A stretch of 32,000 bases of DNA from Oleispira antarctica RB-8 (GTDB lineage Bacteria; Pseudomonadota; Gammaproteobacteria; Pseudomonadales; Oceanobacteraceae). Made by a program: the position numbers and the translations under genes. Below are positions 1-32,000 of this stretch, piece after piece; positions within the stretch are counted from its first letter, which is position 1; every line of letters starts with the position of its first letter. The notes beneath the pieces are model-generated. The model ran no database searches, had not been told where the DNA came from, and saw nothing but the letters and a program-made list of their open reading frames with translations. The stretch is taken from contig FO203512.1 in assembly GCA_000967895.1 (NCBI GenBank), positions 1,293,350-1,325,349 on the forward strand, in the 5' to 3' direction.

Positions 1-405
1 GGAGAAACAAAGCCGGGTGATGAGTTTTTGGTCGACTCGTCAGAAAAACAAAGCATCACCGATACGATATATCGTTTAATGGACGGCCTCAATAACCTAG
101 AAGACAATGTAGTCGATTCTGCCACACTGGATAACTTACTAGAAGATACCTTAAACAATCTAGCGTTTGCGCAATCGAGTATTTCACAAGTGCGCAGTGA
201 AGTTGGGGCGCGTTTGAATATTATTGAAAACACTTCAAGCCTAGCCGCAGATATCGATCTGGTCAGTAAGAGCGTCTTGTCTGAATTAAGCGATGTCGAT
301 TTTGCCGAAGCGGTAAGCCGATTGTCGTTGCAGACGTTTTTATTAGAAACCGCACAGCAAAGCTACGCGAAGATTCAAAATTTATCGTTGTTTAATAAAA
401 TATAA
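1..405 (+). CDS. flgL: Flagellar hook-filament junction protein FlgL (HAP3), C-terminal part; the 5' end lies left of the window
   Basis: Frame 1 is open from base 1 to TAA 403-405. The tail SQVRSEVGARLNIIEN...DVDFAEAVSRLSLQTFLLETAQQSYAKIQNLSLFNKI is the conserved flagellin-C-like terminus of FlgL. The gene lies directly upstream of flagellin, as in polar flagellar loci. Confidence 0.85.
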   Translation, partial: GETKPGDEFLVDSSEKQSITDTIYRLMDGLNNLEDNVVDSATLDNLLEDTLNNLAFAQSSISQVRSEVGARLNIIENTSSLAADIDLVSKSVLSELSDVDFAEAVSRLSLQTFLLETAQQSYAKIQNLSLFNKI

Positions 406-505
406 CGTTAATAAGCTTAAGCTATTGGTAGGTGTTATTCGGCCTGTGCGGAGAGCTAATTATTAACCATTGATGATTTAAATAAAGAACGCAGTAAAAA
501 ATGAG

Positions 506-540
506 AAAGGCGCTAAAATATTAGATTAGCGCCTTTTTTT
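506..540 (+). terminator. Rho-independent terminator after flgL
   Basis: Perfect 10-bp stem AAAGGCGCTA (506-515) / TAGCGCCTTT (527-536) with an 11-nt loop. The T run 534-540 includes the last three stem bases. Confidence 0.85.
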
Positions 541-672
541 ATGTGAAAATTCAACAAATAGAGAGATTTAACGCGCTTATAGTCTTGTTTTTCAGAATAA
601 CCAAATTCAATTATCTTATTAAAACCCTCTGTTCATATTCCAAACTCTACTAAATAAAATCTAAACTATTTC

Positions 673-699
673 TAAAGTAATCCCAAATCGTGTCGTTAA
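673..699 (+). promoter_or_regulatory. Sigma-28 (FliA) type promoter for fliC
   Basis: TAAAGTAA (673-680) and GTCGTTAA (692-699), with exactly 15 nt between TAAA and the -10 box. The -10 matches GCCGATAA at 6/8. It lies about 64 nt upstream of the fliC ATG. Confidence 0.6.
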
Positions 700-762
700 C
701 CTTATTGAAATAAAGAATTGTCCAGAAACTTGGGCGTTCAAAACTGACAGAGGGTTAACAAA

Positions 763-3396
763 ATGCCACAAATTATTAATACCAACATTGCCTCGTTGAA
801 CGCACAGCGTAACTTGGACAAATCACAGTCTTCAAACCAGCAAGCGCTACAGCGTTTATCATCAGGTCTTCGTATTAACAGTGCGAAAGACGATGCAGCA
901 GGTTTGGCGATTTCTACTCGTTTCACCTCTCAGATCAAAGGTCTGAACGTAGCAGTACGTAACGCAGGTGATGGTATCGCATTAGCACAAACCGCAGAAG
1001 GCGCGTTGGGTTCAATGAACGACAACCTTCAGCGTATTCGTGAACTGTCAGTGCAGTCTGCTAACGCAACCAACTCAGATGTGGATAGAGACGCACTGCA
1101 AGCGGAAGTGGGTCAGCTAGTAGCTGAGATTACACGTACTTCTGAAGAGACTGATTTTAATGGCCGTAAGTTGTTAGATGGTTCTTTCTCTGCTTCTTTC
1201 CAAGTTGGTGCAAACGCTGGGCAAACCATTGATGTTTCGATTGCTGAACTAACGTCTGAGAAGTTAGGTTCTTCTAGCCAAGCGGGTGTTTCTGCTCAGG
1301 GTACAGATCAAAAGCTTGAAAATGGTGATTTAGTTATTAATGGTTCAAATATTAGAGCCTCTGTTTCTGGTGACGATTCATTATCTTTTGCTGATAAAGA
1401 AAAATCAGGGATTGCCAAAGCTGCTGCGATTAATGAATTCTCTGCTGAAACGGGTGTTAGTGCAACGGTAGATGCTAACGTTGTTATTGGTTCCGATATG
1501 GCGACAGGTACTGTAACTGGGAGTGCTAAGGCAGCGGCTAATATTAAACTGAATGGTGTTGAAATCAGTATACAGGGTACATCCAATGCGAATGACTCTG
1601 ATAAATCTGCAACCCGTGGATCTGTTATCGCAGCAATTAATGCCAAAGCTGATCAAACAGGTGTAACCGCATCGGATGGTGGCAATGATGGTGGTGTTAT
1701 TTTAACAGCAGAGGATGGGCGTAACATCACTTTAGAAGGTGTTGTACAGACAGGTGTTACTGACATAACTTCTGATGGTAAAGATTTGTCCGTTTTTGGT
1801 TTATCTGATGAAAATATTGCTGCGGTTACAGCAGAAACTTCTTATGCAGGTTTTACTTTAACGGCAGAGAATGCGAATACAGATATTACTATTAGTGGTG
1901 GTAATAATACTGGCAACGGAAATCTTGAAAATTCTGGTTTGGCGGGTGGTACTTACTCTGCACAAACTGCGGTAACAAGTTCAACAGATATTACTTTAGG
2001 AAAAACAGAGGCTAATACAGTTACCTTTGCTCCAGCGGATGGTACTGGACCAGCAATAACAGCTGCAGCAGAAGCTGCAGGTTTTAATTTTAATTTTGAT
2101 GATCTAGTTACAATTGCAGATTCTGGCACTGCAGATGATGCATTTGCTGCTATTAATACTGCATTTACAGATGCTGGTTTAACAACTCAAATTACTGCAG
2201 CAGCAGGCCCAGGCGGGGTAGCTGTATCACAAGATATGATCGGCACTGCTTTTGCCAGTGCAGCGGCAGAAGCTTCTGGTATTGAGCGTGGAATTCAGGA
2301 CGGTGATATAAAAATCAATGATGTACAAGTATCAGCCTCTAGTTCATTGGATGATACGGCTTCAGATACAACGGCTAATACATCTAAAGCTGAATCATCA
2401 GGTATTGCTATTGCAGCTGCAATCAATAAGTCTTCAGGAGAAACTGGAGTAAGTGCAGCGGTTAATGAAACAGTTGTTGTAGGTGAAGGCGTTACTGGTG
2501 CGTTAACATTTGGTGATGGGACAGGTGCTGTCACGGAAGCTAATGCTGGGGCTACACTAAAATTAACAGTCAATGGTGTTGACGTTAACCTCACGGAAAC
2601 TGGAGATTTTGAGAAAAACAAGGCCGCTGCCATTACTGCAATTAACGAGGTATCTGGTCAAACCGGTGTTATTGCTAGTGATAATGGTGAGTCTTTAACA
2701 CTTACTGCTGCTGATGGAAGAAATTTATCTTTGTATGCAGAATCGTCAACTGATTTCACTGATGGGGTTGCTGCAGGCGTAGCAGGTACATTAGATGGTA
2801 CTGCTGATAAAGGAACGGACTCAGCTTTATTATTAACTAATATTAATAATTTTGGGCTAAGTGATACTTCAGTAGGTTTGAATCAAGGTGATAACCTTGC
2901 AGCTGCAGATAGTGTGATTGCAAATGCCGAGTTAACGTATTCAACAACAGCTGTTACTTCTTACTCAACGGTAACACTGGATTCAGCTTCAGCTTTTGAT
3001 GTGAGTTATGGTAGTAATGGCTCTAAGGGTCTTGATGACTCAGGCTTCGTAGCAGGAGCATTCGGTGGTGGTGAAGATGGTCAAGCCCTTTCTGATCTTG
3101 ATGTTTCAACGGTAGAAGGTGCTAATAAAGCATTGGTAGCCGTTGATAACGCCATTGCCCAGGTTGCTAGTCAGCGAGCCGATTTAGGTGCCGTTCAAAA
3201 CCGTATGGAGTCTACCGTAAGTAACTTGCAAGTGACGTCTGAAAACTTGAACGCGGCAAACTCGCGAATTCAAGATGCCGATTTCGCATCAGAAACTGCA
3301 GAGCTACAGCGTACAAACGTGCTACAGCAGGCCGGTATCTCGGTACTAGCCCAGGCTAACGCATCAGGCCAGCAGGTTCTTTCACTTCTAGGATAA
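763..3396 (+). CDS. fliC: Flagellin, unusually large (877 aa)
   Basis: The N terminus [18 protein letters not shown]...[19 protein letters not shown]...[19 protein letters not shown] and the C terminus [15 protein letters not shown]...[45 protein letters not shown] are canonical flagellin D0/D1 segments. An RBS AGAGGG lies upstream. The central region of about 615 aa is T/A/G/S/D/N-rich. Confidence 0.97.
1318..1917 (+). repeat. Flagellin outer-domain module copy 1 (aa 186-385)
   Basis: [12 protein letters not shown]...[22 protein letters not shown]...[10 protein letters not shown]...[23 protein letters not shown]...[13 protein letters not shown]...VFGLSDE... aligns in the same order with copy 2. 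Confidence 0.75.
2296..3015 (+). repeat. Flagellin outer-domain module copy 2 (aa 512-751)
   Basis: [12 protein letters not shown]...[22 protein letters not shown]...[12 protein letters not shown]...[23 protein letters not shown]...[13 protein letters not shown]...NFGLSDT... has the same motif order as copy 1. It is diverged, so this is a protein-level duplication. Confidence 0.75.
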
Positions 3397-3410
3397 GTCG
3401 CAAGACTTAT

Positions 3411-3454
3411 AGAAACTCTCTATAGCGTTAATAACACTATAGAGATGTTTCTTT
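3411..3454 (+). terminator. Long A/U-rich hairpin after fliC (possible weak terminator or attenuator)
   Basis: AGAAACTCTCTATAG (3411-3425) pairs with CTATAGAGATGTTTCT (3437-3452): 15 bp with one bulge and an 11-nt loop. Only a short T stretch follows, so termination efficiency is uncertain. Confidence 0.45.
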
Positions 3455-3547
3455 CCCAATCGCTTTATAAACTAATATGTATTCATTTAGGTATTAGAAT
3501 TTTGAAGCTAGGGAACTAGGAAAGAATCTTAGCCATTGAGGTGATTT

Positions 3548-3958
3548 ATGATTGATATGAAAGCACATTTAACCGATAGAGTTTCGTTAGTTCAGAAAAA
3601 CGCAACTCCGCTTTCATCATCCGCTGCTAGTGCTTATGGAAAAGAACAAGTTGCAGCAACAGGTAAAATCGAGAGTACGAATGTGAGTGGCAATGGTTTG
3701 CCACAAAATGTAGAAAAGATTGCCGAAGTTAGTAATGAACAGATGAGAGATGCTGTTTCTAAACTAAATGATTATGTGCAATCAACGGAACGCACCCTCG
3801 ATTTTCAAATGGATGAAGATAGCGGTAAAACAGTGATTAAGGTGTTCGATAAGACCTCTTCAGAATTAATTCGTCAGATACCTAACGAATTAGCTTTAGA
3901 GTTGGCGCAAAACTTGAATGATGATGAACCATCGTTATTGTTTAGCGCCCAAGTGTGA
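3548..3958 (+). CDS. flaG: Flagellar protein FlaG
   Basis: The C-terminal half LDFQMDEDSGKTVIKVFDKTSSELIRQIPNELALELAQNL is the FlaG family signature. An RBS GAGGTG lies upstream. The gene sits in the conserved position between flagellin and fliD. Confidence 0.9.
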   Translation: MIDMKAHLTDRVSLVQKNATPLSSSAASAYGKEQVAATGKIESTNVSGNGLPQNVEKIAEVSNEQMRDAVSKLNDYVQSTERTLDFQMDEDSGKTVIKVFDKTSSELIRQIPNELALELAQNLNDDEPSLLFSAQV

Positions 3959-4007
3959 CATTAAGAACTATTCATTAGTACTTTAAGCACTTATTTAAAG
4001 ATTGAGC

Positions 4008-4034
4008 TAAAAATAACCCCAGACTGGCCGATAA
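4008..4034 (+). promoter_or_regulatory. Sigma-28 (FliA) promoter for fliD, consensus match
   Basis: TAAA (4008-4011), 15 nt, then GCCGATAA (4027-4034). The -10 is an 8/8 match at the canonical spacing, 65 nt upstream of the fliD ATG. Confidence 0.75.
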
Positions 4035-4053
4035 GGTTAGTACTGGGGTTTTT
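4015..4053 (+). terminator. Hairpin plus T run after flaG, overlapping the fliD promoter
   Basis: AACCCCAG (4015-4022) pairs with CTGGGGTT (4043-4050). Additional inner pairs are ACT/AGT and GGCC/GGTT. TTT follows at 4051-4053. Confidence 0.55.
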
Positions 4054-4098
4054 GCGTTTAAGCAATTCCTAATTGCGTTAGAAAGGTGGAGGCATGCT

Positions 4099-7000
4099 AT
4101 GGCTGCTATTGAATCGTTAGGGTTAGGGTCAGGAGTTTTAACCAATGACTTGGTTGAAAAAATCATAGGTGCAACCCGTGAAGCCTCAGACAAACGTTTG
4201 GAGCGCGATGAAACTGTATTGGATGCACGTATTACCGCCTATGGTGAAATTAAATCGCTTGCATCTATCTTGCAGTCTGCGACCAGTGCGCTGTCTTTAC
4301 CCTCTACCGCAGGCTCTACGACGGCCTCATCTTCAGATGAATCGATCTTAACGACTGAAGCATCCATTCTTGCCGAGCCGGGTACTTATAGTGTTGAAGT
4401 CTTAAATACCGCCAAAGCCCACAGTGTAGTAACGGATGCGTATAGCAGTATTGATGAAATTATTGGTGTTGGTGAGATTCAAATCACCTTTGGTGAAATT
4501 ACCTATGACGGCACAGGTGGTTTTTTAAGCCAAGATATTGACCCAACGAAGGGGGGTCCACCGATTACGATTGATGATTCGAATAAAACCTTAAGTGGCA
4601 TTCGAGAAGCGATTAATAATGCCAATATTGGTGCTAAAGCCTCGATTATTAACGACGGTTCAGGTTATCGCTTGGTGATTAGCTCTGAAAATACGGGTGA
4701 AAATAATGCCATGCGTATTATGACCCTTGATGACCTGGGTGGCGTGGCAACAACGGGTCTTTCTTCTATTGCCTATAACGAAGAGCAAAACGGCGCTGGT
4801 ACCATGACGCAAACCGCTAAAGGTGAAGACGCGTTATTAAAAGCCAATGGTCTAACCATTACTCGTGAGTCAAATTCGATTGAAGAAGTTGTGCCGGGTG
4901 TTACTCTCAATTTATTATCAGCTGATGTTGGTAAACCCATTTCTATTGTCGTTGCACCTGATACTGCGGGCATTCAAGAAAAAATCCAAGATTTTGTGAA
5001 TGCGTATAATGAGTTTAAAAAATTCTCAGATGATTTAACGTCATTTAACTCCGATACCGAACAAGCGGGTTTGTTATTAGGGGATTCTACCCTACGTGGC
5101 ATTCAATCACAGGTTCGTTCGATGATCAGCCAGCCAATTGAAGGCTTGAGTGGAAAGTTTCGCTCGTTAACTGAATTGGGTGTGAATACTGATAGAACGA
5201 ATGATTTTTTATTGGACTTTGATCCTGCCGTTTTTTCAAAAGCGATGAAAGAAGATCGTGAATCGATTATTAGTATTTTGGCAAAAAGTGGTACGGCCGA
5301 AGATGCGCAAATTCGTTATGTGAATGACTCGGTTAATACTCAGCCTGGTACTTATGGTGTTGAAGTCACGCAGCTAGCAACACAGGCTATTTATCAGGGT
5401 GGCAGTGTGGCGGGTTTAGATTTTTCTAGCCCAGTAACGATTGACGAAAGTAATAATAATTTCACCTTAAACCTTAACGGCAAGAACGAGCAAATTACGT
5501 TAACGTCGGGCAGCTATGCAACGGGTGACGAATTAGCCAAGCAAATTGGATTTCAGATAAACAGCAATGAAACGTATAAGAAATTTTCTTATGGTGTGAC
5601 GGTTGATTACGATGCTATTGGTAATAACTTTTCTATTACGTCGAATAAATACGGTGAAGATTCTAAAATTTCGTTTACCAGTACCGATTCTAATAGTGCC
5701 AATACGCTAGGGTTCAATACACTGGGTAAGGGACTTTATGAAGGGGTATCACTGACGACCTTAGGCAGTGATACATTTTTAGGTAAGGGTTCTACAACAC
5801 AGCCAGGTAATCGTTCGGTAGCGGAATCTGAAGGTATTAACTTTGCGACGAGTAATGCGACCTTTTCGTTAGATATTGGTGGTGGCGCTATTCCTGTGAC
5901 CGTCAATCTGAATGCTGCGGGCAATGATTTAAACGGCGATAGTGTTATTGGCGATCGTAAGGATACGCTGCAAGCTATTCAAACCGCGATTGATGCCACG
6001 GCACTGAATGGCGATGTGATCGCTGACTTCGACGATAATGGCTTCTTAACATTTACCACGTCGGCGCTGGGCACGGCTCAGCAAATAAATTTAAGCAATG
6101 TAGGCAGTACCAGTAGCGATACAGTATTGGGCTTAAACGGTACACAGGGTGTTCAAACCAATGGTGATGATGCTGGTTTAACGCTTGGGTCTGCCACAGA
6201 ATTTAATATGGCGGTTGACGGTATTGGTACGACAGCGAAAGTTAACGTACCGGCAGGAACCTATTTAACGGGGGCTGATTTAGCCGCCGCCGTTGAGCTA
6301 GCAATGGATACGGCTTTAAGCACTGACGCTGCATTTGCAGGGTTAACCAAAGGTGGCGAGTCGGGTACGGGCAGTCGAGATATTAGTACGGCTATCGACT
6401 TTTCAACCGCTAACGCTGGCTTCATGTTAAATGTTTCTGGGGTTGAAAAAGAGATTGTTGTTAGTGGTAATGACCCTGATAACATCGTTAACATACAAGC
6501 TGCTTTAGATTCTGAATTTGGCGCTGGAATAGTCACTGCAAGCTTAGACGGTACAGGATTAAAACTGGCGTCAGTCGCAACCGGCCATAATGAATATTTA
6601 GAAGTAACATCTGATGGCCGTGGCGCGCAAACTGATACCAGTTCTGCTGTGACTAACATTACCACGGGTATTGATTTTAGTGGTGTCGGTAATAATGCCA
6701 CCTTTACCTTAGCGGTCGATGGCGTTGATATTAACGTTGATGTGAATGCCAATGGCAGCGCAGGCACGAACGATGCGGCTTCTACTTTGACCGTGGTTCA
6801 GCGTGCGTTAGATACGGCATTGCAAGCGAGTGGTCAATTCACGGCAGGTGATGTTATGGCTAAACTGGATAGCGGCGGTAATTTATTCTTTGAAACTCAA
6901 TCTAAAAATGGTGTTAAAACGGCTGCAACCTATGGTTCTGGCGCGAGTATTGAGGTTAAAAATATTGATGCTAACGCCTCGGCTAGTTTAGGATTAGCAG

Positions 7001-8055
7001 CCGGTACGACGTCTAATGGTTATGATACGTTAGGTTTTGATGATACACGCCGCTATGGTTATGACGTCGAAGCGGATGTGAGTTATGTCTATGACGCTGA
7101 AAAAGATCTAGGATCTCTGCAAATTAATGTGGGTGGTAATGCGACTCAGGTTTCGTTTACTGATATTGATCCGGCGGCAATTTCTATTTTAGGTTTGCAG
7201 GATGCAGCAACTTATTCTCCTAAGGTGGCTCAAGGGCAAAACGTTGAAGGCAAAATCAATGGTGTCGAAGCGAAAGGTAATGGTCAGTACCTTTCTGCGA
7301 CGGATGGAAATAAAAAAGCCAGTAACGGTTTCTATATTGCTAATGCTGCGGCTGATTTTTCAGCAGGTGTGAATCTTGATGCAACGAATAATACTTTTAC
7401 TATTAAAGTCGATGGTGTTGAACGTACCATTAGTTTAGCGCAGCCAGCCCCTTATAATACCGGTGAAGGTTTGGCAGCAGCGCTGCAAGCGGCAATCAAT
7501 GAAGATGCTGTTTTTAAAGCCGATAAAATATCGGTGAAGGTAGAATATAACGATGATCCTTCGTCTTTCTCGTATCAAAAATTCGGTATTATCTCGGCTT
7601 CAACGGGAGAAGATTCTTCGGTTGAAATGGTTGATGTTCCTGGGCCTACTTCAGCCATTTTTGGTTTTGTAAATGGTAAGGCTGAAGGTGAAACAGGTAA
7701 AGCTCAGGTAGGGAATATTGATCCTTCGAGTGGTATTCGTATGAAAATTACGGGCGGCGCACTCGGTGATCGCGGTAGCATCACTTATGTATCGGGTTTT
7801 GCTGATCAATTAAATGCTAGCCTGTTATCTATGTTAGATAGTGGTGATGGTTTAATTACGAATAAATTAAATGCATTAGATAACGATAAAGTGCAGCTAG
7901 CTGAAAAAAGAGAGCGTTTAGAAACACGAATGTCAGCGCAAGAAGCTCGGTTAAAAAGTCAGTTTTTATATAACGATGCTCTTGTTTCTAAATTGAATTC
8001 AACAGGTGATTTTATCACCCAGCAATTCGAAGCGATGAATAACTATGGTAAATAG
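4099..8055 (+). CDS. fliD: Flagellar filament cap protein FliD (HAP2), giant form (1318 aa)
   Basis: N terminus MAAIESLGLGSGVLTNDLVEKIIGATREASDKRLERDETVLDARITAYGEIKS; IN motif LSGIREAINNANIGAKASIINDGSGYRLVISS; C terminus GSITYVSGFADQLNASLLSML...KRERLETRMSAQEARLKSQFLYNDALVSKLNSTGDFITQQFEAM. All are typical FliD. An RBS AGGTGGAGG lies upstream. Confidence 0.95.
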   Translation: MAAIESLGLGSGVLTNDLVEKIIGATREASDKRLERDETVLDARITAYGEIKSLASILQSATSALSLPSTAGSTTASSSDESILTTEASILAEPGTYSVEVLNTAKAHSVVTDAYSSIDEIIGVGEIQITFGEITYDGTGGFLSQDIDPTKGGPPITIDDSNKTLSGIREAINNANIGAKASIINDGSGYRLVISSENTGENNAMRIMTLDDLGGVATTGLSSIAYNEEQNGAGTMTQTAKGEDALLKANGLTITRESNSIEEVVPGVTLNLLSADVGKPISIVVAPDTAGIQEKIQDFVNAYNEFKKFSDDLTSFNSDTEQAGLLLGDSTLRGIQSQVRSMISQPIEGLSGKFRSLTELGVNTDRTNDFLLDFDPAVFSKAMKEDRESIISILAKSGTAEDAQIRYVNDSVNTQPGTYGVEVTQLATQAIYQGGSVAGLDFSSPVTIDESNNNFTLNLNGKNEQITLTSGSYATGDELAKQIGFQINSNETYKKFSYGVTVDYDAIGNNFSITSNKYGEDSKISFTSTDSNSANTLGFNTLGKGLYEGVSLTTLGSDTFLGKGSTTQPGNRSVAESEGINFATSNATFSLDIGGGAIPVTVNLNAAGNDLNGDSVIGDRKDTLQAIQTAIDATALNGDVIADFDDNGFLTFTTSALGTAQQINLSNVGSTSSDTVLGLNGTQGVQTNGDDAGLTLGSATEFNMAVDGIGTTAKVNVPAGTYLTGADLAAAVELAMDTALSTDAAFAGLTKGGESGTGSRDISTAIDFSTANAGFMLNVSGVEKEIVVSGNDPDNIVNIQAALDSEFGAGIVTASLDGTGLKLASVATGHNEYLEVTSDGRGAQTDTSSAVTNITTGIDFSGVGNNATFTLAVDGVDINVDVNANGSAGTNDAASTLTVVQRALDTALQASGQFTAGDVMAKLDSGGNLFFETQSKNGVKTAATYGSGASIEVKNIDANASASLGLAAGTTSNGYDTLGFDDTRRYGYDVEADVSYVYDAEKDLGSLQINVGGNATQVSFTDIDPAAISILGLQDAATYSPKVAQGQNVEGKINGVEAKGNGQYLSATDGNKKASNGFYIANAAADFSAGVNLDATNNTFTIKVDGVERTISLAQPAPYNTGEGLAAALQAAINEDAVFKADKISVKVEYNDDPSSFSYQKFGIISASTGEDSSVEMVDVPGPTSAIFGFVNGKAEGETGKAQVGNIDPSSGIRMKITGGALGDRGSITYVSGFADQLNASLLSMLDSGDGLITNKLNALDNDKVQLAEKRERLETRMSAQEARLKSQFLYNDALVSKLNSTGDFITQQFEAMNNYGK
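5419..7713 (+). repeat. Array of about six diverged modules of 80-110 aa inserted in FliD (aa about 441-1205)
   Basis: Recurrent core N-x-x-F-x-[LMI]-x-[VLI]-[DNGS]-G-(4)-[IV]-x-[VL] followed by a helix-like L-x-x-A-[LI]-[QD]-x-A-[IL]. Examples: NNNFTLNLNGKNEQITL..ELAKQIGFQIN; NATFSLDIGGGAIPVTV..LQAIQTAIDAT; TEFNMAVDGIGTTAKVNV..LAAAVELAMDTA; AGFMLNVSGVEKEIVV..IVNIQAALDSE; NATFTLAVDGVDINVDV..LTVVQRALDTALQ; NNTFTIKVDGVERTISL..LAAALQAAINED. Confidence 0.7.
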
Positions 8056-8127
8056 TTATTCAATACAGTGATGTGTCATTCAACATGGTCATACGTCGTT
8101 ATTTAAAATAACGTATAGTCAGATAAT

Positions 8128-8165
8128 AAAAAGGCCTTTGAAGTAAAAATTCCAAGGCCTTTTTT
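8128..8165. terminator. Bidirectional rho-independent terminator between the convergent fliD and methyltransferase genes
   Basis: Perfect 11-bp stem AAAAAGGCCTT (8128-8138) / AAGGCCTTTTT (8154-8164) with a 15-nt loop. The A run on the left and the T run on the right let it terminate both strands. Confidence 0.85.
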
Positions 8166-8216
8166 ATGCTGAAATAATTTAGATGTTGTTCCCGTTTTAT
8201 TCTCGTTTTATTAGAT

Positions 8217-10349
8217 TTATAGAATTTCAATGTTTGATTGCTTACGGCAATAGAACTGATACATTCCCGCAAAAATACTCTCATCGTCCTGTTCCACTGT
8301 ATCCCAATTTTCTAATGTATTGTTACCTTTTAGCTTACCAATTGTGCTTTCGAAAGCTTGGTGAGCGCTGGTGGTCGGTAGCATGCCGATAAAATCGAGC
8401 TTATTATTCGCAAGTAAATTTGAGATTTTAGTGGCTGTAAATTGATGTTCTTGTGCGTGGAATATTAAGTCACGGCAATTACTCATACTGTAAAAATCAT
8501 TAGAATTAACAATTTCATTCCAGTCTCCAGGAATTTGATTCATTAATAACGCTTGGCGTAATAATCGTTGATCCAGTGCCTTACCTTCATTTTTCTCTGA
8601 TTGCAGGTTGCTCTGTGCAATGAGTTTTCTAAAAGTGATTACTTGCTTACGTGCTGCTTCGCTGTATAGAGCAATTTTCATTACCCCAGTAGGCGATAGA
8701 AGGTGTTGTAGGCTCTGCAAGCCTTGCTCGGGGTTTTCCATGTGGTGAAGCACCCCAGAGCATTCAATGACATCAAACAAGATTGGGAAGTCGCTGAATT
8801 CTAAAATATCCGCCTGTATAAACTGAATGTTTTCTACATTATATTTACTCGCTTGTTGTTTAGCATATGCTAAAGAACGACTACTTAAATCGATAGCAAT
8901 AATATTCAAATCATTGAAGTAGCTGGCTAAACGAATAGCTTGGCGGCCTGTGCCACAACCCGCGACGAGTACGTTTAATTTTTTCTTTCCTTGCCAGTGA
9001 CTTAAATTTAAATGTGGAAAATTCTTTAATAGTGCCTGTTGATAACTACTTGCAGTATTGAAACCAATATCTTTCCAGCGCGGGTAAGGGTTTTCTTCGT
9101 ATTGAGCTTGGACTTTTAGAGAGACAGAGTTTCTATTGCCTCTATTTTTATTGTTCAGGTTTTTATTAGAGCGATTGGTATGTGACCAGTAGGGCAATTT
9201 TTTAGCCAGTTGAATTTCTTTATCACGATTGTTAATTGCGTAATCAATGATGTCGGCTAAATAACTGTTTTTTAATGCCTGTGTGACGTGCTTAGACGCT
9301 AATATTTCAGCGAGTTTTGTCTGAGATAAATCTTTGTATTGTGCCAAGATAAGAATCGCAGGAGCTATATCATCAAGCTTCCATTCAGTTTGTTCGGTTA
9401 CTTGCAGTAATAGTGTTTCTAAGCCAGAAATTATTTCTTGTTCGTTTTGGGTTACTGGCCAAACGTATTCATTTAATTGAGCTTGAACGGCCATGTCGTG
9501 CGCCAGCTCTAAATGAATGCTGGGGATGGTCATGTCTTGAACGGTATTAAATAACAAGGTTTGCCTAAGGCTAATAAATAAACGTTCTAATAAAGCATCG
9601 CAAAAATGGAAACGTTTTAAGCTATTTAATAATAACAGATCGCTCGCAATTTGATCAAACTCAAGTGGCGTGCTGGCTTCATTAATTTTAAGTTTATGAT
9701 GCAGCAGTGTCGTAATCAGATTTCTTAATAGTGAATGATCAACGTTTTCAAAATTTAGGTAGCGTAGAACGTTTGCTTCTAATTCTGGAGAATAAAAATC
9801 AGCATTAATATGTGAGGCCGATTCAAATAACTTATTCCTAATGTGTGGGTCGTTTTCTTGCGTCTTGATTAATTCTTGATACAGCTGAAATGCTTCAACG
9901 TATTTGCCTTGTTCTAAATAAGTATAAGCCAGAGATGAAGCTGAACGCGTTGCCACCTTGGATATTTTTAATGACGCGCTAAAATGTTTTTCAGCTAGGG
10001 TCAGTTGCCCTAAAGCCAAGGCAATATGGCCAGCACTGTACAGTGCGGTAGAGCTATCGGGTTTTGTGCTTAGAGCGCGATCAATAATGCTTTGCGCTTT
10101 GTGCGGATTACCCACGAATAATTCAATACGTGCATATAAGTTAAGCCCTTTAATGCCGCTAGGATTAATATCAAGGGCTTGCTTAACCTTGTACAAGGCA
10201 GTCTCTAATAAGCCCTCGTTGATATCGGTGGCATGTTCAGCAGATTGCAGCTTGGCGAAGTCACGACTCGCCTCTTGTACCAACAAGGTATAAGAGTCGA
10301 GATCAATACGACGGGTCGTTTTTGTATTAGAGGCATGTAAAAGGTTCAT
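8217..10349 (-). CDS. TPR-repeat protein fused to a class I SAM-dependent methyltransferase (710 aa), function unknown
   Basis: The N-terminal third has TPR-like repeats (..ALYKVKQALDINPSGIKGLNLYARIELFVGNPHKAQSIIDRAL..; ..LAYTYLEQGKYVEAFQLYQELIK..). The C-terminal part has methyltransferase motifs: LNVLVAGCGTGRQAI (motif I), IIAIDLS, IQFIQADILEF, FDVIECSGVLHHM. It is the only minus-strand gene in the window. Confidence 0.85.
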   Translation of the reverse strand: MNLLHASNTKTTRRIDLDSYTLLVQEASRDFAKLQSAEHATDINEGLLETALYKVKQALDINPSGIKGLNLYARIELFVGNPHKAQSIIDRALSTKPDSSTALYSAGHIALALGQLTLAEKHFSASLKISKVATRSASSLAYTYLEQGKYVEAFQLYQELIKTQENDPHIRNKLFESASHINADFYSPELEANVLRYLNFENVDHSLLRNLITTLLHHKLKINEASTPLEFDQIASDLLLLNSLKRFHFCDALLERLFISLRQTLLFNTVQDMTIPSIHLELAHDMAVQAQLNEYVWPVTQNEQEIISGLETLLLQVTEQTEWKLDDIAPAILILAQYKDLSQTKLAEILASKHVTQALKNSYLADIIDYAINNRDKEIQLAKKLPYWSHTNRSNKNLNNKNRGNRNSVSLKVQAQYEENPYPRWKDIGFNTASSYQQALLKNFPHLNLSHWQGKKKLNVLVAGCGTGRQAIRLASYFNDLNIIAIDLSSRSLAYAKQQASKYNVENIQFIQADILEFSDFPILFDVIECSGVLHHMENPEQGLQSLQHLLSPTGVMKIALYSEAARKQVITFRKLIAQSNLQSEKNEGKALDQRLLRQALLMNQIPGDWNEIVNSNDFYSMSNCRDLIFHAQEHQFTATKISNLLANNKLDFIGMLPTTSAHQAFESTIGKLKGNNTLENWDTVEQDDESIFAGMYQFYCRKQSNIEIL

Positions 10350-10387
10350 GGTTCAATACCGAAATTATTTCTAGTTAATGAGACTAA

Positions 10388-10402
10388 GCAAGCCTAATGC
10401 CA
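10388..10402 (-). promoter_or_regulatory. Sigma-54 (RpoN) promoter for the TPR-methyltransferase gene
   Basis: The minus strand reads TGGCATTAGGCTTGC, that is TGGCAT-N5-TTGC with exact GG-N10-GC spacing. It lies about 39 nt upstream of the ATG (10349). Confidence 0.7.
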
Positions 10403-10522
10403 ATTAAATAAAACGTTATTTTTCAATGACTTAAGAAAATTTTATATGGCTTTAATATGGGCTTGCCGCTAAGAGCGGCAGCCGATGACCGTTATGTTTT
10501 TAATAAATTACTCATAAACTAT

Positions 10523-10549
10523 TAAAGTATTCGATTGATTGGCCGTCAT
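10523..10549 (+). promoter_or_regulatory. Sigma-28-like promoter for fliS
   Basis: TAAAGTAT (10523-10530) and GCCGTCAT (10542-10549), followed by AA, with 15 nt between TAAA and the -10 box. The -35 matches 7/8 and the -10 matches 5/8. It lies 38 nt upstream of the fliS ATG. Confidence 0.5.
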
Positions 10550-10586
10550 AAAAGGTGAGAAGCAGAATCAATTAAGAGGCTGAGTT

Positions 10587-11042
10587 ATGTATAACAAGGG
10601 CGCAAATCAATACCGCCAAGTCGGTATGACATCGGAGGTTGAGGGGGCTGATCCTCATCGCTTAATTCAGATGTTAATGGAAGGTGCATTGACTCGGATG
10701 TCGCAAGCAAAAGGTATGATTGATCAAAAGAATCATGAAGGAAAAGCAAAATTATTAGGTCGCGTGATGGACATCATTGCGACGCTACAATCGAGCCTTG
10801 ATCATGACAGTGGTGGCGATATTTCTTCCAATCTAGACCGTTTGTATGACTACATGAATCGTCGGTTATTGGAGGCTTCTAGTGCTAATGATACTTCAAT
10901 GATTGATGAGGTGATGGCGCTATTGTTGGAAATTAAGTCTGGTTGGGATGGGATTCGTGACGAATATTTGGCAACTAGTGGAAAAAAGCCCAATAAGCAG
11001 AGCAGTGCGCATGAGTCTTCTTTAAAGGCTTTATCTGTATAA
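10587..11042 (+). CDS. fliS: Flagellin-specific export chaperone FliS
   Basis: YRQVGMTSEVEGADPHRLIQMLMEGALTRMSQAKG...KAKLLGRVMDIIATLQSSLD...GGDISSNLDRLYDYMNRRLLEAS...EVMALLLEIKSGW is the FliS four-helix signature. An RBS AAGAGG lies upstream. Confidence 0.93.
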   Translation: MYNKGANQYRQVGMTSEVEGADPHRLIQMLMEGALTRMSQAKGMIDQKNHEGKAKLLGRVMDIIATLQSSLDHDSGGDISSNLDRLYDYMNRRLLEASSANDTSMIDEVMALLLEIKSGWDGIRDEYLATSGKKPNKQSSAHESSLKALSV

Positions 11043-11087
11043 AGACTAATCAAATAATGAAAAAACATCGCTTTTTTAGCTATATTC

Positions 11088-11117
11088 ATCTTTAAGCTCT
11101 AAATAGAGCTTAAAGAT
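11088..11117. repeat. Perfect 13-bp inverted repeat (hairpin or operator) between fliS and fleQ
   Basis: ATCTTTAAGCTCT (11088-11100), loop AAAT, AGAGCTTAAAGAT (11105-11117). No T run follows. Confidence 0.6.
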
Positions 11118-11198
11118 GCTTGTCATCTCACGTCCTAATCAGCTATAAAAGTCCTCTAGACAATCTAATATAAAAATAAAAATACTTGCGTCAGAAGA

Positions 11199-11227
11199 TT
11201 GACCTATTACCAAATAGATACTTTACT
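11199..11227 (+). promoter_or_regulatory. Candidate sigma-70 promoter for fleQ
   Basis: TTGACC (11199-11204), 17 nt, then TTTACT (11222-11227). The call rests on pattern match only. Confidence 0.35.
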
Positions 11228-11309
11228 ATTAGCATCAAAGTCAAAATGATGGCAGAGCTGGCCTTAGATGCTAGTTGATTAAAAAATTATAAATTAAGGC
11301 ACATATCCC

Positions 11310-12773
11310 ATGTGGAGAGAAATTAAGGTTCTACTGATTGATGACGATAATCAGCGGAGCCACGATCTTAAAGTTATTTTAGATTTTCTTGGGGAAGAAG
11401 CTATTACTGTTGATGCCAATACTTGGTGTAAGCAGGTAGAAGCTGAGATCACGGAACGTAATGATATTTCGGCTGTATTACTGGGGAGTAGTACAAATAT
11501 TAGCTTAGCTAAAATGGTTGAAGATATTATTGCTTGGGATAACGGCGCGCCTATTCTTTATATTGGTGCTGAGTCTACCGATGATGTGGCAGATAATTTA
11601 CGCCGCGCTATTTTAGCCAAGATAGAAATGCCACCGAGTTATAATAAATTATTAGACAGTTTGCATCGTTGCCAAGTTTATCGTGAACAATTTACTCATA
11701 ATCGTAGTCGAGCTGAGCGTCGAGATGTTCAGTTGTTTAGAAGTCTTGTAGGTACCAGCCGTCAGATTCAAAATGTACGTGAATTAATTATGCAAGTGGC
11801 TGACAAAGATGTCAGTGTTTTAATTACGGGTGAATCCGGTACGGGCAAAGAAGTGGTTGCGCGTAATTTGCATTATCACTCCAATCGTAAATCGGGTCCT
11901 TTTGTACCTGTTAACTGTGGTGCTATTCCTGCCGAGTTATTAGAAAGCGAATTGTTTGGTCATGAGAAAGGTGCCTTCACGGGGGCGATTACAACACGCC
12001 AAGGGCGTTTTGAAATGGCTGAAGGTGGTACGCTTTTCTTAGATGAAATTGGCGATATGCCGTTGAATATGCAGGTTAAAATTCTGCGTGTTTTACAAGA
12101 GCATACCTATGAGCGAGTGGGTGGCACGAAAACAATGAAGACCAATGTGCGTATTATTGCTGCGACGCACAAGAATTTAGAGCAAATGATTGAAGGGGAA
12201 ATCTTCCGCGAAGATTTGTATTATCGATTAAACGTTTTCCCGATTGAAATGCCTGCGTTACGTGACCGTGTTGAAGATTTGCCGTTACTGTTGAACGAAT
12301 TGATTTCACGTATGGAGTATGAAAAGCGTGGTTCTATTCGTTTTAATTCTGCCGCGATTATGTCGCTATGTCGTCATGAGTGGCATGGCAATGTACGTGA
12401 ATTAGCAAACTTGGTAGAGCGTTTAGCGATTCTTCATCCTTATGGTGTTGTCGGTGTGAATGAGCTGCCCAAAAAATTCCGTCATGTTGATGAAACAGAT
12501 GAAAATGGCATGATGCAAGCTCCAGTCTTAGCGGATGTTACTCAGATTGAAAATGGTTTGGTCGGTATTGATTCTCCAGCATTATTACCTGTTAATGGCC
12601 TCGATTTAAAAGAGTACCTTAATGATTTAGAAAAATCGTTAATTCAGCAAGCGTTGGATGATTCAACGGGTGTTGTGGCTCGTGCTGCGGAGAAGTTAAA
12701 AATTCGTCGTACGACTTTGGTAGAAAAAATGCGTAAATACGATATAAGCCGCAAGGAAAAAGAAACGGCTTAA
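11310..12773 (+). CDS. fleQ: Sigma-54-dependent flagellar master regulator FleQ (FlrA)
   Basis: The N terminus [30 protein letters not shown] is a FleQ-type pseudo-receiver. AAA+ motifs are present: [40 protein letters not shown]. The C-terminal HTH reads [22 protein letters not shown]. Confidence 0.95.
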
Positions 12774-12794
12774 TACTCGCACTAGTAAAACAAT

Positions 12795-12828
12795 AAAACC
12801 CATAAGGCTCAGTCTTGTGGGTTTTTTT
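12795..12828 (+). terminator. Rho-independent terminator after fleQ
   Basis: AAAACCCATAAG (12795-12806) pairs with CTTGTGGGTTTT (12814-12825): 12 bp including one G-U pair, with a 7-nt loop. The T run 12822-12828 includes the last four stem bases. Confidence 0.88.
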
Positions 12829-12967
12829 ATGCCTGTTTTTTTTGTAGCTCGCCGTTTCTCAATTACCACTCTTTCATATTTTTCATGTCCCCCGTGTTTT
12901 TGTGGTCAGCTCTAGTGTTTAAAATTATATTTTCTGACGCTTTAATTAAAAAATCACGACGTAAAAG

Positions 12968-12983
12968 CGGCACGCTAATTGCT
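12968..12983 (+). promoter_or_regulatory. Sigma-54 promoter for fleS-fleR
   Basis: CGGCACGCTAATTGCT is GGCAC-N5-TTGC with exact GG-N10-GC spacing. It lies 56 nt upstream of the fleS ATG and follows the fleQ terminator. Confidence 0.8.
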
Positions 12984-13038
12984 GAATAGCTAGTAATACT
13001 ATTTTGATGTCGAATAACCGACACAAGCAGGAGCGTTT

Positions 13039-14313
13039 ATGGCTAGCGTCGCTTTATTAAATTCAGCGCAGAAAGATCTTTCAAATCGAGAGCTCTTGCA
13101 CAAAGAGCAACTTAATCGAGAGCAGTTGAAAGATGCCTTCAATTTATTCAGTACTATGTCAGATCAACTGTCGCAAAGTTATGAGTTTTTAGAATCTAAA
13201 GTTGAAGAGTTGAGCGGTGAACTGGCCGAAGTTTCTTATCAACGCATGCAAGAACTCGCCGATAAAGAACGTATTGCGGAGCGTTTAGAAAGCTTGTTGC
13301 ACATGTTGCCGGGCGGTATTTTATTATTGGATGGTGAAGGACGCATTCGCGAATGTAATCCCGCGGCATCAGCGCTGTTGCTGCCGAATGAAGGCAGTAA
13401 TAAGAGTGGAGTTGAAAATGATTTCTTACTTGGCAAACTCTGGCGTAACGTGATTAAAACCAGCTTTAGTCCTAAGCCTGACGATGGTCATGAGATTTCC
13501 TTGGTTGATGGTCGTCGAGTTAGTTTGCAAACTGCATCGCTAGGCTCTGAGCCGGGTCAGATTATTTTAATTACCGACCAAACCGAAACGCGAAAATTAC
13601 AAGAAAGTTTAAGCCAGCACCAGCGCTTATCTTCGATGGGAAATATGGTGGCATCGTTAGCGCATCAGATTCGTACGCCATTAAGTGCGGCGATGATTTA
13701 TGGCGAGCACTTACAAAATGAAGAATTGCAGCCAGAGCAACGAGAAAAATTCGCCAATAAAATGATGCAGCGTTTACATCACCTTGAGCATCAGATTCGT
13801 GACATGTTAATTTTTGCGCGTGGAGAAGCGCCGCTGAATGATGACATGGCGCTTTCGCAACTGTTGCATGATTGGCAGGAAGCGTTAGAAATTCCGTTGC
13901 AGCAAAATAATGCCACCTGTGAGTTCCAGGTGAATAAAGTTGATGTTCATATTCATTGTAATCGTGATGCATTAATTGGTGCGCTGATGAATCTAGTTAA
14001 CAACGCGCTTGAAGCCTGCGGCCAAGGTGCTGAACTGCATGTGAGAGTGAATGTAAATGCTCAGTTTCAGGTGAATATTGAAATTGAAGATGATGGACCA
14101 GGGTTTACCAACGCCATTAATGATCAGATATTACAGCCATTTTTTACCACCAAAAGTAATGGTACAGGCTTAGGGCTTGCGGTTGTTCAGGCCATTGCTC
14201 GCGCGCACTACGGTGAGTTCTCGATTAAATCAGCGGGCACGAAAGGCGCAATTGCGAGTTTTAAACTACCCGCACAGCCGATTGAAAAAAACCAAACTAA
14301 GACCAACCATTAA
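13039..14313 (+). CDS. fleS: Flagellar two-component sensor histidine kinase FleS (FlrB), cytoplasmic PAS-HK
   Basis: H-box SLAHQIRTPLSAA. ATP-binding N, G1 and G2 boxes: LVNNALEA, DDGPGF, GTGLGLAV. No obvious transmembrane segment. The gene sits between fleQ and fleR. Confidence 0.92.
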   Translation: MASVALLNSAQKDLSNRELLHKEQLNREQLKDAFNLFSTMSDQLSQSYEFLESKVEELSGELAEVSYQRMQELADKERIAERLESLLHMLPGGILLLDGEGRIRECNPAASALLLPNEGSNKSGVENDFLLGKLWRNVIKTSFSPKPDDGHEISLVDGRRVSLQTASLGSEPGQIILITDQTETRKLQESLSQHQRLSSMGNMVASLAHQIRTPLSAAMIYGEHLQNEELQPEQREKFANKMMQRLHHLEHQIRDMLIFARGEAPLNDDMALSQLLHDWQEALEIPLQQNNATCEFQVNKVDVHIHCNRDALIGALMNLVNNALEACGQGAELHVRVNVNAQFQVNIEIEDDGPGFTNAINDQILQPFFTTKSNGTGLGLAVVQAIARAHYGEFSIKSAGTKGAIASFKLPAQPIEKNQTKTNH

Positions 14314-14374
14314 TTGTCATTTTTAATAGTTGTGATTAAAAGCAGCTATCCAGAATAAGTACCGGAGAAACAAT

Positions 14375-15796
14375 ATGAAAATTCTAGTAGTTGAAGACGA
14401 TCCGAACTTAAGAGAAGCCATTGTTGATTCTTTGATGTTGAAAGGGCATCAGGTGCATGAAGTGTGTAATGGGGTTGAGGCAGTTAAGGTAATTGCTCAG
14501 TCTTCTTTAGACATTGTATTAAGTGACATTAATATGCCGCAGATGGATGGTTTGCAATTATTGGCGCAGGTTAAAAAGCATCAACCATGGTTGCCGATGA
14601 TTTTAATGACGGCGTATGGCGATGTGGGACAGGCGGTTAAGGCGATGCAGCTTGGGGCGAATGATTATTTGATGAAGCCTTTTGAAGTTCAGGAATTATT
14701 GTCGGTCATGAACAAGTATCAGCCGACGTCTGTGGTGGTTGAAGAAGATAAACCGATTGCTGAATCCGCTGTAAGTAAAAACTTATTTAAAATCGCGGAA
14801 AAAGTCGCGGCGACGGATTCTACCGTTTTGATTTCTGGTGAAAGTGGTACGGGTAAAGAGGTTTTAGCGCGCTATATTCATCAGTATTCGCAGCGTATTG
14901 GTCAGCCGTTTATTGCAATTAATTGCGCGGCGATTCCAGAAAATATGTTGGAAGCGATGTTGTTTGGTTATGAAAAGGGTGCATTTACTGGCGCGTATGC
15001 TGCCACTCCGGGTAAGTTTGAACAGGCTAATGGCGGTACGTTATTGCTTGATGAAATAACGGAAATGGATATTTCATTACAAGCCAAGTTATTGCGAGTT
15101 TTACAAGAACAGCAGGTTGAGCGTTTGGGGGGTAAAAAAGTCATCGATCTTGATGTGCGCATCATTGCGACGACTAACCGTGACTTAGCCGACTATGTTG
15201 CAGATGGGCATTTTCGCGAAGATTTATATTATCGCTTAAGTGTTTTCCCATTAAATTGGATGCCATTGCGTGAGCGCGTAGACGATATTAAACCGCTGAC
15301 ACAATTGTTGTTGCAAAAACATGCTGGAAAAATGAAAAAGCCGGTGCCGAATCTTAATAGCGAAGCGCAAAAGAAATTATTATCGCACCCTTGGCCGGGT
15401 AATGTTCGGGAGTTGGATAATACCGTGCAACGTGCGCTGATTTTACAGCAAGGTTTTGAAATAACCGCAGACGATTTAGTATTAACGCCTGTGCCGAAAA
15501 ATCGTCGCTTTGATGTACAAGAAGTGACAGAAAATCCGACGATTAATGTGTCCGGCAGTGAGGGTTCAGAAAGTTCAGTGGAAAGCGCCTTGGTTAATAC
15601 GTTAGGTAATACATTAGGCAGCGCTTTAGGCAGTGATTTAAAACAACGTGAAATCGAACTTATTGTGCAGGCATTGAATGAAGAACCTAGTCGCAAAGAG
15701 GCTGCTGAACGTCTAGGCATTAGTCCTCGTACCTTGCGCTATAAGGTGGCTAAGCTGCGGGAAGAAGGAATCGATATTGAAGCTCAGTTGGTTTAA
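14375..15796 (+). CDS. fleR: Sigma-54-dependent response regulator FleR (FlrC)
   Basis: Receiver MKILVVEDDPNLR...LSDINMPQMDG...KPF. AAA+ motifs [63 protein letters not shown]. Confidence 0.95.
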   Translation: MKILVVEDDPNLREAIVDSLMLKGHQVHEVCNGVEAVKVIAQSSLDIVLSDINMPQMDGLQLLAQVKKHQPWLPMILMTAYGDVGQAVKAMQLGANDYLMKPFEVQELLSVMNKYQPTSVVVEEDKPIAESAVSKNLFKIAEKVAATDSTVLISGESGTGKEVLARYIHQYSQRIGQPFIAINCAAIPENMLEAMLFGYEKGAFTGAYAATPGKFEQANGGTLLLDEITEMDISLQAKLLRVLQEQQVERLGGKKVIDLDVRIIATTNRDLADYVADGHFREDLYYRLSVFPLNWMPLRERVDDIKPLTQLLLQKHAGKMKKPVPNLNSEAQKKLLSHPWPGNVRELDNTVQRALILQQGFEITADDLVLTPVPKNRRFDVQEVTENPTINVSGSEGSESSVESALVNTLGNTLGSALGSDLKQREIELIVQALNEEPSRKEAAERLGISPRTLRYKVAKLREEGIDIEAQLV

Positions 15797-15825
15797 AACA
15801 ATGCTTCGTTAATAGATTAGAAAGT

Positions 15826-15841
15826 TGGCCCACAAGTTGCA
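15826..15841 (+). promoter_or_regulatory. Sigma-54 promoter for fliE-fliJ
   Basis: TGGCCCACAAGTTGCA is TGGCcC-N5-TTGCA with exact GG-N10-GC spacing. It lies about 95 nt upstream of the fliE ATG. Confidence 0.75.
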
Positions 15842-15856
15842 AAAAGGAAAGATAGA

Positions 15857-15870
15857 TGGCAAAAGTGCCA
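15857..15870. promoter_or_regulatory. Palindrome TGGCA-N4-TGCCA in the fliE leader (candidate enhancer-binding-protein site downstream of the promoter)
   Basis: TGGCAAAAGTGCCA is a perfect 5-N4-5 inverted repeat. It starts 16 nt after the -12 element. Confidence 0.4.
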
Positions 15871-15881
15871 AAAAAATATAG

Positions 15882-15911
15882 GTGAAGTTGAATTAAAAGC
15901 GTCAACTTCAC
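15882..15911 (+). promoter_or_regulatory. Perfect 10-bp inverted repeat or hairpin in the fliE leader
   Basis: GTGAAGTTGA (15882-15891), 10-nt loop, TCAACTTCAC (15902-15911). It ends about 10 nt before the fliE RBS GAGGTGG. Confidence 0.5.
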
Positions 15912-15935
15912 GAATAAAAGGTCGAGGTGGTGGTT

Positions 15936-16538
15936 ATGGTTAATCGTGCGGATATCAACTCTGTTTTATTACAGATGCGTCAAGTACGTCAGCAAATGCA
16001 AACCACTGATCCAGCGTCGACTGTTGGCATGCAAAATACGATACAAAATCAGTTGCAAAGCCCCAATCAAAATTCTGCCGTCGGGGCACCACAAAACAGT
16101 TTTGCGGCGCAATTACAGCAGCAAAGAAGTCAGCTTGATCCTGCTGCTATGACTTCTCCTTCACCGTCTAATATGATGGCTTCGAACGTTAATCCTTCTA
16201 CCATGACCCCGTCGCAGTTTCGCAATGAATTAACTCAGCAAGATTTGATGAATCAAACTGCTGCGTTAGATACTCGTCCGGGCAATCAGATGAACTTTTC
16301 GTCGTCTGCTGCGAATCCTAGTATCGGCGAAATGATGGGCAATGCGATTAACCAAGTTAACGCTACTCAAAAACACGCGGGTAGCATGAGTACGCGTTAT
16401 ACCCAGGGTGATCCAAATATCGACTTACCCGAAGTGATGGTGGCGATGCAAAAATCCAGTGTTTCTTTTCAAGCAATGTCGCAGGTACGCAATAAGTTAT
16501 TAGAAGCGTATAAAGACATTATGAACATGCCAGTATAG
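15936..16538 (+). CDS. fliE: Flagellar rod adaptor FliE, about twice the normal length (200 aa from ATG 15936; the ORF opens at GTG 15927)
   Basis: The C terminus GDPNIDLPEVMVAMQKSSVSFQAMSQVRNKLLEAYKDIMNMPV and SIGEMMGNAINQVNATQK are canonical FliE. ATG 15936 is about 8 nt from the RBS GAGGTGG. A Q/N/S/P/M-rich segment of about 105 aa lies between the N-terminal helix and the conserved core. Confidence 0.9.
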   Translation: MVNRADINSVLLQMRQVRQQMQTTDPASTVGMQNTIQNQLQSPNQNSAVGAPQNSFAAQLQQQRSQLDPAAMTSPSPSNMMASNVNPSTMTPSQFRNELTQQDLMNQTAALDTRPGNQMNFSSSAANPSIGEMMGNAINQVNATQKHAGSMSTRYTQGDPNIDLPEVMVAMQKSSVSFQAMSQVRNKLLEAYKDIMNMPV

Positions 16539-16552
16539 TGGGGCGTTCTTAA

Positions 16553-18268
16553 ATGGATAATGCAGTCGCTAACCCAGCTCAAAATCAAGCCGCCGATGAT
16601 ACGTCTTCCGAGTTGACGACGAACGAAGCGCTGGCTGATTCAGAATCAAATATGCATCCGGTTGTTGCCGGTTTTAATAAACTATCCATTGTGCGCCAAG
16701 CGGCCATGCTGGGTGGCTTTGCTTTGGTGATCGCGTTAACCATCGCTATTTTTATTTGGTCGCAAGAGCCTAATTACAAACCGCTAATTAATCGTATGCA
16801 AGATTATAACGCGCAAGAAATTGTTGAAGTTTTGCAGCGAGAAGGGTTTGAATTTGAAATCGATCCTACGTCACAAGTACTTCTGGTACGTGCTGATGAG
16901 TTGCACGATGCGCGCTTAAAGTTGGCGGCCGCGAGTTTGATCGACGACAAAACCGTTGGCCTTGAGTTGTTGGATAATGAATCCAATTTAGGCACCAGTC
17001 ATTTTATTGAAACCGCCCGTTACCGTCGTGGTTTAGAAGGCGAATTAGCCAGAACGATTGCCAGTATTCAAGCCGTTCGTAATGCCCGAGTTCATCTTGC
17101 CATTCCTAAGCAATCTGTTTTTGTGCGTGATCATCGACAGCCAAGAGCGTCTGTTTTTCTTGAGCTTTATGCCGGTGCGGCTTTGCATAAAGATCAGGTT
17201 GAAGCGATTGTTAATCTCGTATCTTCTTCGATTAGTGAAATGGATAAAGGCTCTGTTTCTGTGGTTGATCAGAAAGGGAATTTGCTGTCAAAAATAGAAC
17301 ATGATAGCCAAGAATTATTAGCGACGAAGCAATTGCAGTATACCGAACGCGTGGAAGACTCTATTAGTTCTCGGGTGAACAGCATATTAAAACCTGTGTT
17401 AGGCATCGAAAATTATAAAGCAGAAGTATCGGCAGATATTGATTTTACGGTGGTGGAGCAATCGGAAGAAACCTTTAATCCCGATTTAATTGCCGTGCGC
17501 AGTGAGCAATTAATAAATGAGCAAACAGTGAGTGGTGCTGAAGGTGGTATACCGGGCGCGCTGACTAATCAGCCTCCGGGTCAGGCTGAAGCGCCTGAGC
17601 AAATTGATCCAGCGACGGGGCAGCCTATTACGCCTATGGATAAACGCAGTGAAACAACGCGTAATTATGAAGTCGATCGCACGTTAAGTTATAAACAGCA
17701 GCAAGTGGGGCGTATTAATCGTTTAACGGTTGCGGTTGTGATTAATGATAAGCAATCTTTAAATGCCGAAACCGGAGACATGCAATTTGTACCTTGGGCG
17801 GAAGAAGATTTAGCGCGTTTAGAAATATTAGTGAAAGATGCTGTTGGCTTTAGTGCCGCGCGGGGTGATAGTGTTAATGTCATTAATTCGCCTTTCATGG
17901 GTAAGGGTGAAATTGAATTAGGCAGCCCAGAATTTTGGACTCAGCCTTGGTTCTGGGAAATTATGAAGCAGGTATTGGCAGGATTATTCTTACTGGTGCT
18001 GATTTTCGGTGTAATTCGTCCTACGATTCATAGTATTGCCAATAAAGGCCGTAGTGATGAAGACGGTATGGGCTTAGATGAGTTGGCCGATGCCGACGAT
18101 GAATTTGACGAAGATAAGGTCACTTTGTCTGGGGCTGATAACTTTTTATTACCGGGGGCGTCAGAAAGTTTTGAGCGCCAACTGGATGCCCTTAAAGGTC
18201 TTATCGCTGAAGATCCTGCGCGGGTAGCGCAAGTGGTTATTCAATGGATTAATGCTAGTGATGATTAA
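16553..18268 (+). CDS. fliF: Flagellar MS-ring protein FliF
   Basis: 571 aa. N-terminal transmembrane segment (LGGFALVIALTIAIFIW), then the YscJ/FliF core (LEGELARTIASIQAVRNARVHLAIPKQSVFVRD). C-terminal transmembrane segment (VLAGLFLLVLIFGVI) and an acidic FliG-binding tail. Confidence 0.95.
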   Translation: MDNAVANPAQNQAADDTSSELTTNEALADSESNMHPVVAGFNKLSIVRQAAMLGGFALVIALTIAIFIWSQEPNYKPLINRMQDYNAQEIVEVLQREGFEFEIDPTSQVLLVRADELHDARLKLAAASLIDDKTVGLELLDNESNLGTSHFIETARYRRGLEGELARTIASIQAVRNARVHLAIPKQSVFVRDHRQPRASVFLELYAGAALHKDQVEAIVNLVSSSISEMDKGSVSVVDQKGNLLSKIEHDSQELLATKQLQYTERVEDSISSRVNSILKPVLGIENYKAEVSADIDFTVVEQSEETFNPDLIAVRSEQLINEQTVSGAEGGIPGALTNQPPGQAEAPEQIDPATGQPITPMDKRSETTRNYEVDRTLSYKQQQVGRINRLTVAVVINDKQSLNAETGDMQFVPWAEEDLARLEILVKDAVGFSAARGDSVNVINSPFMGKGEIELGSPEFWTQPWFWEIMKQVLAGLFLLVLIFGVIRPTIHSIANKGRSDEDGMGLDELADADDEFDEDKVTLSGADNFLLPGASESFERQLDALKGLIAEDPARVAQVVIQWINASDD

Positions 18269-18291
18269 CGTGCATAAGGTAACGCATTAAC

Positions 18292-19332
18292 ATGGCTGAA
18301 AATACAATGCCTTCAGAGGCAAATCAGAAAGAATTATTAGCAAACCTTTCACGGGTTGAGCGTGCAGCCATTTTATTGATGAGCTTGGGCGAAAAAGATG
18401 CGGCTGAAATTCTAAAGCACATGGGGCCAAAGGAAGTTCAGCGCGTTGGCACGTCTATGGCAACCTTGCACGATGTTCGTCAAGAGCAAGTGGAAGGTGT
18501 GGTGCTTGAGTTTTTGCAGGCGGTGAGTGGTCAAACGGGTATGGGCTTAGGTTCGGATGATTATATTCGTAATATGCTGCAGCAAGCCTTGGGCGATGAT
18601 AAAGCGGGTGCATTGATTGACCGTATTTTATTGGGTGGCAGTACCACGGGCTTGGATTCATTGAAGTGGATGGAGTCGCGCCAGGTTGCTGATTTAATTC
18701 GCCATGAGCATCCGCAGATTCAAGCGATTGTTATTTCTTATTTAGACCCTGATCAATCGGCAGAGATTTTGTCGAATTTTGATGAGAAGGTGCGTCTCGA
18801 TATTATTATGCGTGTTGCGTCATTAGAAGCGGTTCAGCCAGCGGCATTGCAAGAATTGAATGACATTCTTGAGCGTCAATTCTCAGGCAAAGCCGGTACG
18901 CAAACTCAGACCATGGGTGGCGTTAAGGTGGCAGCCAGCATTGTTAACTTGGTTGATAGCACCATTGCCAATGATCTGCTTGAGCAGATTAAAGAAACGG
19001 ATGAAGACATGGGGACTAAGATTCAAGACCTTATGTTTGTTTTCGACAATCTTGTGGATGTGGACGATCGTGGTATTCAGGCACTGATGCGTGAAGTTTC
19101 AACTGACATATTGGTGGTTGCGCTGAAAGGCGCCGATACGGCGGTGCAGGAGAAAATATTCAAAAACATGTCGAAGCGTGCGGCTGAATTATTACGCGAT
19201 GATTTAGAAGCGAAAGGCCCAATGAAGGTAAGCGAAGTTGAAAACGCGCAAAAAGAAATTCTTCTTATTGCACGTCGTTTGGCGGATGCGGGTGAAATTA
19301 TGCTTGGTGGTGGTGGTGAGGCTATGGTGTAA
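18292..19332 (+). CDS. fliG: Flagellar motor switch protein FliG
   Basis: RVERAAILLMSLGEKDAAEILKHMGPKEVQRV... and ...MSKRAAELLRDDLEAKGPMKVSEVENAQKEILLIARRLADAGEI are FliG N- and C-domain signatures. Confidence 0.96.
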   Translation: MAENTMPSEANQKELLANLSRVERAAILLMSLGEKDAAEILKHMGPKEVQRVGTSMATLHDVRQEQVEGVVLEFLQAVSGQTGMGLGSDDYIRNMLQQALGDDKAGALIDRILLGGSTTGLDSLKWMESRQVADLIRHEHPQIQAIVISYLDPDQSAEILSNFDEKVRLDIIMRVASLEAVQPAALQELNDILERQFSGKAGTQTQTMGGVKVAASIVNLVDSTIANDLLEQIKETDEDMGTKIQDLMFVFDNLVDVDDRGIQALMREVSTDILVVALKGADTAVQEKIFKNMSKRAAELLRDDLEAKGPMKVSEVENAQKEILLIARRLADAGEIMLGGGGEAMV

Positions 19333-19338
19333 ACCATT

Positions 19339-20391
19339 GTGACGGCTATGACGACGACTACGGTGAATACGATGAAAGAAGATGAGGATGATGAGTTTGA
19401 GGCAAGCAGTGAAGATATTGAGATAAAACCGTGGGATTTGCCTTATTGGCATGGTGGGCCAAAAGGTACAAAAAAAGAAGTTGTCGATGAGACGGTGGCT
19501 GATGAAGAGGTTGATGTTGTTGAGCCGCTTACGGTTGAAGAGCTGGAAGCTATTCGCAGTGAAGGCTACGAAGAAGGTTTTTTGCAAGGCTTAAACGAAG
19601 GTCGAGACAAGGGTGAAAAAGAGGGCTTGGCGACGGGTAAAGTCGAGGGTCATAAAGAAGGCGTGAAAGAGGGTACGCAAGAAGGTAATCGAATTGGTTT
19701 TGAAGCTGGGCAGGCGGAAGGTCTTACGTCGGGTAAAGAAGAAATAAGCGAAGCGGCGAGTAACTTGGCAAAATTAAGCCAGCAGTTAGAGCAAAGTCTG
19801 GTTGAAAAAGACAGTGCATTGCCTAAAGTTTTGAGCCAGTTAATTAGAACGGCGTGCGAAACGATTATTGAGCGTGAGTTAGCGCAAGGCGATGATCATA
19901 TTACTAAGAAAGTATTGTCGGCGCTTGATCAGCTTCCTAATGGTGCTGAAAATATTAAAATTTATGTTAGTCCCGCAGATTCGGTGCATTTAGAGCATGG
20001 CTTAAGTCATTCTGGTCGTGAAATGCATTTTACGGTGGATGACGTTTTAGATGCAGGCAGTGCTCGAATTACCACGACGCAATCGTTAATTGAATTTAGC
20101 CTGCGTGAACGAATGGACGCTGTATTTGAGCTGATCGATCAGGAGTGTGAAAAACTTGATCTATCGGATATTGACGGTGAGCCGTTAGCTACGGAAGAAC
20201 CTGTTATTGAAGAAGAACCTGTTGTCGAAGAAGAGCCTGTCATCGAAGAAGAGCCTGTCATCGAAGAAGAGCCTGTCATCGAAGAAGAACCTGTCATCGA
20301 AGAAGAACCTGTTGTCGAAGAAGAACCTGTCATCGAAGAAGAACCTATAGCAGCCGATAACGATGTGACTGAAGAAGATGACTTGCCATGA
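19339..20391 (+). CDS. fliH: Flagellar export ATPase regulator FliH with an acidic tandem-repeat C-terminal tail (start uncertain: GTG 19339, ATG 19348 or ATG 19372)
   Basis: Glycine/alanine-repeat helix [58 protein letters not shown], then a FliH core (..[14 protein letters not shown]..). The stop overlaps the fliI start (ATGA). The gene sits between fliG and fliI. Confidence 0.9.
20194..20346 (+). repeat. 18-bp in-frame tandem repeat, about 8.5 copies, encoding (EEEPV[I/V])n
   Basis: The unit GAAGAAGARCCTGTYRTY is repeated head to tail. Copies differ only at a few mostly synonymous positions (GAA/GAG, GTT/GTC, ATT/ATC), plus Ile/Val. Confidence 0.95.
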
Positions 20392-21737
20392 GTTTGAGCG
20401 ATCAAATTAGTAATATCAGTCTTGAAAAATTATCACTGCAAAAAAAAGCCAGCGGACGCTTAATCCGTATGGTGGGATTAACTCTAGAGGCTGAAGGCCT
20501 TGTTGTAAAAATTGGCGATCGTTGCATGGTTGAACGTCGTGATGATACCGATATTGAAGCCGAAGTGGTTGGCTTTGATGGCAGTCGTATATTTCTTATG
20601 CCGATTGAACAAGTTGATGGCTTGCAGGCTGGGACTAAAGTTAGCCCCCTGTCGGGCTCTAACGGCGTGCCAGTCGGCTTTCAATTGCTGGGTCGTGTAC
20701 TTGATGGTATTGGCCGACCTTTAGACGGTAAAGGCCCACTGCATGCCGAAGAAGGTTCATTGCAAGGCGAGCAGATTAATCCATTGCATCGAGATCCTAT
20801 TCGCACCACCTTAGATGTGGGCATACGTTCTATTAATGCGCTGATGACTGTGGGTCGTGGTCAGCGTTTAGGGCTATTTGCAGGCAGTGGCGTGGGTAAA
20901 AGTATGCTGCTGGGTATGATGACACGTTTTACCGAAGCGGATATTACTGTGGTAGGTTTAATTGGTGAGCGTGGCCGAGAAGTAAAAGAATTTATTGATG
21001 AAATTTTAGGTGAAGAAGGCATGGCGCGTTCGGTGGTGATTGCTTCTCCAGCTGACGATTCTCCCTTGATGCGTCTACGTGCTGCGATGTATTGCACATC
21101 GGTAGCCGAGTACTACCGTAAGCAAGGTAAAAACGTATTACTGCTTATGGATTCTTTAACCCGTTATGCCCAAGCCCAGCGAGAAATTGCATTGGCGGTT
21201 GGCGAACCTCCTGCAACCAAGGGTTATCCACCTTCGGTATTTACCAAAATTCCTAAGTTAGTAGAGCGCGCGGGTAATGGTGAAGCAGGTGGTGGTTCGA
21301 TCACCGCGTTTTATACGGTGTTAAGTGAAGGTGATGATTTACAAGATCCGGTGGCCGATGCCAGTCGTGCTATTTTGGATGGCCACATTGTATTATCGCG
21401 AAAATTAGCCGATGAAGGACATTACCCTGCGATTGATATTGAAGCGTCGATCAGTCGTGCGATGCCGCAAATAGTATCAAAAGATTGGCTACGTAAAGCT
21501 CAAATGCTGCGTCAGTTGTATGCACACTACCAAGAGAATAAAGATTTAGTGAGTGTGGGGGCATATCAAGCAGGGACCGACCCTACGCTGGATTTGGCGT
21601 TGAATCGAATGCCCATGATTCAAAGCTTCTTGCAACAGGAATTAACTGAGTGCGTTAAAATTGACGCCAGTCTTGAGCAGTTAAATGTCATTCTTCCTGA
21701 TGTGCCGCAGGCGGATGTGAGTGGGCAAACTGTATGA
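20388..21737 (+). CDS. fliI: Flagellum-specific type III export ATPase FliI
   Basis: Walker A GSGVGKS, Walker [10 protein letters not shown], and conserved ERAG...[21 protein letters not shown] overlaps with fliH (start) and fliJ (end). Confidence 0.97.
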
Positions 21738-22183
21738 GTAAGCAACGAGTTAAGCGTTTAGGCTTTGTATTAAAAATGGCGGCTGATAAAGAACAGCAAG
21801 ATTTAAAGGTATGGGGTCAATATCAGCAGAAGCTAGAGCAGGAAGTTGGCACGCTCACCCAACTTGAGCAATATATGACGGAATACCGTAGCAGTTTAAC
21901 CAGTCAGCATGCCGCACCTATTCAAGGTGGACAGATACAAAATACCATTGCTTTTATTGAACAAATTAAAGAGGCAAGTGGTCATCAGCAGCAGCAAATC
22001 GATCTGGTTCAGCAACAAGCCGAGGGTGCTAAGCGCGTCTATTTGGCGGCGCGCGCAAAGGCTGAAGCCTTGCGTAAGCTGATTGAAAAATTAAATCTAC
22101 AAGCGTATGCACTGGAAGAAAAGCAAGATCAGAAAATGATGGATGAATTTGCTGCCCGCAGTGCTCGTAACCGTCAGTTATAG
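21734..22183 (+). CDS. fliJ: Flagellar export protein FliJ
   Basis: 149-aa coiled-coil protein ([45 protein letters not shown]...). It is translationally coupled to fliI in the conserved position. Confidence 0.85.
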
Positions 22184-22305
22184 TTTTAGAACTCGTCTTT
22201 ATTAAATTCCTATATTCACAATCCTTTCTTTATATTCCAATCAACATTAGCAGCTTTCCAATTGCCGTCTATTCTTAAAGTAAATGAAAATAGGAATGGA
22301 ATGAC

Positions 22306-22599
22306 ATGTCTGAAGGGCATCAAGTTGAATGCGGTGAGCGAATGACCATCGAAAAGGTCGAGAGTTTGTATAGCCAGTTAGAATCAGCGTTGTTAGAGCA
22401 CGGTAAAATTGAGCTTATTGCTGATCGTGTTCAGCAGTGCGATACCGCGTCACTTCAGTTAATCGTAAACCTTCTTAAAGCATCAAAACAGCAAGGTCAT
22501 AGTGTGATATGGATTAAACCTTCGCAGGCTATTATCAATGTGGCTGAGCTGTTGGGCTTAATTGAACCGCTAGAGCTGACACAACATATTGTGCGGTAG
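22306..22599 (+). CDS. Small STAS-domain protein (97 aa), first gene of the chemosensory block
   Basis: IELIADRVQQCDTASLQLIVNLLKASKQQGHSVIWIKPSQAIINVAELLGLIEPLEL has the beta-alpha pattern of STAS / anti-sigma-antagonist-like (MlaB-like) proteins. It has D-T-A-S instead of the canonical DSSGLG. Confidence 0.7.
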   Translation: MSEGHQVECGERMTIEKVESLYSQLESALLEHGKIELIADRVQQCDTASLQLIVNLLKASKQQGHSVIWIKPSQAIINVAELLGLIEPLELTQHIVR

Positions 22600-22625
22600 C
22601 AATTTATTCAGAAGCAATTTATTCA
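22598..22625 (+). repeat. Direct repeat AGCAATTTATTCA x2 at a 15-bp period, between the STAS gene and cheY
   Basis: Identical 13-mers at 22598-22610 and 22613-22625. The first overlaps the STAS stop codon. Confidence 0.8.
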
Positions 22626-22646
22626 CAAGATTGAGGGAGTATGCCA

Positions 22647-23009
22647 ATGGCAACCATTTTGGCGGTAGACGATTCTGCATCAATGCGACAAATGGTCACG
22701 TTCACGTTAAAAGGTGCAGGCTATGATGTTCAGGAAGCTTGTGATGGCAGTGAAGCTTTAAACATCGCTAAAACGCAAAAATTTGATTTGGTCTTGTCGG
22801 ATGTGAATATGCCCGTTATGGATGGTATTCAATTGGTTACAGAGCTACGCACACTGCCTGAGTACAAGTTTGTGCCGATTCTTATGCTAACAACAGAGTC
22901 TTCTGGTGATACAAAAATGGCGGGTAAAAAAGCAGGTGCGACGGGCTGGATTGTTAAGCCATTTAATCCAGATCAGCTATTAAATACCATTAAGAAAGTA
23001 TTAGGTTAA
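22647..23009 (+). CDS. cheY: Chemotaxis response regulator CheY (the ORF also opens at ATG 22641)
   Basis: ILAVDDSASMRQMV...LVLSDVNMPVMDG...ILMLTTES...GATGWIVKPF is a single-domain CheY. ATG 22647 is 8 nt from the RBS GAGGGA; ATG 22641 is only 2 nt from it. Confidence 0.93.
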   Translation: MATILAVDDSASMRQMVTFTLKGAGYDVQEACDGSEALNIAKTQKFDLVLSDVNMPVMDGIQLVTELRTLPEYKFVPILMLTTESSGDTKMAGKKAGATGWIVKPFNPDQLLNTIKKVLG

Positions 23010-23014
23010 TTATT

Positions 23015-25135
23015 ATGAGTATTGATCTCTCGCAATTTCATCAGGTTTTCTTTGAAGAAAGTTTTGAAGGCTTGGATATTATGGAGTCCAGTTTATTAGC
23101 ACTGGATTTAGCGGACGTTGATGCTGAAACTATTAATACTATTTTTCGTGCGGCGCATTCAATTAAGGGAGGCGCGGGCACTTTTGGCTTTATGCAAATA
23201 TCCGGTTTTACTCATGTACTGGAAACATTATTAGATGAAATTCGAGGGGGGGCACGGGAAATAGAGCAGGAACATGTTGATATTTTTTTGCAATGCGTTG
23301 ATTGCTTGCGAGGCTTGATGAGTGATCTGCAAGCAGGCTCCGAGCCTGAGATGACTCAAGCTAATGAACTGAAAAGTAAGTTTGAGATTATTTTAGCCGG
23401 AGAGGCTGTCTGTGTTGATAGTGAGGCCGCGACCGGATCGGCGATAGAAAACCAAAGCTTTGATTCAGACCCAGCGTCAGGTTCTGACAGTCGTAAGAAA
23501 GGTTGGAAAATTGAGTTTATTCCCTGTGAAGATGTTTTATGCACCGGTAATGAACCTTATAGAATGTTTCGTGAGCTAAAGGATTTAGCCGAAGCGGAAG
23601 CGGGCAGTCTTGATGTTATTCCTCATTTAGAGGCATTACCTGAATTCTCTGGGATGCACCCAGAGATGTGCTATCTCTCTTGGACTGTATTTGTGCGTGC
23701 CGATGTAGAATTGGCTGACATTGAAGAAATATTTGAATGGGTTGTAGACGATTGCGAAATTCGCTATGAACGCCTTTCAGACACAGAAGTGGTTGAAGCA
23801 TCGGTTGCTGTTGAATCAAAAGTTGAAAACTCTGCCGTCGAAGAGTCAATCGCCGTTGAAGAAACGGTAGAAGAAACGATAGAAAAAACGGTGGCGATTG
23901 CAGAAGCACCATCCCCTAAAGCAGCCAATAAAACAGTAGAAAATACCTCTATACGCGTCTCCATAGATAAGATTGATGGCTTGATCAATATGGTGGGTGA
24001 GTTAGTTATAACTCAATCCATGCTCGGTCAGTTGGGCCAAGAATTTGATATGAGTCGAATCCAACGTTTACAAGAAGGCTTGTCGCAGCTTGAGCAAAAT
24101 ACTCGCGAGCTGCAAGAAAGTGTGATGAAAATTCGCATGCTGCCAATCAGTTTTGCGTTCAGTCGTTTTCCTCGCCTGGTTCATGACTTGAGTAAACAGC
24201 TTGAGAAAGAAGTTGAGCTGGTAATGATTGGCGAAAATACCGAGTTGGATAAAACGGTGATGGAGAAAATTGGCGATCCTCTGGTTCACCTTGTGCGCAA
24301 CTCCCTTGATCATGGCTTGGAGTGCCCACAACAACGGCTTGAAAATGGTAAGTCCAGTATCGGTACTATTACGCTAAACGCCTATCATCATGGTGGTTCT
24401 ATTGTTATTGAAGTGAAAGATGATGGTGCGGGTTTAAACAAAGATAGAATTCGCAATAAAGCGATTGAAAAAGGATTGATTGCTGAAGATGAACATCTGA
24501 CTGATGGTCAGATTTACGATCTTATTTTTCAGCCAGGATTTTCAACCGCCGATGTAGTGAGCGATGTCTCTGGCCGAGGTGTGGGAATGGATGTGGTGCG
24601 CCGAAATATTGCAGAGCTTAATGGCTCTATTGATGTTTCGTCAACCCCAGGAGAAGGCTCAGTTTTCTCAATTAGACTGCCACTTACGTTAGCAATTCTT
24701 GATGGTCAGTTGGTTAAAGTGGGCGAAGAAATCTATATTTTCCCCTTGGTCTCTATTGTGGAATCTATTCAGCTAGAAAAATCGATGTTGAATAATATTA
24801 CCGGTAATCAGTTTGTGATGCAGCTGCGTAATGATTTTGTTCCTATTGTTTGCTTGCAAGATATTTTTAATATTAAGGCAGAAAAGAAAGATCTTGAAGG
24901 CGCGATGCTGGTGGTTGTAGAGGGTGATAATGGCAAGGTAGGTATTGTCGTTGATGAACTGTTAGGCCAGCAACAAGTCGTGATTAAAAGCCTCGAGAAA
25001 AACTACCAAAAAGTCGATTCGATTTCCGGTGCCACAATTTTAGGGGATGGTACTGTTGCCTTAATTGTGGATATCTCGGGTTTAAATAATAAGTCGCCAG
25101 ATAAAAAATCTGACAATCAAACTCAAGCTGCTTAA
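23015..25135 (+). CDS. cheA: Chemotaxis histidine kinase CheA
   Basis: Hpt FRAAHSIKGGAGTFGF; dimerisation/H-box-like IRVSIDKIDGLINMVGELVI; HATPase DPLVHLVRNSLDHG, DDGAGLN, GRGVGMD; C-terminal CheW-like domain. Confidence 0.96.
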   Translation: MSIDLSQFHQVFFEESFEGLDIMESSLLALDLADVDAETINTIFRAAHSIKGGAGTFGFMQISGFTHVLETLLDEIRGGAREIEQEHVDIFLQCVDCLRGLMSDLQAGSEPEMTQANELKSKFEIILAGEAVCVDSEAATGSAIENQSFDSDPASGSDSRKKGWKIEFIPCEDVLCTGNEPYRMFRELKDLAEAEAGSLDVIPHLEALPEFSGMHPEMCYLSWTVFVRADVELADIEEIFEWVVDDCEIRYERLSDTEVVEASVAVESKVENSAVEESIAVEETVEETIEKTVAIAEAPSPKAANKTVENTSIRVSIDKIDGLINMVGELVITQSMLGQLGQEFDMSRIQRLQEGLSQLEQNTRELQESVMKIRMLPISFAFSRFPRLVHDLSKQLEKEVELVMIGENTELDKTVMEKIGDPLVHLVRNSLDHGLECPQQRLENGKSSIGTITLNAYHHGGSIVIEVKDDGAGLNKDRIRNKAIEKGLIAEDEHLTDGQIYDLIFQPGFSTADVVSDVSGRGVGMDVVRRNIAELNGSIDVSSTPGEGSVFSIRLPLTLAILDGQLVKVGEEIYIFPLVSIVESIQLEKSMLNNITGNQFVMQLRNDFVPIVCLQDIFNIKAEKKDLEGAMLVVVEGDNGKVGIVVDELLGQQQVVIKSLEKNYQKVDSISGATILGDGTVALIVDISGLNNKSPDKKSDNQTQAA

Positions 25136-25146
25136 GGGAGTAGTGC

Positions 25147-25695
25147 ATGATAAATGCAGCTCAGAAAAACAAGAATGATAAAGGCTCTAGTATTAACACT
25201 TCAGGTACGAGTGATGATGAACAGCAATATTTAACTTTCATTATGGCAGGAGAAGAATACGGCGTTGATATTTTAGCGGTTCAAGAGATACGAGGCTGGG
25301 AACCAACCACGGTTATTCCAAATGCACCCAGTTATATCAAAGGTGTTATTAATCTACGAGGAACCATCGTTCCCATTATGGATTTGCGAAGTCGATTTAA
25401 TTTAGAGCGTATTGAATACAGCCCAGTGACCGTGGTTATTATTCTTAAGGTCGAAACCGAGCGTGGCGAGCGGGTTATGGGAATTGTTGTTGATGCAGTA
25501 TCCGACGTTCACTCGATCAGTGATTCTGATACCCGTAATAGTCCCGATTTAATAGAAGATTTAAATACCGAGTTTATTCGCAGCTTGGTTTCGGTAGATG
25601 ACAGTATGATTATTTTATTGGACGTACAGCGACTATTAACGATTGATAAGCAATTAGTAGATTTAGCCGCTGATGCAATAGTCGATACCCAATAG
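25147..25695 (+). CDS. cheW: Chemotaxis coupling protein CheW
   Basis: YLTFIMAGEEYGVDILAVQEIRGW...PNAPSYIKGVINLRGTIVPIMDLR is the CheW signature. An RBS AAGGGAG lies upstream. Confidence 0.95.
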   Translation: MINAAQKNKNDKGSSINTSGTSDDEQQYLTFIMAGEEYGVDILAVQEIRGWEPTTVIPNAPSYIKGVINLRGTIVPIMDLRSRFNLERIEYSPVTVVIILKVETERGERVMGIVVDAVSDVHSISDSDTRNSPDLIEDLNTEFIRSLVSVDDSMIILLDVQRLLTIDKQLVDLAADAIVDTQ

Positions 25696-25731
25696 GGCAC
25701 TTAAGAGCTTTATGATAATAGGATAAATATC

Positions 25732-28281
25732 ATGTCTGAAGAGCAAGATTCAACACATTGGAAAACGCCAGCACTAACGGTTATTCCAGCCGCATTCGCA
25801 TTTTTGTATTTGGTGGTTACGGCCGCTAACGTCGGTTTGTCTGCCGTAGTCGCTGTAATAGGCGTTGTTCTATCTATCGTTTTGGGCTGGGTGTTGTTAT
25901 CCAAGCATGAGGTGCAAGATGGTAATGCCATTGAAACTGAGCGGTTAGTGAAAGCGCTGAATGTGTGTAATACCAATGTGATGTTAGCAGATGCTAATAA
26001 TGAGATTTGTTATACCAATGAATCCGTCAATATTATGATGAAAAACGCCGAAGCGGCTATTCGCAGTGAACTTCCTAATTTTAATAGTGCCAGTTTAATT
26101 GGCACTAATATGGATGTTTTTCATAAAAATCCTGCTCATCAAAAAAGTATGGTTGCGAGCTTAAATAAAACATATAAAACACACATTGTGGTGGGTGGTC
26201 GTACTCTTGGCTTAATTGCTACGCCTATTTTTTCAGATGACGAATTACGTTTGGGAACGGTGGTTGAGTGGTCTGATAAAACAGACGAATTAGCGAAAGA
26301 ACATGATGAGCAGCAAGTAGTAAAAGAAAATATTCGTATTCGAAAAGCGTTAGATGTTTGTAATACCAATGTGATGATGGCGGATGAAAATCTAAACATT
26401 GTTTACATGAATAAAGCCGTAAGTGACATGATGATTGAGGCCGAAACCGATTTAAAAGTGGCGCTACCCCATTTTAAGGCTCATGAATTGATGGGGGTTA
26501 ATATTGATGTTTTCCATAAAGATCCATCGCATCAGCGTGGTATGTTAGAAAAGTTAACGCATGTATATAAAACCACGATCGAAGTAGGAATACGTACGTT
26601 TAGTTTAATCGCAACGCCTGTATTTGAAGAAGGCCAACGTCTAGGCACTGTCGTCGAATGGCTTGATAAAACAGAAACTCTTGCGCAAGAAATTGCAGAA
26701 AAGATTGTGGCTGATACCAATGCTCGAGTAAAACAGGCGCTGGATTCTGTTTCAGGTAATACCATGATCGCCGATAATGACTTTAACATTATTTATATGA
26801 ATGCCGCGGTGCAGGGCATGATGAGTCATGCTGAAGGAGACATACAGAAAGATTTACCTCATTTTGATGCGAATAATCTGGTCGGTAAAAATATTGATAC
26901 CTTCCATAAAAACCCTGCTCATCAGCGCGATTTAGTCGCTAAAATGACAGGGACTTATAAAGCACACATCGTTTTGGGGGGGCGAACGTTTGTATTGATT
27001 GCTAATCCGATTGAAAATGAACAAGGCGAACGCATAGGTGCTGTAGTGGAATGGCTGGATCGTACCGACGAAGTGGCTGTTGAAAAAGAAGTCGATGGTT
27101 TGGTGCAAGCGGCGATTAATGGCGATTTATCGCATCGTTTAGAAACCAGCAATAAAGAAGGTTTTTTCTTAAGTCTGGCCGATGGACTTAATAACTTAGT
27201 CGGCATCGCTGAAGACGTCGTTAACGATACCGCACGAGTATTGGATGCTTTAGCTAATGGGCGATTAACAGAAACCATTACGGCTGATTATCAAGGCTCA
27301 TTTGGCAAGCTCAAACAAGATTCTAATGCGACGGTAGTCAAGCTCACCGAGATTATAACGAATATTCGTGAGTCGGCCTCGACGGTCTCGATAGGTGCCA
27401 ATGAGATTGCTCAGGGTAATGCTGATTTGAGTCAACGGACTGAATCACAAGCGTCAAACCTTGAAGAAACAGCGTCTAGTATGGAAGAGATGACCAGTGC
27501 GGTGAAGCAGACCAGTGAGAATTCTATACATGCAACTGAGTTGGCTGTTTCAGCCAGTAAGCAAGCGGCACAAGGTGGGGAAGTTGTGAGCCGTGCAGTG
27601 ATGGCAATGGACGAGATTAACCAAGCCAGTAATAAAATTGCTGATATTATTGGAGTCATTGATGAGATCGCCTTTCAAACAAATTTATTAGCCTTAAACG
27701 CCGCGGTAGAAGCAGCACGAGCAGGAGAGCAGGGCAGAGGCTTTGCCGTTGTGGCCGGGGAAGTACGAAGTCTCGCTCAGCGTTCGGCGGGTGCCGCGAA
27801 AGAAATTAAAGAACTGATTCGTGACAGTGTGGATAAGGTCAGCGCGGGAACTAACTTGGTTAACGAGTCAGGGAAAACATTAAAAGATATTGTATCCTCG
27901 GTGAAGCGAGTAACCGATATGATTGAAGAAATCAGTATTGCAGCCCACGAGCAGTCATCGGGAATAGAGCAGGTCAATAGTGCAATTTCGCAAATGGATG
28001 AAATGACACAACAAAATGCGGCGCTAGTAGAAGAGGCAACAGCTGCGGGTGAAGCTATGGCAGAGCAATCCCGAGGCATGATGAACCTGATGGATTTCTT
28101 TACCTTGAACAATTCAGCGACCAGCATGGAAGGTTATGTTAACCGCCCCTCTATTTCTGCACCGACCAATTCTACTCATTTTAATCCCGTTAGCCAGAAA
28201 CCTGTCACACAAAAGTCTTCTCACTCCCGTGAAGGCGCTATTGTGAGTGATTCAGCCGATGATGAATGGCAAGAGTTTTAA
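25732..28281 (+). CDS. Methyl-accepting chemotaxis protein: N-terminal membrane hairpin, three tandem Aer2-type PAS domains, HAMP-like region, signalling domain, C-terminal EWQEF pentapeptide
   Basis: Hydrophobic aa 13-56. A PAS unit occurs three times (..CNTNVM.AD....I.Y.N......M...E..I...LP.F....L.G.N.D.FHK.P.HQ........YK..I..G.RT..LIA.P......R.G.VVEW.D.T). The MCP hairpin tip reads [42 protein letters not shown]. Confidence 0.95.
25942..27069 (+). repeat. Triplicated PAS-coding unit (aa 71-185, 201-315, 331-446)
   Basis: Three collinear units of about 115 aa at 25942-26286, 26332-26676 and 26722-27069. Each has FHK[ND]P[AS]HQ and VVEW[SL]D[KR]T. Confidence 0.85.
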
Positions 28282-28338
28282 AACTTGATTATGCCTAATG
28301 CTCATGCAGCTGTCGATTACAGGGAAAAGGAATTCCCT

Positions 28339-29142
28339 ATGACAAGCAAAGACTTCGAGCGGATCGCAGATTTAGCAGGCCGTTATACCGGAATTGTATT
28401 AGGCGAGCATAAACACGATATGGTTTATGGCCGAATCGCTCGTCGAGTTCGCAAGTTGAATCTATCAAGTTTCACGGCTTATTTGGATTTTTTAGAAGCC
28501 AACCTTCAGCAAGAATTATCGAATTTTATTAATGTTATTACGACAAACTTAACCTCATTTTTTAGAGAAAATCACCATTTTGATTTTCTTTATAAGACGG
28601 TATTAGCAGAGGTTAAAAGAAAGAATCATGCGACGAAGCGCGTGCGAATTTGGTCTGCGGGTTGCTCGACAGGGATGGAGCCCTATTCAATAGCGATGAC
28701 GTTGATTAAGTTTGGCATACCAGCTGATTGGGATGTGAAAATATTAGCAACGGACTTAGATTCTGATGTGCTAGATAAAGCACGAACTGCTGTGTACTCA
28801 GTCAATGAGGTTGATGGTTTAGCAGAAGGGGTTGTTAAAAATTATTTTCAACGTGGCGGCACAGGAAAAGAAGTAAGAGTAAAAGAAAGGGTGAGTCAGT
28901 TTGTTCATTTTAAGCGTTTAAATCTGCTAGAAAACTGGCCAATGAAAGGGCCGTTTGACTTTATATTTTGTCGAAATGTTGTGATCTATTTTGACAAGCC
29001 AACCCAGAAAATATTATTTGATCGTTATGCTGAGCTGTTATCGGTAGGAGGCTATCTATTTATTGGTCATTCTGAAAATTTACACGGCATCAGTGATCGC
29101 TTTGAAAATTTAGGAAATACTGTTTATAGGAAGATACGCTAA
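28339..29142 (+). CDS. cheR: Chemotaxis protein methyltransferase CheR (the ORF also opens at TTG 28285 and ATG 28291)
   Basis: DFERIADLAGRYTGIVLGEHKHDMVYGRIARRVRKLNL (N-domain), TNLTSFFRE, IWSAGCSTGMEPYSIAM (SAM site), IFCRNVVIYFD. ATG 28339 has the best RBS (AAGGAA, 7-nt spacer). Confidence 0.93.
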   Translation: MTSKDFERIADLAGRYTGIVLGEHKHDMVYGRIARRVRKLNLSSFTAYLDFLEANLQQELSNFINVITTNLTSFFRENHHFDFLYKTVLAEVKRKNHATKRVRIWSAGCSTGMEPYSIAMTLIKFGIPADWDVKILATDLDSDVLDKARTAVYSVNEVDGLAEGVVKNYFQRGGTGKEVRVKERVSQFVHFKRLNLLENWPMKGPFDFIFCRNVVIYFDKPTQKILFDRYAELLSVGGYLFIGHSENLHGISDRFENLGNTVYRKIR

Positions 29143-29807
29143 TGACCGCGTTGAATAATAACGTCTCTCAGCCTGAACAGCCTCCTTTAAGTCAAGATTT
29201 TACACATATAAACCGTTATTGGGACAATCTTCATCAAGTCTGGGCGGCTAAAATATTGCCGGGTGAATTGTATGTGTCTACCCATGGGGAAATGATTTCA
29301 ACTGTATTAGGATCTTGTATTTCGGTGTGCATTCGCGACAAGAAAAAAGGGATTGGAGGCATGAATCATTTTATGCTGCCGCAAAATAATGAATTTTCTA
29401 GTGAGAGTTGGGGGACTAATCCGATTACTTCAGCGTCTCGTTACGGTAATTGGGCGATGGAGTATTTGATCAATGCTATTTTAAAATGCGGTGGTGAAAA
29501 GAAAAACTTTGAAGTGAAAGTTTTTGGTGGTGGTCAGATGATGGCAAGAATGACTGATATTGGCCAAAAAAATATCCTATTTGTGTATCAATATTTAGCA
29601 GAAGAAAAACTGAGGATTGAGGCCAGTGATGTGGGTGATATTTATGCTCGAAAAGTTTTGTATTTTCCTGATACGGGTTGTGTAAAAGTTAGGCGTATAA
29701 AACATATTAAAAACGATACAATTATTCGTCGTGAAACTGAATACGAACAGCATGTGAAAGTTGTGGATGAAGCTAAGCCTGATGCGAGTAATGTCGAGCT
29801 ATTTTAG
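29142..29807 (+). CDS. cheD: Chemoreceptor glutamine deamidase CheD
   Basis: ILPGELYVSTHGEMISTVLGSCISVCIRD...GGMNHFMLP contains the CheD catalytic Cys and His context. The start overlaps the cheR stop (TAATG). Confidence 0.9.
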   Translation: MTALNNNVSQPEQPPLSQDFTHINRYWDNLHQVWAAKILPGELYVSTHGEMISTVLGSCISVCIRDKKKGIGGMNHFMLPQNNEFSSESWGTNPITSASRYGNWAMEYLINAILKCGGEKKNFEVKVFGGGQMMARMTDIGQKNILFVYQYLAEEKLRIEASDVGDIYARKVLYFPDTGCVKVRRIKHIKNDTIIRRETEYEQHVKVVDEAKPDASNVELF

Positions 29808-29816
29808 GGAGGGGTC

Positions 29817-30848
29817 ATGGTTAAAATTCGTGTATTGGTAATTGATGATTCTGCACTCATTAGACAAATGCTAACAGAAATATTAAACAGTCGAGATGAT
29901 ATAGACGTTGTAGGCACTGCTGAAGATCCTTTTATTGCTAGAGAAAAAATAAAGCAGTTATCGCCCGATGTATTAACTCTAGACATTGAAATGCCGAGAA
30001 TGACGGGGTTGCAGTTTTTAAAAAACCTAATGCGCTTGCGCCCTATGCCTGTGATTATGGTTTCTACATTAACTGAACGTGGTGCGCCGGAAACGTTAGA
30101 GGCTTTAGAGCTGGGTGCTGTCGATTATATTTGCAAGCCTAAAGCGAAGACGGAAACCAAGCTTAGAATATTTGCCGATGATCTCGTAAGTAAAGTAAGA
30201 ATGGCATCAACCGCTCGGGTGCGGCCATTTGAACAGAATAAAACCCGTGTTCCTGTCGCTCGATCAAGTGCCACGTTTTCTAAAGTGATTGCTGTGGGTG
30301 CTTCTACTGGAGGAACGGAAGCTATTAAAGAACTGCTCACGTCGGTTCCTGAAAATTGCCCGCCCATTTTAATTACTCAGCACATTCCTAAAGTATTCAG
30401 TACGTCTTTTGCTGAACGGCTTGATCGCTGTTTGGCGATGGAAGTATTTGAAGCCCAAGAAGGTATGATAATTCGTTCTGGCTGTGTGTATATAGCACCT
30501 GGCGACTATCACTTAACGATTGCCAAGTCGGGAACTAAGATGGTTTGTCGTATTATTCAAACGGAAAAGGTAAACCGTCACCGACCTGCTGTTGATGTAA
30601 TGTTCAACTCAATATTGGAAGCTTATGGCCCCAACGTTGTGGCCGTTATGTTAACGGGCATGGGGAATGATGGCGCTCAGGGAATGCTTAAATTAAAGCA
30701 AGCGGGCGCGGTGACTTACGCGCAAGATGAGGCGACGTCGGTTGTCTGGGGGATGCCTCAGGCGGCATACAATATCGGCGCTGTCGATGAATTGCTTCCT
30801 CTGCAAAAAATTACTGAGAGAATGCTTTGGTCAGCGCAAAAAAAATGA
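29817..30848 (+). CDS. cheB: Chemotaxis response regulator protein-glutamate methylesterase CheB
   Basis: Receiver VLVIDDSALIRQ...LTLDIEMPRMTG. Esterase motifs AVGASTGGTEA, ITQHIPKVFS, MLTGMGNDGA. An RBS GGGAGGGG lies upstream. Confidence 0.96.
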   Translation: MVKIRVLVIDDSALIRQMLTEILNSRDDIDVVGTAEDPFIAREKIKQLSPDVLTLDIEMPRMTGLQFLKNLMRLRPMPVIMVSTLTERGAPETLEALELGAVDYICKPKAKTETKLRIFADDLVSKVRMASTARVRPFEQNKTRVPVARSSATFSKVIAVGASTGGTEAIKELLTSVPENCPPILITQHIPKVFSTSFAERLDRCLAMEVFEAQEGMIIRSGCVYIAPGDYHLTIAKSGTKMVCRIIQTEKVNRHRPAVDVMFNSILEAYGPNVVAVMLTGMGNDGAQGMLKLKQAGAVTYAQDEATSVVWGMPQAAYNIGAVDELLPLQKITERMLWSAQKK

Positions 30849-30917
30849 TCATTTAAAACGCTGGGTTAAGGCTGAATATGGTCTAAAGTATAAATAGGTT
30901 ATTAAGGGAGTTAAGAA

Positions 30918-31223
30918 ATGGGTGTTCAGTCGAATATTGATAGTAGTGGAAAAGAGCTAACGATTAAGATTGGTGGCCGCTTTGATTTTAGTGCGCATCA
31001 AGAATTCCGCGATGCTTACGAAAATATTTCAACGGCTGTTAGTCGCTATGTTGTCGATTTAGGCAATACATCGTACTTGGATAGTTCGGCATTGGGGATG
31101 TTGTTATTACTTCGAGATCATGCAGGTGGAGATAATGCCAGCATTAAAATAGTTAAGTGTAATGAAGACGTACGAAAAATATTGACGATTTCTAATTTTG
31201 AACAGCTGTTTACAATTCAATAG
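30918..31223 (+). CDS. STAS-domain anti-sigma-factor antagonist-like protein with a canonical phospho-serine motif
   Basis: VVDLGNTSYLDSSALGMLLLLRD carries the D-S-S-x-L-G motif of SpoIIAA/RsbV-type antagonists. The protein is 101 aa. An RBS AAGGGAG lies upstream. Confidence 0.88.
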   Translation: MGVQSNIDSSGKELTIKIGGRFDFSAHQEFRDAYENISTAVSRYVVDLGNTSYLDSSALGMLLLLRDHAGGDNASIKIVKCNEDVRKILTISNFEQLFTIQ

Positions 31224-31243
31224 CGTAAGTGCGGGTGGCTAAC

Positions 31244-32000
31244 ATGAAAATCCTTATTGCTGACGATAATGCCTCAGATCGATTATTATTGAGTAAAATC
31301 ATCAGCAAACAGGGTCATGATGTTGTTGAGGCAGAAGATGGTAAGCATGCTATCGATTGTTACCTTGAGGACGCGCCTGACATTATTTTAATGGATGTCA
31401 TGATGCCGGTACTTGATGGTAAGGCTGCGGCAAAAGAAATTAAGCGCATTGCAGGTGAAGATTTAATTCCTATTATATTTTTAACTTCACTTATTGATGC
31501 TCAAAGTCTTGCGGATTGTTTAGAGTCTGGTGGTGATGATTTTTTAACCAAACCTTATAACCATATTATTCTTAAAGCTAAAATAGATGCATTTGTTCGT
31601 ATGAAAAACATGCATGGTATTTTACAGAAGCAGCGAGATACTATTGCTGCGAATAATCAGCACATGTTGCAGGAGCAGCATGTTGCAAAAGCGGTATTTG
31701 ATAATGTTGCGCACTCAGGTTGTTTAGATGCCGCTAATATTAAATACATGCTGTCTCCTTTAGCGGTATTTAATGGTGATGTTTTATTAGCCGCCCGTAA
31801 ACCTTCTGGTGGTATGCATGTACTTTTGGGCGACTTCACGGGCCATGGGTTGCCAGCGGCGATTGGGGCAATGCCAGTAGCTGAAATATTTTATGGTATG
31901 ACCGCAAAGGGTTTTGGGTTGCGTAATATTCTGCGAGAAATTAATACCAAGCTTAAGAATATTTTACCGGTAGGCTTTTTCTGCTGCGCAGCGGTTGTCG
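31244..32000 (+). CDS. Response-regulator receiver fused to a PP2C/SpoIIE-type serine phosphatase; the 3' end lies beyond the window
   Basis: My own translation from ATG 31244 (RBS GGGTGG): MKILIADDNASDRLLLSKII...IILMDVMMPVLDG...IFLTS...TKPY (receiver), then ...VFNGDVLLAARKPSGGMHVLLGDFTGHGLPAAIGAMPVAEIFY (start of the SpoIIE/PP2C domain). The frame is open to base 32000. It is absent from the ORF track because it has no stop in the window. Confidence 0.88.
   Translation, partial: MKILIADDNASDRLLLSKIISKQGHDVVEAEDGKHAIDCYLEDAPDIILMDVMMPVLDGKAAAKEIKRIAGEDLIPIIFLTSLIDAQSLADCLESGGDDFLTKPYNHIILKAKIDAFVRMKNMHGILQKQRDTIAANNQHMLQEQHVAKAVFDNVAHSGCLDAANIKYMLSPLAVFNGDVLLAARKPSGGMHVLLGDFTGHGLPAAIGAMPVAEIFYGMTAKGFGLRNILREINTKLKNILPVGFFCCAAVV

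What the first reader, a model, noticed from the sequence alone, without database searches (positions are those of the whole stretch)
4099..8055. Giant filament cap FliD (1318 aa), roughly two to three times normal size
FliD proteins in well-studied species are roughly 450-700 aa. Here both conserved terminal coiled-coil regions and the usual head region (aa 1 to about 440, including both GTY-x-VEV motifs) are intact. About 750 extra residues are inserted before the C-terminal leg. The cap must fit on the growing tip of a filament whose subunits are themselves oversized. An enlarged cap next to an enlarged flagellin suggests co-evolution of tip and filament outer surfaces. Alternatively the cap may act as an adhesin, since FliD mediates attachment in several pathogens. 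I am not aware of a characterised cap of this size.
Basis: partly seen in the sequence, partly recalled or inferred. Interest (0 to 1): 0.75.

Follow-up and report, generated by a model that had tools for sequence, protein, structure and literature searches.

The report
Giant modular flagellar cap protein FliD
This is a real, 1318-residue flagellar cap protein of the marine bacterium Oleispira antarctica: an ordinary cap with a chain of about seven extra small domains built by repeated duplication, found in the same group of bacteria that make unusually thick flagella from oversized flagellins.

Summary
The ORF (4099-8055, +, 1318 aa) is real and is 100% identical to the annotated capping protein of Oleispira antarctica RB-8. 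Orthologues of 1296-1326 aa occur in at least ten related genera, so it is not a fusion artefact. Residues 1-397 and 1248-1315 align to the whole 467-aa Salmonella FliD. About 850 residues replace an 18-residue loop in the D1 helix bundle, the site where C. jejuni FliD carries D4. The insert is a split D2-like adaptor carrying five full and one partial ~100-aa repeat modules, distantly like FliD's own D3, plus one other beta domain. Related FliDs form a length ladder (~680, ~800, ~920, ~1050, ~1165, ~1310, 1408 aa) that follows module number. Giant caps always sit beside large flagellins (732-1393 aa), and FlgK is also enlarged (992 vs ~640 aa). However, cap length is fixed while flagellin length varies two-fold, and some large flagellins have ordinary caps. 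The insert is as conserved as the core. Most likely the core works normally and the array forms a peripheral crown suited to a thick filament; this function is inferred, not shown. I rate it a new variant of a known kind (FliD with accessory D4/D5 domains) and of moderate interest.

The parts
4099..8055 (+). fliD ORF, 1318 aa (136.4 kDa, pI 4.2, no Cys or Trp), including the stop codon
4099..4374 (+). aa 1-92: N-terminal D0/D1 helices (FliD_N)
   Evidence: Pfam FliD_N at 11-108; aligns to Salmonella FliD from residue 1
4375..4968 (+). aa 93-290: canonical head. D2a strand (first GTYSVEV motif, 93-118), D3 (119-236, contains the IN-type motif SGIREAINNANIGAKASIINDGSGYRL) and D2b (237-290)
   Evidence: Alignment to Salmonella, E. 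coli and P. aeruginosa FliD structures; the module HMM hits D3 weakly at aa 157-223, E 1e-3
4969..5289 (+). aa 291-397: C-terminal part of the D1 helix bundle, up to the insertion point
   Evidence: Pfam FliD_C profile 1-164 ends at aa 402; the Salmonella alignment ends at 397 = Salmonella 380
5290..7839 (+). aa 398-1247: the ~850-aa insert that replaces Salmonella FliD residues 381-398
   Evidence: AF2 model of aa 405-1235 has mean pLDDT 78. Best Foldseek PDB hits are H. pylori FliD 6iwy (E 4e-7) and the C. jejuni cap 9gsx
5299..5433 (+). aa 401-445: first piece of a split D2-like adaptor domain ('D4a'), carrying the second GTYGVEV motif
   Evidence: hhalign of D2 N-part against this piece 91%; concatenated D2 against D4 pieces 85.7%, E 5.5e-6; beta hairpin in the model
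5434..5745 (+). aa 446-549: repeat module M1
   Evidence: Module HMM E 7e-32; hhalign M1 vs M7 99%; the single module of ~680-aa FliDs is M1-type
5836..6171 (+). aa 580-691: repeat module M2
   Evidence: Module HMM E 4e-26; hhalign M2 vs M5 98.5% and M2 vs M4 97%
6193..6324 (+). aa 699-742: partial module M3 (first half only)
   Evidence: Module HMM E 4e-7 over HMM positions 7-48; hhalign M3 vs M1 95% and M3 vs M7 96.5%
6394..6678 (+). aa 766-860: repeat module M4
   Evidence: Module HMM E 7e-24
6688..7026 (+). aa 864-976: repeat module M5
   Evidence: Module HMM E 2e-31
7054..7368 (+). aa 986-1090: M6, a mostly beta region unlike the modules. Its C-terminal half (QNVEGKINGVEAKGNGQ) looks like the second piece of the D2-like adaptor
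   Evidence: No significant module match; aligns to the D2b motif GEDALLKANGLTIT; motif invariant in 13 FliDs of 685-1318 aa; lower pLDDT of 47-77
7369..7698 (+). aa 1091-1200: repeat module M7
   Evidence: Module HMM E 1e-36; hhalign M1 vs M7 99%
7699..7794 (+). aa 1201-1232: closing strands of the adaptor (GIRMKITGGALGDRGSITYVSG)
   Evidence: Conserved in all FliDs of 685-1318 aa aligned; only a weak match to D2b, so this assignment is inferred
7840..8052 (+). aa 1248-1318: C-terminal D1/D0 helix (leg)
   Evidence: Aligns to Salmonella FliD 399-466 and to the FliD C-terminal peptides crystallised with FliT
763..3396 (+). Neighbouring flagellin, 877 aa (the 'large' class)
   Evidence: Flagellin_N and Flagellin_C; NCBIfam flagellin models
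3548..3958 (+). flaG
   Evidence: Pfam FlaG
4008..4034 (+). Sigma-28-type promoter-like match TAAA-N15-GCCGATAA, 65 nt upstream of fliD
   Evidence: The only exact match in the window; 0.29 matches expected with up to 1 mismatch allowed; sequence read
8217..10349 (-). TPR + class I SAM methyltransferase, 710 aa, convergent with fliD. It is a companion gene specific to this clade
   Evidence: Pfam; homologue present in 9 of 16 giant-FliD loci and 0 of 59 others; also seen in L009 and L083
10587..11042 (+). fliS
   Evidence: Pfam FliS and TIGR00208

Best explanation
The gene encodes a genuine filament cap protein with a complete, ordinary core: N- and C-terminal D0/D1 'leg' helices and a D2-D3 'lid'.

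A loop of the D1 helix bundle, just before the last helix, carries an ~850-residue accessory array. This is the site where C. jejuni FliD carries its D4 domain. The array consists of:
- a split D2-like adaptor domain;
- five full and one partial ~100-residue beta-alpha modules nested in the adaptor, distantly related to FliD's own D3 (IN-motif type);
- one further beta domain.

The array grew by stepwise tandem duplication of the module. Related bacteria show every step from one module (~680 aa) to five or six (~1310 aa).

Inferred mechanism:
- Flagellin insertion is done by the unchanged core.
- The five arrays of the pentamer (about 35 extra domains, roughly 430 kDa) hang from the leg-lid junction, outside the folding cavity.
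- They form a wide crown that enlarges the cap's periphery to suit the thick (30 nm or more) filament that this clade builds from large or giant flagellins.
- This is part of a coordinated enlargement of the surface-exposed distal flagellar proteins (FlgK, flagellin, FliD).

Status of the steps: the anatomy and the evolutionary ladder are shown. The position outside the cavity is inferred by analogy with C. jejuni D4. The 'matching a thick filament' role is inferred from co-occurrence only.
For: Identity
- Pfam FliD_N and FliD_C are above cutoff. The flaG-fliD-fliS context is as expected. The protein is 100% identical to the O. antarctica RB-8 capping protein.
- The core aligns end to end with Salmonella FliD, and the insert sits at Salmonella 380/399. 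C. jejuni FliD aligns through aa 491, into the insert. Its D4 is described as an insert in the D1 bundle (PMC7316729).

Repeats
- hhalign gives 94-99% probability among M1, M2, M4, M5 and M7. The module HMM gives E-values of 1e-24 to 1e-37 at five sites plus a partial site.
- The D2-like adaptor scores 85.7%, E 5.5e-6. The D3 relationship rests on an HMM hit at E 1e-3 in the window and repeated hits on the native D3 of other FliDs.

Fold
- The whole-insert AF2 model (pLDDT 78) matches H. pylori FliD D2-D5 best (E 4e-7). It also matches the C. jejuni cap, FliD D2-D3 crystal structures and P. aeruginosa FliC D2/D3.
- H. pylori D4/D5 are described as D2/D3-like (PMC8306008).

Ladder
- Insert length of ~200, 310, 450, 570, 690 and 825 aa goes with 1, 2, 3, 3-4, 4-5 and 5-6 modules.

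Selection
- The insert is as conserved as the core (0.55-0.72 pairwise identity in every region, almost no indels) across genera.

Link to the thick filament
- All giant caps sit next to 732-1329-aa flagellins, against a median of 508 aa elsewhere.
- FlgK is 992-994 aa in giant-cap genomes against 635-675 aa elsewhere.
- The same genera are the giant-flagellin, 30-nm-filament group of PMC6248924.

Precedent for an accessory cap domain that sets cap width to an outer layer
- Vibrio FliD D4 widens the cap to the sheath diameter and is dispensable for assembly (PMC13106801).
Against: - FliD length is constant (1296-1322 aa) while the neighbouring flagellin varies from 732 to 1329 aa within the clade (rho -0.32, not significant). 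The cap therefore does not track filament subunit size.
- Large flagellins occur with ordinary caps: FliD/flagellin 689/948, 690/858, 691/839 and 480/824.
- The giant clade is one lineage, so the association is close to a single evolutionary event.
- C. jejuni D4 is far from the cap cavity and is thought not to take part in flagellin incorporation (PMC12221982).
- FliD head domains can be deleted or swapped in Pseudomonas without loss of flagella (PMC8533109).
- The normal Salmonella cap (about 13 nm) is already narrower than its 24-nm filament, so covering the outer domains is not a general requirement.
- The modules show no significant homology to the flagellin outer region.
- The single-module fold search was not significant (E 0.12).
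Confidence: 0.5

Rival explanations
1. Tip adhesin or surface-contact array. The core caps the filament, and the repeated exposed modules bind a conserved ligand or surface (particles, oil-water interfaces, prey or host cells). This would place a multivalent binding device with five arms at the very tip of a single polar flagellum.
For: FliD acts as an adhesin in several pathogens (PMC8306008). Tandem small beta-rich domains are typical of bacterial surface adhesins (general knowledge). The array is exposed, strongly acidic (pI 4.06) and conserved, which fits a conserved target. Several members of the clade are hydrocarbon degraders (PMC6248924).
Against: No adhesin, lectin or carbohydrate-binding family was detected; the only extra Pfam hit is below threshold (GBD_Hemicentin, 17 bits against a cutoff of 27). 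The clade also includes genera that are not known oil degraders (Reinekea, Gynuella, Natronospirillum, Venatoribacter). This reading does not explain the parallel enlargement of FlgK at the cell-proximal end of the filament, nor the exclusive pairing with large flagellins.
Confidence: 0.2
2. Protective or otherwise filament-independent decoration. The array may shield the cap core and growing tip from proteases, phages or grazers, or it may be a tolerated by-product of easy module duplication with only weak function.
For: Accessory FliD domains are dispensable for assembly in Vibrio, and heads are replaceable in Pseudomonas. Module number differs widely between lineages, and expansions happened independently: P0192 has five M1-type modules, and P0132 has modules inserted in the head as well.
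Against: Within the giant clade the architecture is frozen, with no indels over 40-60% sequence divergence, and the insert is as conserved as the essential core. That argues against neutrality and against arms-race diversification. Exporting 850 extra residues per subunit through the type III channel is a cost, although only for five subunits per flagellum.
Confidence: 0.15
3. Sheath coordination, as proposed for Vibrio FliD D4. In this reading the flagellum is sheathed and the array anchors the tip to the sheath.
For: The Vibrio precedent (PMC13106801).
Against: Vibrio D4 is helical, is modelled as a D3-D4 unit on top of the cap and, to judge from the offset in the NCBIfam match, is probably inserted in the head. 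Here the modules are beta-alpha and sit in the D1 loop. The thick filaments of relatives were attributed to the giant flagellin itself, and the paper makes no mention of a sheath.
Confidence: 0.05
4. Assembly or annotation artefact: fliD fused to a neighbouring gene or a frameshifted repeat.
For: None beyond the unusual length.
Against: More than 100 independent database clusters from isolates and metagenomes have the same 1306-1326-aa architecture at 100% coverage, and 16 genome loci from different genera do too. The canonical FliD C-terminus follows the insert in frame.
Confidence: 0.01

Closest known systems
Helicobacter pylori FliD (685 aa; crystal structure 6IWY, domains D2-D5)
   Same: It has accessory head-region domains D4 and D5 with D2- and D3-like folds in addition to the normal cap core (PMC8306008). 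It is the best structural match of the Oleispira insert (Foldseek E 4e-7) and also the top, though non-significant, hit of a single module.
   Different: It has two extra domains rather than about seven. Sequence identity is about 15%. It has no tandem array, and it belongs to a sheathed flagellum of a pathogen.
Campylobacter jejuni FliD (642 aa; 6SIH, 9GSX) with domain D4
   Same: [quoted passage not shown] The phmmer alignment of the window protein to 9gsx runs through aa 491, into the start of the insert, so the insertion site is the same. D4 lies away from the cap cavity (PMC12221982).
   Different: It is a single extra domain, and it is paired with a normal-size, heavily glycosylated flagellin.
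Salmonella / E. coli / P. aeruginosa FliD (467-474 aa; 9GNZ, 5H5V, 5FHY)
   Same: The whole of these proteins aligns to aa 1-397 plus 1248-1315: D0-D1 legs and a D2-D3 lid, forming a pentameric cap.
   Different: They have an 18-residue loop where Oleispira has 850 residues.
The ~680-aa FliD class of many Gamma- and Betaproteobacteria (Methylococcales, Burkholderiales, Cellvibrionaceae and others)
   Same: Same insertion site, same D2-like adaptor motifs and one M1-type module (architecture D3-M1). This is the evolutionary base of the ladder.
   Different: One module instead of five to six. Neighbouring flagellins are mostly 385-710 aa.
Giant flagellins of Bermanella marisrubri and Oleibacter (Thalassolituus) marinus (PMC6248924)
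   Same: Same clade, same locus and the same evolutionary mode: internal domain duplication producing large exposed regions. The filaments are 30 nm or more wide.
   Different: It is a different protein. The flagellin repeats ('DE regions') are not detectably homologous to the FliD modules. Flagellin length is highly variable, whereas FliD length is fixed. The paper does not mention FliD.
Vibrio FliD D4 domain (PMC13106801)
   Same: [quoted passage not shown]
   Different: It is helical, sits on top of the cap and is modelled together with D3, and its partner is the membrane sheath.

Membership tests
FliD / HAP2 filament cap protein | N-terminal FliD_N helical region (PF02465) | tested here: met
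   aa 11-108, 65.3 bits against a cutoff of 24.8
FliD / HAP2 filament cap protein | FliD_C region (PF07195), including the C-terminal helix | tested here: met
   148.4 bits against a cutoff of 25.4, in two stretches. aa 1248-1315 align to Salmonella FliD 399-466 and to the FliT-binding C-terminal peptides 5gna, 6ch2 and 5krw.
FliD / HAP2 filament cap protein | D2-D3 head between the D1 helices | tested here: met
   Continuous alignment to the D1-D2-D3 crystal structures 5h5v, 5fhy, 5xlj and 5h5t
FliD / HAP2 filament cap protein | Reaches the trusted cutoff of an NCBIfam FliD equivalog model | tested here: not met
   The best model, PRK08032, scores 224.8 bits against a cutoff of 387, and all seven FliD models fall below cutoff. 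This reflects divergence and the split by the insert, not a different family.
FliD / HAP2 filament cap protein | Located in a late flagellar operon next to flagellin, flaG and fliS | tested here: met
   the same order is seen in related loci
FliD / HAP2 filament cap protein | Forms a pentameric cap at the filament tip and is required for flagellin polymerisation | not testable with these tools
   Needs genetics and cryo-EM or cryo-ET
FliD with accessory D4/D5-type domains (H. pylori, C. jejuni) | Extra globular domain(s) inserted in the D1 helix bundle before the last helix | tested here: met
   Insert lies between Salmonella residues 380 and 399; the C. jejuni alignment continues into the insert; PMC7316729
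FliD with accessory D4/D5-type domains (H. pylori, C. jejuni) | Extra domains have D2- and D3-like folds | tested here: inconclusive
   For: the whole-insert model hits 6iwy at E 4e-7 and hits FliD D2-D3 structures. The D2-like adaptor scores 85.7%. D3 against the module HMM gives E 1e-3, and D3 against M2 gives 29.6% in hhalign. Not decisive: the single-module fold search has 6iwy on top but only at E 0.12, TM 0.44.
Giant-flagellin / thick-filament system (Thomson et al. 2018) | Flagellin longer than 1000 aa | tested here: not met
   The window flagellin is 877 aa, which is the 'large' (>800 aa) class of that paper. Relatives with the same cap have 732-1329 aa.
Giant-flagellin / thick-filament system (Thomson et al. 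2018) | Filament about 30 nm wide | not testable with these tools
   Measured only for Bermanella and Oleibacter
Bacterial adhesin | Recognisable adhesin, lectin or carbohydrate-binding domain | tested here: not met
   Pfam and NCBIfam scans give only FliD families plus one sub-threshold hit. Binding itself was not tested.

The most novel reading that the evidence does not exclude
The cap, the hook-filament junction protein FlgK and the flagellin have been enlarged together as one system. In this reading the conserved crown of about 35 domains on the cap works as a second, outer assembly station. It would hold or template the very long outer regions of large or giant flagellins while they fold at the tip, a job no known cap performs. 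The clade-specific TPR-methyltransferase between fliD and fliS would modify one of these exposed proteins.
Probability: 0.15. Interest if true: 0.75.

Novelty: new variant of a known kind. Interest (0 to 1): 0.45.

Why it matters
Cap proteins are usually described as 450-700-aa proteins with at most two accessory domains. This case shows that the D1-loop insertion site can carry a whole domain array, and that related bacteria preserve every intermediate step. That makes it a clean natural series for asking what accessory cap domains do.

The giant cap, a 992-aa FlgK and large or giant flagellins co-occur in the only bacteria experimentally shown to make 30-nm filaments. This suggests the thick flagellum is a multi-protein adaptation, not a property of flagellin alone.

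It also gives a direct experimental handle: delete the array and look at the tip. The main limitations are that the function is only inferred and that the association rests largely on one clade.

Tried and rejected
- Self-BLASTP of the protein found no internal repeats. The repeats are only visible to profile methods.
- An exact-sequence look-up of the window protein in the contig index found nothing, although the protein itself is in the protein collection.
- A 39-sequence alignment was too diverse to seed the genome scan. A 13-sequence alignment worked.
- I tested whether the FliD modules are copies of the flagellin outer domains. The module HMM against the window flagellin gave whole-protein E = 1. 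Profile-profile comparison with 16 flagellins gave at best 8.6% probability. This idea was rejected, apart from two module-like hits in the Thalassolituus marinus flagellin.
- I tested whether FlgL is enlarged too. It is not: 412-439 aa in giant-cap genomes.
- Sigma-54 promoter pattern matches were at chance level. The sigma-70 and terminator scan showed nothing relevant near fliD.
- Look-ups of P0124, P0130, P0131 and P0192 gave no neighbouring flagellin because of short contigs or a different context.

Full report

- Yes. The + strand carries one uninterrupted ORF from ATG 4099 to the stop codon ending at 8055, coding for 1318 aa. A Shine-Dalgarno-like AGGTGGAGG lies just upstream.
- Pfam finds FliD_N (aa 11-108) and FliD_C well above their gathering scores. 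The FliD_C profile is broken into two stretches.
- The surrounding genes form a typical polar-flagellum late-gene block. In order they are: the end of flgL, an 877-aa flagellin, flaG, fliD, a convergent TPR/SAM-methyltransferase gene, fliS, fleQ/fleS/fleR and fliE.
- The protein is 100% identical to the 'flagellar capping protein' of Oleispira antarctica RB-8, a member of Oceanospirillaceae.

**2. Is it an artefact?**

- No. All of the best 120 database clusters are FliDs. Apart from three truncated or partial entries they cover 99-100% of the query, with lengths of 1306-1326 aa and identities from 100% down to 54%.
- These come from isolate genomes of Oleispira, Bacterioplanoides, Thalassolituus, Bacterioplanes, Parathalassolituus, Venatoribacter and Oceanobacter, and from many metagenomes.
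- A scan of one genome per species added Bermanella, Reinekea (Saccharospirillaceae), Gynuella and Natronospirillum, with FliDs of 1296-1322 aa.

**3. Anatomy**

*The core.*
- Salmonella FliD (467 aa) aligns in two pieces: residues 1-380 to window aa 1-397, and residues 399-466 to aa 1248-1315. The canonical protein is therefore complete, and about 850 residues replace an 18-residue loop.
- C. jejuni FliD aligns continuously from aa 3 to 491, that is, into the insert. [quoted passage not shown] The insertion site is therefore a known one.
It is actually aa 397, and the second GTY-x-VEV motif belongs to the insert.

*The repeats.*
- Plain self-BLAST sees no repeats. Profile-profile comparison of sub-alignments from 17 orthologues shows one repeat family:
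  - M1 (446-549) vs M7 (1091-1200): 99%
  - M2 (580-691) vs M5 (864-976): 98.5%
  - M2 vs M4 (766-860): 97%
  - M5 vs M7: 94%
  - M3 (699-742) is a half copy.
- An HMM built from these modules finds them at E-values of 1e-24 to 1e-37. It also weakly finds FliD's own D3 domain in the window protein (aa 157-223, E 1e-3) and in many other FliDs.

*The adaptor.*
- The flanking pieces are aa 409-440 with the second GTYGVEV motif, the motif QNVEGKINGVEAKG around aa 1045, and GIRMKITGG...SITYV at aa 1205-1228.
- Together they resemble the split D2 domain (hhalign 85.7%, E 5.5e-6). They are invariant in FliDs from 685 to 1318 aa.
- The insert therefore repeats the logic of the head: a D2-like domain with D3-like domains nested in its loops.

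*Structure prediction.*
- AlphaFold2 on aa 405-1235 gave mean pLDDT 78, with a regular beta-beta-alpha-beta-beta-beta pattern per module.
- The best PDB matches were H. pylori FliD D2-D5 (E 4e-7), the C. jejuni cap, FliD D2-D3 crystal structures and P. aeruginosa FliC D2/D3.
- H. pylori D4/D5 are reported to have D2/D3-like folds (PMC8306008).
- A single-module model was weaker (pLDDT 68). Its top hit was again 6iwy, but this was not significant.

*Composition.* The protein is 136 kDa, has a pI of 4.2 and contains no Cys or Trp.

**4. Evolution: a length ladder**

- An exhaustive search of cluster representatives returned FliDs of about 650-700, 770-830, 895-945, 1020-1080, 1154-1171, 1292-1319 and 1408 aa.
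- I measured the distance between the D1 and C-terminal anchors and counted modules:

| Insert length (aa) | Modules |
|---|---|
| ~200 | 1 |
| ~310 | 2 |
| ~450 | 3 |
| ~570 | 3-4 |
| ~690 | 4-5 |
| ~825 | 5-6 |

- FliDs of 480-565 aa have no module.
- Architectures differ between lineages, so the expansion happened more than once:
  - The giant clade reads D3-M1-M2-M3'-M4-M5-M6-M7.
  - One 1166-aa protein has five M1-type modules in a row.
  - A few proteins also carry modules inside the head.
- Within the giant clade every region of the insert is as conserved as the core (mean pairwise identity 0.55-0.72), with almost no indels.

**5. Link to the flagellin**

- I paired FliD with the adjacent flagellin in 63 genome loci plus the window:

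| Group | n | FliD (aa) | Flagellin (aa) | Median flagellin (aa) |
|---|---|---|---|---|
| Giant caps | 16 | 1296-1322 | 732-1329 | 1116 |
| Others | 48 | 480-934 | 266-1194 | 508 |

- The two groups differ strongly (Mann-Whitney p = 2e-8). Spearman correlation is 0.73 overall, 0.44 among the non-giants (p = 0.002) and -0.32 (not significant) inside the giant clade.
- Two metagenomic large caps add cases: 1408 aa beside a 1393-aa flagellin, and 1168 aa beside a 1382-aa flagellin.
- Counter-examples exist: ordinary caps with flagellins of 824-948 aa.
- The genera involved are those named as giant-flagellin taxa in Thomson et al. 2018. In that work Bermanella and Oleibacter filaments measured at least 30 nm, against 24 nm for Salmonella. 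That paper does not mention FliD.
- FlgK is also enlarged: 992-994 aa in six giant-cap genomes, against 635-675 aa in ten genomes with ~680-aa caps. FlgL is not enlarged.
- The FliD modules are not detectably homologous to the flagellin outer region. The two proteins therefore expanded by separate duplications.

**6. How it most likely works**

- *Shown:* an intact cap core, an accessory array at the D4 site, and strong purifying selection on the array.
- *Inferred from C. jejuni (PMC12221982):* domains at this site lie outside the folding cavity, beside D3 of the neighbouring subunit.
- *Inferred from Vibrio and Pseudomonas:* accessory or head domains are not needed for the basic polymerisation reaction. 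In Vibrio, D4 sets the cap diameter to that of the layer surrounding the filament.
- I therefore favour a peripheral crown that adapts the cap to a thick filament, as part of a coordinated FlgK-flagellin-FliD enlargement. My confidence is about 0.5 for the whole statement, and higher than 0.9 for the anatomy alone.
- The fixed cap size against variable flagellin size, and the large flagellins with ordinary caps, are real objections.
- The rivals are a tip adhesin (0.2), a protective or weakly functional decoration (0.15), sheath coordination (0.05) and an artefact (0.01).

**7. Novelty and verdict**

- The searched literature holds no description of a cap of this size or of the module ladder. 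The protein itself is already annotated as FliD in public databases, and accessory FliD domains are known.
- I rate it a new variant of a known kind, of moderate interest (0.45).

Noticed in passing
window 8217-10349 (- strand): A 710-aa protein with N-terminal TPR repeats and a class I SAM methyltransferase domain lies between fliD and fliS, convergent with fliD. Homologues occur in 9 of 16 giant-FliD loci and in none of 59 other FliD loci, and one also lies next to a 1382-aa flagellin / 1168-aa FliD pair (L083). It could be a modification enzyme for the enlarged exposed flagellar proteins.
   Followed up: partly
L009:1647-4625 (Oleispira sp.); also L001, L004, L006, L008, L010: The hook-filament junction protein FlgK is 992-994 aa in genomes with the giant cap, against 635-675 aa in genomes with ~680-aa caps. 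FlgL stays at 412-439 aa. The FliD module HMM gives weak hits inside some of these FlgK proteins (E 2.6e-8 in L016, 3e-5 in L009).
   Followed up: partly
window 4008-4034 and 4015-4055: An exact sigma-28-type match (TAAA-N15-GCCGATAA) lies 65 nt upstream of fliD and is the only exact match in the window. It overlaps a CCCCAG...CTGGGG hairpin followed by a T-run, which could instead be the flaG terminator.
   Followed up: partly
window 763-3396; flagellin ORFs of L001-L015 and L052: Flagellin length varies from 732 to 1329 aa among genomes whose FliD and FlgK lengths are essentially identical. Even within Oleispira it takes values of 834, 877, 974 and 1014 aa. The filament subunit is the fast-evolving partner, and the cap and junction are frozen.
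   Followed up: partly
L004:5556-9429 (Thalassolituus marinus flagellin, 1255 aa): This giant flagellin gives two hits to the FliD module HMM (best E 6e-7), unlike the window flagellin. Some flagellins may therefore carry FliD-type modules.
   Followed up: no
L081:8001-12227 (P0132, 1408 aa); L082 (P0134, 1068 aa); P0135 (943 aa): Some FliDs carry extra modules inside the head (D3 region, head length 300-407 aa instead of ~180 aa) as well as in the D1 loop. This is a second insertion site for the same module.
   Followed up: partly
window 15927-16538: The fliE ORF as listed is 203 aa from a GTG start, but the FliE family matches only aa 123-203. Either the true start is further downstream or FliE has an unusual N-terminal extension.
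   Followed up: no

Follow-up and report, generated by a model that had tools for sequence, protein, structure and literature searches.

A stage-1 F7 chemosensory cluster next to HsbA-HsbR-HptB-like genes, between flagellar operons of Oleispira antarctica RB-8

Stage-1 F7 chemosensory clusters are defined by the gene order anti-sigma antagonist-cheY cheA cheW aer2 cheR cheD cheB-anti-sigma antagonist-serine phosphatase (Ortega et al. 2020, PMC7184735). Their function is described as unknown and as stress- or RpoS-linked (PMC7184735). For Shewanella Che1, an output through a partner switch, via CrsR and CrsA, was proposed earlier (PMC9855816, PMC6482189), and che2 of Vibrio vulnificus is described with RsbU/RsbV. 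In Pseudomonas, HsbR works without che genes: it is phosphorylated via HptB, which is fed by hybrid kinases. The P. putida Hsb system has no effect on FliA activity or swimming, so the downstream targets differ between species. The hsbA promoter (PhsbA) depends on RpoS in P. putida, and RpoS dependence has been seen in other species for both F7 clusters and hsbA.

We analyzed a stretch of 32,000 nucleotides (the window) from O. antarctica RB-8. It contains part of the polar flagellar gene cluster, with fliC, flaG, fliD, fliS, fleQ, fleS, fleR, and fliEFGHI upstream of fliJ. Ten genes follow fliJ, all on the + strand, in the order STAS1-cheY-cheA-cheW-aer2-cheR-cheD-cheB-STAS2-REC-PP2C. Strong Pfam matches bear out the identities, order, and coordinates that the first-pass annotation had given them:

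21734..22183, + strand: fliJ, last gene of the fliE-J flagellar block and upstream border (Pfam FliJ, E = 3.6e-21)
22306..22599, + strand: STAS1, 97 aa, MlaB-like STAS_2 (Pfam STAS_2, E = 3.6e-10)
22641..23009, + strand: cheY (F7 type), single-domain receiver (Pfam Response_reg, E = 1.1e-29)
23015..25135, + strand: cheA (Pfam P1 Hpt, dimerisation, HATPase, and CheW-like domains)
25147..25695, + strand: cheW, one copy (Pfam CheW, E = 8.6e-37)
25732..28281, + strand: MCP, Aer2-like receptor (Aer2-type PAS-heme, PDB and NCBIfam matches)
28285..29142, + strand: cheR methyltransferase (Pfam CheR, E = 9.2e-63, and CheR_N)
29142..29807, + strand: cheD deamidase (Pfam CheD, E = 1.2e-28)
29817..30848, + strand: cheB methylesterase with receiver domain (Pfam CheB_methylest, E = 5.4e-65, and Response_reg)
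30918..31223, + strand: STAS2, HsbA orthologue (Pfam STAS and STAS_2)
31244..32000, + strand: hsbR orthologue, REC-SpoIIE/PP2C, cut at the window end (Pfam on the window part)

Contig L001, which matches the window at 99.37% identity across 11,083 nt, extends the view to the right. It holds the rest of the phosphatase gene and also fliK, with an Hpt gene preceding fliK; the block thus does not end with the REC-PP2C gene, as first thought, but continues into Hpt and then fliKLMNOPQR-flhBA. The phosphatase does have the two domains assigned to it, but the full-length protein (574 aa) has three: REC, PP2C/SpoIIE, and a GHKL Ser-kinase/anti-sigma domain (HATPase_c_2; Pfam).

The region after fliJ is well supported as a reduced stage-1 F7 cluster. 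An assignment to the Che2 / V. cholerae cluster III (F7) type had been made from the sequence, and it agrees with the published stage-1 gene order and with the F7 label of the orthologue from the sister genus (Thalassolituus oleivorans) within the Ortega 2020 data set. As in V. cholerae cluster III and Methylomicrobium alcaliphilum (PMC7184735), the genes run STAS-cheY-cheA-cheW-aer2-cheR-cheD-cheB-...-STAS-serine phosphatase, the receptor is of the 36H Aer2-type PAS-heme kind, and CheD is present; our survey of genes and domains in the block found neither CheZ nor CheC. Compared with the published clusters, Oleispira has a single cheW where they have two, lacks an mcpA-like receptor downstream of cheB, and has, after the phosphatase, an Hpt gene that is absent from the published description; its receptor carries three PAS domains along with an N-terminal hydrophobic hairpin, and fliJ and fliK enclose the entire block. 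STAS1 corresponds to the 5' "anti-sigma antagonist" of these clusters. The frame of STAS and PP2C genes, which had been taken as new, was already part of the stage-1 F7 definition (PMC7184735).

The receptor (UniRef100_R4YQ71) combines the hairpin, the three PAS-heme domains, and a di-HAMP with a 36H-type kinase-control module and a C-terminal pentapeptide, EWQEF. Its signalling domain aligns with Tsr without gaps and is 36H-like, and its PDB matches are to PaAer2 (3VOL, 1.1e-69; 4HI4, 2e-39). The motifs FHK[ND]P and VVEW.D[KR]T occur in each PAS domain; the heme His, Trp, DxT, and pentapeptide features of Aer2 are all present. The protein resembles V. vulnificus Aer2, a tri-PAS-heme O2 sensor (PMC10107281), in having three tandem Aer2-type PAS domains with the Eeta-His and Ibeta-Trp, a di-HAMP, a 36H module, and a C-terminal xWxxF (EWEEF in VvAer2). 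Both receptors are encoded within F7 clusters, and that of VvAer2 has RsbU/RsbV. VvAer2 is predicted to be soluble, whereas the hydrophobic hairpin of the Oleispira receptor is roughly 45 residues long; against the NCBIfam model for Vibrio Aer2 (an equivalog), the Oleispira receptor scores 706 bits, under the cut-off of 1200.

Among the other Che proteins, CheY is the most conserved in the block (72-94% identity across clades). The best NCBIfam match of CheA is E. coli-type CheA (PRK10547; 612 bits, full length), CheD scores 241 bits against PRK13487 (above the cut-off of 223), and the cheB product is R4YL51.

Sigma-54-like sites are found where expected, upstream of fleS, fliE, fliK, and fliL, and a sigma-28-like site lies upstream of fliD; flagellar promoters were recognized solely outside the che-hsb island. 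In the 122-bp gap between fliJ and STAS1 there is, as had been noted, neither a terminator-like hairpin nor a site for sigma-54 or sigma-28. A -10-like box had been proposed there (CTATATT at 22210-22216), but this part of the gap is not conserved even in another Oleispira genome, while a different promoter-like block is conserved across five genera:

22247..22278, + strand: candidate sigma-S/sigma-70-type promoter of the che block (conservation across five genera)
30879..30895, + strand: diverged copy of the hsbA promoter motif, TGGTCTAAAGTATAAAT (motif shared across relatives' loci)

The first of these is the sole conserved block in otherwise unalignable fliJ-STAS1 gaps (9 loci, 5 genera), with 14 invariant columns, including C-TA..CTTA. 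It has a -35 TTAGCA (22247-22252), a 17-nt spacer, a -13 C (22269), and a -10 TATTCT (22270-22275) followed by TAA, and it may well act as a promoter. The second takes the forms TGTGCTAAAC/TCT in relatives and GTGCTAAACCTT in Pseudomonas and lies upstream of STAS2/hsbA in both che-containing and che-less loci; its diverged copy is probably a promoter in O. antarctica as well. Because hsbA keeps its own motif, the che and hsb units can be expressed separately. Overall, the sequence predicts promoters of a sigma-S/sigma-70-like type for both units, rather than flagellar sigma-54 or sigma-28 promoters.

The lack of a flagellar promoter bears on whether this system steers the polar flagellum, with CheY binding FliM in a form of aerotaxis. 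The position between fliJ and fliK would fit such a role, and in hijack assays E. coli can perform chemotaxis through Aer2 receptors. Also, the Aer2 protein (R4YQ71) is expressed and cold-induced, being 3- to 10-fold higher at 4 C, where it increases along with motility proteins. Nevertheless, we consider motor control very improbable. CheY scores only 89 bits against the E. coli CheY equivalog (cut-off 189), and in the published phylogeny stage-1/2 F7 CheY falls outside the clade (F6/F7-stage-5) that controls the motor. The block lacks CheZ; CheZ and further CheB genes lie elsewhere in O. antarctica, which points to a separate F6 system. And in the species tested, Aer2 systems did not modulate motility directly.

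Directly downstream of the che block, STAS2, REC-PP2C, and Hpt head the fliK operon and are well supported by sequence as orthologues of Pseudomonas HsbA, HsbR, and HptB. STAS2 is a SpoIIAA-type anti-sigma-factor antagonist (its PDB relatives are TM1442 and SpoIIAA), and the motif YLDSSALGMLLLLRD at its phospho-Ser56 position is invariant in 88 of 88 loci, P. putida HsbA among them. Over its full length, the Oleispira HsbR shares 47% identity with its P. putida counterpart, which is likewise encoded between fliJ and fliK. The catalytic Asp, N-box, and G-box columns of HsbR are invariant, and the Hpt, found on L001, has the conserved AHSFKG. Relatives carry KEGG-type names of the form "HptB-dependent ... 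response regulator." The arrangement STAS(Ser56)-REC-PP2C-kinase-Hpt, 3' of fliJ and directly 5' of fliK, matches that of Pseudomonas (PA3345-3347; P. putida hsbAR-hptB-fliKLMNOPQR-flhB), and the hsbA promoter motifs are related. Unlike the che-less Pseudomonas locus, Oleispira has the entire F7 block and a second, unrelated STAS immediately upstream. The F7/Che2 cluster of P. aeruginosa (PA0173-0180) lies away from the HptB locus. The logic is also that of Gram-positive switches (RsbU/RsbV/RsbW and SpoIIE/SpoIIAA/SpoIIAB), which likewise have a PP2C phosphatase, a Ser kinase/anti-sigma domain of the GHKL type, and a STAS antagonist that can be phosphorylated. In Oleispira, however, a single protein joins the phosphatase and the kinase to a receiver, and a His-Asp phosphorelay provides the input. 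With good support, the che block and its HsbA-HsbR-HptB neighbors can be read as one stress-type signalling island, flanked on either side by a sigma-54-driven flagellar operon.

In the first-pass annotation, STAS2 and REC-PP2C were simply the end of a che operon. If so, both STAS proteins and REC-PP2C would be components of one operon, CheA would phosphorylate REC-PP2C directly, and the switch would be the dedicated output. The gene order and tight spacing are as this would predict, the genes are part of the stage-1 F7 definition, and the P1 domain of CheA is an Hpt domain that already serves two receivers, CheY and CheB. We think this unlikely, however, because STAS2 has a separate promoter motif, because Pseudomonas HsbR is phosphorylated via HptB, and because a dedicated Hpt gene follows REC-PP2C in 80 of 80 loci, which weakens the case for CheA as the direct phosphodonor. 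Furthermore, most relatives have STAS2-HsbR-Hpt without che. Of STAS1, STAS2, and REC-PP2C, only STAS1 is strictly che-linked: it occurs solely in che-containing loci. STAS1 has no BLASTP similarity to STAS2, and its own phospho-site position (T47) is Thr or Ser in 14 of 14 homologues.

Across 80 related loci, all of which have the STAS2-HsbR-Hpt triad, the che block lies directly 5' of hsbA in 14, and it does so in four further genomes looked up separately; together these come from at least four clades. About 50 of the 80 read fliJ-hsbA-hsbR-hptB-fliK without che genes, and the module occurs between fliJ and fliK without any che in Pseudomonas and many other genera. As to whether the two units are inherited together, che co-diverged with STAS2-HsbR-Hpt where it is present (12 of 14 splits shared between the trees, r = 0.96), but the switch persists without che in most relatives. 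Three relatives show apparent intermediates of decay at the point where fliJ meets hsbA. An Oleispira MAG retains a scar of the cheB 3' end, an Azotimanducaceae MAG has a cheY pseudogene interrupted by an in-frame stop, and strain HdN1, having lost the array genes, keeps only cheY and cheD, both intact, beside the switch.

These che-less loci could also mean that the F7 che genes and HsbA-HsbR-HptB are independent and sit side by side because the junction tolerates insertions, in which case CheY-F7 would have another target and hybrid histidine kinases, via HptB, would alone feed HsbR. In Pseudomonas, insertions are known to favor this junction, and one locus (L033) has unrelated cargo there (APH(6), LysE, and AraC). 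The promoter motif that hsbA retains and the known non-Che donors of HptB would also fit juxtaposition without coupling. Since HsbR works without che in Pseudomonas, the two units might be neighbors through common regulation or history and not because they share a phosphorelay. We still consider it somewhat unlikely. The linkage is kept in those four or more clades with congruent trees, it persists where the upstream neighbor is not fliJ (L089), and HdN1 retained cheY and cheD by the switch. In the literature, the linkage is also found outside flagellar clusters, in Vibrio (RsbU/RsbV) and in Shewanella (CrsR/CrsA). In particular, the stage-2 F7 che1 locus of S. oneidensis, an RpoS partner switch, resembles ours in linking F7 che genes to a REC-PP2C-kinase/anti-sigma protein and a STAS antagonist. 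By description, it differs in that crsA-crsR lie 5' of cheY, together with mcpA, and in being outside the flagellar cluster with no Hpt described; CrsR and HsbR share only about 25% identity (PMC6482189). The idea of a STAS/PP2C partner switch linked to the pathway is upheld, although as an output it is not new, given the Shewanella proposal.

Our preferred explanation, to which we assign a probability of roughly 60%, is that this is a stage-1 F7 cluster that signals to HsbR and that its linkage to the hsb genes is ancestral. The membrane-anchored tri-PAS-heme Aer2 would sense O2 and, with CheW, control CheA autophosphorylation, while CheR, CheB, and CheD would adapt the receptor via the EWQEF tether. 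CheA~P would phosphorylate CheB and CheY-F7, and the target of the pathway would be the receiver domain of HsbR rather than the motor. Phosphate could get there along a His-Asp-His-Asp relay, in which CheA passes it to CheY-F7, CheY-F7 to HptB, and HptB to HsbR, or it could come straight from the P1 domain of CheA; in the literature searched, we found no experiment that shows phosphotransfer from F7 CheA or CheY to HptB, HsbR, or CrsR. Receiver phosphorylation would decide whether HsbR acts on HsbA Ser56 as a Ser kinase or as a PP2C phosphatase, and HsbR might also act on STAS1 Thr47. The phosphorylation state of HsbA would then set its choice of partner; in Pseudomonas and Shewanella, HsbA-type partners are FlgM/FliA, RpoS, and diguanylate cyclases.

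The distribution of the genes suggests that several gammaproteobacterial lineages inherited the che block and hsbA-hsbR-hptB as a single linked locus from their common ancestor, and that most lineages, including Pseudomonas, probably lost or relocated che later and retained the switch. An F7 cluster and the HptB pathway as one ancestral locus heading the fliK operon seems not to have been described. Such a locus suggests that F7 signalling feeds into HsbR, possibly through CheY and HptB, and, if this is true, oxygen or stress status would be coupled to sigma-factor availability and c-di-GMP.

The open reading frame listing and Pfam scans bore out all of the gene identities that the first-pass annotation had assigned. 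Below, STAS1 and STAS2 are the STAS genes before cheY and after cheB, and coordinates are those of the window.

Genes of the window
763-3396: fliC, 877-aa flagellin with a Pfam match at its terminal helical regions only
Between fliC and fliD: flaG, in the upstream polar flagellar cluster
4099-8055: fliD, 1318-aa filament cap with a Pfam match at its terminal helical regions only
8217-10349, minus strand: 710-aa TPR and SAM-methyltransferase protein (Pfam), between fliD and fliS
Upstream polar flagellar cluster, ahead of fliJ: fliS, fleQ, fleS, fleR, fliE, fliF, fliG, fliH, fliI
21734-22183, plus strand: fliJ (Pfam)
22306-22599, plus strand: STAS1, 122 bp past fliJ
22641-23009, plus strand: cheY
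23015-25135, plus strand: cheA
25147-25695, plus strand: cheW, single copy
25732-28281, plus strand: Aer2-like MCP, 849 aa (UniRef100_R4YQ71 / CCK75398.1)
28285-29142, plus strand: cheR
29142-29807, plus strand: cheD
29817-30848, plus strand: cheB (R4YL51)
30918-31223, plus strand: STAS2, after a 69-bp gap
31244-32000, plus strand: REC-PP2C gene (hsbR), cut by the window end, with residues 1-252 inside

The products of fliC and fliD are far above the usual length ("giant" filament proteins), and the TPR-methyltransferase may be a flagellin-modifying enzyme. The fliE reading frame (15927-16538) encodes 203 aa, but the FliE domain occupies only residues 123-203, so translation probably begins well past the GTG at 15927.

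We completed the last gene from L001, a metagenome contig that aligns with the window for 11,083 nt at 99.37% identity with zero gaps and that reaches past the window end. Its full-length product has 574 aa, with REC, SpoIIE/PP2C and HATPase_c_2 domains (Pfam), and its N-terminus matches the part in the window at 251 of 252 residues. Past this gene, L001 encodes an Hpt protein (114 aa), then fliK, fliL, fliM, fliN, fliOPQR, flhB and flhA. The conserved fliJ-to-fliK order that the first-pass annotation had expected thus resumes about 10.3 kb on, past the Hpt gene, and the inserted stretch holds twelve genes, not ten.

By their sequences, STAS2, the REC-PP2C-kinase and the Hpt protein are the orthologues of HsbA, HsbR and HptB. 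The kinase has the Response_reg, SpoIIE and HATPase_c_2 architecture of HsbR; it is 47–50% identical to Pseudomonas orthologues over its full length, and 47% identical end to end to the protein in the fliJ/fliK gap of P. putida GM4FR. We searched the full-length protein against 1.84 billion representative proteins and aligned 27 diverse relatives, which show no or almost no variation in the columns for D51, DFTGHG, D319, D369/370, E445/N449 and DxGxG. STAS2, a STAS protein of the SpoIIAA type, contains YLDSSALG, with Ser56 at the position of the S56 at which P. putida HsbA is phosphorylated, and all 88 loci examined have its motif YLDSSALGMLLLLRD unchanged. The adjacent Hpt protein is a 114-aa monodomain protein with the phospho-His motif AHSFKG, and fliK is next. 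The hsbA-hsbR-hptB genes of P. putida are flanked by fliJ and fliK and head the operon hsbAR-hptB-fliKLMNOPQR-flhB, and extra genes are found preferentially at the hsbA-fliJ junction (bioRxiv 10.1101/2021.08.29.457346). Synteny in Oleispira is the same, except that the che block lies between fliJ and hsbA.

The biochemistry of this switch was shown for Pseudomonas and Shewanella homologues only: HptB phosphorylates the receiver of HsbR, HsbR toggles between kinase and phosphatase activity on HsbA, and HsbA and HsbR bind FlgM, RpoS and diguanylate cyclases, with differences among species. The Shewanella protein CrsR, of the CrsR/CrsA partner switch, is 25.5% identical to HsbR (PMC6482189). The likeness of Vibrio RsbU and of CrsR to our HsbR is taken from the literature only, and CrsR/CrsA lie outside both the best 80 of 578 relatives and the best 120 proteins.

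To place the module in its genomic context, we used one genome per species, took the best 80 of the 578 relatives of HsbR as loci, and annotated them by phmmer with the window proteins as queries. STAS2, HsbR and Hpt occur in this order at all 80 of these loci. About 50 of them have fliH-fliI-fliJ, STAS2-HsbR-Hpt and fliK-L-M-N without any che genes, in genera that include Pseudomonas, Cellvibrio, Marinobacter, Zooshikella, Reinekea, Saccharospirillum, Natronospirillum and Gilvimarinus. The module therefore belongs to the fliJ-fliK gap independently of che.

The che block probably belongs to the F7 class of chemosensory clusters. The best NCBIfam matches of CheA and CheW are the E. coli (F7) models, and CheD scores above an NCBIfam equivalog cut-off; CheY fails the equivalog for the E. 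coli motor CheY (89 bits against a cut-off of 189). The window proteins are 59–79% identical to their orthologues in Thalassolituus, and the orthologous cluster of Thalassolituus oleivorans (cheY) is labelled F7 in the supplementary trees of Ortega 2020 (PMC7184735). The block also has most of the features of the stage-1 F7 subtype of that study: the core order cheY-cheA-cheW-aer2-cheR-cheD-cheB, a STAS gene 5' of cheY, and a STAS and a serine phosphatase gene on the 3' side. CheD is present and CheZ and CheC are absent from the block, as the first-pass annotation had stated. The second cheW-like gene of stage-1 clusters and their mcpA-like receptor after cheB are absent here (the 69 bp between cheB and STAS2 hold no MCP gene). 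With one cheW and no mcpA, the cluster is therefore a reduced stage-1-like F7 variant; two relatives (loci L067 and L089) have two cheW genes.

The receptor of the cluster is, as predicted from its sequence, of the Aer2 type with PAS-heme domains. Each of the three tandem PAS repeats has both the heme-ligand motif FHK[ND]P (Eeta-His) and the Ibeta-Trp/DxT motif VVEW.D[KR]T, and the third aligns without gaps to P. aeruginosa Aer2 structures (3VOL, E = 1e-69; 4HI4, E = 2e-39). There is no periplasmic domain. A HAMP pair (HAMP_2 in Pfam) precedes a kinase-control module that aligns without gaps to E. coli Tsr from the end of the HAMP to the C-terminus (E = 6e-81) and belongs to heptad class 36H, which is that of F7 receptors. 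The characterised tri-PAS-heme receptor of Vibrio vulnificus, whose che2 cluster is described with RsbU/RsbV, ends in EWEEF (PMC10107281), whereas the Oleispira protein ends in EWQEF; both have three PAS-heme domains, predicted in Oleispira. The score of the Oleispira receptor against the NCBIfam Vibrio Aer2 equivalog is 706, below the cut-off of 1200. Aer2 homologues are known to sense O2 through heme. In published proteomics of O. antarctica RB-8, Aer2 (R4YQ71) was 3- to 10-fold higher at 4 °C than at 16 °C, and the CheB of the cluster (R4YL51) was undetected (PMC7318663). A hydrophobic stretch of about 45 residues lies near the N-terminus (residues ~13-57; 25768-25902). It is likely a membrane hairpin, and a membrane-anchored Aer2, as predicted, may be relevant to the membrane attachment of F7 arrays, which published work does not explain.

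Could this system control the motor? Such a role is unlikely: the block lacks CheZ, its CheY is of the non-motor type, and the literature on Aer2 systems points the opposite way. An F6 system is also indicated elsewhere in the genome, as the two further CheB genes (C00950 and C12450) and the CheZ reported for O. antarctica (PMC7318663) are consistent with a separate F6 system.

Of the 80 scan loci (the best 80 of 578), 14 have the full STAS1-cheY...cheB block immediately before STAS2, as do four more genomes that were looked up by protein outside the scan. These che-containing lineages are Oleispira, Thalassolituus, Bacterioplanoides, Oceanobacter, Bacterioplanes sanyensis, Litoribacillus, a Saccharospirillaceae genome, an Oleiphilaceae MAG, two Cellvibrionaceae MAGs and an "Enterobacterales" MAG lineage. 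Wherever the flank extends far enough, fliJ is immediately upstream of the block (identified by Pfam in locus L053). Locus L089 has a pseudouridine synthase gene as its upstream neighbour, and fliK still follows Hpt. A neighbor-joining (NJ) tree of HsbR follows taxonomy, with the che-containing loci scattered over at least four clades. Across 17 che-containing loci, the trees of CheA+B+R+D and of HsbR+STAS2+Hpt have 12 of 14 splits in common and pairwise distances correlate at r = 0.96; these are NJ trees only, and such congruence is also expected from the vertical inheritance of two unrelated neighbours. Co-inheritance of the STAS and phosphatase genes with the che genes, on which the first-pass annotation had made its proposal depend, holds in one direction: the two sets co-diverge where both are present, but STAS2 and HsbR persist without che.

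Three che-poor loci carry traces of the block. In an Oleispira sp. MAG whose HsbR is 85% identical to ours, a frameshifted cheB remnant (L009:3729-4404; residues 176-342, 76–78% identical) is the sole che trace, in a 676-bp gap between fliJ and hsbA. An Azotimanducaceae MAG has a lone full-length F7 cheY, 65% identical, with an in-frame stop (L021:8634-9029). In the complete genome of gamma proteobacterium HdN1 (L090:7492-9494), the junction has an intact F7 cheY (64%), cheD and a gene for a 308-aa protein, without cheA, cheW, aer2, cheR or cheB. Encoded between cheD and STAS2, the 308-aa protein is no remnant of CheB; it has only a faint MCPsignal match. Both the distribution and the decay come partly from MAGs, whose assemblies can be wrong. 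These sequences are most simply explained by a common ancestor in which the che block was linked to hsbA-hsbR-hptB, followed by repeated loss or relocation of che.

Another explanation is that the che block and the switch are merely juxtaposed at an insertion hot spot. In Pseudomonas sp. PDM18, about 4 kb of unrelated cargo (L033:5547-9572; an APH(6) aminoglycoside kinase, DUF1345, a LysE exporter, an AraC regulator and Gcw_chp) occupies the same fliJ/hsbA junction, which illustrates the hot spot, and the switch is autonomous. This explanation is weakened by the linkage itself, which is conserved and co-diverging in several clades and in non-flagellar contexts.

STAS1 belongs to the MlaB-like STAS subfamily and is not a duplicate of STAS2, as the two fall in separate subfamilies and have no BLASTP similarity. 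Among the loci annotated, STAS1 occurs with che genes only, and STAS2, HsbR and Hpt persist without them. A word-based search for STAS1 homologues reached the Oleispira clade only (at least 60% identity), and more distant homologues were taken from locus annotation only. The phospho-position (T47 here) is Thr or Ser in 14 of 14 homologues, and STAS1 could be a second substrate of HsbR or a competitor.

We also asked how the two gene sets might be transcribed. The statement in the first-pass annotation that no terminator and no sigma-54 or sigma-28 promoter follows fliJ agrees with our scans. In the 122-bp fliJ-STAS1 gap, scans for sigma-70-type promoters and terminators gave no match, and there was no hairpin-plus-T run, no sigma-54 site (TGGCAC-N5-TTGC) and no sigma-28 site (TAAAG-N-GCCGATAA); the RNA fold of the gap was unremarkable (z = 0.33), and Rfam had no match across the whole window. 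No sigma-54 or sigma-28 site was found in or beside the che block, while positive controls were recovered. Such sites lie elsewhere:

Flagellar promoter-like sites
Window 12968: sigma-54-like, before fleS
Window 15826: sigma-54-like, TGGCCCACAAGTTGCA, before fliE
L001:12434: sigma-54-like, before fliK
L001:13837: sigma-54-like, before fliL
Window 4008: sigma-28-like, before fliD

Together, these sites mark out the flagellar hierarchy that surrounds the che/hsb island.

When the fliJ-STAS1 gaps of nine loci (five genera) are compared, a single block can be aligned, T[AG]GCAGCT...GCCGTCTAATCTTA. In the window, this conserved block is:

22247-22278: TTAGCA, 17 nt, C at -13, TATTCT, TAA

The extended -10 consensus for sigma-S in E. 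coli is KCTAYRCTTAA, which the block resembles by sequence. The CTATATT at 22210-22216, noted earlier as a -10-like box, is present but lies outside the block, in an unconserved part of the gap. Reading T[AG]GCAGC...TTGCC as a sigma-54 site fails: the GG-to-GC spacing is 3 nt too long, and the GG is AG in seven of the nine loci. Upstream of STAS2, che-containing relatives have TGTGCTAAAC/TCT, a motif that takes the form GTGCTAAACCTT at an equal distance from Pseudomonas hsbA; in the window, a diverged copy of this hsbA promoter motif is at 30879-30895. The hsbA promoter of P. putida depends on RpoS and (p)ppGpp (bioRxiv 10.1101/2024.11.25.625174). RpoS dependence is also known for the F7 clusters in V. 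cholerae and P. aeruginosa. Given the sigma-S-like motifs and the lack of flagellar sites at the che block, the che block and the hsb module look like two putative stress-type transcription units between sigma-54 flagellar operons. Read-through from fliJ into the che block may also occur.

All proteins for an array and its adaptation are encoded (Aer2, CheW, CheA, CheR, CheB and CheD), and every catalytic and phospho-acceptor motif is intact: HSIKG in CheA, the receiver Asp of CheY and HsbR, the Hpt His and Ser56 of HsbA, along with the PP2C DFTGHG and metal Asp residues and the GHKL N and G boxes of HsbR. We propose that the F7 signal would enter the partner switch at HsbR. By one route, first suggested in the first-pass annotation, CheA would phosphorylate HsbR directly. 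Such direct coupling within one operon is possible, but it leaves both the Hpt gene and the separate hsbA promoter motif unexplained. By the other route, phosphoryl groups would pass from CheA to CheY, HptB and then HsbR. We lean towards this relay because Hpt is universally kept beside HsbR, because no protein of the block is better conserved than CheY-F7 (72–94% across clades in which HsbR is at 47–78%, which hints at several constrained interaction surfaces), and because HdN1 keeps cheY (with cheD) by the switch without cheA. In the literature searched, no paper describes an F7 CheA or CheY passing phosphate to a partner switch of this sort.

A bolder reading goes further. The HptB-HsbR-HsbA switch of Pseudomonas may be an output branch orphaned from an ancestral stage-1 F7 (Aer2) system that headed the fliK operon; in intact loci such as that of Oleispira, an O2 signal would still run from CheA through CheY-F7, HptB and HsbR and set the phosphorylation of HsbA (and perhaps of STAS1). 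We regard this as tentative, with a probability of about 0.3.

Each element of the locus is already published: the stage-1 F7 gene layout, complete with its phosphatase and pair of STAS proteins, the proposal that Che proteins feed a partner switch, and the position of hsbAR-hptB between fliJ and fliK. Seen as an object by itself, the window brings little that is new, since the literature already has its cluster type, its switch and the place of that switch among the flagellar genes. The frame of two STAS genes and a phosphatase gene that had been put forward as novel is the published signature of stage-1 F7 clusters (Ortega 2020), and the partner-switch output had likewise been proposed before. 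(Chemosensory work in Halomonas, consulted for a comparable arrangement, was not relevant.) We found no description of the terminal STAS protein and phosphatase of F7 clusters as orthologues of HsbA and HsbR, always followed by HptB, or of an intact F7-plus-Hsb locus that heads the fliK operon across a wide set of marine gammaproteobacteria. The literature searched did not mention Aer2 jointly with HptB or HsbR, and neither Hpt nor fliK had a match in the text and supplements of Ortega 2020.

Alongside its relatives, the window presents the two systems as a single conserved, co-diverging locus with visible decay intermediates, which makes the vague idea that Che may feed a partner switch specific enough to test. 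This is not a new kind of system, but it is a useful comparative lead on the output of ancestral F7/Che2-type systems, an acknowledged open question. If the switch of Pseudomonas is indeed an orphaned output branch, then the long-sought output of the non-motor F7/Che2 systems would have been found, and we would predict that Che2 and HptB signalling still cross-talk in Pseudomonas.

Follow-up and report, generated by a model that had tools for sequence, protein, structure and literature searches.

Chemoreceptors with three PAS-heme domains in tandem have already been characterised in the Aer2 family. The soluble VvAer2 of V. vulnificus was described by Stuffle et al. (2022, Mol Microbiol 119:59; PMC10107281), and its PAS1, PAS2 and PAS3 were shown experimentally to carry pentacoordinate b-heme and to bind O2. 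The roles reported for them are those of a dispensable unit, a modulator and a signaller, not those of separate gas sensors, and VvPAS1 and VvPAS2 look like the product of a duplication in the Vibrio lineage (PMC10107281). The tri-PAS-heme receptor LiAer2 of L. interrogans (Orillard and Watts 2022, J Bacteriol 204:e0056721, as cited in PMC10107281) is membrane-embedded according to the citing paper. In that account its deoxy hemes are hexacoordinate, a precedent for this state in Aer2 PAS domains, and a potential periplasmic ligand-binding domain lies between its membrane helices, which distinguishes it from the receptor treated here.

VcAer2 of V. cholerae (6CEQ) and Aer2so of S. oneidensis are likewise multi-PAS-heme receptors of F7 clusters, in which the penultimate PAS domain acts as a modulator; unlike the present receptor they have two PAS domains and are described as soluble or cytoplasmic. 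The same mutations act differently in VcAer2 and VvAer2. PaAer2 of P. aeruginosa, also named McpB or TlpG (3VOL, 4HI4), differs from our receptor in that its single PAS domain follows three HAMP domains and in being soluble. The Aer2 literature consulted here treats arrays of one to three units only.

The window analysed here, a stretch of 32,000 nucleotides from Oleispira antarctica RB-8, contains an aer2-like gene (25732..28281, + strand) encoding a methyl-accepting chemotaxis protein of 849 residues. By analogy with its homologues we read the product, with a probability of roughly 85%, as a heme-based O2-sensing chemoreceptor of the Aer2 family that would belong to an F7/Che2-type cluster and function as proposed below. 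A sequence-only reading of this DNA had presented the triple PAS arrangement as a further step beyond PaAer2 and VcAer2. This cannot be maintained, as the tri-PAS receptors VvAer2 and, by the citation in PMC10107281, LiAer2 were both characterised in 2022. The architecture has been studied at the bench and is common in genome databases, and the present receptor changes little in this respect.

Receptor architecture and gene cluster

The gene was recognised as an open reading frame with matches to Pfam MCPsignal (2.7e-55), HAMP_2 and PAS families and to the PDB entries of Aer2 and Tsr, and an AGGA ribosome-binding site lies 8 nt 5' of its ATG. Its product consists, in this order, of a hydrophobic hairpin, PAS1, PAS2, PAS3, a di-HAMP unit, a kinase-control module and an E-W-Q-E-F tail; the span 25942-27069 to which attention had first been drawn corresponds to aa 71-446. 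No identical protein is on record, and the best identity found in genomes of a species-representative collection is at most 73%.

The last PAS domain is joined directly to the di-HAMP unit (aa ~448-542; 27073..27357, +), which was delimited by alignment to the PAS-HAMP structure 3VOL and by Pfam HAMP_2 at 476-535, and is followed by the kinase-control module (MCPsignal at 602-759), so that the Aer2 core is present. Residues 330-540, comprising PAS3 and the di-HAMP unit, align end to end with residues 21-231 of 3VOL (E 1.1e-69). The kinase-control (MCP signalling) module and its C-terminal linker (27358..28263, +) were placed by alignment to the Tsr fragment 1QU7 and to full-length Tsr. Residues 569-790 pair with 1QU7 residues 1-222 at equal length, and the alignment to full-length Tsr contains no indel C-terminal of HAMP, so the signalling domain is apparently of the 36H class. 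The methylation sites of Tsr map to S572, E579, E586 and E768. At the C-terminus, the pentapeptide E-W-Q-E-F (28264..28278, +) fits x-[HFYW]-x2-[HFYW], the tether motif for CheR/CheB as defined for Aer2-like receptors (PMC7184735). In the AlphaFold model the domains are connected by continuous helices (184-209, 314-338 and 445-462), similar to the inter-domain helices of the published VvAer2 model.

All neighbouring genes of the cluster are encoded on the + strand. It is headed by a STAS-domain protein of the anti-sigma-factor-antagonist type (22306..22599; STAS_2 3.6e-10), followed by cheY (22641..23009; Response_reg 1.1e-29), cheA (23015..25135; Hpt, H-kinase_dim, HATPase_c and CheW domains) and cheW (25147..25695; CheW 8.6e-37). 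Downstream of the receptor gene are cheR (28285..29142; CheR 9.2e-63 and CheR_N), cheD (29142..29807; CheD 1.2e-28), cheB (29817..30848; CheB_methylest 5.4e-65 and Response_reg), a second, RsbV/CrsA-like STAS protein (30918..31223; STAS_2 2.1e-11) and an RsbU/CrsR-like response regulator fused to a PP2C/SpoIIE phosphatase (31244..32000; Response_reg 3.8e-22, SpoIIE 5.7e-10), which is truncated by the window end. The resulting order, STAS-cheY-cheA-cheW-aer2-cheR-cheD-cheB-STAS-RR/PP2C, is identical in the Oleispira MAG L003, and gene order points to a chemosensory system of the F7/Che2 type.

Similar layouts are found in P. aeruginosa, V. cholerae and V. vulnificus (che2/che3 clusters; PMC10107281) and in the S. 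oneidensis che1 cluster, which carries CrsR/CrsA. In detail, PaAer2 shares the order cheY-cheA-cheW-aer2-cheR-cheD-cheB, the pentapeptide tail and an Aer2 core that matches ours throughout, from PAS over di-HAMP to kinase control, and the VvAer2 che cluster also contains cheD and RsbU/RsbV-type genes. In S. oneidensis, CrsR and CrsA (RR-PP2C and STAS) control RpoS, and an equivalent gene pair flanks the cluster described here.

The three PAS-heme units

A profile scan detected exactly three PAS units in the receptor, and the AF2 model likewise contains three PAS folds, with pLDDT above 90 across these domains. PAS1 (aa 70-186; 25939..26289, +) has the E-eta histidine His131, a second histidine His136, the G-beta tyrosine Tyr148, the H-beta leucine Leu161, the I-beta tryptophan Trp180 and D182-K-T184; it matches 4HI4 in phmmer (E 1.8e-31) and is 45% identical to the PAS domain of PaAer2 without gaps. 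The corresponding residues are His262, His267, Tyr279, Leu292, Trp310 and D312-K-T314 in PAS2 (aa 201-316; 26332..26679, +; 3VOL, phmmer E 3.1e-35; 53% identity) and His392, His397, Tyr409, Leu422, Trp441 and D443-R-T445 in PAS3 (aa 331-447; 26722..27072, +; 3VOL, phmmer E 9.1e-46; 59% identity), the PAS domain of the Aer2 core.

The three pairs H131/W180, H262/W310 and H392/W441 with a spacing of 48-49 residues, as given in the sequence-only reading, were confirmed by a regex scan. The histidines lie in FHKNPAHQ (130-137; H131, H136), FHKDPSHQ (261-268; H262, H267) and FHKNPAHQ (391-398; H392, H397), the tryptophans in VVEWSDKT (W180), VVEWLDKT (W310) and VVEWLDRT (W441), and the distances are 49, 48 and 49, a pattern well beyond chance. 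That reading had also proposed to check whether these residues map to the Aer2 ligand positions. They do so in all three units: in the alignment with PaAer2, the same columns hold the heme-ligating His, the His at +5, the H-beta Leu, the Trp that stabilises O2, and DxT. The PaAer2 positions, which we take to be H234, H239 and W283, fit a 4HI4 chain whose last residue is 289. H131, H262 and H392 align with the FHKNPAHQ histidine of both PaAer2 and VcAer2, and the I-beta tryptophans, W441 included, align with residue 276 of VcAer2 (Leu in the W276L mutant structure 6CEQ). With His and Trp at the ligand positions of PaAer2, PAS1, PAS2 and PAS3 are all classified by sequence as Aer2-type PAS-heme domains.

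A cofactor other than heme, e.g. FAD as in E. coli Aer, with redox sensing in place of direct O2 sensing, appears extremely improbable. PAS families are diverse in their cofactors, and the combination of PAS, membrane hairpin and MCP module is indeed Aer-like: Aer is a PAS aerotaxis MCP held in the membrane by a hydrophobic hairpin without periplasmic domain. It differs from our receptor, however, in its single FAD-binding PAS domain, in the position of the hairpin between PAS and HAMP, in redox sensing and in a dissimilar PAS sequence. The solved "Aerotaxis receptor" chain 31cj matches the signalling domain (541-777) only, and an FAD-type Aer identity was rejected on the ground that the PAS region has no similarity to this chain. 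PAS1-3 fall within the heme cluster of Aer2 type, where heme binding is determined primarily by the E-eta His, and their closest folds are heme-bound Aer2 structures, namely 3VOL (TM 0.85, 2.2 A) and 4HI4 (TM 0.90, 1.5 A), followed by 6CEQ.

[quoted passage not shown] The His-Trp spacing is 48-49 in our receptor and 50 in VvAer2. The G-beta Tyr is present in all three PAS domains here, in PAS1 and PAS2 only of VvAer2, and is replaced by His in PaAer2. The closest PAS sequences are nevertheless those of PaAer2 (45-59%, highest for PAS3), compared with 32-36% identity to a 147-aa V. vulnificus fragment, which is itself 75% identical to VcPAS2 and served as a stand-in for VvPAS3, and only 31-38% to VcPAS2. 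We infer that the triple-PAS arrangements of this receptor and of Vibrio probably arose by separate duplications. Within other receptors, the best matches of PAS3 are always the last PAS unit.

In the mechanism that we propose on the basis of homology, the E-eta His of each PAS domain (H131, H262, H392) would ligate one b-type heme. On entering the distal pocket, O2 would displace the H-beta Leu (L161, L292, L422) and be stabilised by the I-beta Trp (W180, W310, W441), possibly with help from the G-beta Tyr, and the DxT loop C-terminal to each Trp would pass this movement on to the helix that connects with the following domain. As the unit attached directly to di-HAMP and kinase control, PAS3 would relay the signal to CheA/CheW, while PAS2 and to a lesser degree PAS1 would modulate PAS3 as in VvAer2. 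CheR, CheD and CheB would adapt the receptor at its Glu sites, the enzymes being tethered by the C-terminal EWQEF, and the output would probably pass through CheY and the STAS/RR-PP2C partner switch, i.e. stress or sigma-factor control, and not straight to the flagellar motor. What we state on heme binding, on ligand specificity and on the roles of the individual PAS domains is transferred here from homologues, and with 31-38% identity between the PAS domains and those of Vibrio the division of labour in VvAer2 may not carry over.

The sequence-only reading had suggested graded or multi-gas sensing, that is, PAS-heme units tuned to different gases (O2, NO, CO) or O2 ranges for signal integration or a graded response. 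Selection keeps all three heme pockets intact, and for VvAer2 signal integration was explicitly left open; in addition, VvPAS1 is easily oxidised and binds O2 independently of Trp/Tyr, and its authors floated a redox sensor or a sensor of another ligand (PMC10107281). We found no support for such a tuning and consider it very unlikely. The pocket His, the His at +5, Tyr, Leu, Trp and DxT do not differ between PAS1-3, giving no hint of differing specificity, the VvAer2 PAS domains are similar in O2 and CO affinity with no integration seen, and nine of the nine Aer2 PAS domains studied have similar O2 affinity (PMC10107281).

The N-terminal hydrophobic hairpin

Hydropathy and conservation point to a hairpin of two predicted membrane helices at aa 12-57 (25765..25902, +) with a tight A32-N-V-G35 turn. 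A hairpin without periplasmic loop had earlier been placed at aa 13-56, and our limits agree closely: the 46 residues between K11 and K58 are all uncharged, the 19-residue Kyte-Doolittle means in this segment are 2.0-2.9 (maximum 2.88), and no window in the rest of the protein reaches 1.6. In the AF2 model a helix at 38-78 continues into the PAS1 N-cap. The topology was called from hydropathy, length, conservation and the required cytoplasmic location of the heme-PAS domains; a single-pass N-in topology and secretion were excluded because the heme-PAS, HAMP and signalling domains have to lie in the cytoplasm.

Could the start instead have been mis-called, or could the N-terminus be a signal peptide that is cleaved off, or else a membrane element of the peripheral or re-entrant kind? 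The first two variants would leave an essentially soluble receptor like VvAer2, which has 37 residues N-terminal of PAS1 and, in contrast to our receptor, no hydrophobic segment there. AF2 confidence is low at residues 1-37 (pLDDT <50), and the hairpin flanks have no clear positive-inside bias. Moreover, the published gammaproteobacterial Aer2 receptors are soluble, yet their arrays are membrane-associated (PMC10107281, PMC7184735), and short hydrophobic segments of M. alcaliphilum have been proposed to be membrane-embedded without spanning (PMC7184735). However, besides the AGGA site at the start codon, the first 62 codons including the hairpin align without gaps across four Oleispira MAGs with the same start codon, and the substitutions among them show a coding-type pattern, being enriched at third codon positions with replacements that remain hydrophobic. 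The 46 uncharged residues leave room for two helices and exceed the length of a signal peptide, and among the 90 relatives scanned, 28, from several families, likewise have an N-terminus of the hairpin type. Together with the cytoplasmic location demanded by the downstream domains, this renders such an N-terminus improbable, and we retain the predicted hairpin, with the properties of a membrane anchor and without an external sensing domain. Through it, the dimer and with it the array would be held at the inner membrane.

A topology like that of LiAer2, with membrane helices enclosing a periplasmic domain, was also considered and rejected, as the two helices are contiguous with a turn of four residues and a periplasmic domain is absent. 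The Leptospira relatives L034, L037 and L039 show a TM-domain-TM layout and a KFEKY tail in the locus scan, and relatives with 100-350 aa between the membrane helices form a class separate from the hairpin type. The contrast drawn earlier between the hairpin and "the soluble Aer2 proteins" therefore holds for VvAer2 but not for LiAer2, which PMC10107281 refers to as membrane-embedded.

Variation of array size and its possible meaning

The combination of hairpin and three PAS domains recurs 16 times in 80 related genome loci. Unit counts in the relatives were obtained with a profile-based unit scan and residue retention from column counts. Tandem arrays comprise 2-12 PAS-heme units, with three in our receptor and four in sister Oleispira genomes, and across 92 related receptors the His is retained in 267 and the Trp in 269 of 270 PAS units.

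Such variation, within the Oleispira clade as well as beyond it, would also be expected if only PAS3 were a sensor and PAS1 and PAS2 were mainly rigid dimeric spacers setting how far the CheA/CheW baseplate is from the membrane anchor, with heme serving folding stability. PAS3 alone suffices for signalling in VvAer2 and, as reported for LiAer2 in the same paper, in that receptor too, and VvPAS1 is largely dispensable (PMC10107281). F7 arrays are "tall", and the layers stacked in their cytoplasmic part match the PAS/HAMP domains; Aer2 is the sole receptor needed for the F7 array (PMC7184735), which suggests that its length could change without a clash with other receptors. The non-terminal units, however, keep Trp in 177 and His in 175 of 178 cases, nearly as strictly as the terminal units, and a pure spacer would not require the distal Trp, Leu and DxT. 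VvPAS2 also measurably modulates the PAS3 output, and PAS1 mutations alter behaviour (PMC10107281). A mere spacer function is therefore unlikely, and we keep to upstream units that would modulate PAS3.

It is a rather doubtful idea that the number of PAS-heme units evolves fast and serves as a tuning knob, with Aer2 as a "ruler" anchored in the membrane. If this were true, gain or loss of units behind an N-terminus fixed by the hairpin would alter the height of the F7 array, and O2 signalling would also change in gain or cooperativity, since every upstream heme domain would modulate the next one down. Nature would then provide a series of O2 sensors with 2-12 hemes and graded responses, of which the present receptor is one step. 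To study how upstream hemes modulate the signalling PAS, natural arrays with more units would be more suitable than this receptor. A covalent hairpin may explain how F7/Aer2 arrays can lie against the inner membrane although PaAer2, VcAer2 and VvAer2 are predicted to be soluble, and a hairpin-bearing homologue offers a convenient comparison for the association of these arrays with the membrane.

Three Aer2-type PAS units on an Aer2 core

Sequence and structure matches support the identification of a membrane-hairpin receptor with three Aer2-type PAS-heme domains in Oleispira antarctica RB-8. The open reading frame (25732..28281, forward strand) has an AGGA site 8 nt 5' of its start codon and encodes 849 aa, of which residues 71-446 correspond to the segment 25942-27069 where a sequence-only reading had listed three His/Trp pairs. 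A motif scan returned the identical set with spacings of 49, 48 and 49 residues in PAS1, PAS2 and PAS3, the motifs including FHKNPAHQ around His392 and VVEWLDRT around Trp441, and this repetition is beyond chance. In a six-way alignment of PAS domains all functional positions coincide in the three units, given here in the order PAS1, PAS2 and PAS3: the E-eta His (H131, H262, H392), the second His at +5 (H136, H267, H397), the G-beta Tyr (Y148, Y279, Y409), the H-beta Leu (L161, L292, L422), the I-beta Trp (W180, W310, W441) and the DxT motif (D182-T184, D312-T314, D443-T445).

The proposed mapping of these His and Trp residues to the Aer2 ligand positions was borne out, as the columns coincide in every unit. 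The Trp column is the position that carries Leu in 6CEQ, the W276L mutant of V. cholerae Aer2 (VcAer2), where this Leu is residue 276 when the 111-residue chain is numbered from residue 170. The positions given earlier for P. aeruginosa Aer2 (PaAer2), H234, H239 and W283, fit the 4HI4 chain when this is taken to end at residue 289. In the same alignment, identity to the PaAer2 PAS domain is 45% for PAS1, 53% for PAS2 and 59% for PAS3 (PAS1 and PAS3 ungapped), and 31–38% to the second PAS domain of VcAer2 and to a V. vulnificus fragment which is itself 75% identical to the latter. Each unit also retrieved the second PAS of VcAer2 (6CEQ) at E values of 1e-13 to 1e-17. In a 2023 survey the cluster of Aer2-type heme PAS domains is delimited by the E-eta His; all three units would be expected to bind heme, and a different cofactor is extremely improbable.

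The AlphaFold2 model of residues 1-470 has a mean pLDDT of 86, with values above 90 over the three PAS folds, and contains unbroken linker helices (184-209, 314-338, 445-462). Its top PDB matches are 3VOL (TM 0.85, 2.2 A, 58% identity) and 4HI4 (TM 0.90, 1.5 A), and its TM score to 6CEQ is 0.79. Residues 330-540 match 3VOL, an Aer2 PAS-HAMP structure, from end to end (E 1.1e-69). Pfam identified PAS families, HAMP_2 (aa 476-535) and MCPsignal (aa 602-759, 2.7e-55), and in a search of solved structures the C-terminal half aligned with E. coli Tsr without indels after HAMP. The 1QU7 fragment matches 222 residues to 222, and this equal length is consistent with a signalling domain of the 36H class. 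The layout of PAS3, di-HAMP and kinase-control module is the 'Aer2 core' as defined by Stuffle et al. (PMC10107281). The C-terminal end, EWQEF, conforms to the tether motif x-[HFYW]-x2-[HFYW], a 'fundamental feature' of Aer2-like receptors according to Ortega et al. (PMC7184735).

Unit number and pocket residues among relatives

A triple PAS receptor had been proposed as a new step after one unit in P. aeruginosa and two in V. cholerae, a view that is out of date: tri-PAS receptors are already known, and novelty of the triple architecture is not supported. V. vulnificus VvAer2 carries pentacoordinate b-heme in all three PAS domains via the E-eta His residues H101, H228 and H353 (PMC10107281), and L. 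interrogans LiAer2 is, in the summary given in that paper, a tri-PAS Aer2 that is embedded in the membrane, has a domain in the periplasm and carries hexacoordinate heme. A 2026 review gives the same picture, with one to three PAS domains per Aer2 receptor.

The nearest relatives are encoded in Oleispira MAGs (69–76% identity), and no identical protein was found in the collections searched. With the N-terminal 470 residues, 2467 proteins were retrieved at E <= 1e-10, and most of the best 120 of them have three His/Trp pairs. Species-representative genomes contained 593 relatives, in Gamma-, Beta- and Alphaproteobacteria and Leptospira. Units were counted by profile in 90 receptors (the present one, 79 of the 80 best loci and 10 database proteins), giving two units in 30, three in 47, four in 7, five in 3, six in 2 and twelve in 1. 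Adding the PaAer2 and VcAer2 reference domains (270 units, 92 receptors), the E-eta His is conserved in 267, the I-beta Trp in 269, the DxT Thr in 266, the H-beta Leu in 245 and the +5 His in 251 units. Given this near-universal conservation, heme-pocket spacing in all three PAS units is the family norm and not special to this receptor.

The G-beta position is Tyr in 179 of these units, Phe in 36 and His, as in PaAer2, in 35; the G-beta residue of the first VcAer2 PAS is able to stand in for Trp. Tyr takes the place of the +5 His in 12 non-terminal units, including several from the twelve-unit protein, and in no terminal one. Such variation may mark a functional difference between upstream and signalling PAS domains.

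PAS3 most resembles the terminal PAS in other receptors regardless of unit number, and beyond the Oleispira clade PAS1 and PAS2 do not pair consistently with units at any given position. Two Oleispira MAGs (L003, 9977-12928, and L004) have four units instead of three. The extra unit shares 70–75% identity with unit 2 in each of the five clade members, whose unit-2 orthologues are 81–85% identical to each other; as it is thus a copy of PAS2, unit number has changed among members of this genus-level clade, which agrees with recurrent lineage-specific duplication as proposed by Stuffle et al. (PMC10107281) for VvPAS1 and VvPAS2.

Longer arrays were also observed, with six units at loci L019 and L036 and five at L005, L007 and L012, the five-unit isolates being Shewanella benthica DSM 8812 and Exilibacterium tricleocarpae. 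The Kordiimonadales MAG NORP107 (L029:9145-15237) contains a 2031-aa ORF in which 12 consecutive PAS units, none lacking the heme His or the O2 Trp, precede HAMP_2, MCPsignal and a tail of sequence DWAEF. Two subtypes, FHKDPSYQ and FHKVPAHQ, alternate along the array, suggesting higher-order duplication, and an assembly artefact is possible in this MAG-derived array. No discussion of arrays beyond one to three PAS-heme units was found in the Aer2 literature surveyed.

Gene cluster and probable signalling

A STAS gene (22306-22599) heads the che cluster, followed by cheY, cheA, cheW, aer2, cheR, cheD and cheB, a second STAS gene (30918-31223) and a response regulator fused to PP2C/SpoIIE (31244-32000, reaching the window end), so that two separate anti-sigma antagonist-type genes bracket the cluster. 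It resembles the che2/che3 (F7) clusters of P. aeruginosa, V. cholerae and V. vulnificus, RsbU/RsbV-type pair included (PMC10107281), and also S. oneidensis che1, in which RpoS is under the control of the CrsR/CrsA pair. The STAS and response-regulator-PP2C genes point to a partner-switch output like CrsR/CrsA. Neither the window nor the syntenic locus L003 contains an McpA-like second receptor.

The published Aer2 mechanism, carried over by homology, is best supported. O2 would bind the PAS3 heme, the H-beta Leu would be displaced and the I-beta Trp would hydrogen-bond O2; the DxT loop would then shift and the signal pass via di-HAMP and the kinase-control module to CheA, with output probably via the partner-switch genes. 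Adaptation would proceed through CheR, CheD and CheB, and Glu579, Glu586 and Glu768 are equivalents of Tsr methylation sites. PAS2 and PAS1 would modulate via the connecting helices. In VvAer2, signalling falls to PAS3 with PAS2 as its modulator, PAS1 can largely be dispensed with, and O2 affinity is similar among the three domains (PMC10107281). That the upstream units serve mainly as structural spacers seems unlikely, and that each PAS senses a separate ligand is still less probable; the earlier idea of multi-gas sensing found no support.

The cluster lies directly 3' of fliE-F-G-H-I-J and fleQ, fleS and fleR-type regulators, and the junction (15927-23009) of fliE-fliF-fliG-fliH-fliI-fliJ with the Aer2/F7-type cluster recurs in L003. 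Of the 203-aa FliE ORF only residues 123-203 match the family, so this ORF, with its GTG start, is probably too long. Further upstream are a partial ORF (28-405) representing another flagellin C-terminus, a very large flagellin of 877 aa (763-3396) with about 650 aa between Flagellin_N and Flagellin_C at its ends, and an exceptionally large FliD filament cap (4099-8055, 1318 aa). Giant flagellins are known from marine Oceanospirillales. Between fliD and fliS, antisense to its neighbours and at the GC minimum of the window (0.37), lies a gene (8217-10349, reverse strand) for a 710-aa TPR and class-I methyltransferase protein, possibly a flagellin-modifying enzyme.

A probable N-terminal membrane hairpin

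The hydrophobic hairpin proposed for the N-terminus is supported by an uncharged stretch of 46 residues between K11 and K58, by its hydropathy (Kyte-Doolittle 19-residue means of 2.0–2.9, with no other window of at least 1.6 anywhere in the protein) and by its conservation in four Oleispira genomes. Its length suffices for two helices meeting at A32-N-V-G35. In these genomes the first 62 codons align ungapped from the same Met, their differences cluster at third positions (34–38 at position 3 versus 25–37 at positions 1 and 2 combined), and amino acid replacements remain hydrophobic. In the AlphaFold2 model, helix 38-78 runs on into the PAS1 N-cap, and residues 1-37 are not confident. That the segment is no true transmembrane hairpin is quite improbable. 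Since the heme-PAS, HAMP and signalling domains have to lie in the cytoplasm, a hairpin with both ends inside and without a periplasmic domain is the most likely topology.

Three units combined with a hairpin occur in 18 of the 90 receptors, namely the present one, the database entry P0010 and 16 loci from genomes, which belong to two Oleispira-like MAGs (L001, L002), several Pseudoalteromonas, Ketobacter, Alteromonas flava and alphaproteobacterial and other MAGs. Another 18 receptors have three units without a membrane segment and 10 have three with a periplasmic domain. The hairpin anchor is the only uncharacterised twist of this receptor, yet one that is frequent in genomes.

Follow-up and report, generated by a model that had tools for sequence, protein, structure and literature searches.

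The 3′ end of the window (the whole stretch of 32 000 nucleotides of Oleispira antarctica RB-8 DNA analysed here) probably carries, at positions 30918–32000, the complete hsbA and 44% of hsbR from its 5′ end, the leading two genes of an hsbA-hsbR-hptB unit that, judged from sequence, is orthologous to the HptB-HsbR-HsbA switch of Pseudomonas; we put the probability of this reading at about 0.78. Since these orthologues stand at the end of an F7 chemosensory cluster of a described, ancestral type, we class the locus as a further instance of known systems and not as a new kind of module. All its components fall into families already described, and apart from small differences its gene order has been published.

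The STAS protein and the three-domain switch protein

[quoted passage not shown] Its product matches the Pfam families STAS_2 (E 2.1e-11) and STAS (E 2.9e-10), both beyond the curated cut-offs and far beyond chance. A STAS protein with a DSS motif had been proposed at this place from the letters alone, and its coordinates, its length and the segment YLDSSALG (residues 53–60) all proved correct. The predicted phospho-acceptor serine falls within the motif D55-S56-S57, its counterpart in P. aeruginosa being Ser56, and the YLDSSALGMLLLLRD block is near-invariant across the HsbA family. Compared with HsbA of Pseudomonas parafulva, also 101 aa long, the protein is 60% identical over 100 aa in a gap-free alignment.

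The next gene, the hsbR orthologue, starts at 31244 on the plus strand and is open to the window end, so that 31244..32000 holds its 5′ part (757 nt, 252 of 574 codons) with the receiver and the start of the PP2C phosphatase, while the remaining PP2C and a GHKL kinase/anti-sigma domain lie past position 32000. The visible product matches Response_reg at E 3.8e-22 (residues 3–114) and the first third of SpoIIE/PP2C at E 5.7e-10 (residues 188–249). The motifs that the original prediction had named are all found in it, namely MDVMMP (D51), FLTS (T81) and KPY (K103) of the receiver and GDFTGHGLPAAIGAMP of the phosphatase at residues 196–211.

The 3′ part of hsbR and the hptB gene were read from two contigs of the same species rather than of this strain, L001 and L002, which are 99.4–99.7% identical to the window DNA. 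The original prediction had asked whether the downstream sequence encodes a C-terminal kinase domain, and these contigs hold both a HATPase_c_2/SpoIIAB-like kinase domain and a neighbouring hptB. The complete HsbR (from L001) has 574 aa and consists of a receiver, a PP2C phosphatase and a SpoIIAB-like kinase/anti-sigma domain, which Pfam places at residues 3–114 (REC), 188–377 (SpoIIE, E 1.5e-35) and 442–563 (HATPase_c_2, E 7e-6). The HATPase_c_2 score of 26.5 bits is slightly below the Pfam cut-off of 27.4, and PF13581 stands in the pre-computed annotation of nearly all HsbR homologues. In an alignment of 32 HsbR sequences, G200, G202, E445, N449, G512 and G540-R541-G542 are invariant, and D51, D197, D319, D369-D370, D510 and G514 are kept in at least 90%; the N-box, G1 and G2 motifs and the PP2C aspartates are thus conserved in the family. 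AlphaFold2 prediction of the kinase domain from the single sequence reached a pLDDT of only 37, and an alignment of 24 sequences was used instead, which gave a model of the third domain with a pLDDT of 87. A Foldseek search with this model returned SpoIIAB (1til) at E 2e-4 and probability 1.0, and sequence-only searches of the PDB with the kinase domain gave weak matches to SpoIIAB and RsbW (E 0.3–1).

Orthology and gene order

Full-length HsbR is 45% identical to its P. parafulva counterpart. In L001 and L002, hptB starts 16 nt past hsbR and encodes an Hpt protein of 114 aa (H58 in HSFKG), which is 44% identical to HptB of P. parafulva, and in these near-identical contigs it is followed by fliK-fliL-fliM. 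The order in P. parafulva is fliJ-hsbA-hsbR-hptB-fliK. In the window, fliJ (21734..22183, plus strand), which directly precedes hsbA in Pseudomonas-type loci, is separated from it by a che block of 8.7 kb. The assignment to the HptB-HsbR-HsbA class of partner-switching modules, already put forward in the original prediction, is therefore upheld by the identities of all three proteins, by their domains, by the presence of hptB and by gene order.

To place the locus among its relatives, 87 hsbR loci were surveyed, 82 of them with downstream and 58 with upstream sequence. They came from a metagenome scan with only the PP2C and kinase part of the alignment; an earlier genome scan with the full-length alignment had been swamped by the generic receiver pattern, with just two of 80 loci relevant (P. 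parafulva and a Kangiellaceae MAG). An Hpt gene lies directly 3′ of hsbR in 77 of the 82 loci. Of the 58 loci, 37 have fliJ or fliI directly 5′ of hsbA and 11 have cheB there, a che neighbour thus being absent in most members of the surveyed family. The che-hsb order was also found in Thalassolituus, Bacterioplanes and Oleispira genomes.

The chemosensory block and its first STAS gene

The block between fliJ and hsbA lies on the plus strand throughout. It comprises an F7-type cheY (22641..23009; Response_reg E 1e-29), cheA (23015..25135; Hpt, dimerisation, HATPase and CheW domains in Pfam), a single copy of cheW (25147..25695), an Aer2-like receptor gene (25732..28281), cheR (28285..29142), cheD (29142..29807) and cheB (29817..30848), with cheW, cheR, cheD and cheB likewise assigned by Pfam. 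The receptor has PAS repeats, a HAMP domain and an MCP signalling domain, and it ends in the pentapeptide EWQEF. The linkage of the hsb pair to an Aer2-type che cluster, which the original prediction had pointed out, is conserved, and it has been described before, both for stage 1 F7 clusters (PMC7184735) and for che1-crsAR of S. oneidensis (PMC9855816).

Upstream of this run, 41 nt 5′ of cheY, lies a further STAS gene (22306..22599, plus strand) whose product of 97 aa (STAS_2, E 3.6e-10) is 100% identical to an annotated Oleispira antarctica protein. It reads CDTAS, and with D46-T47-A48 it has no canonical phospho-serine. D46 and A48 are invariant in its family, which spans Oleispira, Thalassolituus, Bacterioplanes and Vibrio, the segment being D-A-A-G in Vibrio. 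Its placement directly before cheY-cheA recurs in the loci L087, L088, L096, L097 and L172. Hence, the earlier observation of DTAS in place of DSS holds, but the suggestion that this protein is a second, non-canonical partner is not plausible, since the family has an invariant alanine at the phospho-serine position. By position and family residues, this gene corresponds to the STAS gene conserved at the 5′ end of stage 1 F7 clusters, and its product is predicted to be no second kinase substrate.

Promoter-like elements

The intergenic gap between cheB and hsbA (30849..30917, plus strand) is 69 nt long, has no gene inside and is the longest in the che-hsb run save for the gap before the first STAS gene. 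The hsbA promoter motif TGCTAAACCTTG, published for P. putida as the RpoS-type promoter PhsbA (bioRxiv 10.1101/2024.11.25.625174), is found both in Pseudomonas-like loci and in che-linked ones, 42–52 nt 5′ of the gene; the copy in the window, GGCTGAATATGG at 30870–30881, is degenerate and a weak match. A second promoter-like element precedes the first STAS gene (22247..22276, plus strand). It consists of TTAGCA and, after 17 nt, a C-preceded TATTCT (TCTATTCTT), is of the sigma-70/sigma-S type, and belongs to a region in which the block GCAGCTT...GCCGTCTAWYCTTA is kept at the equivalent place in L087, L093, L096 and L097. A sigma-54 reading of the conserved GGCAGCTT block 5′ of the same gene was ruled out by a misfit in GG-to-GC spacing. 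Across the whole window, the sigma-S 9-mer pattern has 26 matches against 53 expected and is not enriched, so that the 9-mer alone carries no weight and only positional conservation across genera counts. A scan for generic sigma-70 promoters and terminators gave fewer sites than shuffled sequences and nothing convincing between genes, and an Rfam scan of positions 20000–32000 gave no match.

Proposed mechanism and output

Beside the domains, catalytic residues, orthology, gene order and conservation observed here, we infer all steps of phosphotransfer and binding from the systems of Pseudomonas and Shewanella, with HsbR as a three-domain switch protein. With D51 of its receiver unphosphorylated, the C-terminal SpoIIAB-like kinase would phosphorylate HsbA at the serine of the DSS motif, and with the receiver phosphorylated, the PP2C domain would dephosphorylate HsbA. 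The phosphate would most likely reach the receiver from the neighbouring single-domain HptB, itself supplied by hybrid histidine kinases, as in the published HptB-to-HsbR-to-HsbA pathway (PMC6482189; bioRxiv 10.1101/2024.11.25.625174). The phosphorylation state of HsbA would then set its choice of binding partner; in relatives, HsbA is known to bind FlgM, a diguanylate cyclase or the kinase/anti-sigma domain of HsbR, which can hold RpoS.

It is possible, though we consider it somewhat doubtful, that the module acts mainly as a sigma-S regulator of the CrsR/CrsA type, in which the kinase domain of HsbR would sequester RpoS and HsbA, dephosphorylated or phosphorylated, would free it, with the general stress response rather than control of the flagellar sigma-28 as the main outcome. 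Two-hybrid assays showed binding of RpoS by the third domains of HsbR and CrsR (PMC6482189), the corresponding domain of HsbR here is modelled with a SpoIIAB-like anti-sigma fold, and V. cholerae cluster III is RpoS-dependent (PMC7534058). In addition, sigma-S-like promoter motifs stand before hsbA in relatives and before the first STAS gene in the window, and for P. putida it is reported that motility is not regulated by the system (bioRxiv 10.1101/2024.11.25.625174). The missing enrichment of the sigma-S 9-mer speaks against this reading, as does the variation of targets among P. aeruginosa, P. putida and S. oneidensis, owing to which homology cannot give the target here. Another route to RpoS, by an RssB/RssC-type pair in which a REC-PP2C adaptor and a STAS protein control RpoS proteolysis, is effectively refuted by scores and architecture. 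The resemblance noted in the original prediction amounts to weak similarity to the NCBIfam models of Pseudomonas RssB and RssC and to the P. aeruginosa RssB structure 3eq2, but the model scores are 49.9 bits against an equivalog cut-off of 700 and 19.4 against 250, RssB (a 394-aa model) lacks the kinase domain that HsbR has here, and the synteny is of the hsbAR-hptB type.

Whether the che genes feed this switch is a separate matter, and here the evidence pulls in two directions. That the pair serves the adjacent F7 pathway as its dedicated output, with phosphorylated CheA passing its phosphate to the receiver of HsbR so that the Aer2-like receptor would control the STAS switch, is in our view rather unlikely. 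In its favour, a 3′ STAS gene and a serine phosphatase gene define stage 1 F7 clusters (PMC7184735) and are found in Vibrio aquimaris and in the metagenomic locus L108, crsA-crsR lies within che1 of S. oneidensis, whose Che1 system has been proposed to have a role in RpoS regulation (PMC9855816), and stage 1 and 2 F7 systems are without an assigned output. Moreover, identities drop together over che-linked loci, for example from 88 to 53% for CheB and from 76 to 50% for HsbR, and this parallel fall suggests co-inheritance. On the other hand, hptB adjoins hsbR and is nearly always co-conserved with it, whereas a che neighbour is the exception in the surveyed family. The receiver of HsbR also points away from CheA: its helix α1 reads DR(L/M)LL..I(V/I)..QGH in che-linked and che-unlinked HsbR alike, is the same as in Pseudomonas HsbR, a substrate of HptB, and differs from the "RQM" pattern of CheY and CheB, the known CheA substrates encoded here. 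Furthermore, relatives keep a separate promoter-like motif in the cheB-hsbA gap (degenerate in the window), and the literature examined holds no experiment that demonstrates transfer from CheA to HsbR or CrsR in any species.

The adjacency might instead be positional only, an F7 che cluster having been inserted at the fliJ-hsbA junction with no talk between the two systems, and this we regard as a serious possibility, if short of an even chance. In Pseudomonas flagellar clusters, this junction is reported as a favoured site of insertion (bioRxiv 10.1101/2021.08.29.457346; P. putida literature), both flanks of the che block match the Pseudomonas gene order, and in a tree with the Vibrio homologue as its root, che-linked HsbR proteins branch from within the fliJ-linked ones, although this is a neighbour-joining topology, displayed without support values, whose root lies on a long branch. 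A bare insertion fits less well with the persistence of the che-hsb arrangement in Oleispira, Thalassolituus, Bacterioplanes and metagenomic lineages, down to 50% HsbR identity, or with the recurrence of cheB-(mcpA)-STAS-phosphatase in Vibrio and, outside flagellar clusters, in L108. The latter locus has a stage 1 3′ end, mcpA-STAS-HsbR-Hpt, outside any flagellar cluster. Co-inheritance of che and hsbAR over several genera, together with L108 and the arrangements in Shewanella and Vibrio, suggests that the Che link may be functional and not merely positional.

These observations also allow a more speculative scenario, which we hold to be improbable though worth stating: the Oleispira-type locus would preserve an ancestral single unit of Aer2/F7 and HsbA-HsbR-HptB, and the "orphan" hsbAR-hptB genes of Pseudomonas flagellar clusters would be a detached F7 (Che2-type) output. 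If so, ancestral F7 systems would have as their output a phospho-switch that acts on sigma-S, sigma-28 or c-di-GMP, and CheA would feed this switch directly or via HptB. The locus, otherwise ordinary as a sequence feature, suggests a possible origin of these Pseudomonas genes. The literature has yet to assign a function or an output to ancestral F7 systems of stages 1 and 2, among them Che2 of P. aeruginosa, cluster III of V. cholerae and Che1 of S. oneidensis, and here a complete Aer2-type F7 cluster abuts, inside a flagellar cluster, a clear orthologue of an experimentally tractable HptB-HsbR-HsbA switch. Oleispira and Thalassolituus therefore offer a natural system for asking whether a Che pathway that senses oxygen or gas communicates with a partner switch on sigma factors or c-di-GMP.

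Comparison with known systems

The che part of the locus is closest in order to the stage 1 F7 cluster (Ortega et al. 2020, PMC7184735), exemplified by V. cholerae cluster III and M. alcaliphilum. [quoted passage not shown] The F7 cluster of Vibrio aquimaris is colinear with the window, with identities of 47% for CheA, 50% for CheB and 61% for CheY. In contrast to stage 1 clusters, there is one cheW here but two in stage 1 and Vibrio aquimaris; an McpA-like receptor gene, present in Vibrio (L172) and in metagenomic L108, is absent between cheB and the 3′ STAS gene; hptB follows the phosphatase gene; and fliJ and fliK flank the cluster as a whole. The 3′ pair itself is nearer to Pseudomonas HsbA and HsbR (60% and 45% identity) than to the Vibrio STAS protein and regulator (43% and 34%).

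Three other systems share features with the locus. CheS of Sinorhizobium meliloti and Agrobacterium is a STAS-only protein encoded directly before cheY-cheA, like the first STAS gene here, with a likeness in position and domain only; CheS, known from α-proteobacteria, binds CheA and modulates the handling of CheY (PMC12654446). A profile search with the first STAS protein gave 408 matches, and the 120 listed among them are all of the Oceanospirillales type, with none of these named CheS. The siaABCD operon, to which the original prediction had drawn attention, is parallel to the hsb pair in architecture only. CrsR-CrsA of S. oneidensis (SO_2119, SO_2118) is likewise a REC-PP2C-kinase/anti-sigma protein with a STAS antagonist in an F7 che1 locus (PMC9855816), and its partner switch is set by the phosphorylation state of the STAS protein, as proposed for HsbA and HsbR. 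However, the crs pair lies 5′ of cheY (the stage 2 order), the list of the ten che1 genes names no Hpt, and HsbR and CrsR are only 25.5% identical (PMC6482189).

The hsb part matches the HptB-HsbR-HsbA system of Pseudomonas (PA3345-PA3347; PP_4362-PP_4364) in its order hsbA-hsbR-hptB directly 5′ of fliK, described there as an hsbAR-hptB-fliK operon (bioRxiv 10.1101/2021.08.29.457346), and likewise in its three-domain HsbR, its 101-aa HsbA with a DSS motif and the motif before hsbA in related loci. What sets the Oleispira locus apart is that cheB of an F7 cluster, and not fliJ, precedes hsbA, and that the promoter motif in the window is degenerate.

Identity of the STAS and receiver-phosphatase genes

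The 101-aa STAS protein encoded at 30918-31223 (+ strand; Pfam STAS_2 E 2.1e-11, STAS E 2.9e-10) carries YLDSSALG at residues 53-60, and alignment to solved structures places its DSS on the phospho-serine motif of SpoIIAA and TM1442. Twenty nt past it, on the same strand, an ORF begins at 31244 and is still open where the window stops. Over the 252 residues that can be read, it matches Response_reg (E 3.8e-22) and the initial third of the SpoIIE/PP2C domain (E 5.7e-10). Both genes had been described in the original prediction, and every motif quoted there is found. A protein identical to the STAS protein is encoded on nine public contigs, two of which continue downstream (L001, 99.4% identical to the window over 11,083 nt; L002, 99.7% over 3,571 nt). 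Read from these, the receiver-PP2C protein is 574 aa long, with a complete SpoIIE domain (E 1.5e-35) and, where the original prediction had proposed to look for a C-terminal HATPase kinase, a HATPase_c_2 match at residues 442-563 (E 7e-6; 26.5 bits, slightly below the 27.4-bit cut-off); PF13581 is found in almost every homolog.

In a 32-sequence alignment, G200, G202, E445, N449, G512 and G540-R541-G542 are invariant, and D51, D197, D319, D369-D370, D510 and G514 are kept in at least 90% of sequences; the conserved positions represent the receiver phospho-acceptor, the PP2C metal-binding sites and the N-box, G1 and G2 motifs of the kinase. An AF2 model of residues 400-574 (L001 11524-12051; 24 sequences; pLDDT 87, pTM 0.83) matches by Foldseek the anti-sigma kinase SpoIIAB (1til, E 2e-4, probability 1.0). 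Ahead of SpoIIAB, the nearest solved fold is that of LvrC, a Leptospira response regulator whose structure was released recently (9qih, E 4e-7), and this match suggests a wider family of SpoIIAB-like domains linked to receivers.

On L001 and L002, the gene that begins 16 nt past the stop codon encodes an Hpt protein of 114 aa (E 4e-13) whose histidine lies in HSFKG; fliK, fliL, fliM, fliN, fliOPQR, flhB and flhA come next. A genome scan led to Pseudomonas parafulva, which has the order fliH-fliI-fliJ-hsbA-hsbR-hptB-fliK-fliL-fliM, and its proteins are 60% (HsbA; 100 aa without gaps, each protein 101 aa), 45% (HsbR, full length) and 44% (HptB) identical to those studied here. Annotation of P. 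putida assigns PP_4364-PP_4362 as orthologues of HsbA, HsbR and HptB, and they are transcribed as hsbAR-hptB-fliKLMNOPQR-flhB (bioRxiv 10.1101/2021.08.29.457346). The rest of the window also shares the order of the Pseudomonas flagellar cluster (fliC, flaG, fliD, fliS, fleQ, fleS, fleR, fliE-J). Together, the P. parafulva identities and the shared order identify the module, at the level of sequence, as an HsbA-HsbR-HptB orthologue. Thus, the predicted module is real and its assignment to this family was right, while the proposed likeness to RssB/RssC was rejected, NCBIfam scores falling far below the cut-offs.

In the flagellar region, the flagellin (877 aa, 763-3396) is unusually large, and in both it and the FliD filament cap (1318 aa, 4099-8055) long central inserts lie between ordinary N- and C-terminal Pfam domains; a second, partial flagellin lies at 28-405. 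Between fliD and fliS, a 710-aa TPR and SAM-methyltransferase protein (8217-10349, minus strand) could be a flagellin-modifying enzyme. The FliE ORF (15927-16538, 203 aa) has its FliE domain limited to residues 123-203, reflecting either a long N-terminal extension or a listed GTG start too far upstream. Within fliH (19339-20391), an 18-nt tandem repeat (20194-20346, 8.5 copies, 92% matches) gives FliH an acidic C-terminal tail of EEPVIE repeats.

The che block and the first STAS gene

Between fliJ and hsbA lie genes for a STAS protein, CheY, CheA, CheW, a PAS-HAMP receptor ending in EWQEF, CheR, CheD and CheB. This is the order of the stage 1 F7 cluster, the most ancient F7 type (Ortega et al. 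2020, PMC7184735), except that cheW is single and mcpA is absent. The complete order occurs on a Vibrio aquimaris replicon, whose proteins are 47% (CheA), 50% (CheB), 61% (CheY), 27% (5′ STAS), 43% (3′ STAS, the HsbA counterpart) and 34% (phosphatase) identical to those of the window; that cluster differs in having no Hpt gene, with the gene for FapA (flagellar assembly protein A) directly next (L172 15820-17493).

The first STAS ORF (22306-22599) is real, with the sequence CDTAS, and a 100% identical protein is annotated in Oleispira antarctica. It had been proposed as a non-canonical second partner of the switch. However, in its family (Oleispira, Thalassolituus, Bacterioplanes and Vibrio) D46 and A48 are invariant and residue 47 varies among T, S and A, so that Ala occupies the phospho-Ser position and the protein is therefore predicted not to be a canonical kinase substrate; instead, its gene is the STAS gene conserved at the 5′ end of stage 1 F7 clusters. 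Upstream, the block GCAGCTT...GCCGTCTAWYCTTA is conserved in the window and in the related che-linked loci L087, L093, L096 and L097. At 22247-22276 it reads as a candidate sigma-S-like -35/-10 promoter with a -13 C (TTAGCA, 17 nt, C-TATTCT), consistent with the RpoS dependence reported for V. cholerae cluster III (PMC7534058), although its 9-mer pattern by itself is not enriched across the window. A 15-nt direct repeat (22598-22629, 2.1 copies) lies within the 41-nt gap between this gene and cheY.

Spread of the che-hsb linkage

The order fliJ-che-hsbA-hsbR-hptB-fliK also occurs in Thalassolituus hydrocarboniclasticus, Bacterioplanes sanyensis and one Oleispira MAG. Gene context was surveyed by tblastn annotation in 80 loci from a metagenome scan (PP2C and kinase part as query) and seven others. 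An Hpt gene follows hsbR in 77 of the 82 loci with downstream sequence. Among the 58 with upstream sequence, hsbA is preceded by fliJ/fliI in 37, cheB in 11 and cheV-cheR in one, while nine have no assigned gene within 600 nt; in five of these nine (L106, L127, L131, L170 and L091) fliI lies 650-790 nt upstream, which would fit an undetected fliJ.

The cheV-cheR case, metagenomic locus L117 (6970-13877), reads cheV-cheR-hsbA-hsbR-hptB-recQ, the P. aeruginosa PA3349-PA3344 arrangement, and thus the che neighbors of the trio differ between lineages. Another metagenomic locus, L108, carries cheB, a 305-aa MCPsignal-only gene, STAS (74%), HsbR (50%) and Hpt, then fadBA, and represents a stage 1 3′ end plus hptB outside a flagellar cluster. 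HsbR identity to the query is 50% or higher in every che-linked locus, Che and HsbR identities dropping in parallel, and in a neighbor-joining tree displayed without support values and rooted on the long-branched Vibrio protein, che-linked HsbR is nested within fliJ-linked HsbR. Insertion followed by losses and an ancestral che-hsb unit are both possible histories; in P. putida, the hsbA-fliJ junction has been named a favored site of insertion (bioRxiv 10.1101/2021.08.29.457346).

Candidate phosphodonors of the HsbR receiver

The original prediction proposed the adjacent CheA as a possible kinase for the receiver, but hptB adjoins hsbR and is co-conserved with it. Two-component pairs owe their specificity mainly to the surface of helix alpha-1, which in HsbR reads DR(L/M)LL..I(V/I)..QGH in che-linked and che-unlinked proteins alike, unlike the RQM(V/L)T of CheY and CheB in the window and unlike the Vibrio F7-linked receiver. 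The motif TGCTAAACCTTG is shared by Pseudomonas-like loci and by che-linked L088 and L095-L097 (L093 has the variant GGCTAAGCTTGT), at 42-52 nt upstream of hsbA, a position that agrees with the RpoS-type promoter PhsbA of P. putida (bioRxiv 10.1101/2024.11.25.625174), and the window copy is degenerate (GGCTGAATATGG, 30870-30881). These features mildly disfavor a CheA-to-HsbR step and, indirectly, favor HptB as the likely phosphodonor.

Comparison with known systems

In its position directly before cheY-cheA, the first STAS resembles the α-proteobacterial CheS, which consists of a STAS domain alone and binds CheA (PMC12654446). In S. oneidensis, crsA-crsR lies inside che1 (PMC9855816). The role of stage 1 and stage 2 F7 systems has been called unclear (Ortega et al. 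2020, PMC7184735), and the locus is well suited, as a natural case, to testing what ancestral F7 systems control. It adds a new member to each of two systems already described: the HptB-HsbR-HsbA switch and the gene cluster of stage 1 F7 type.
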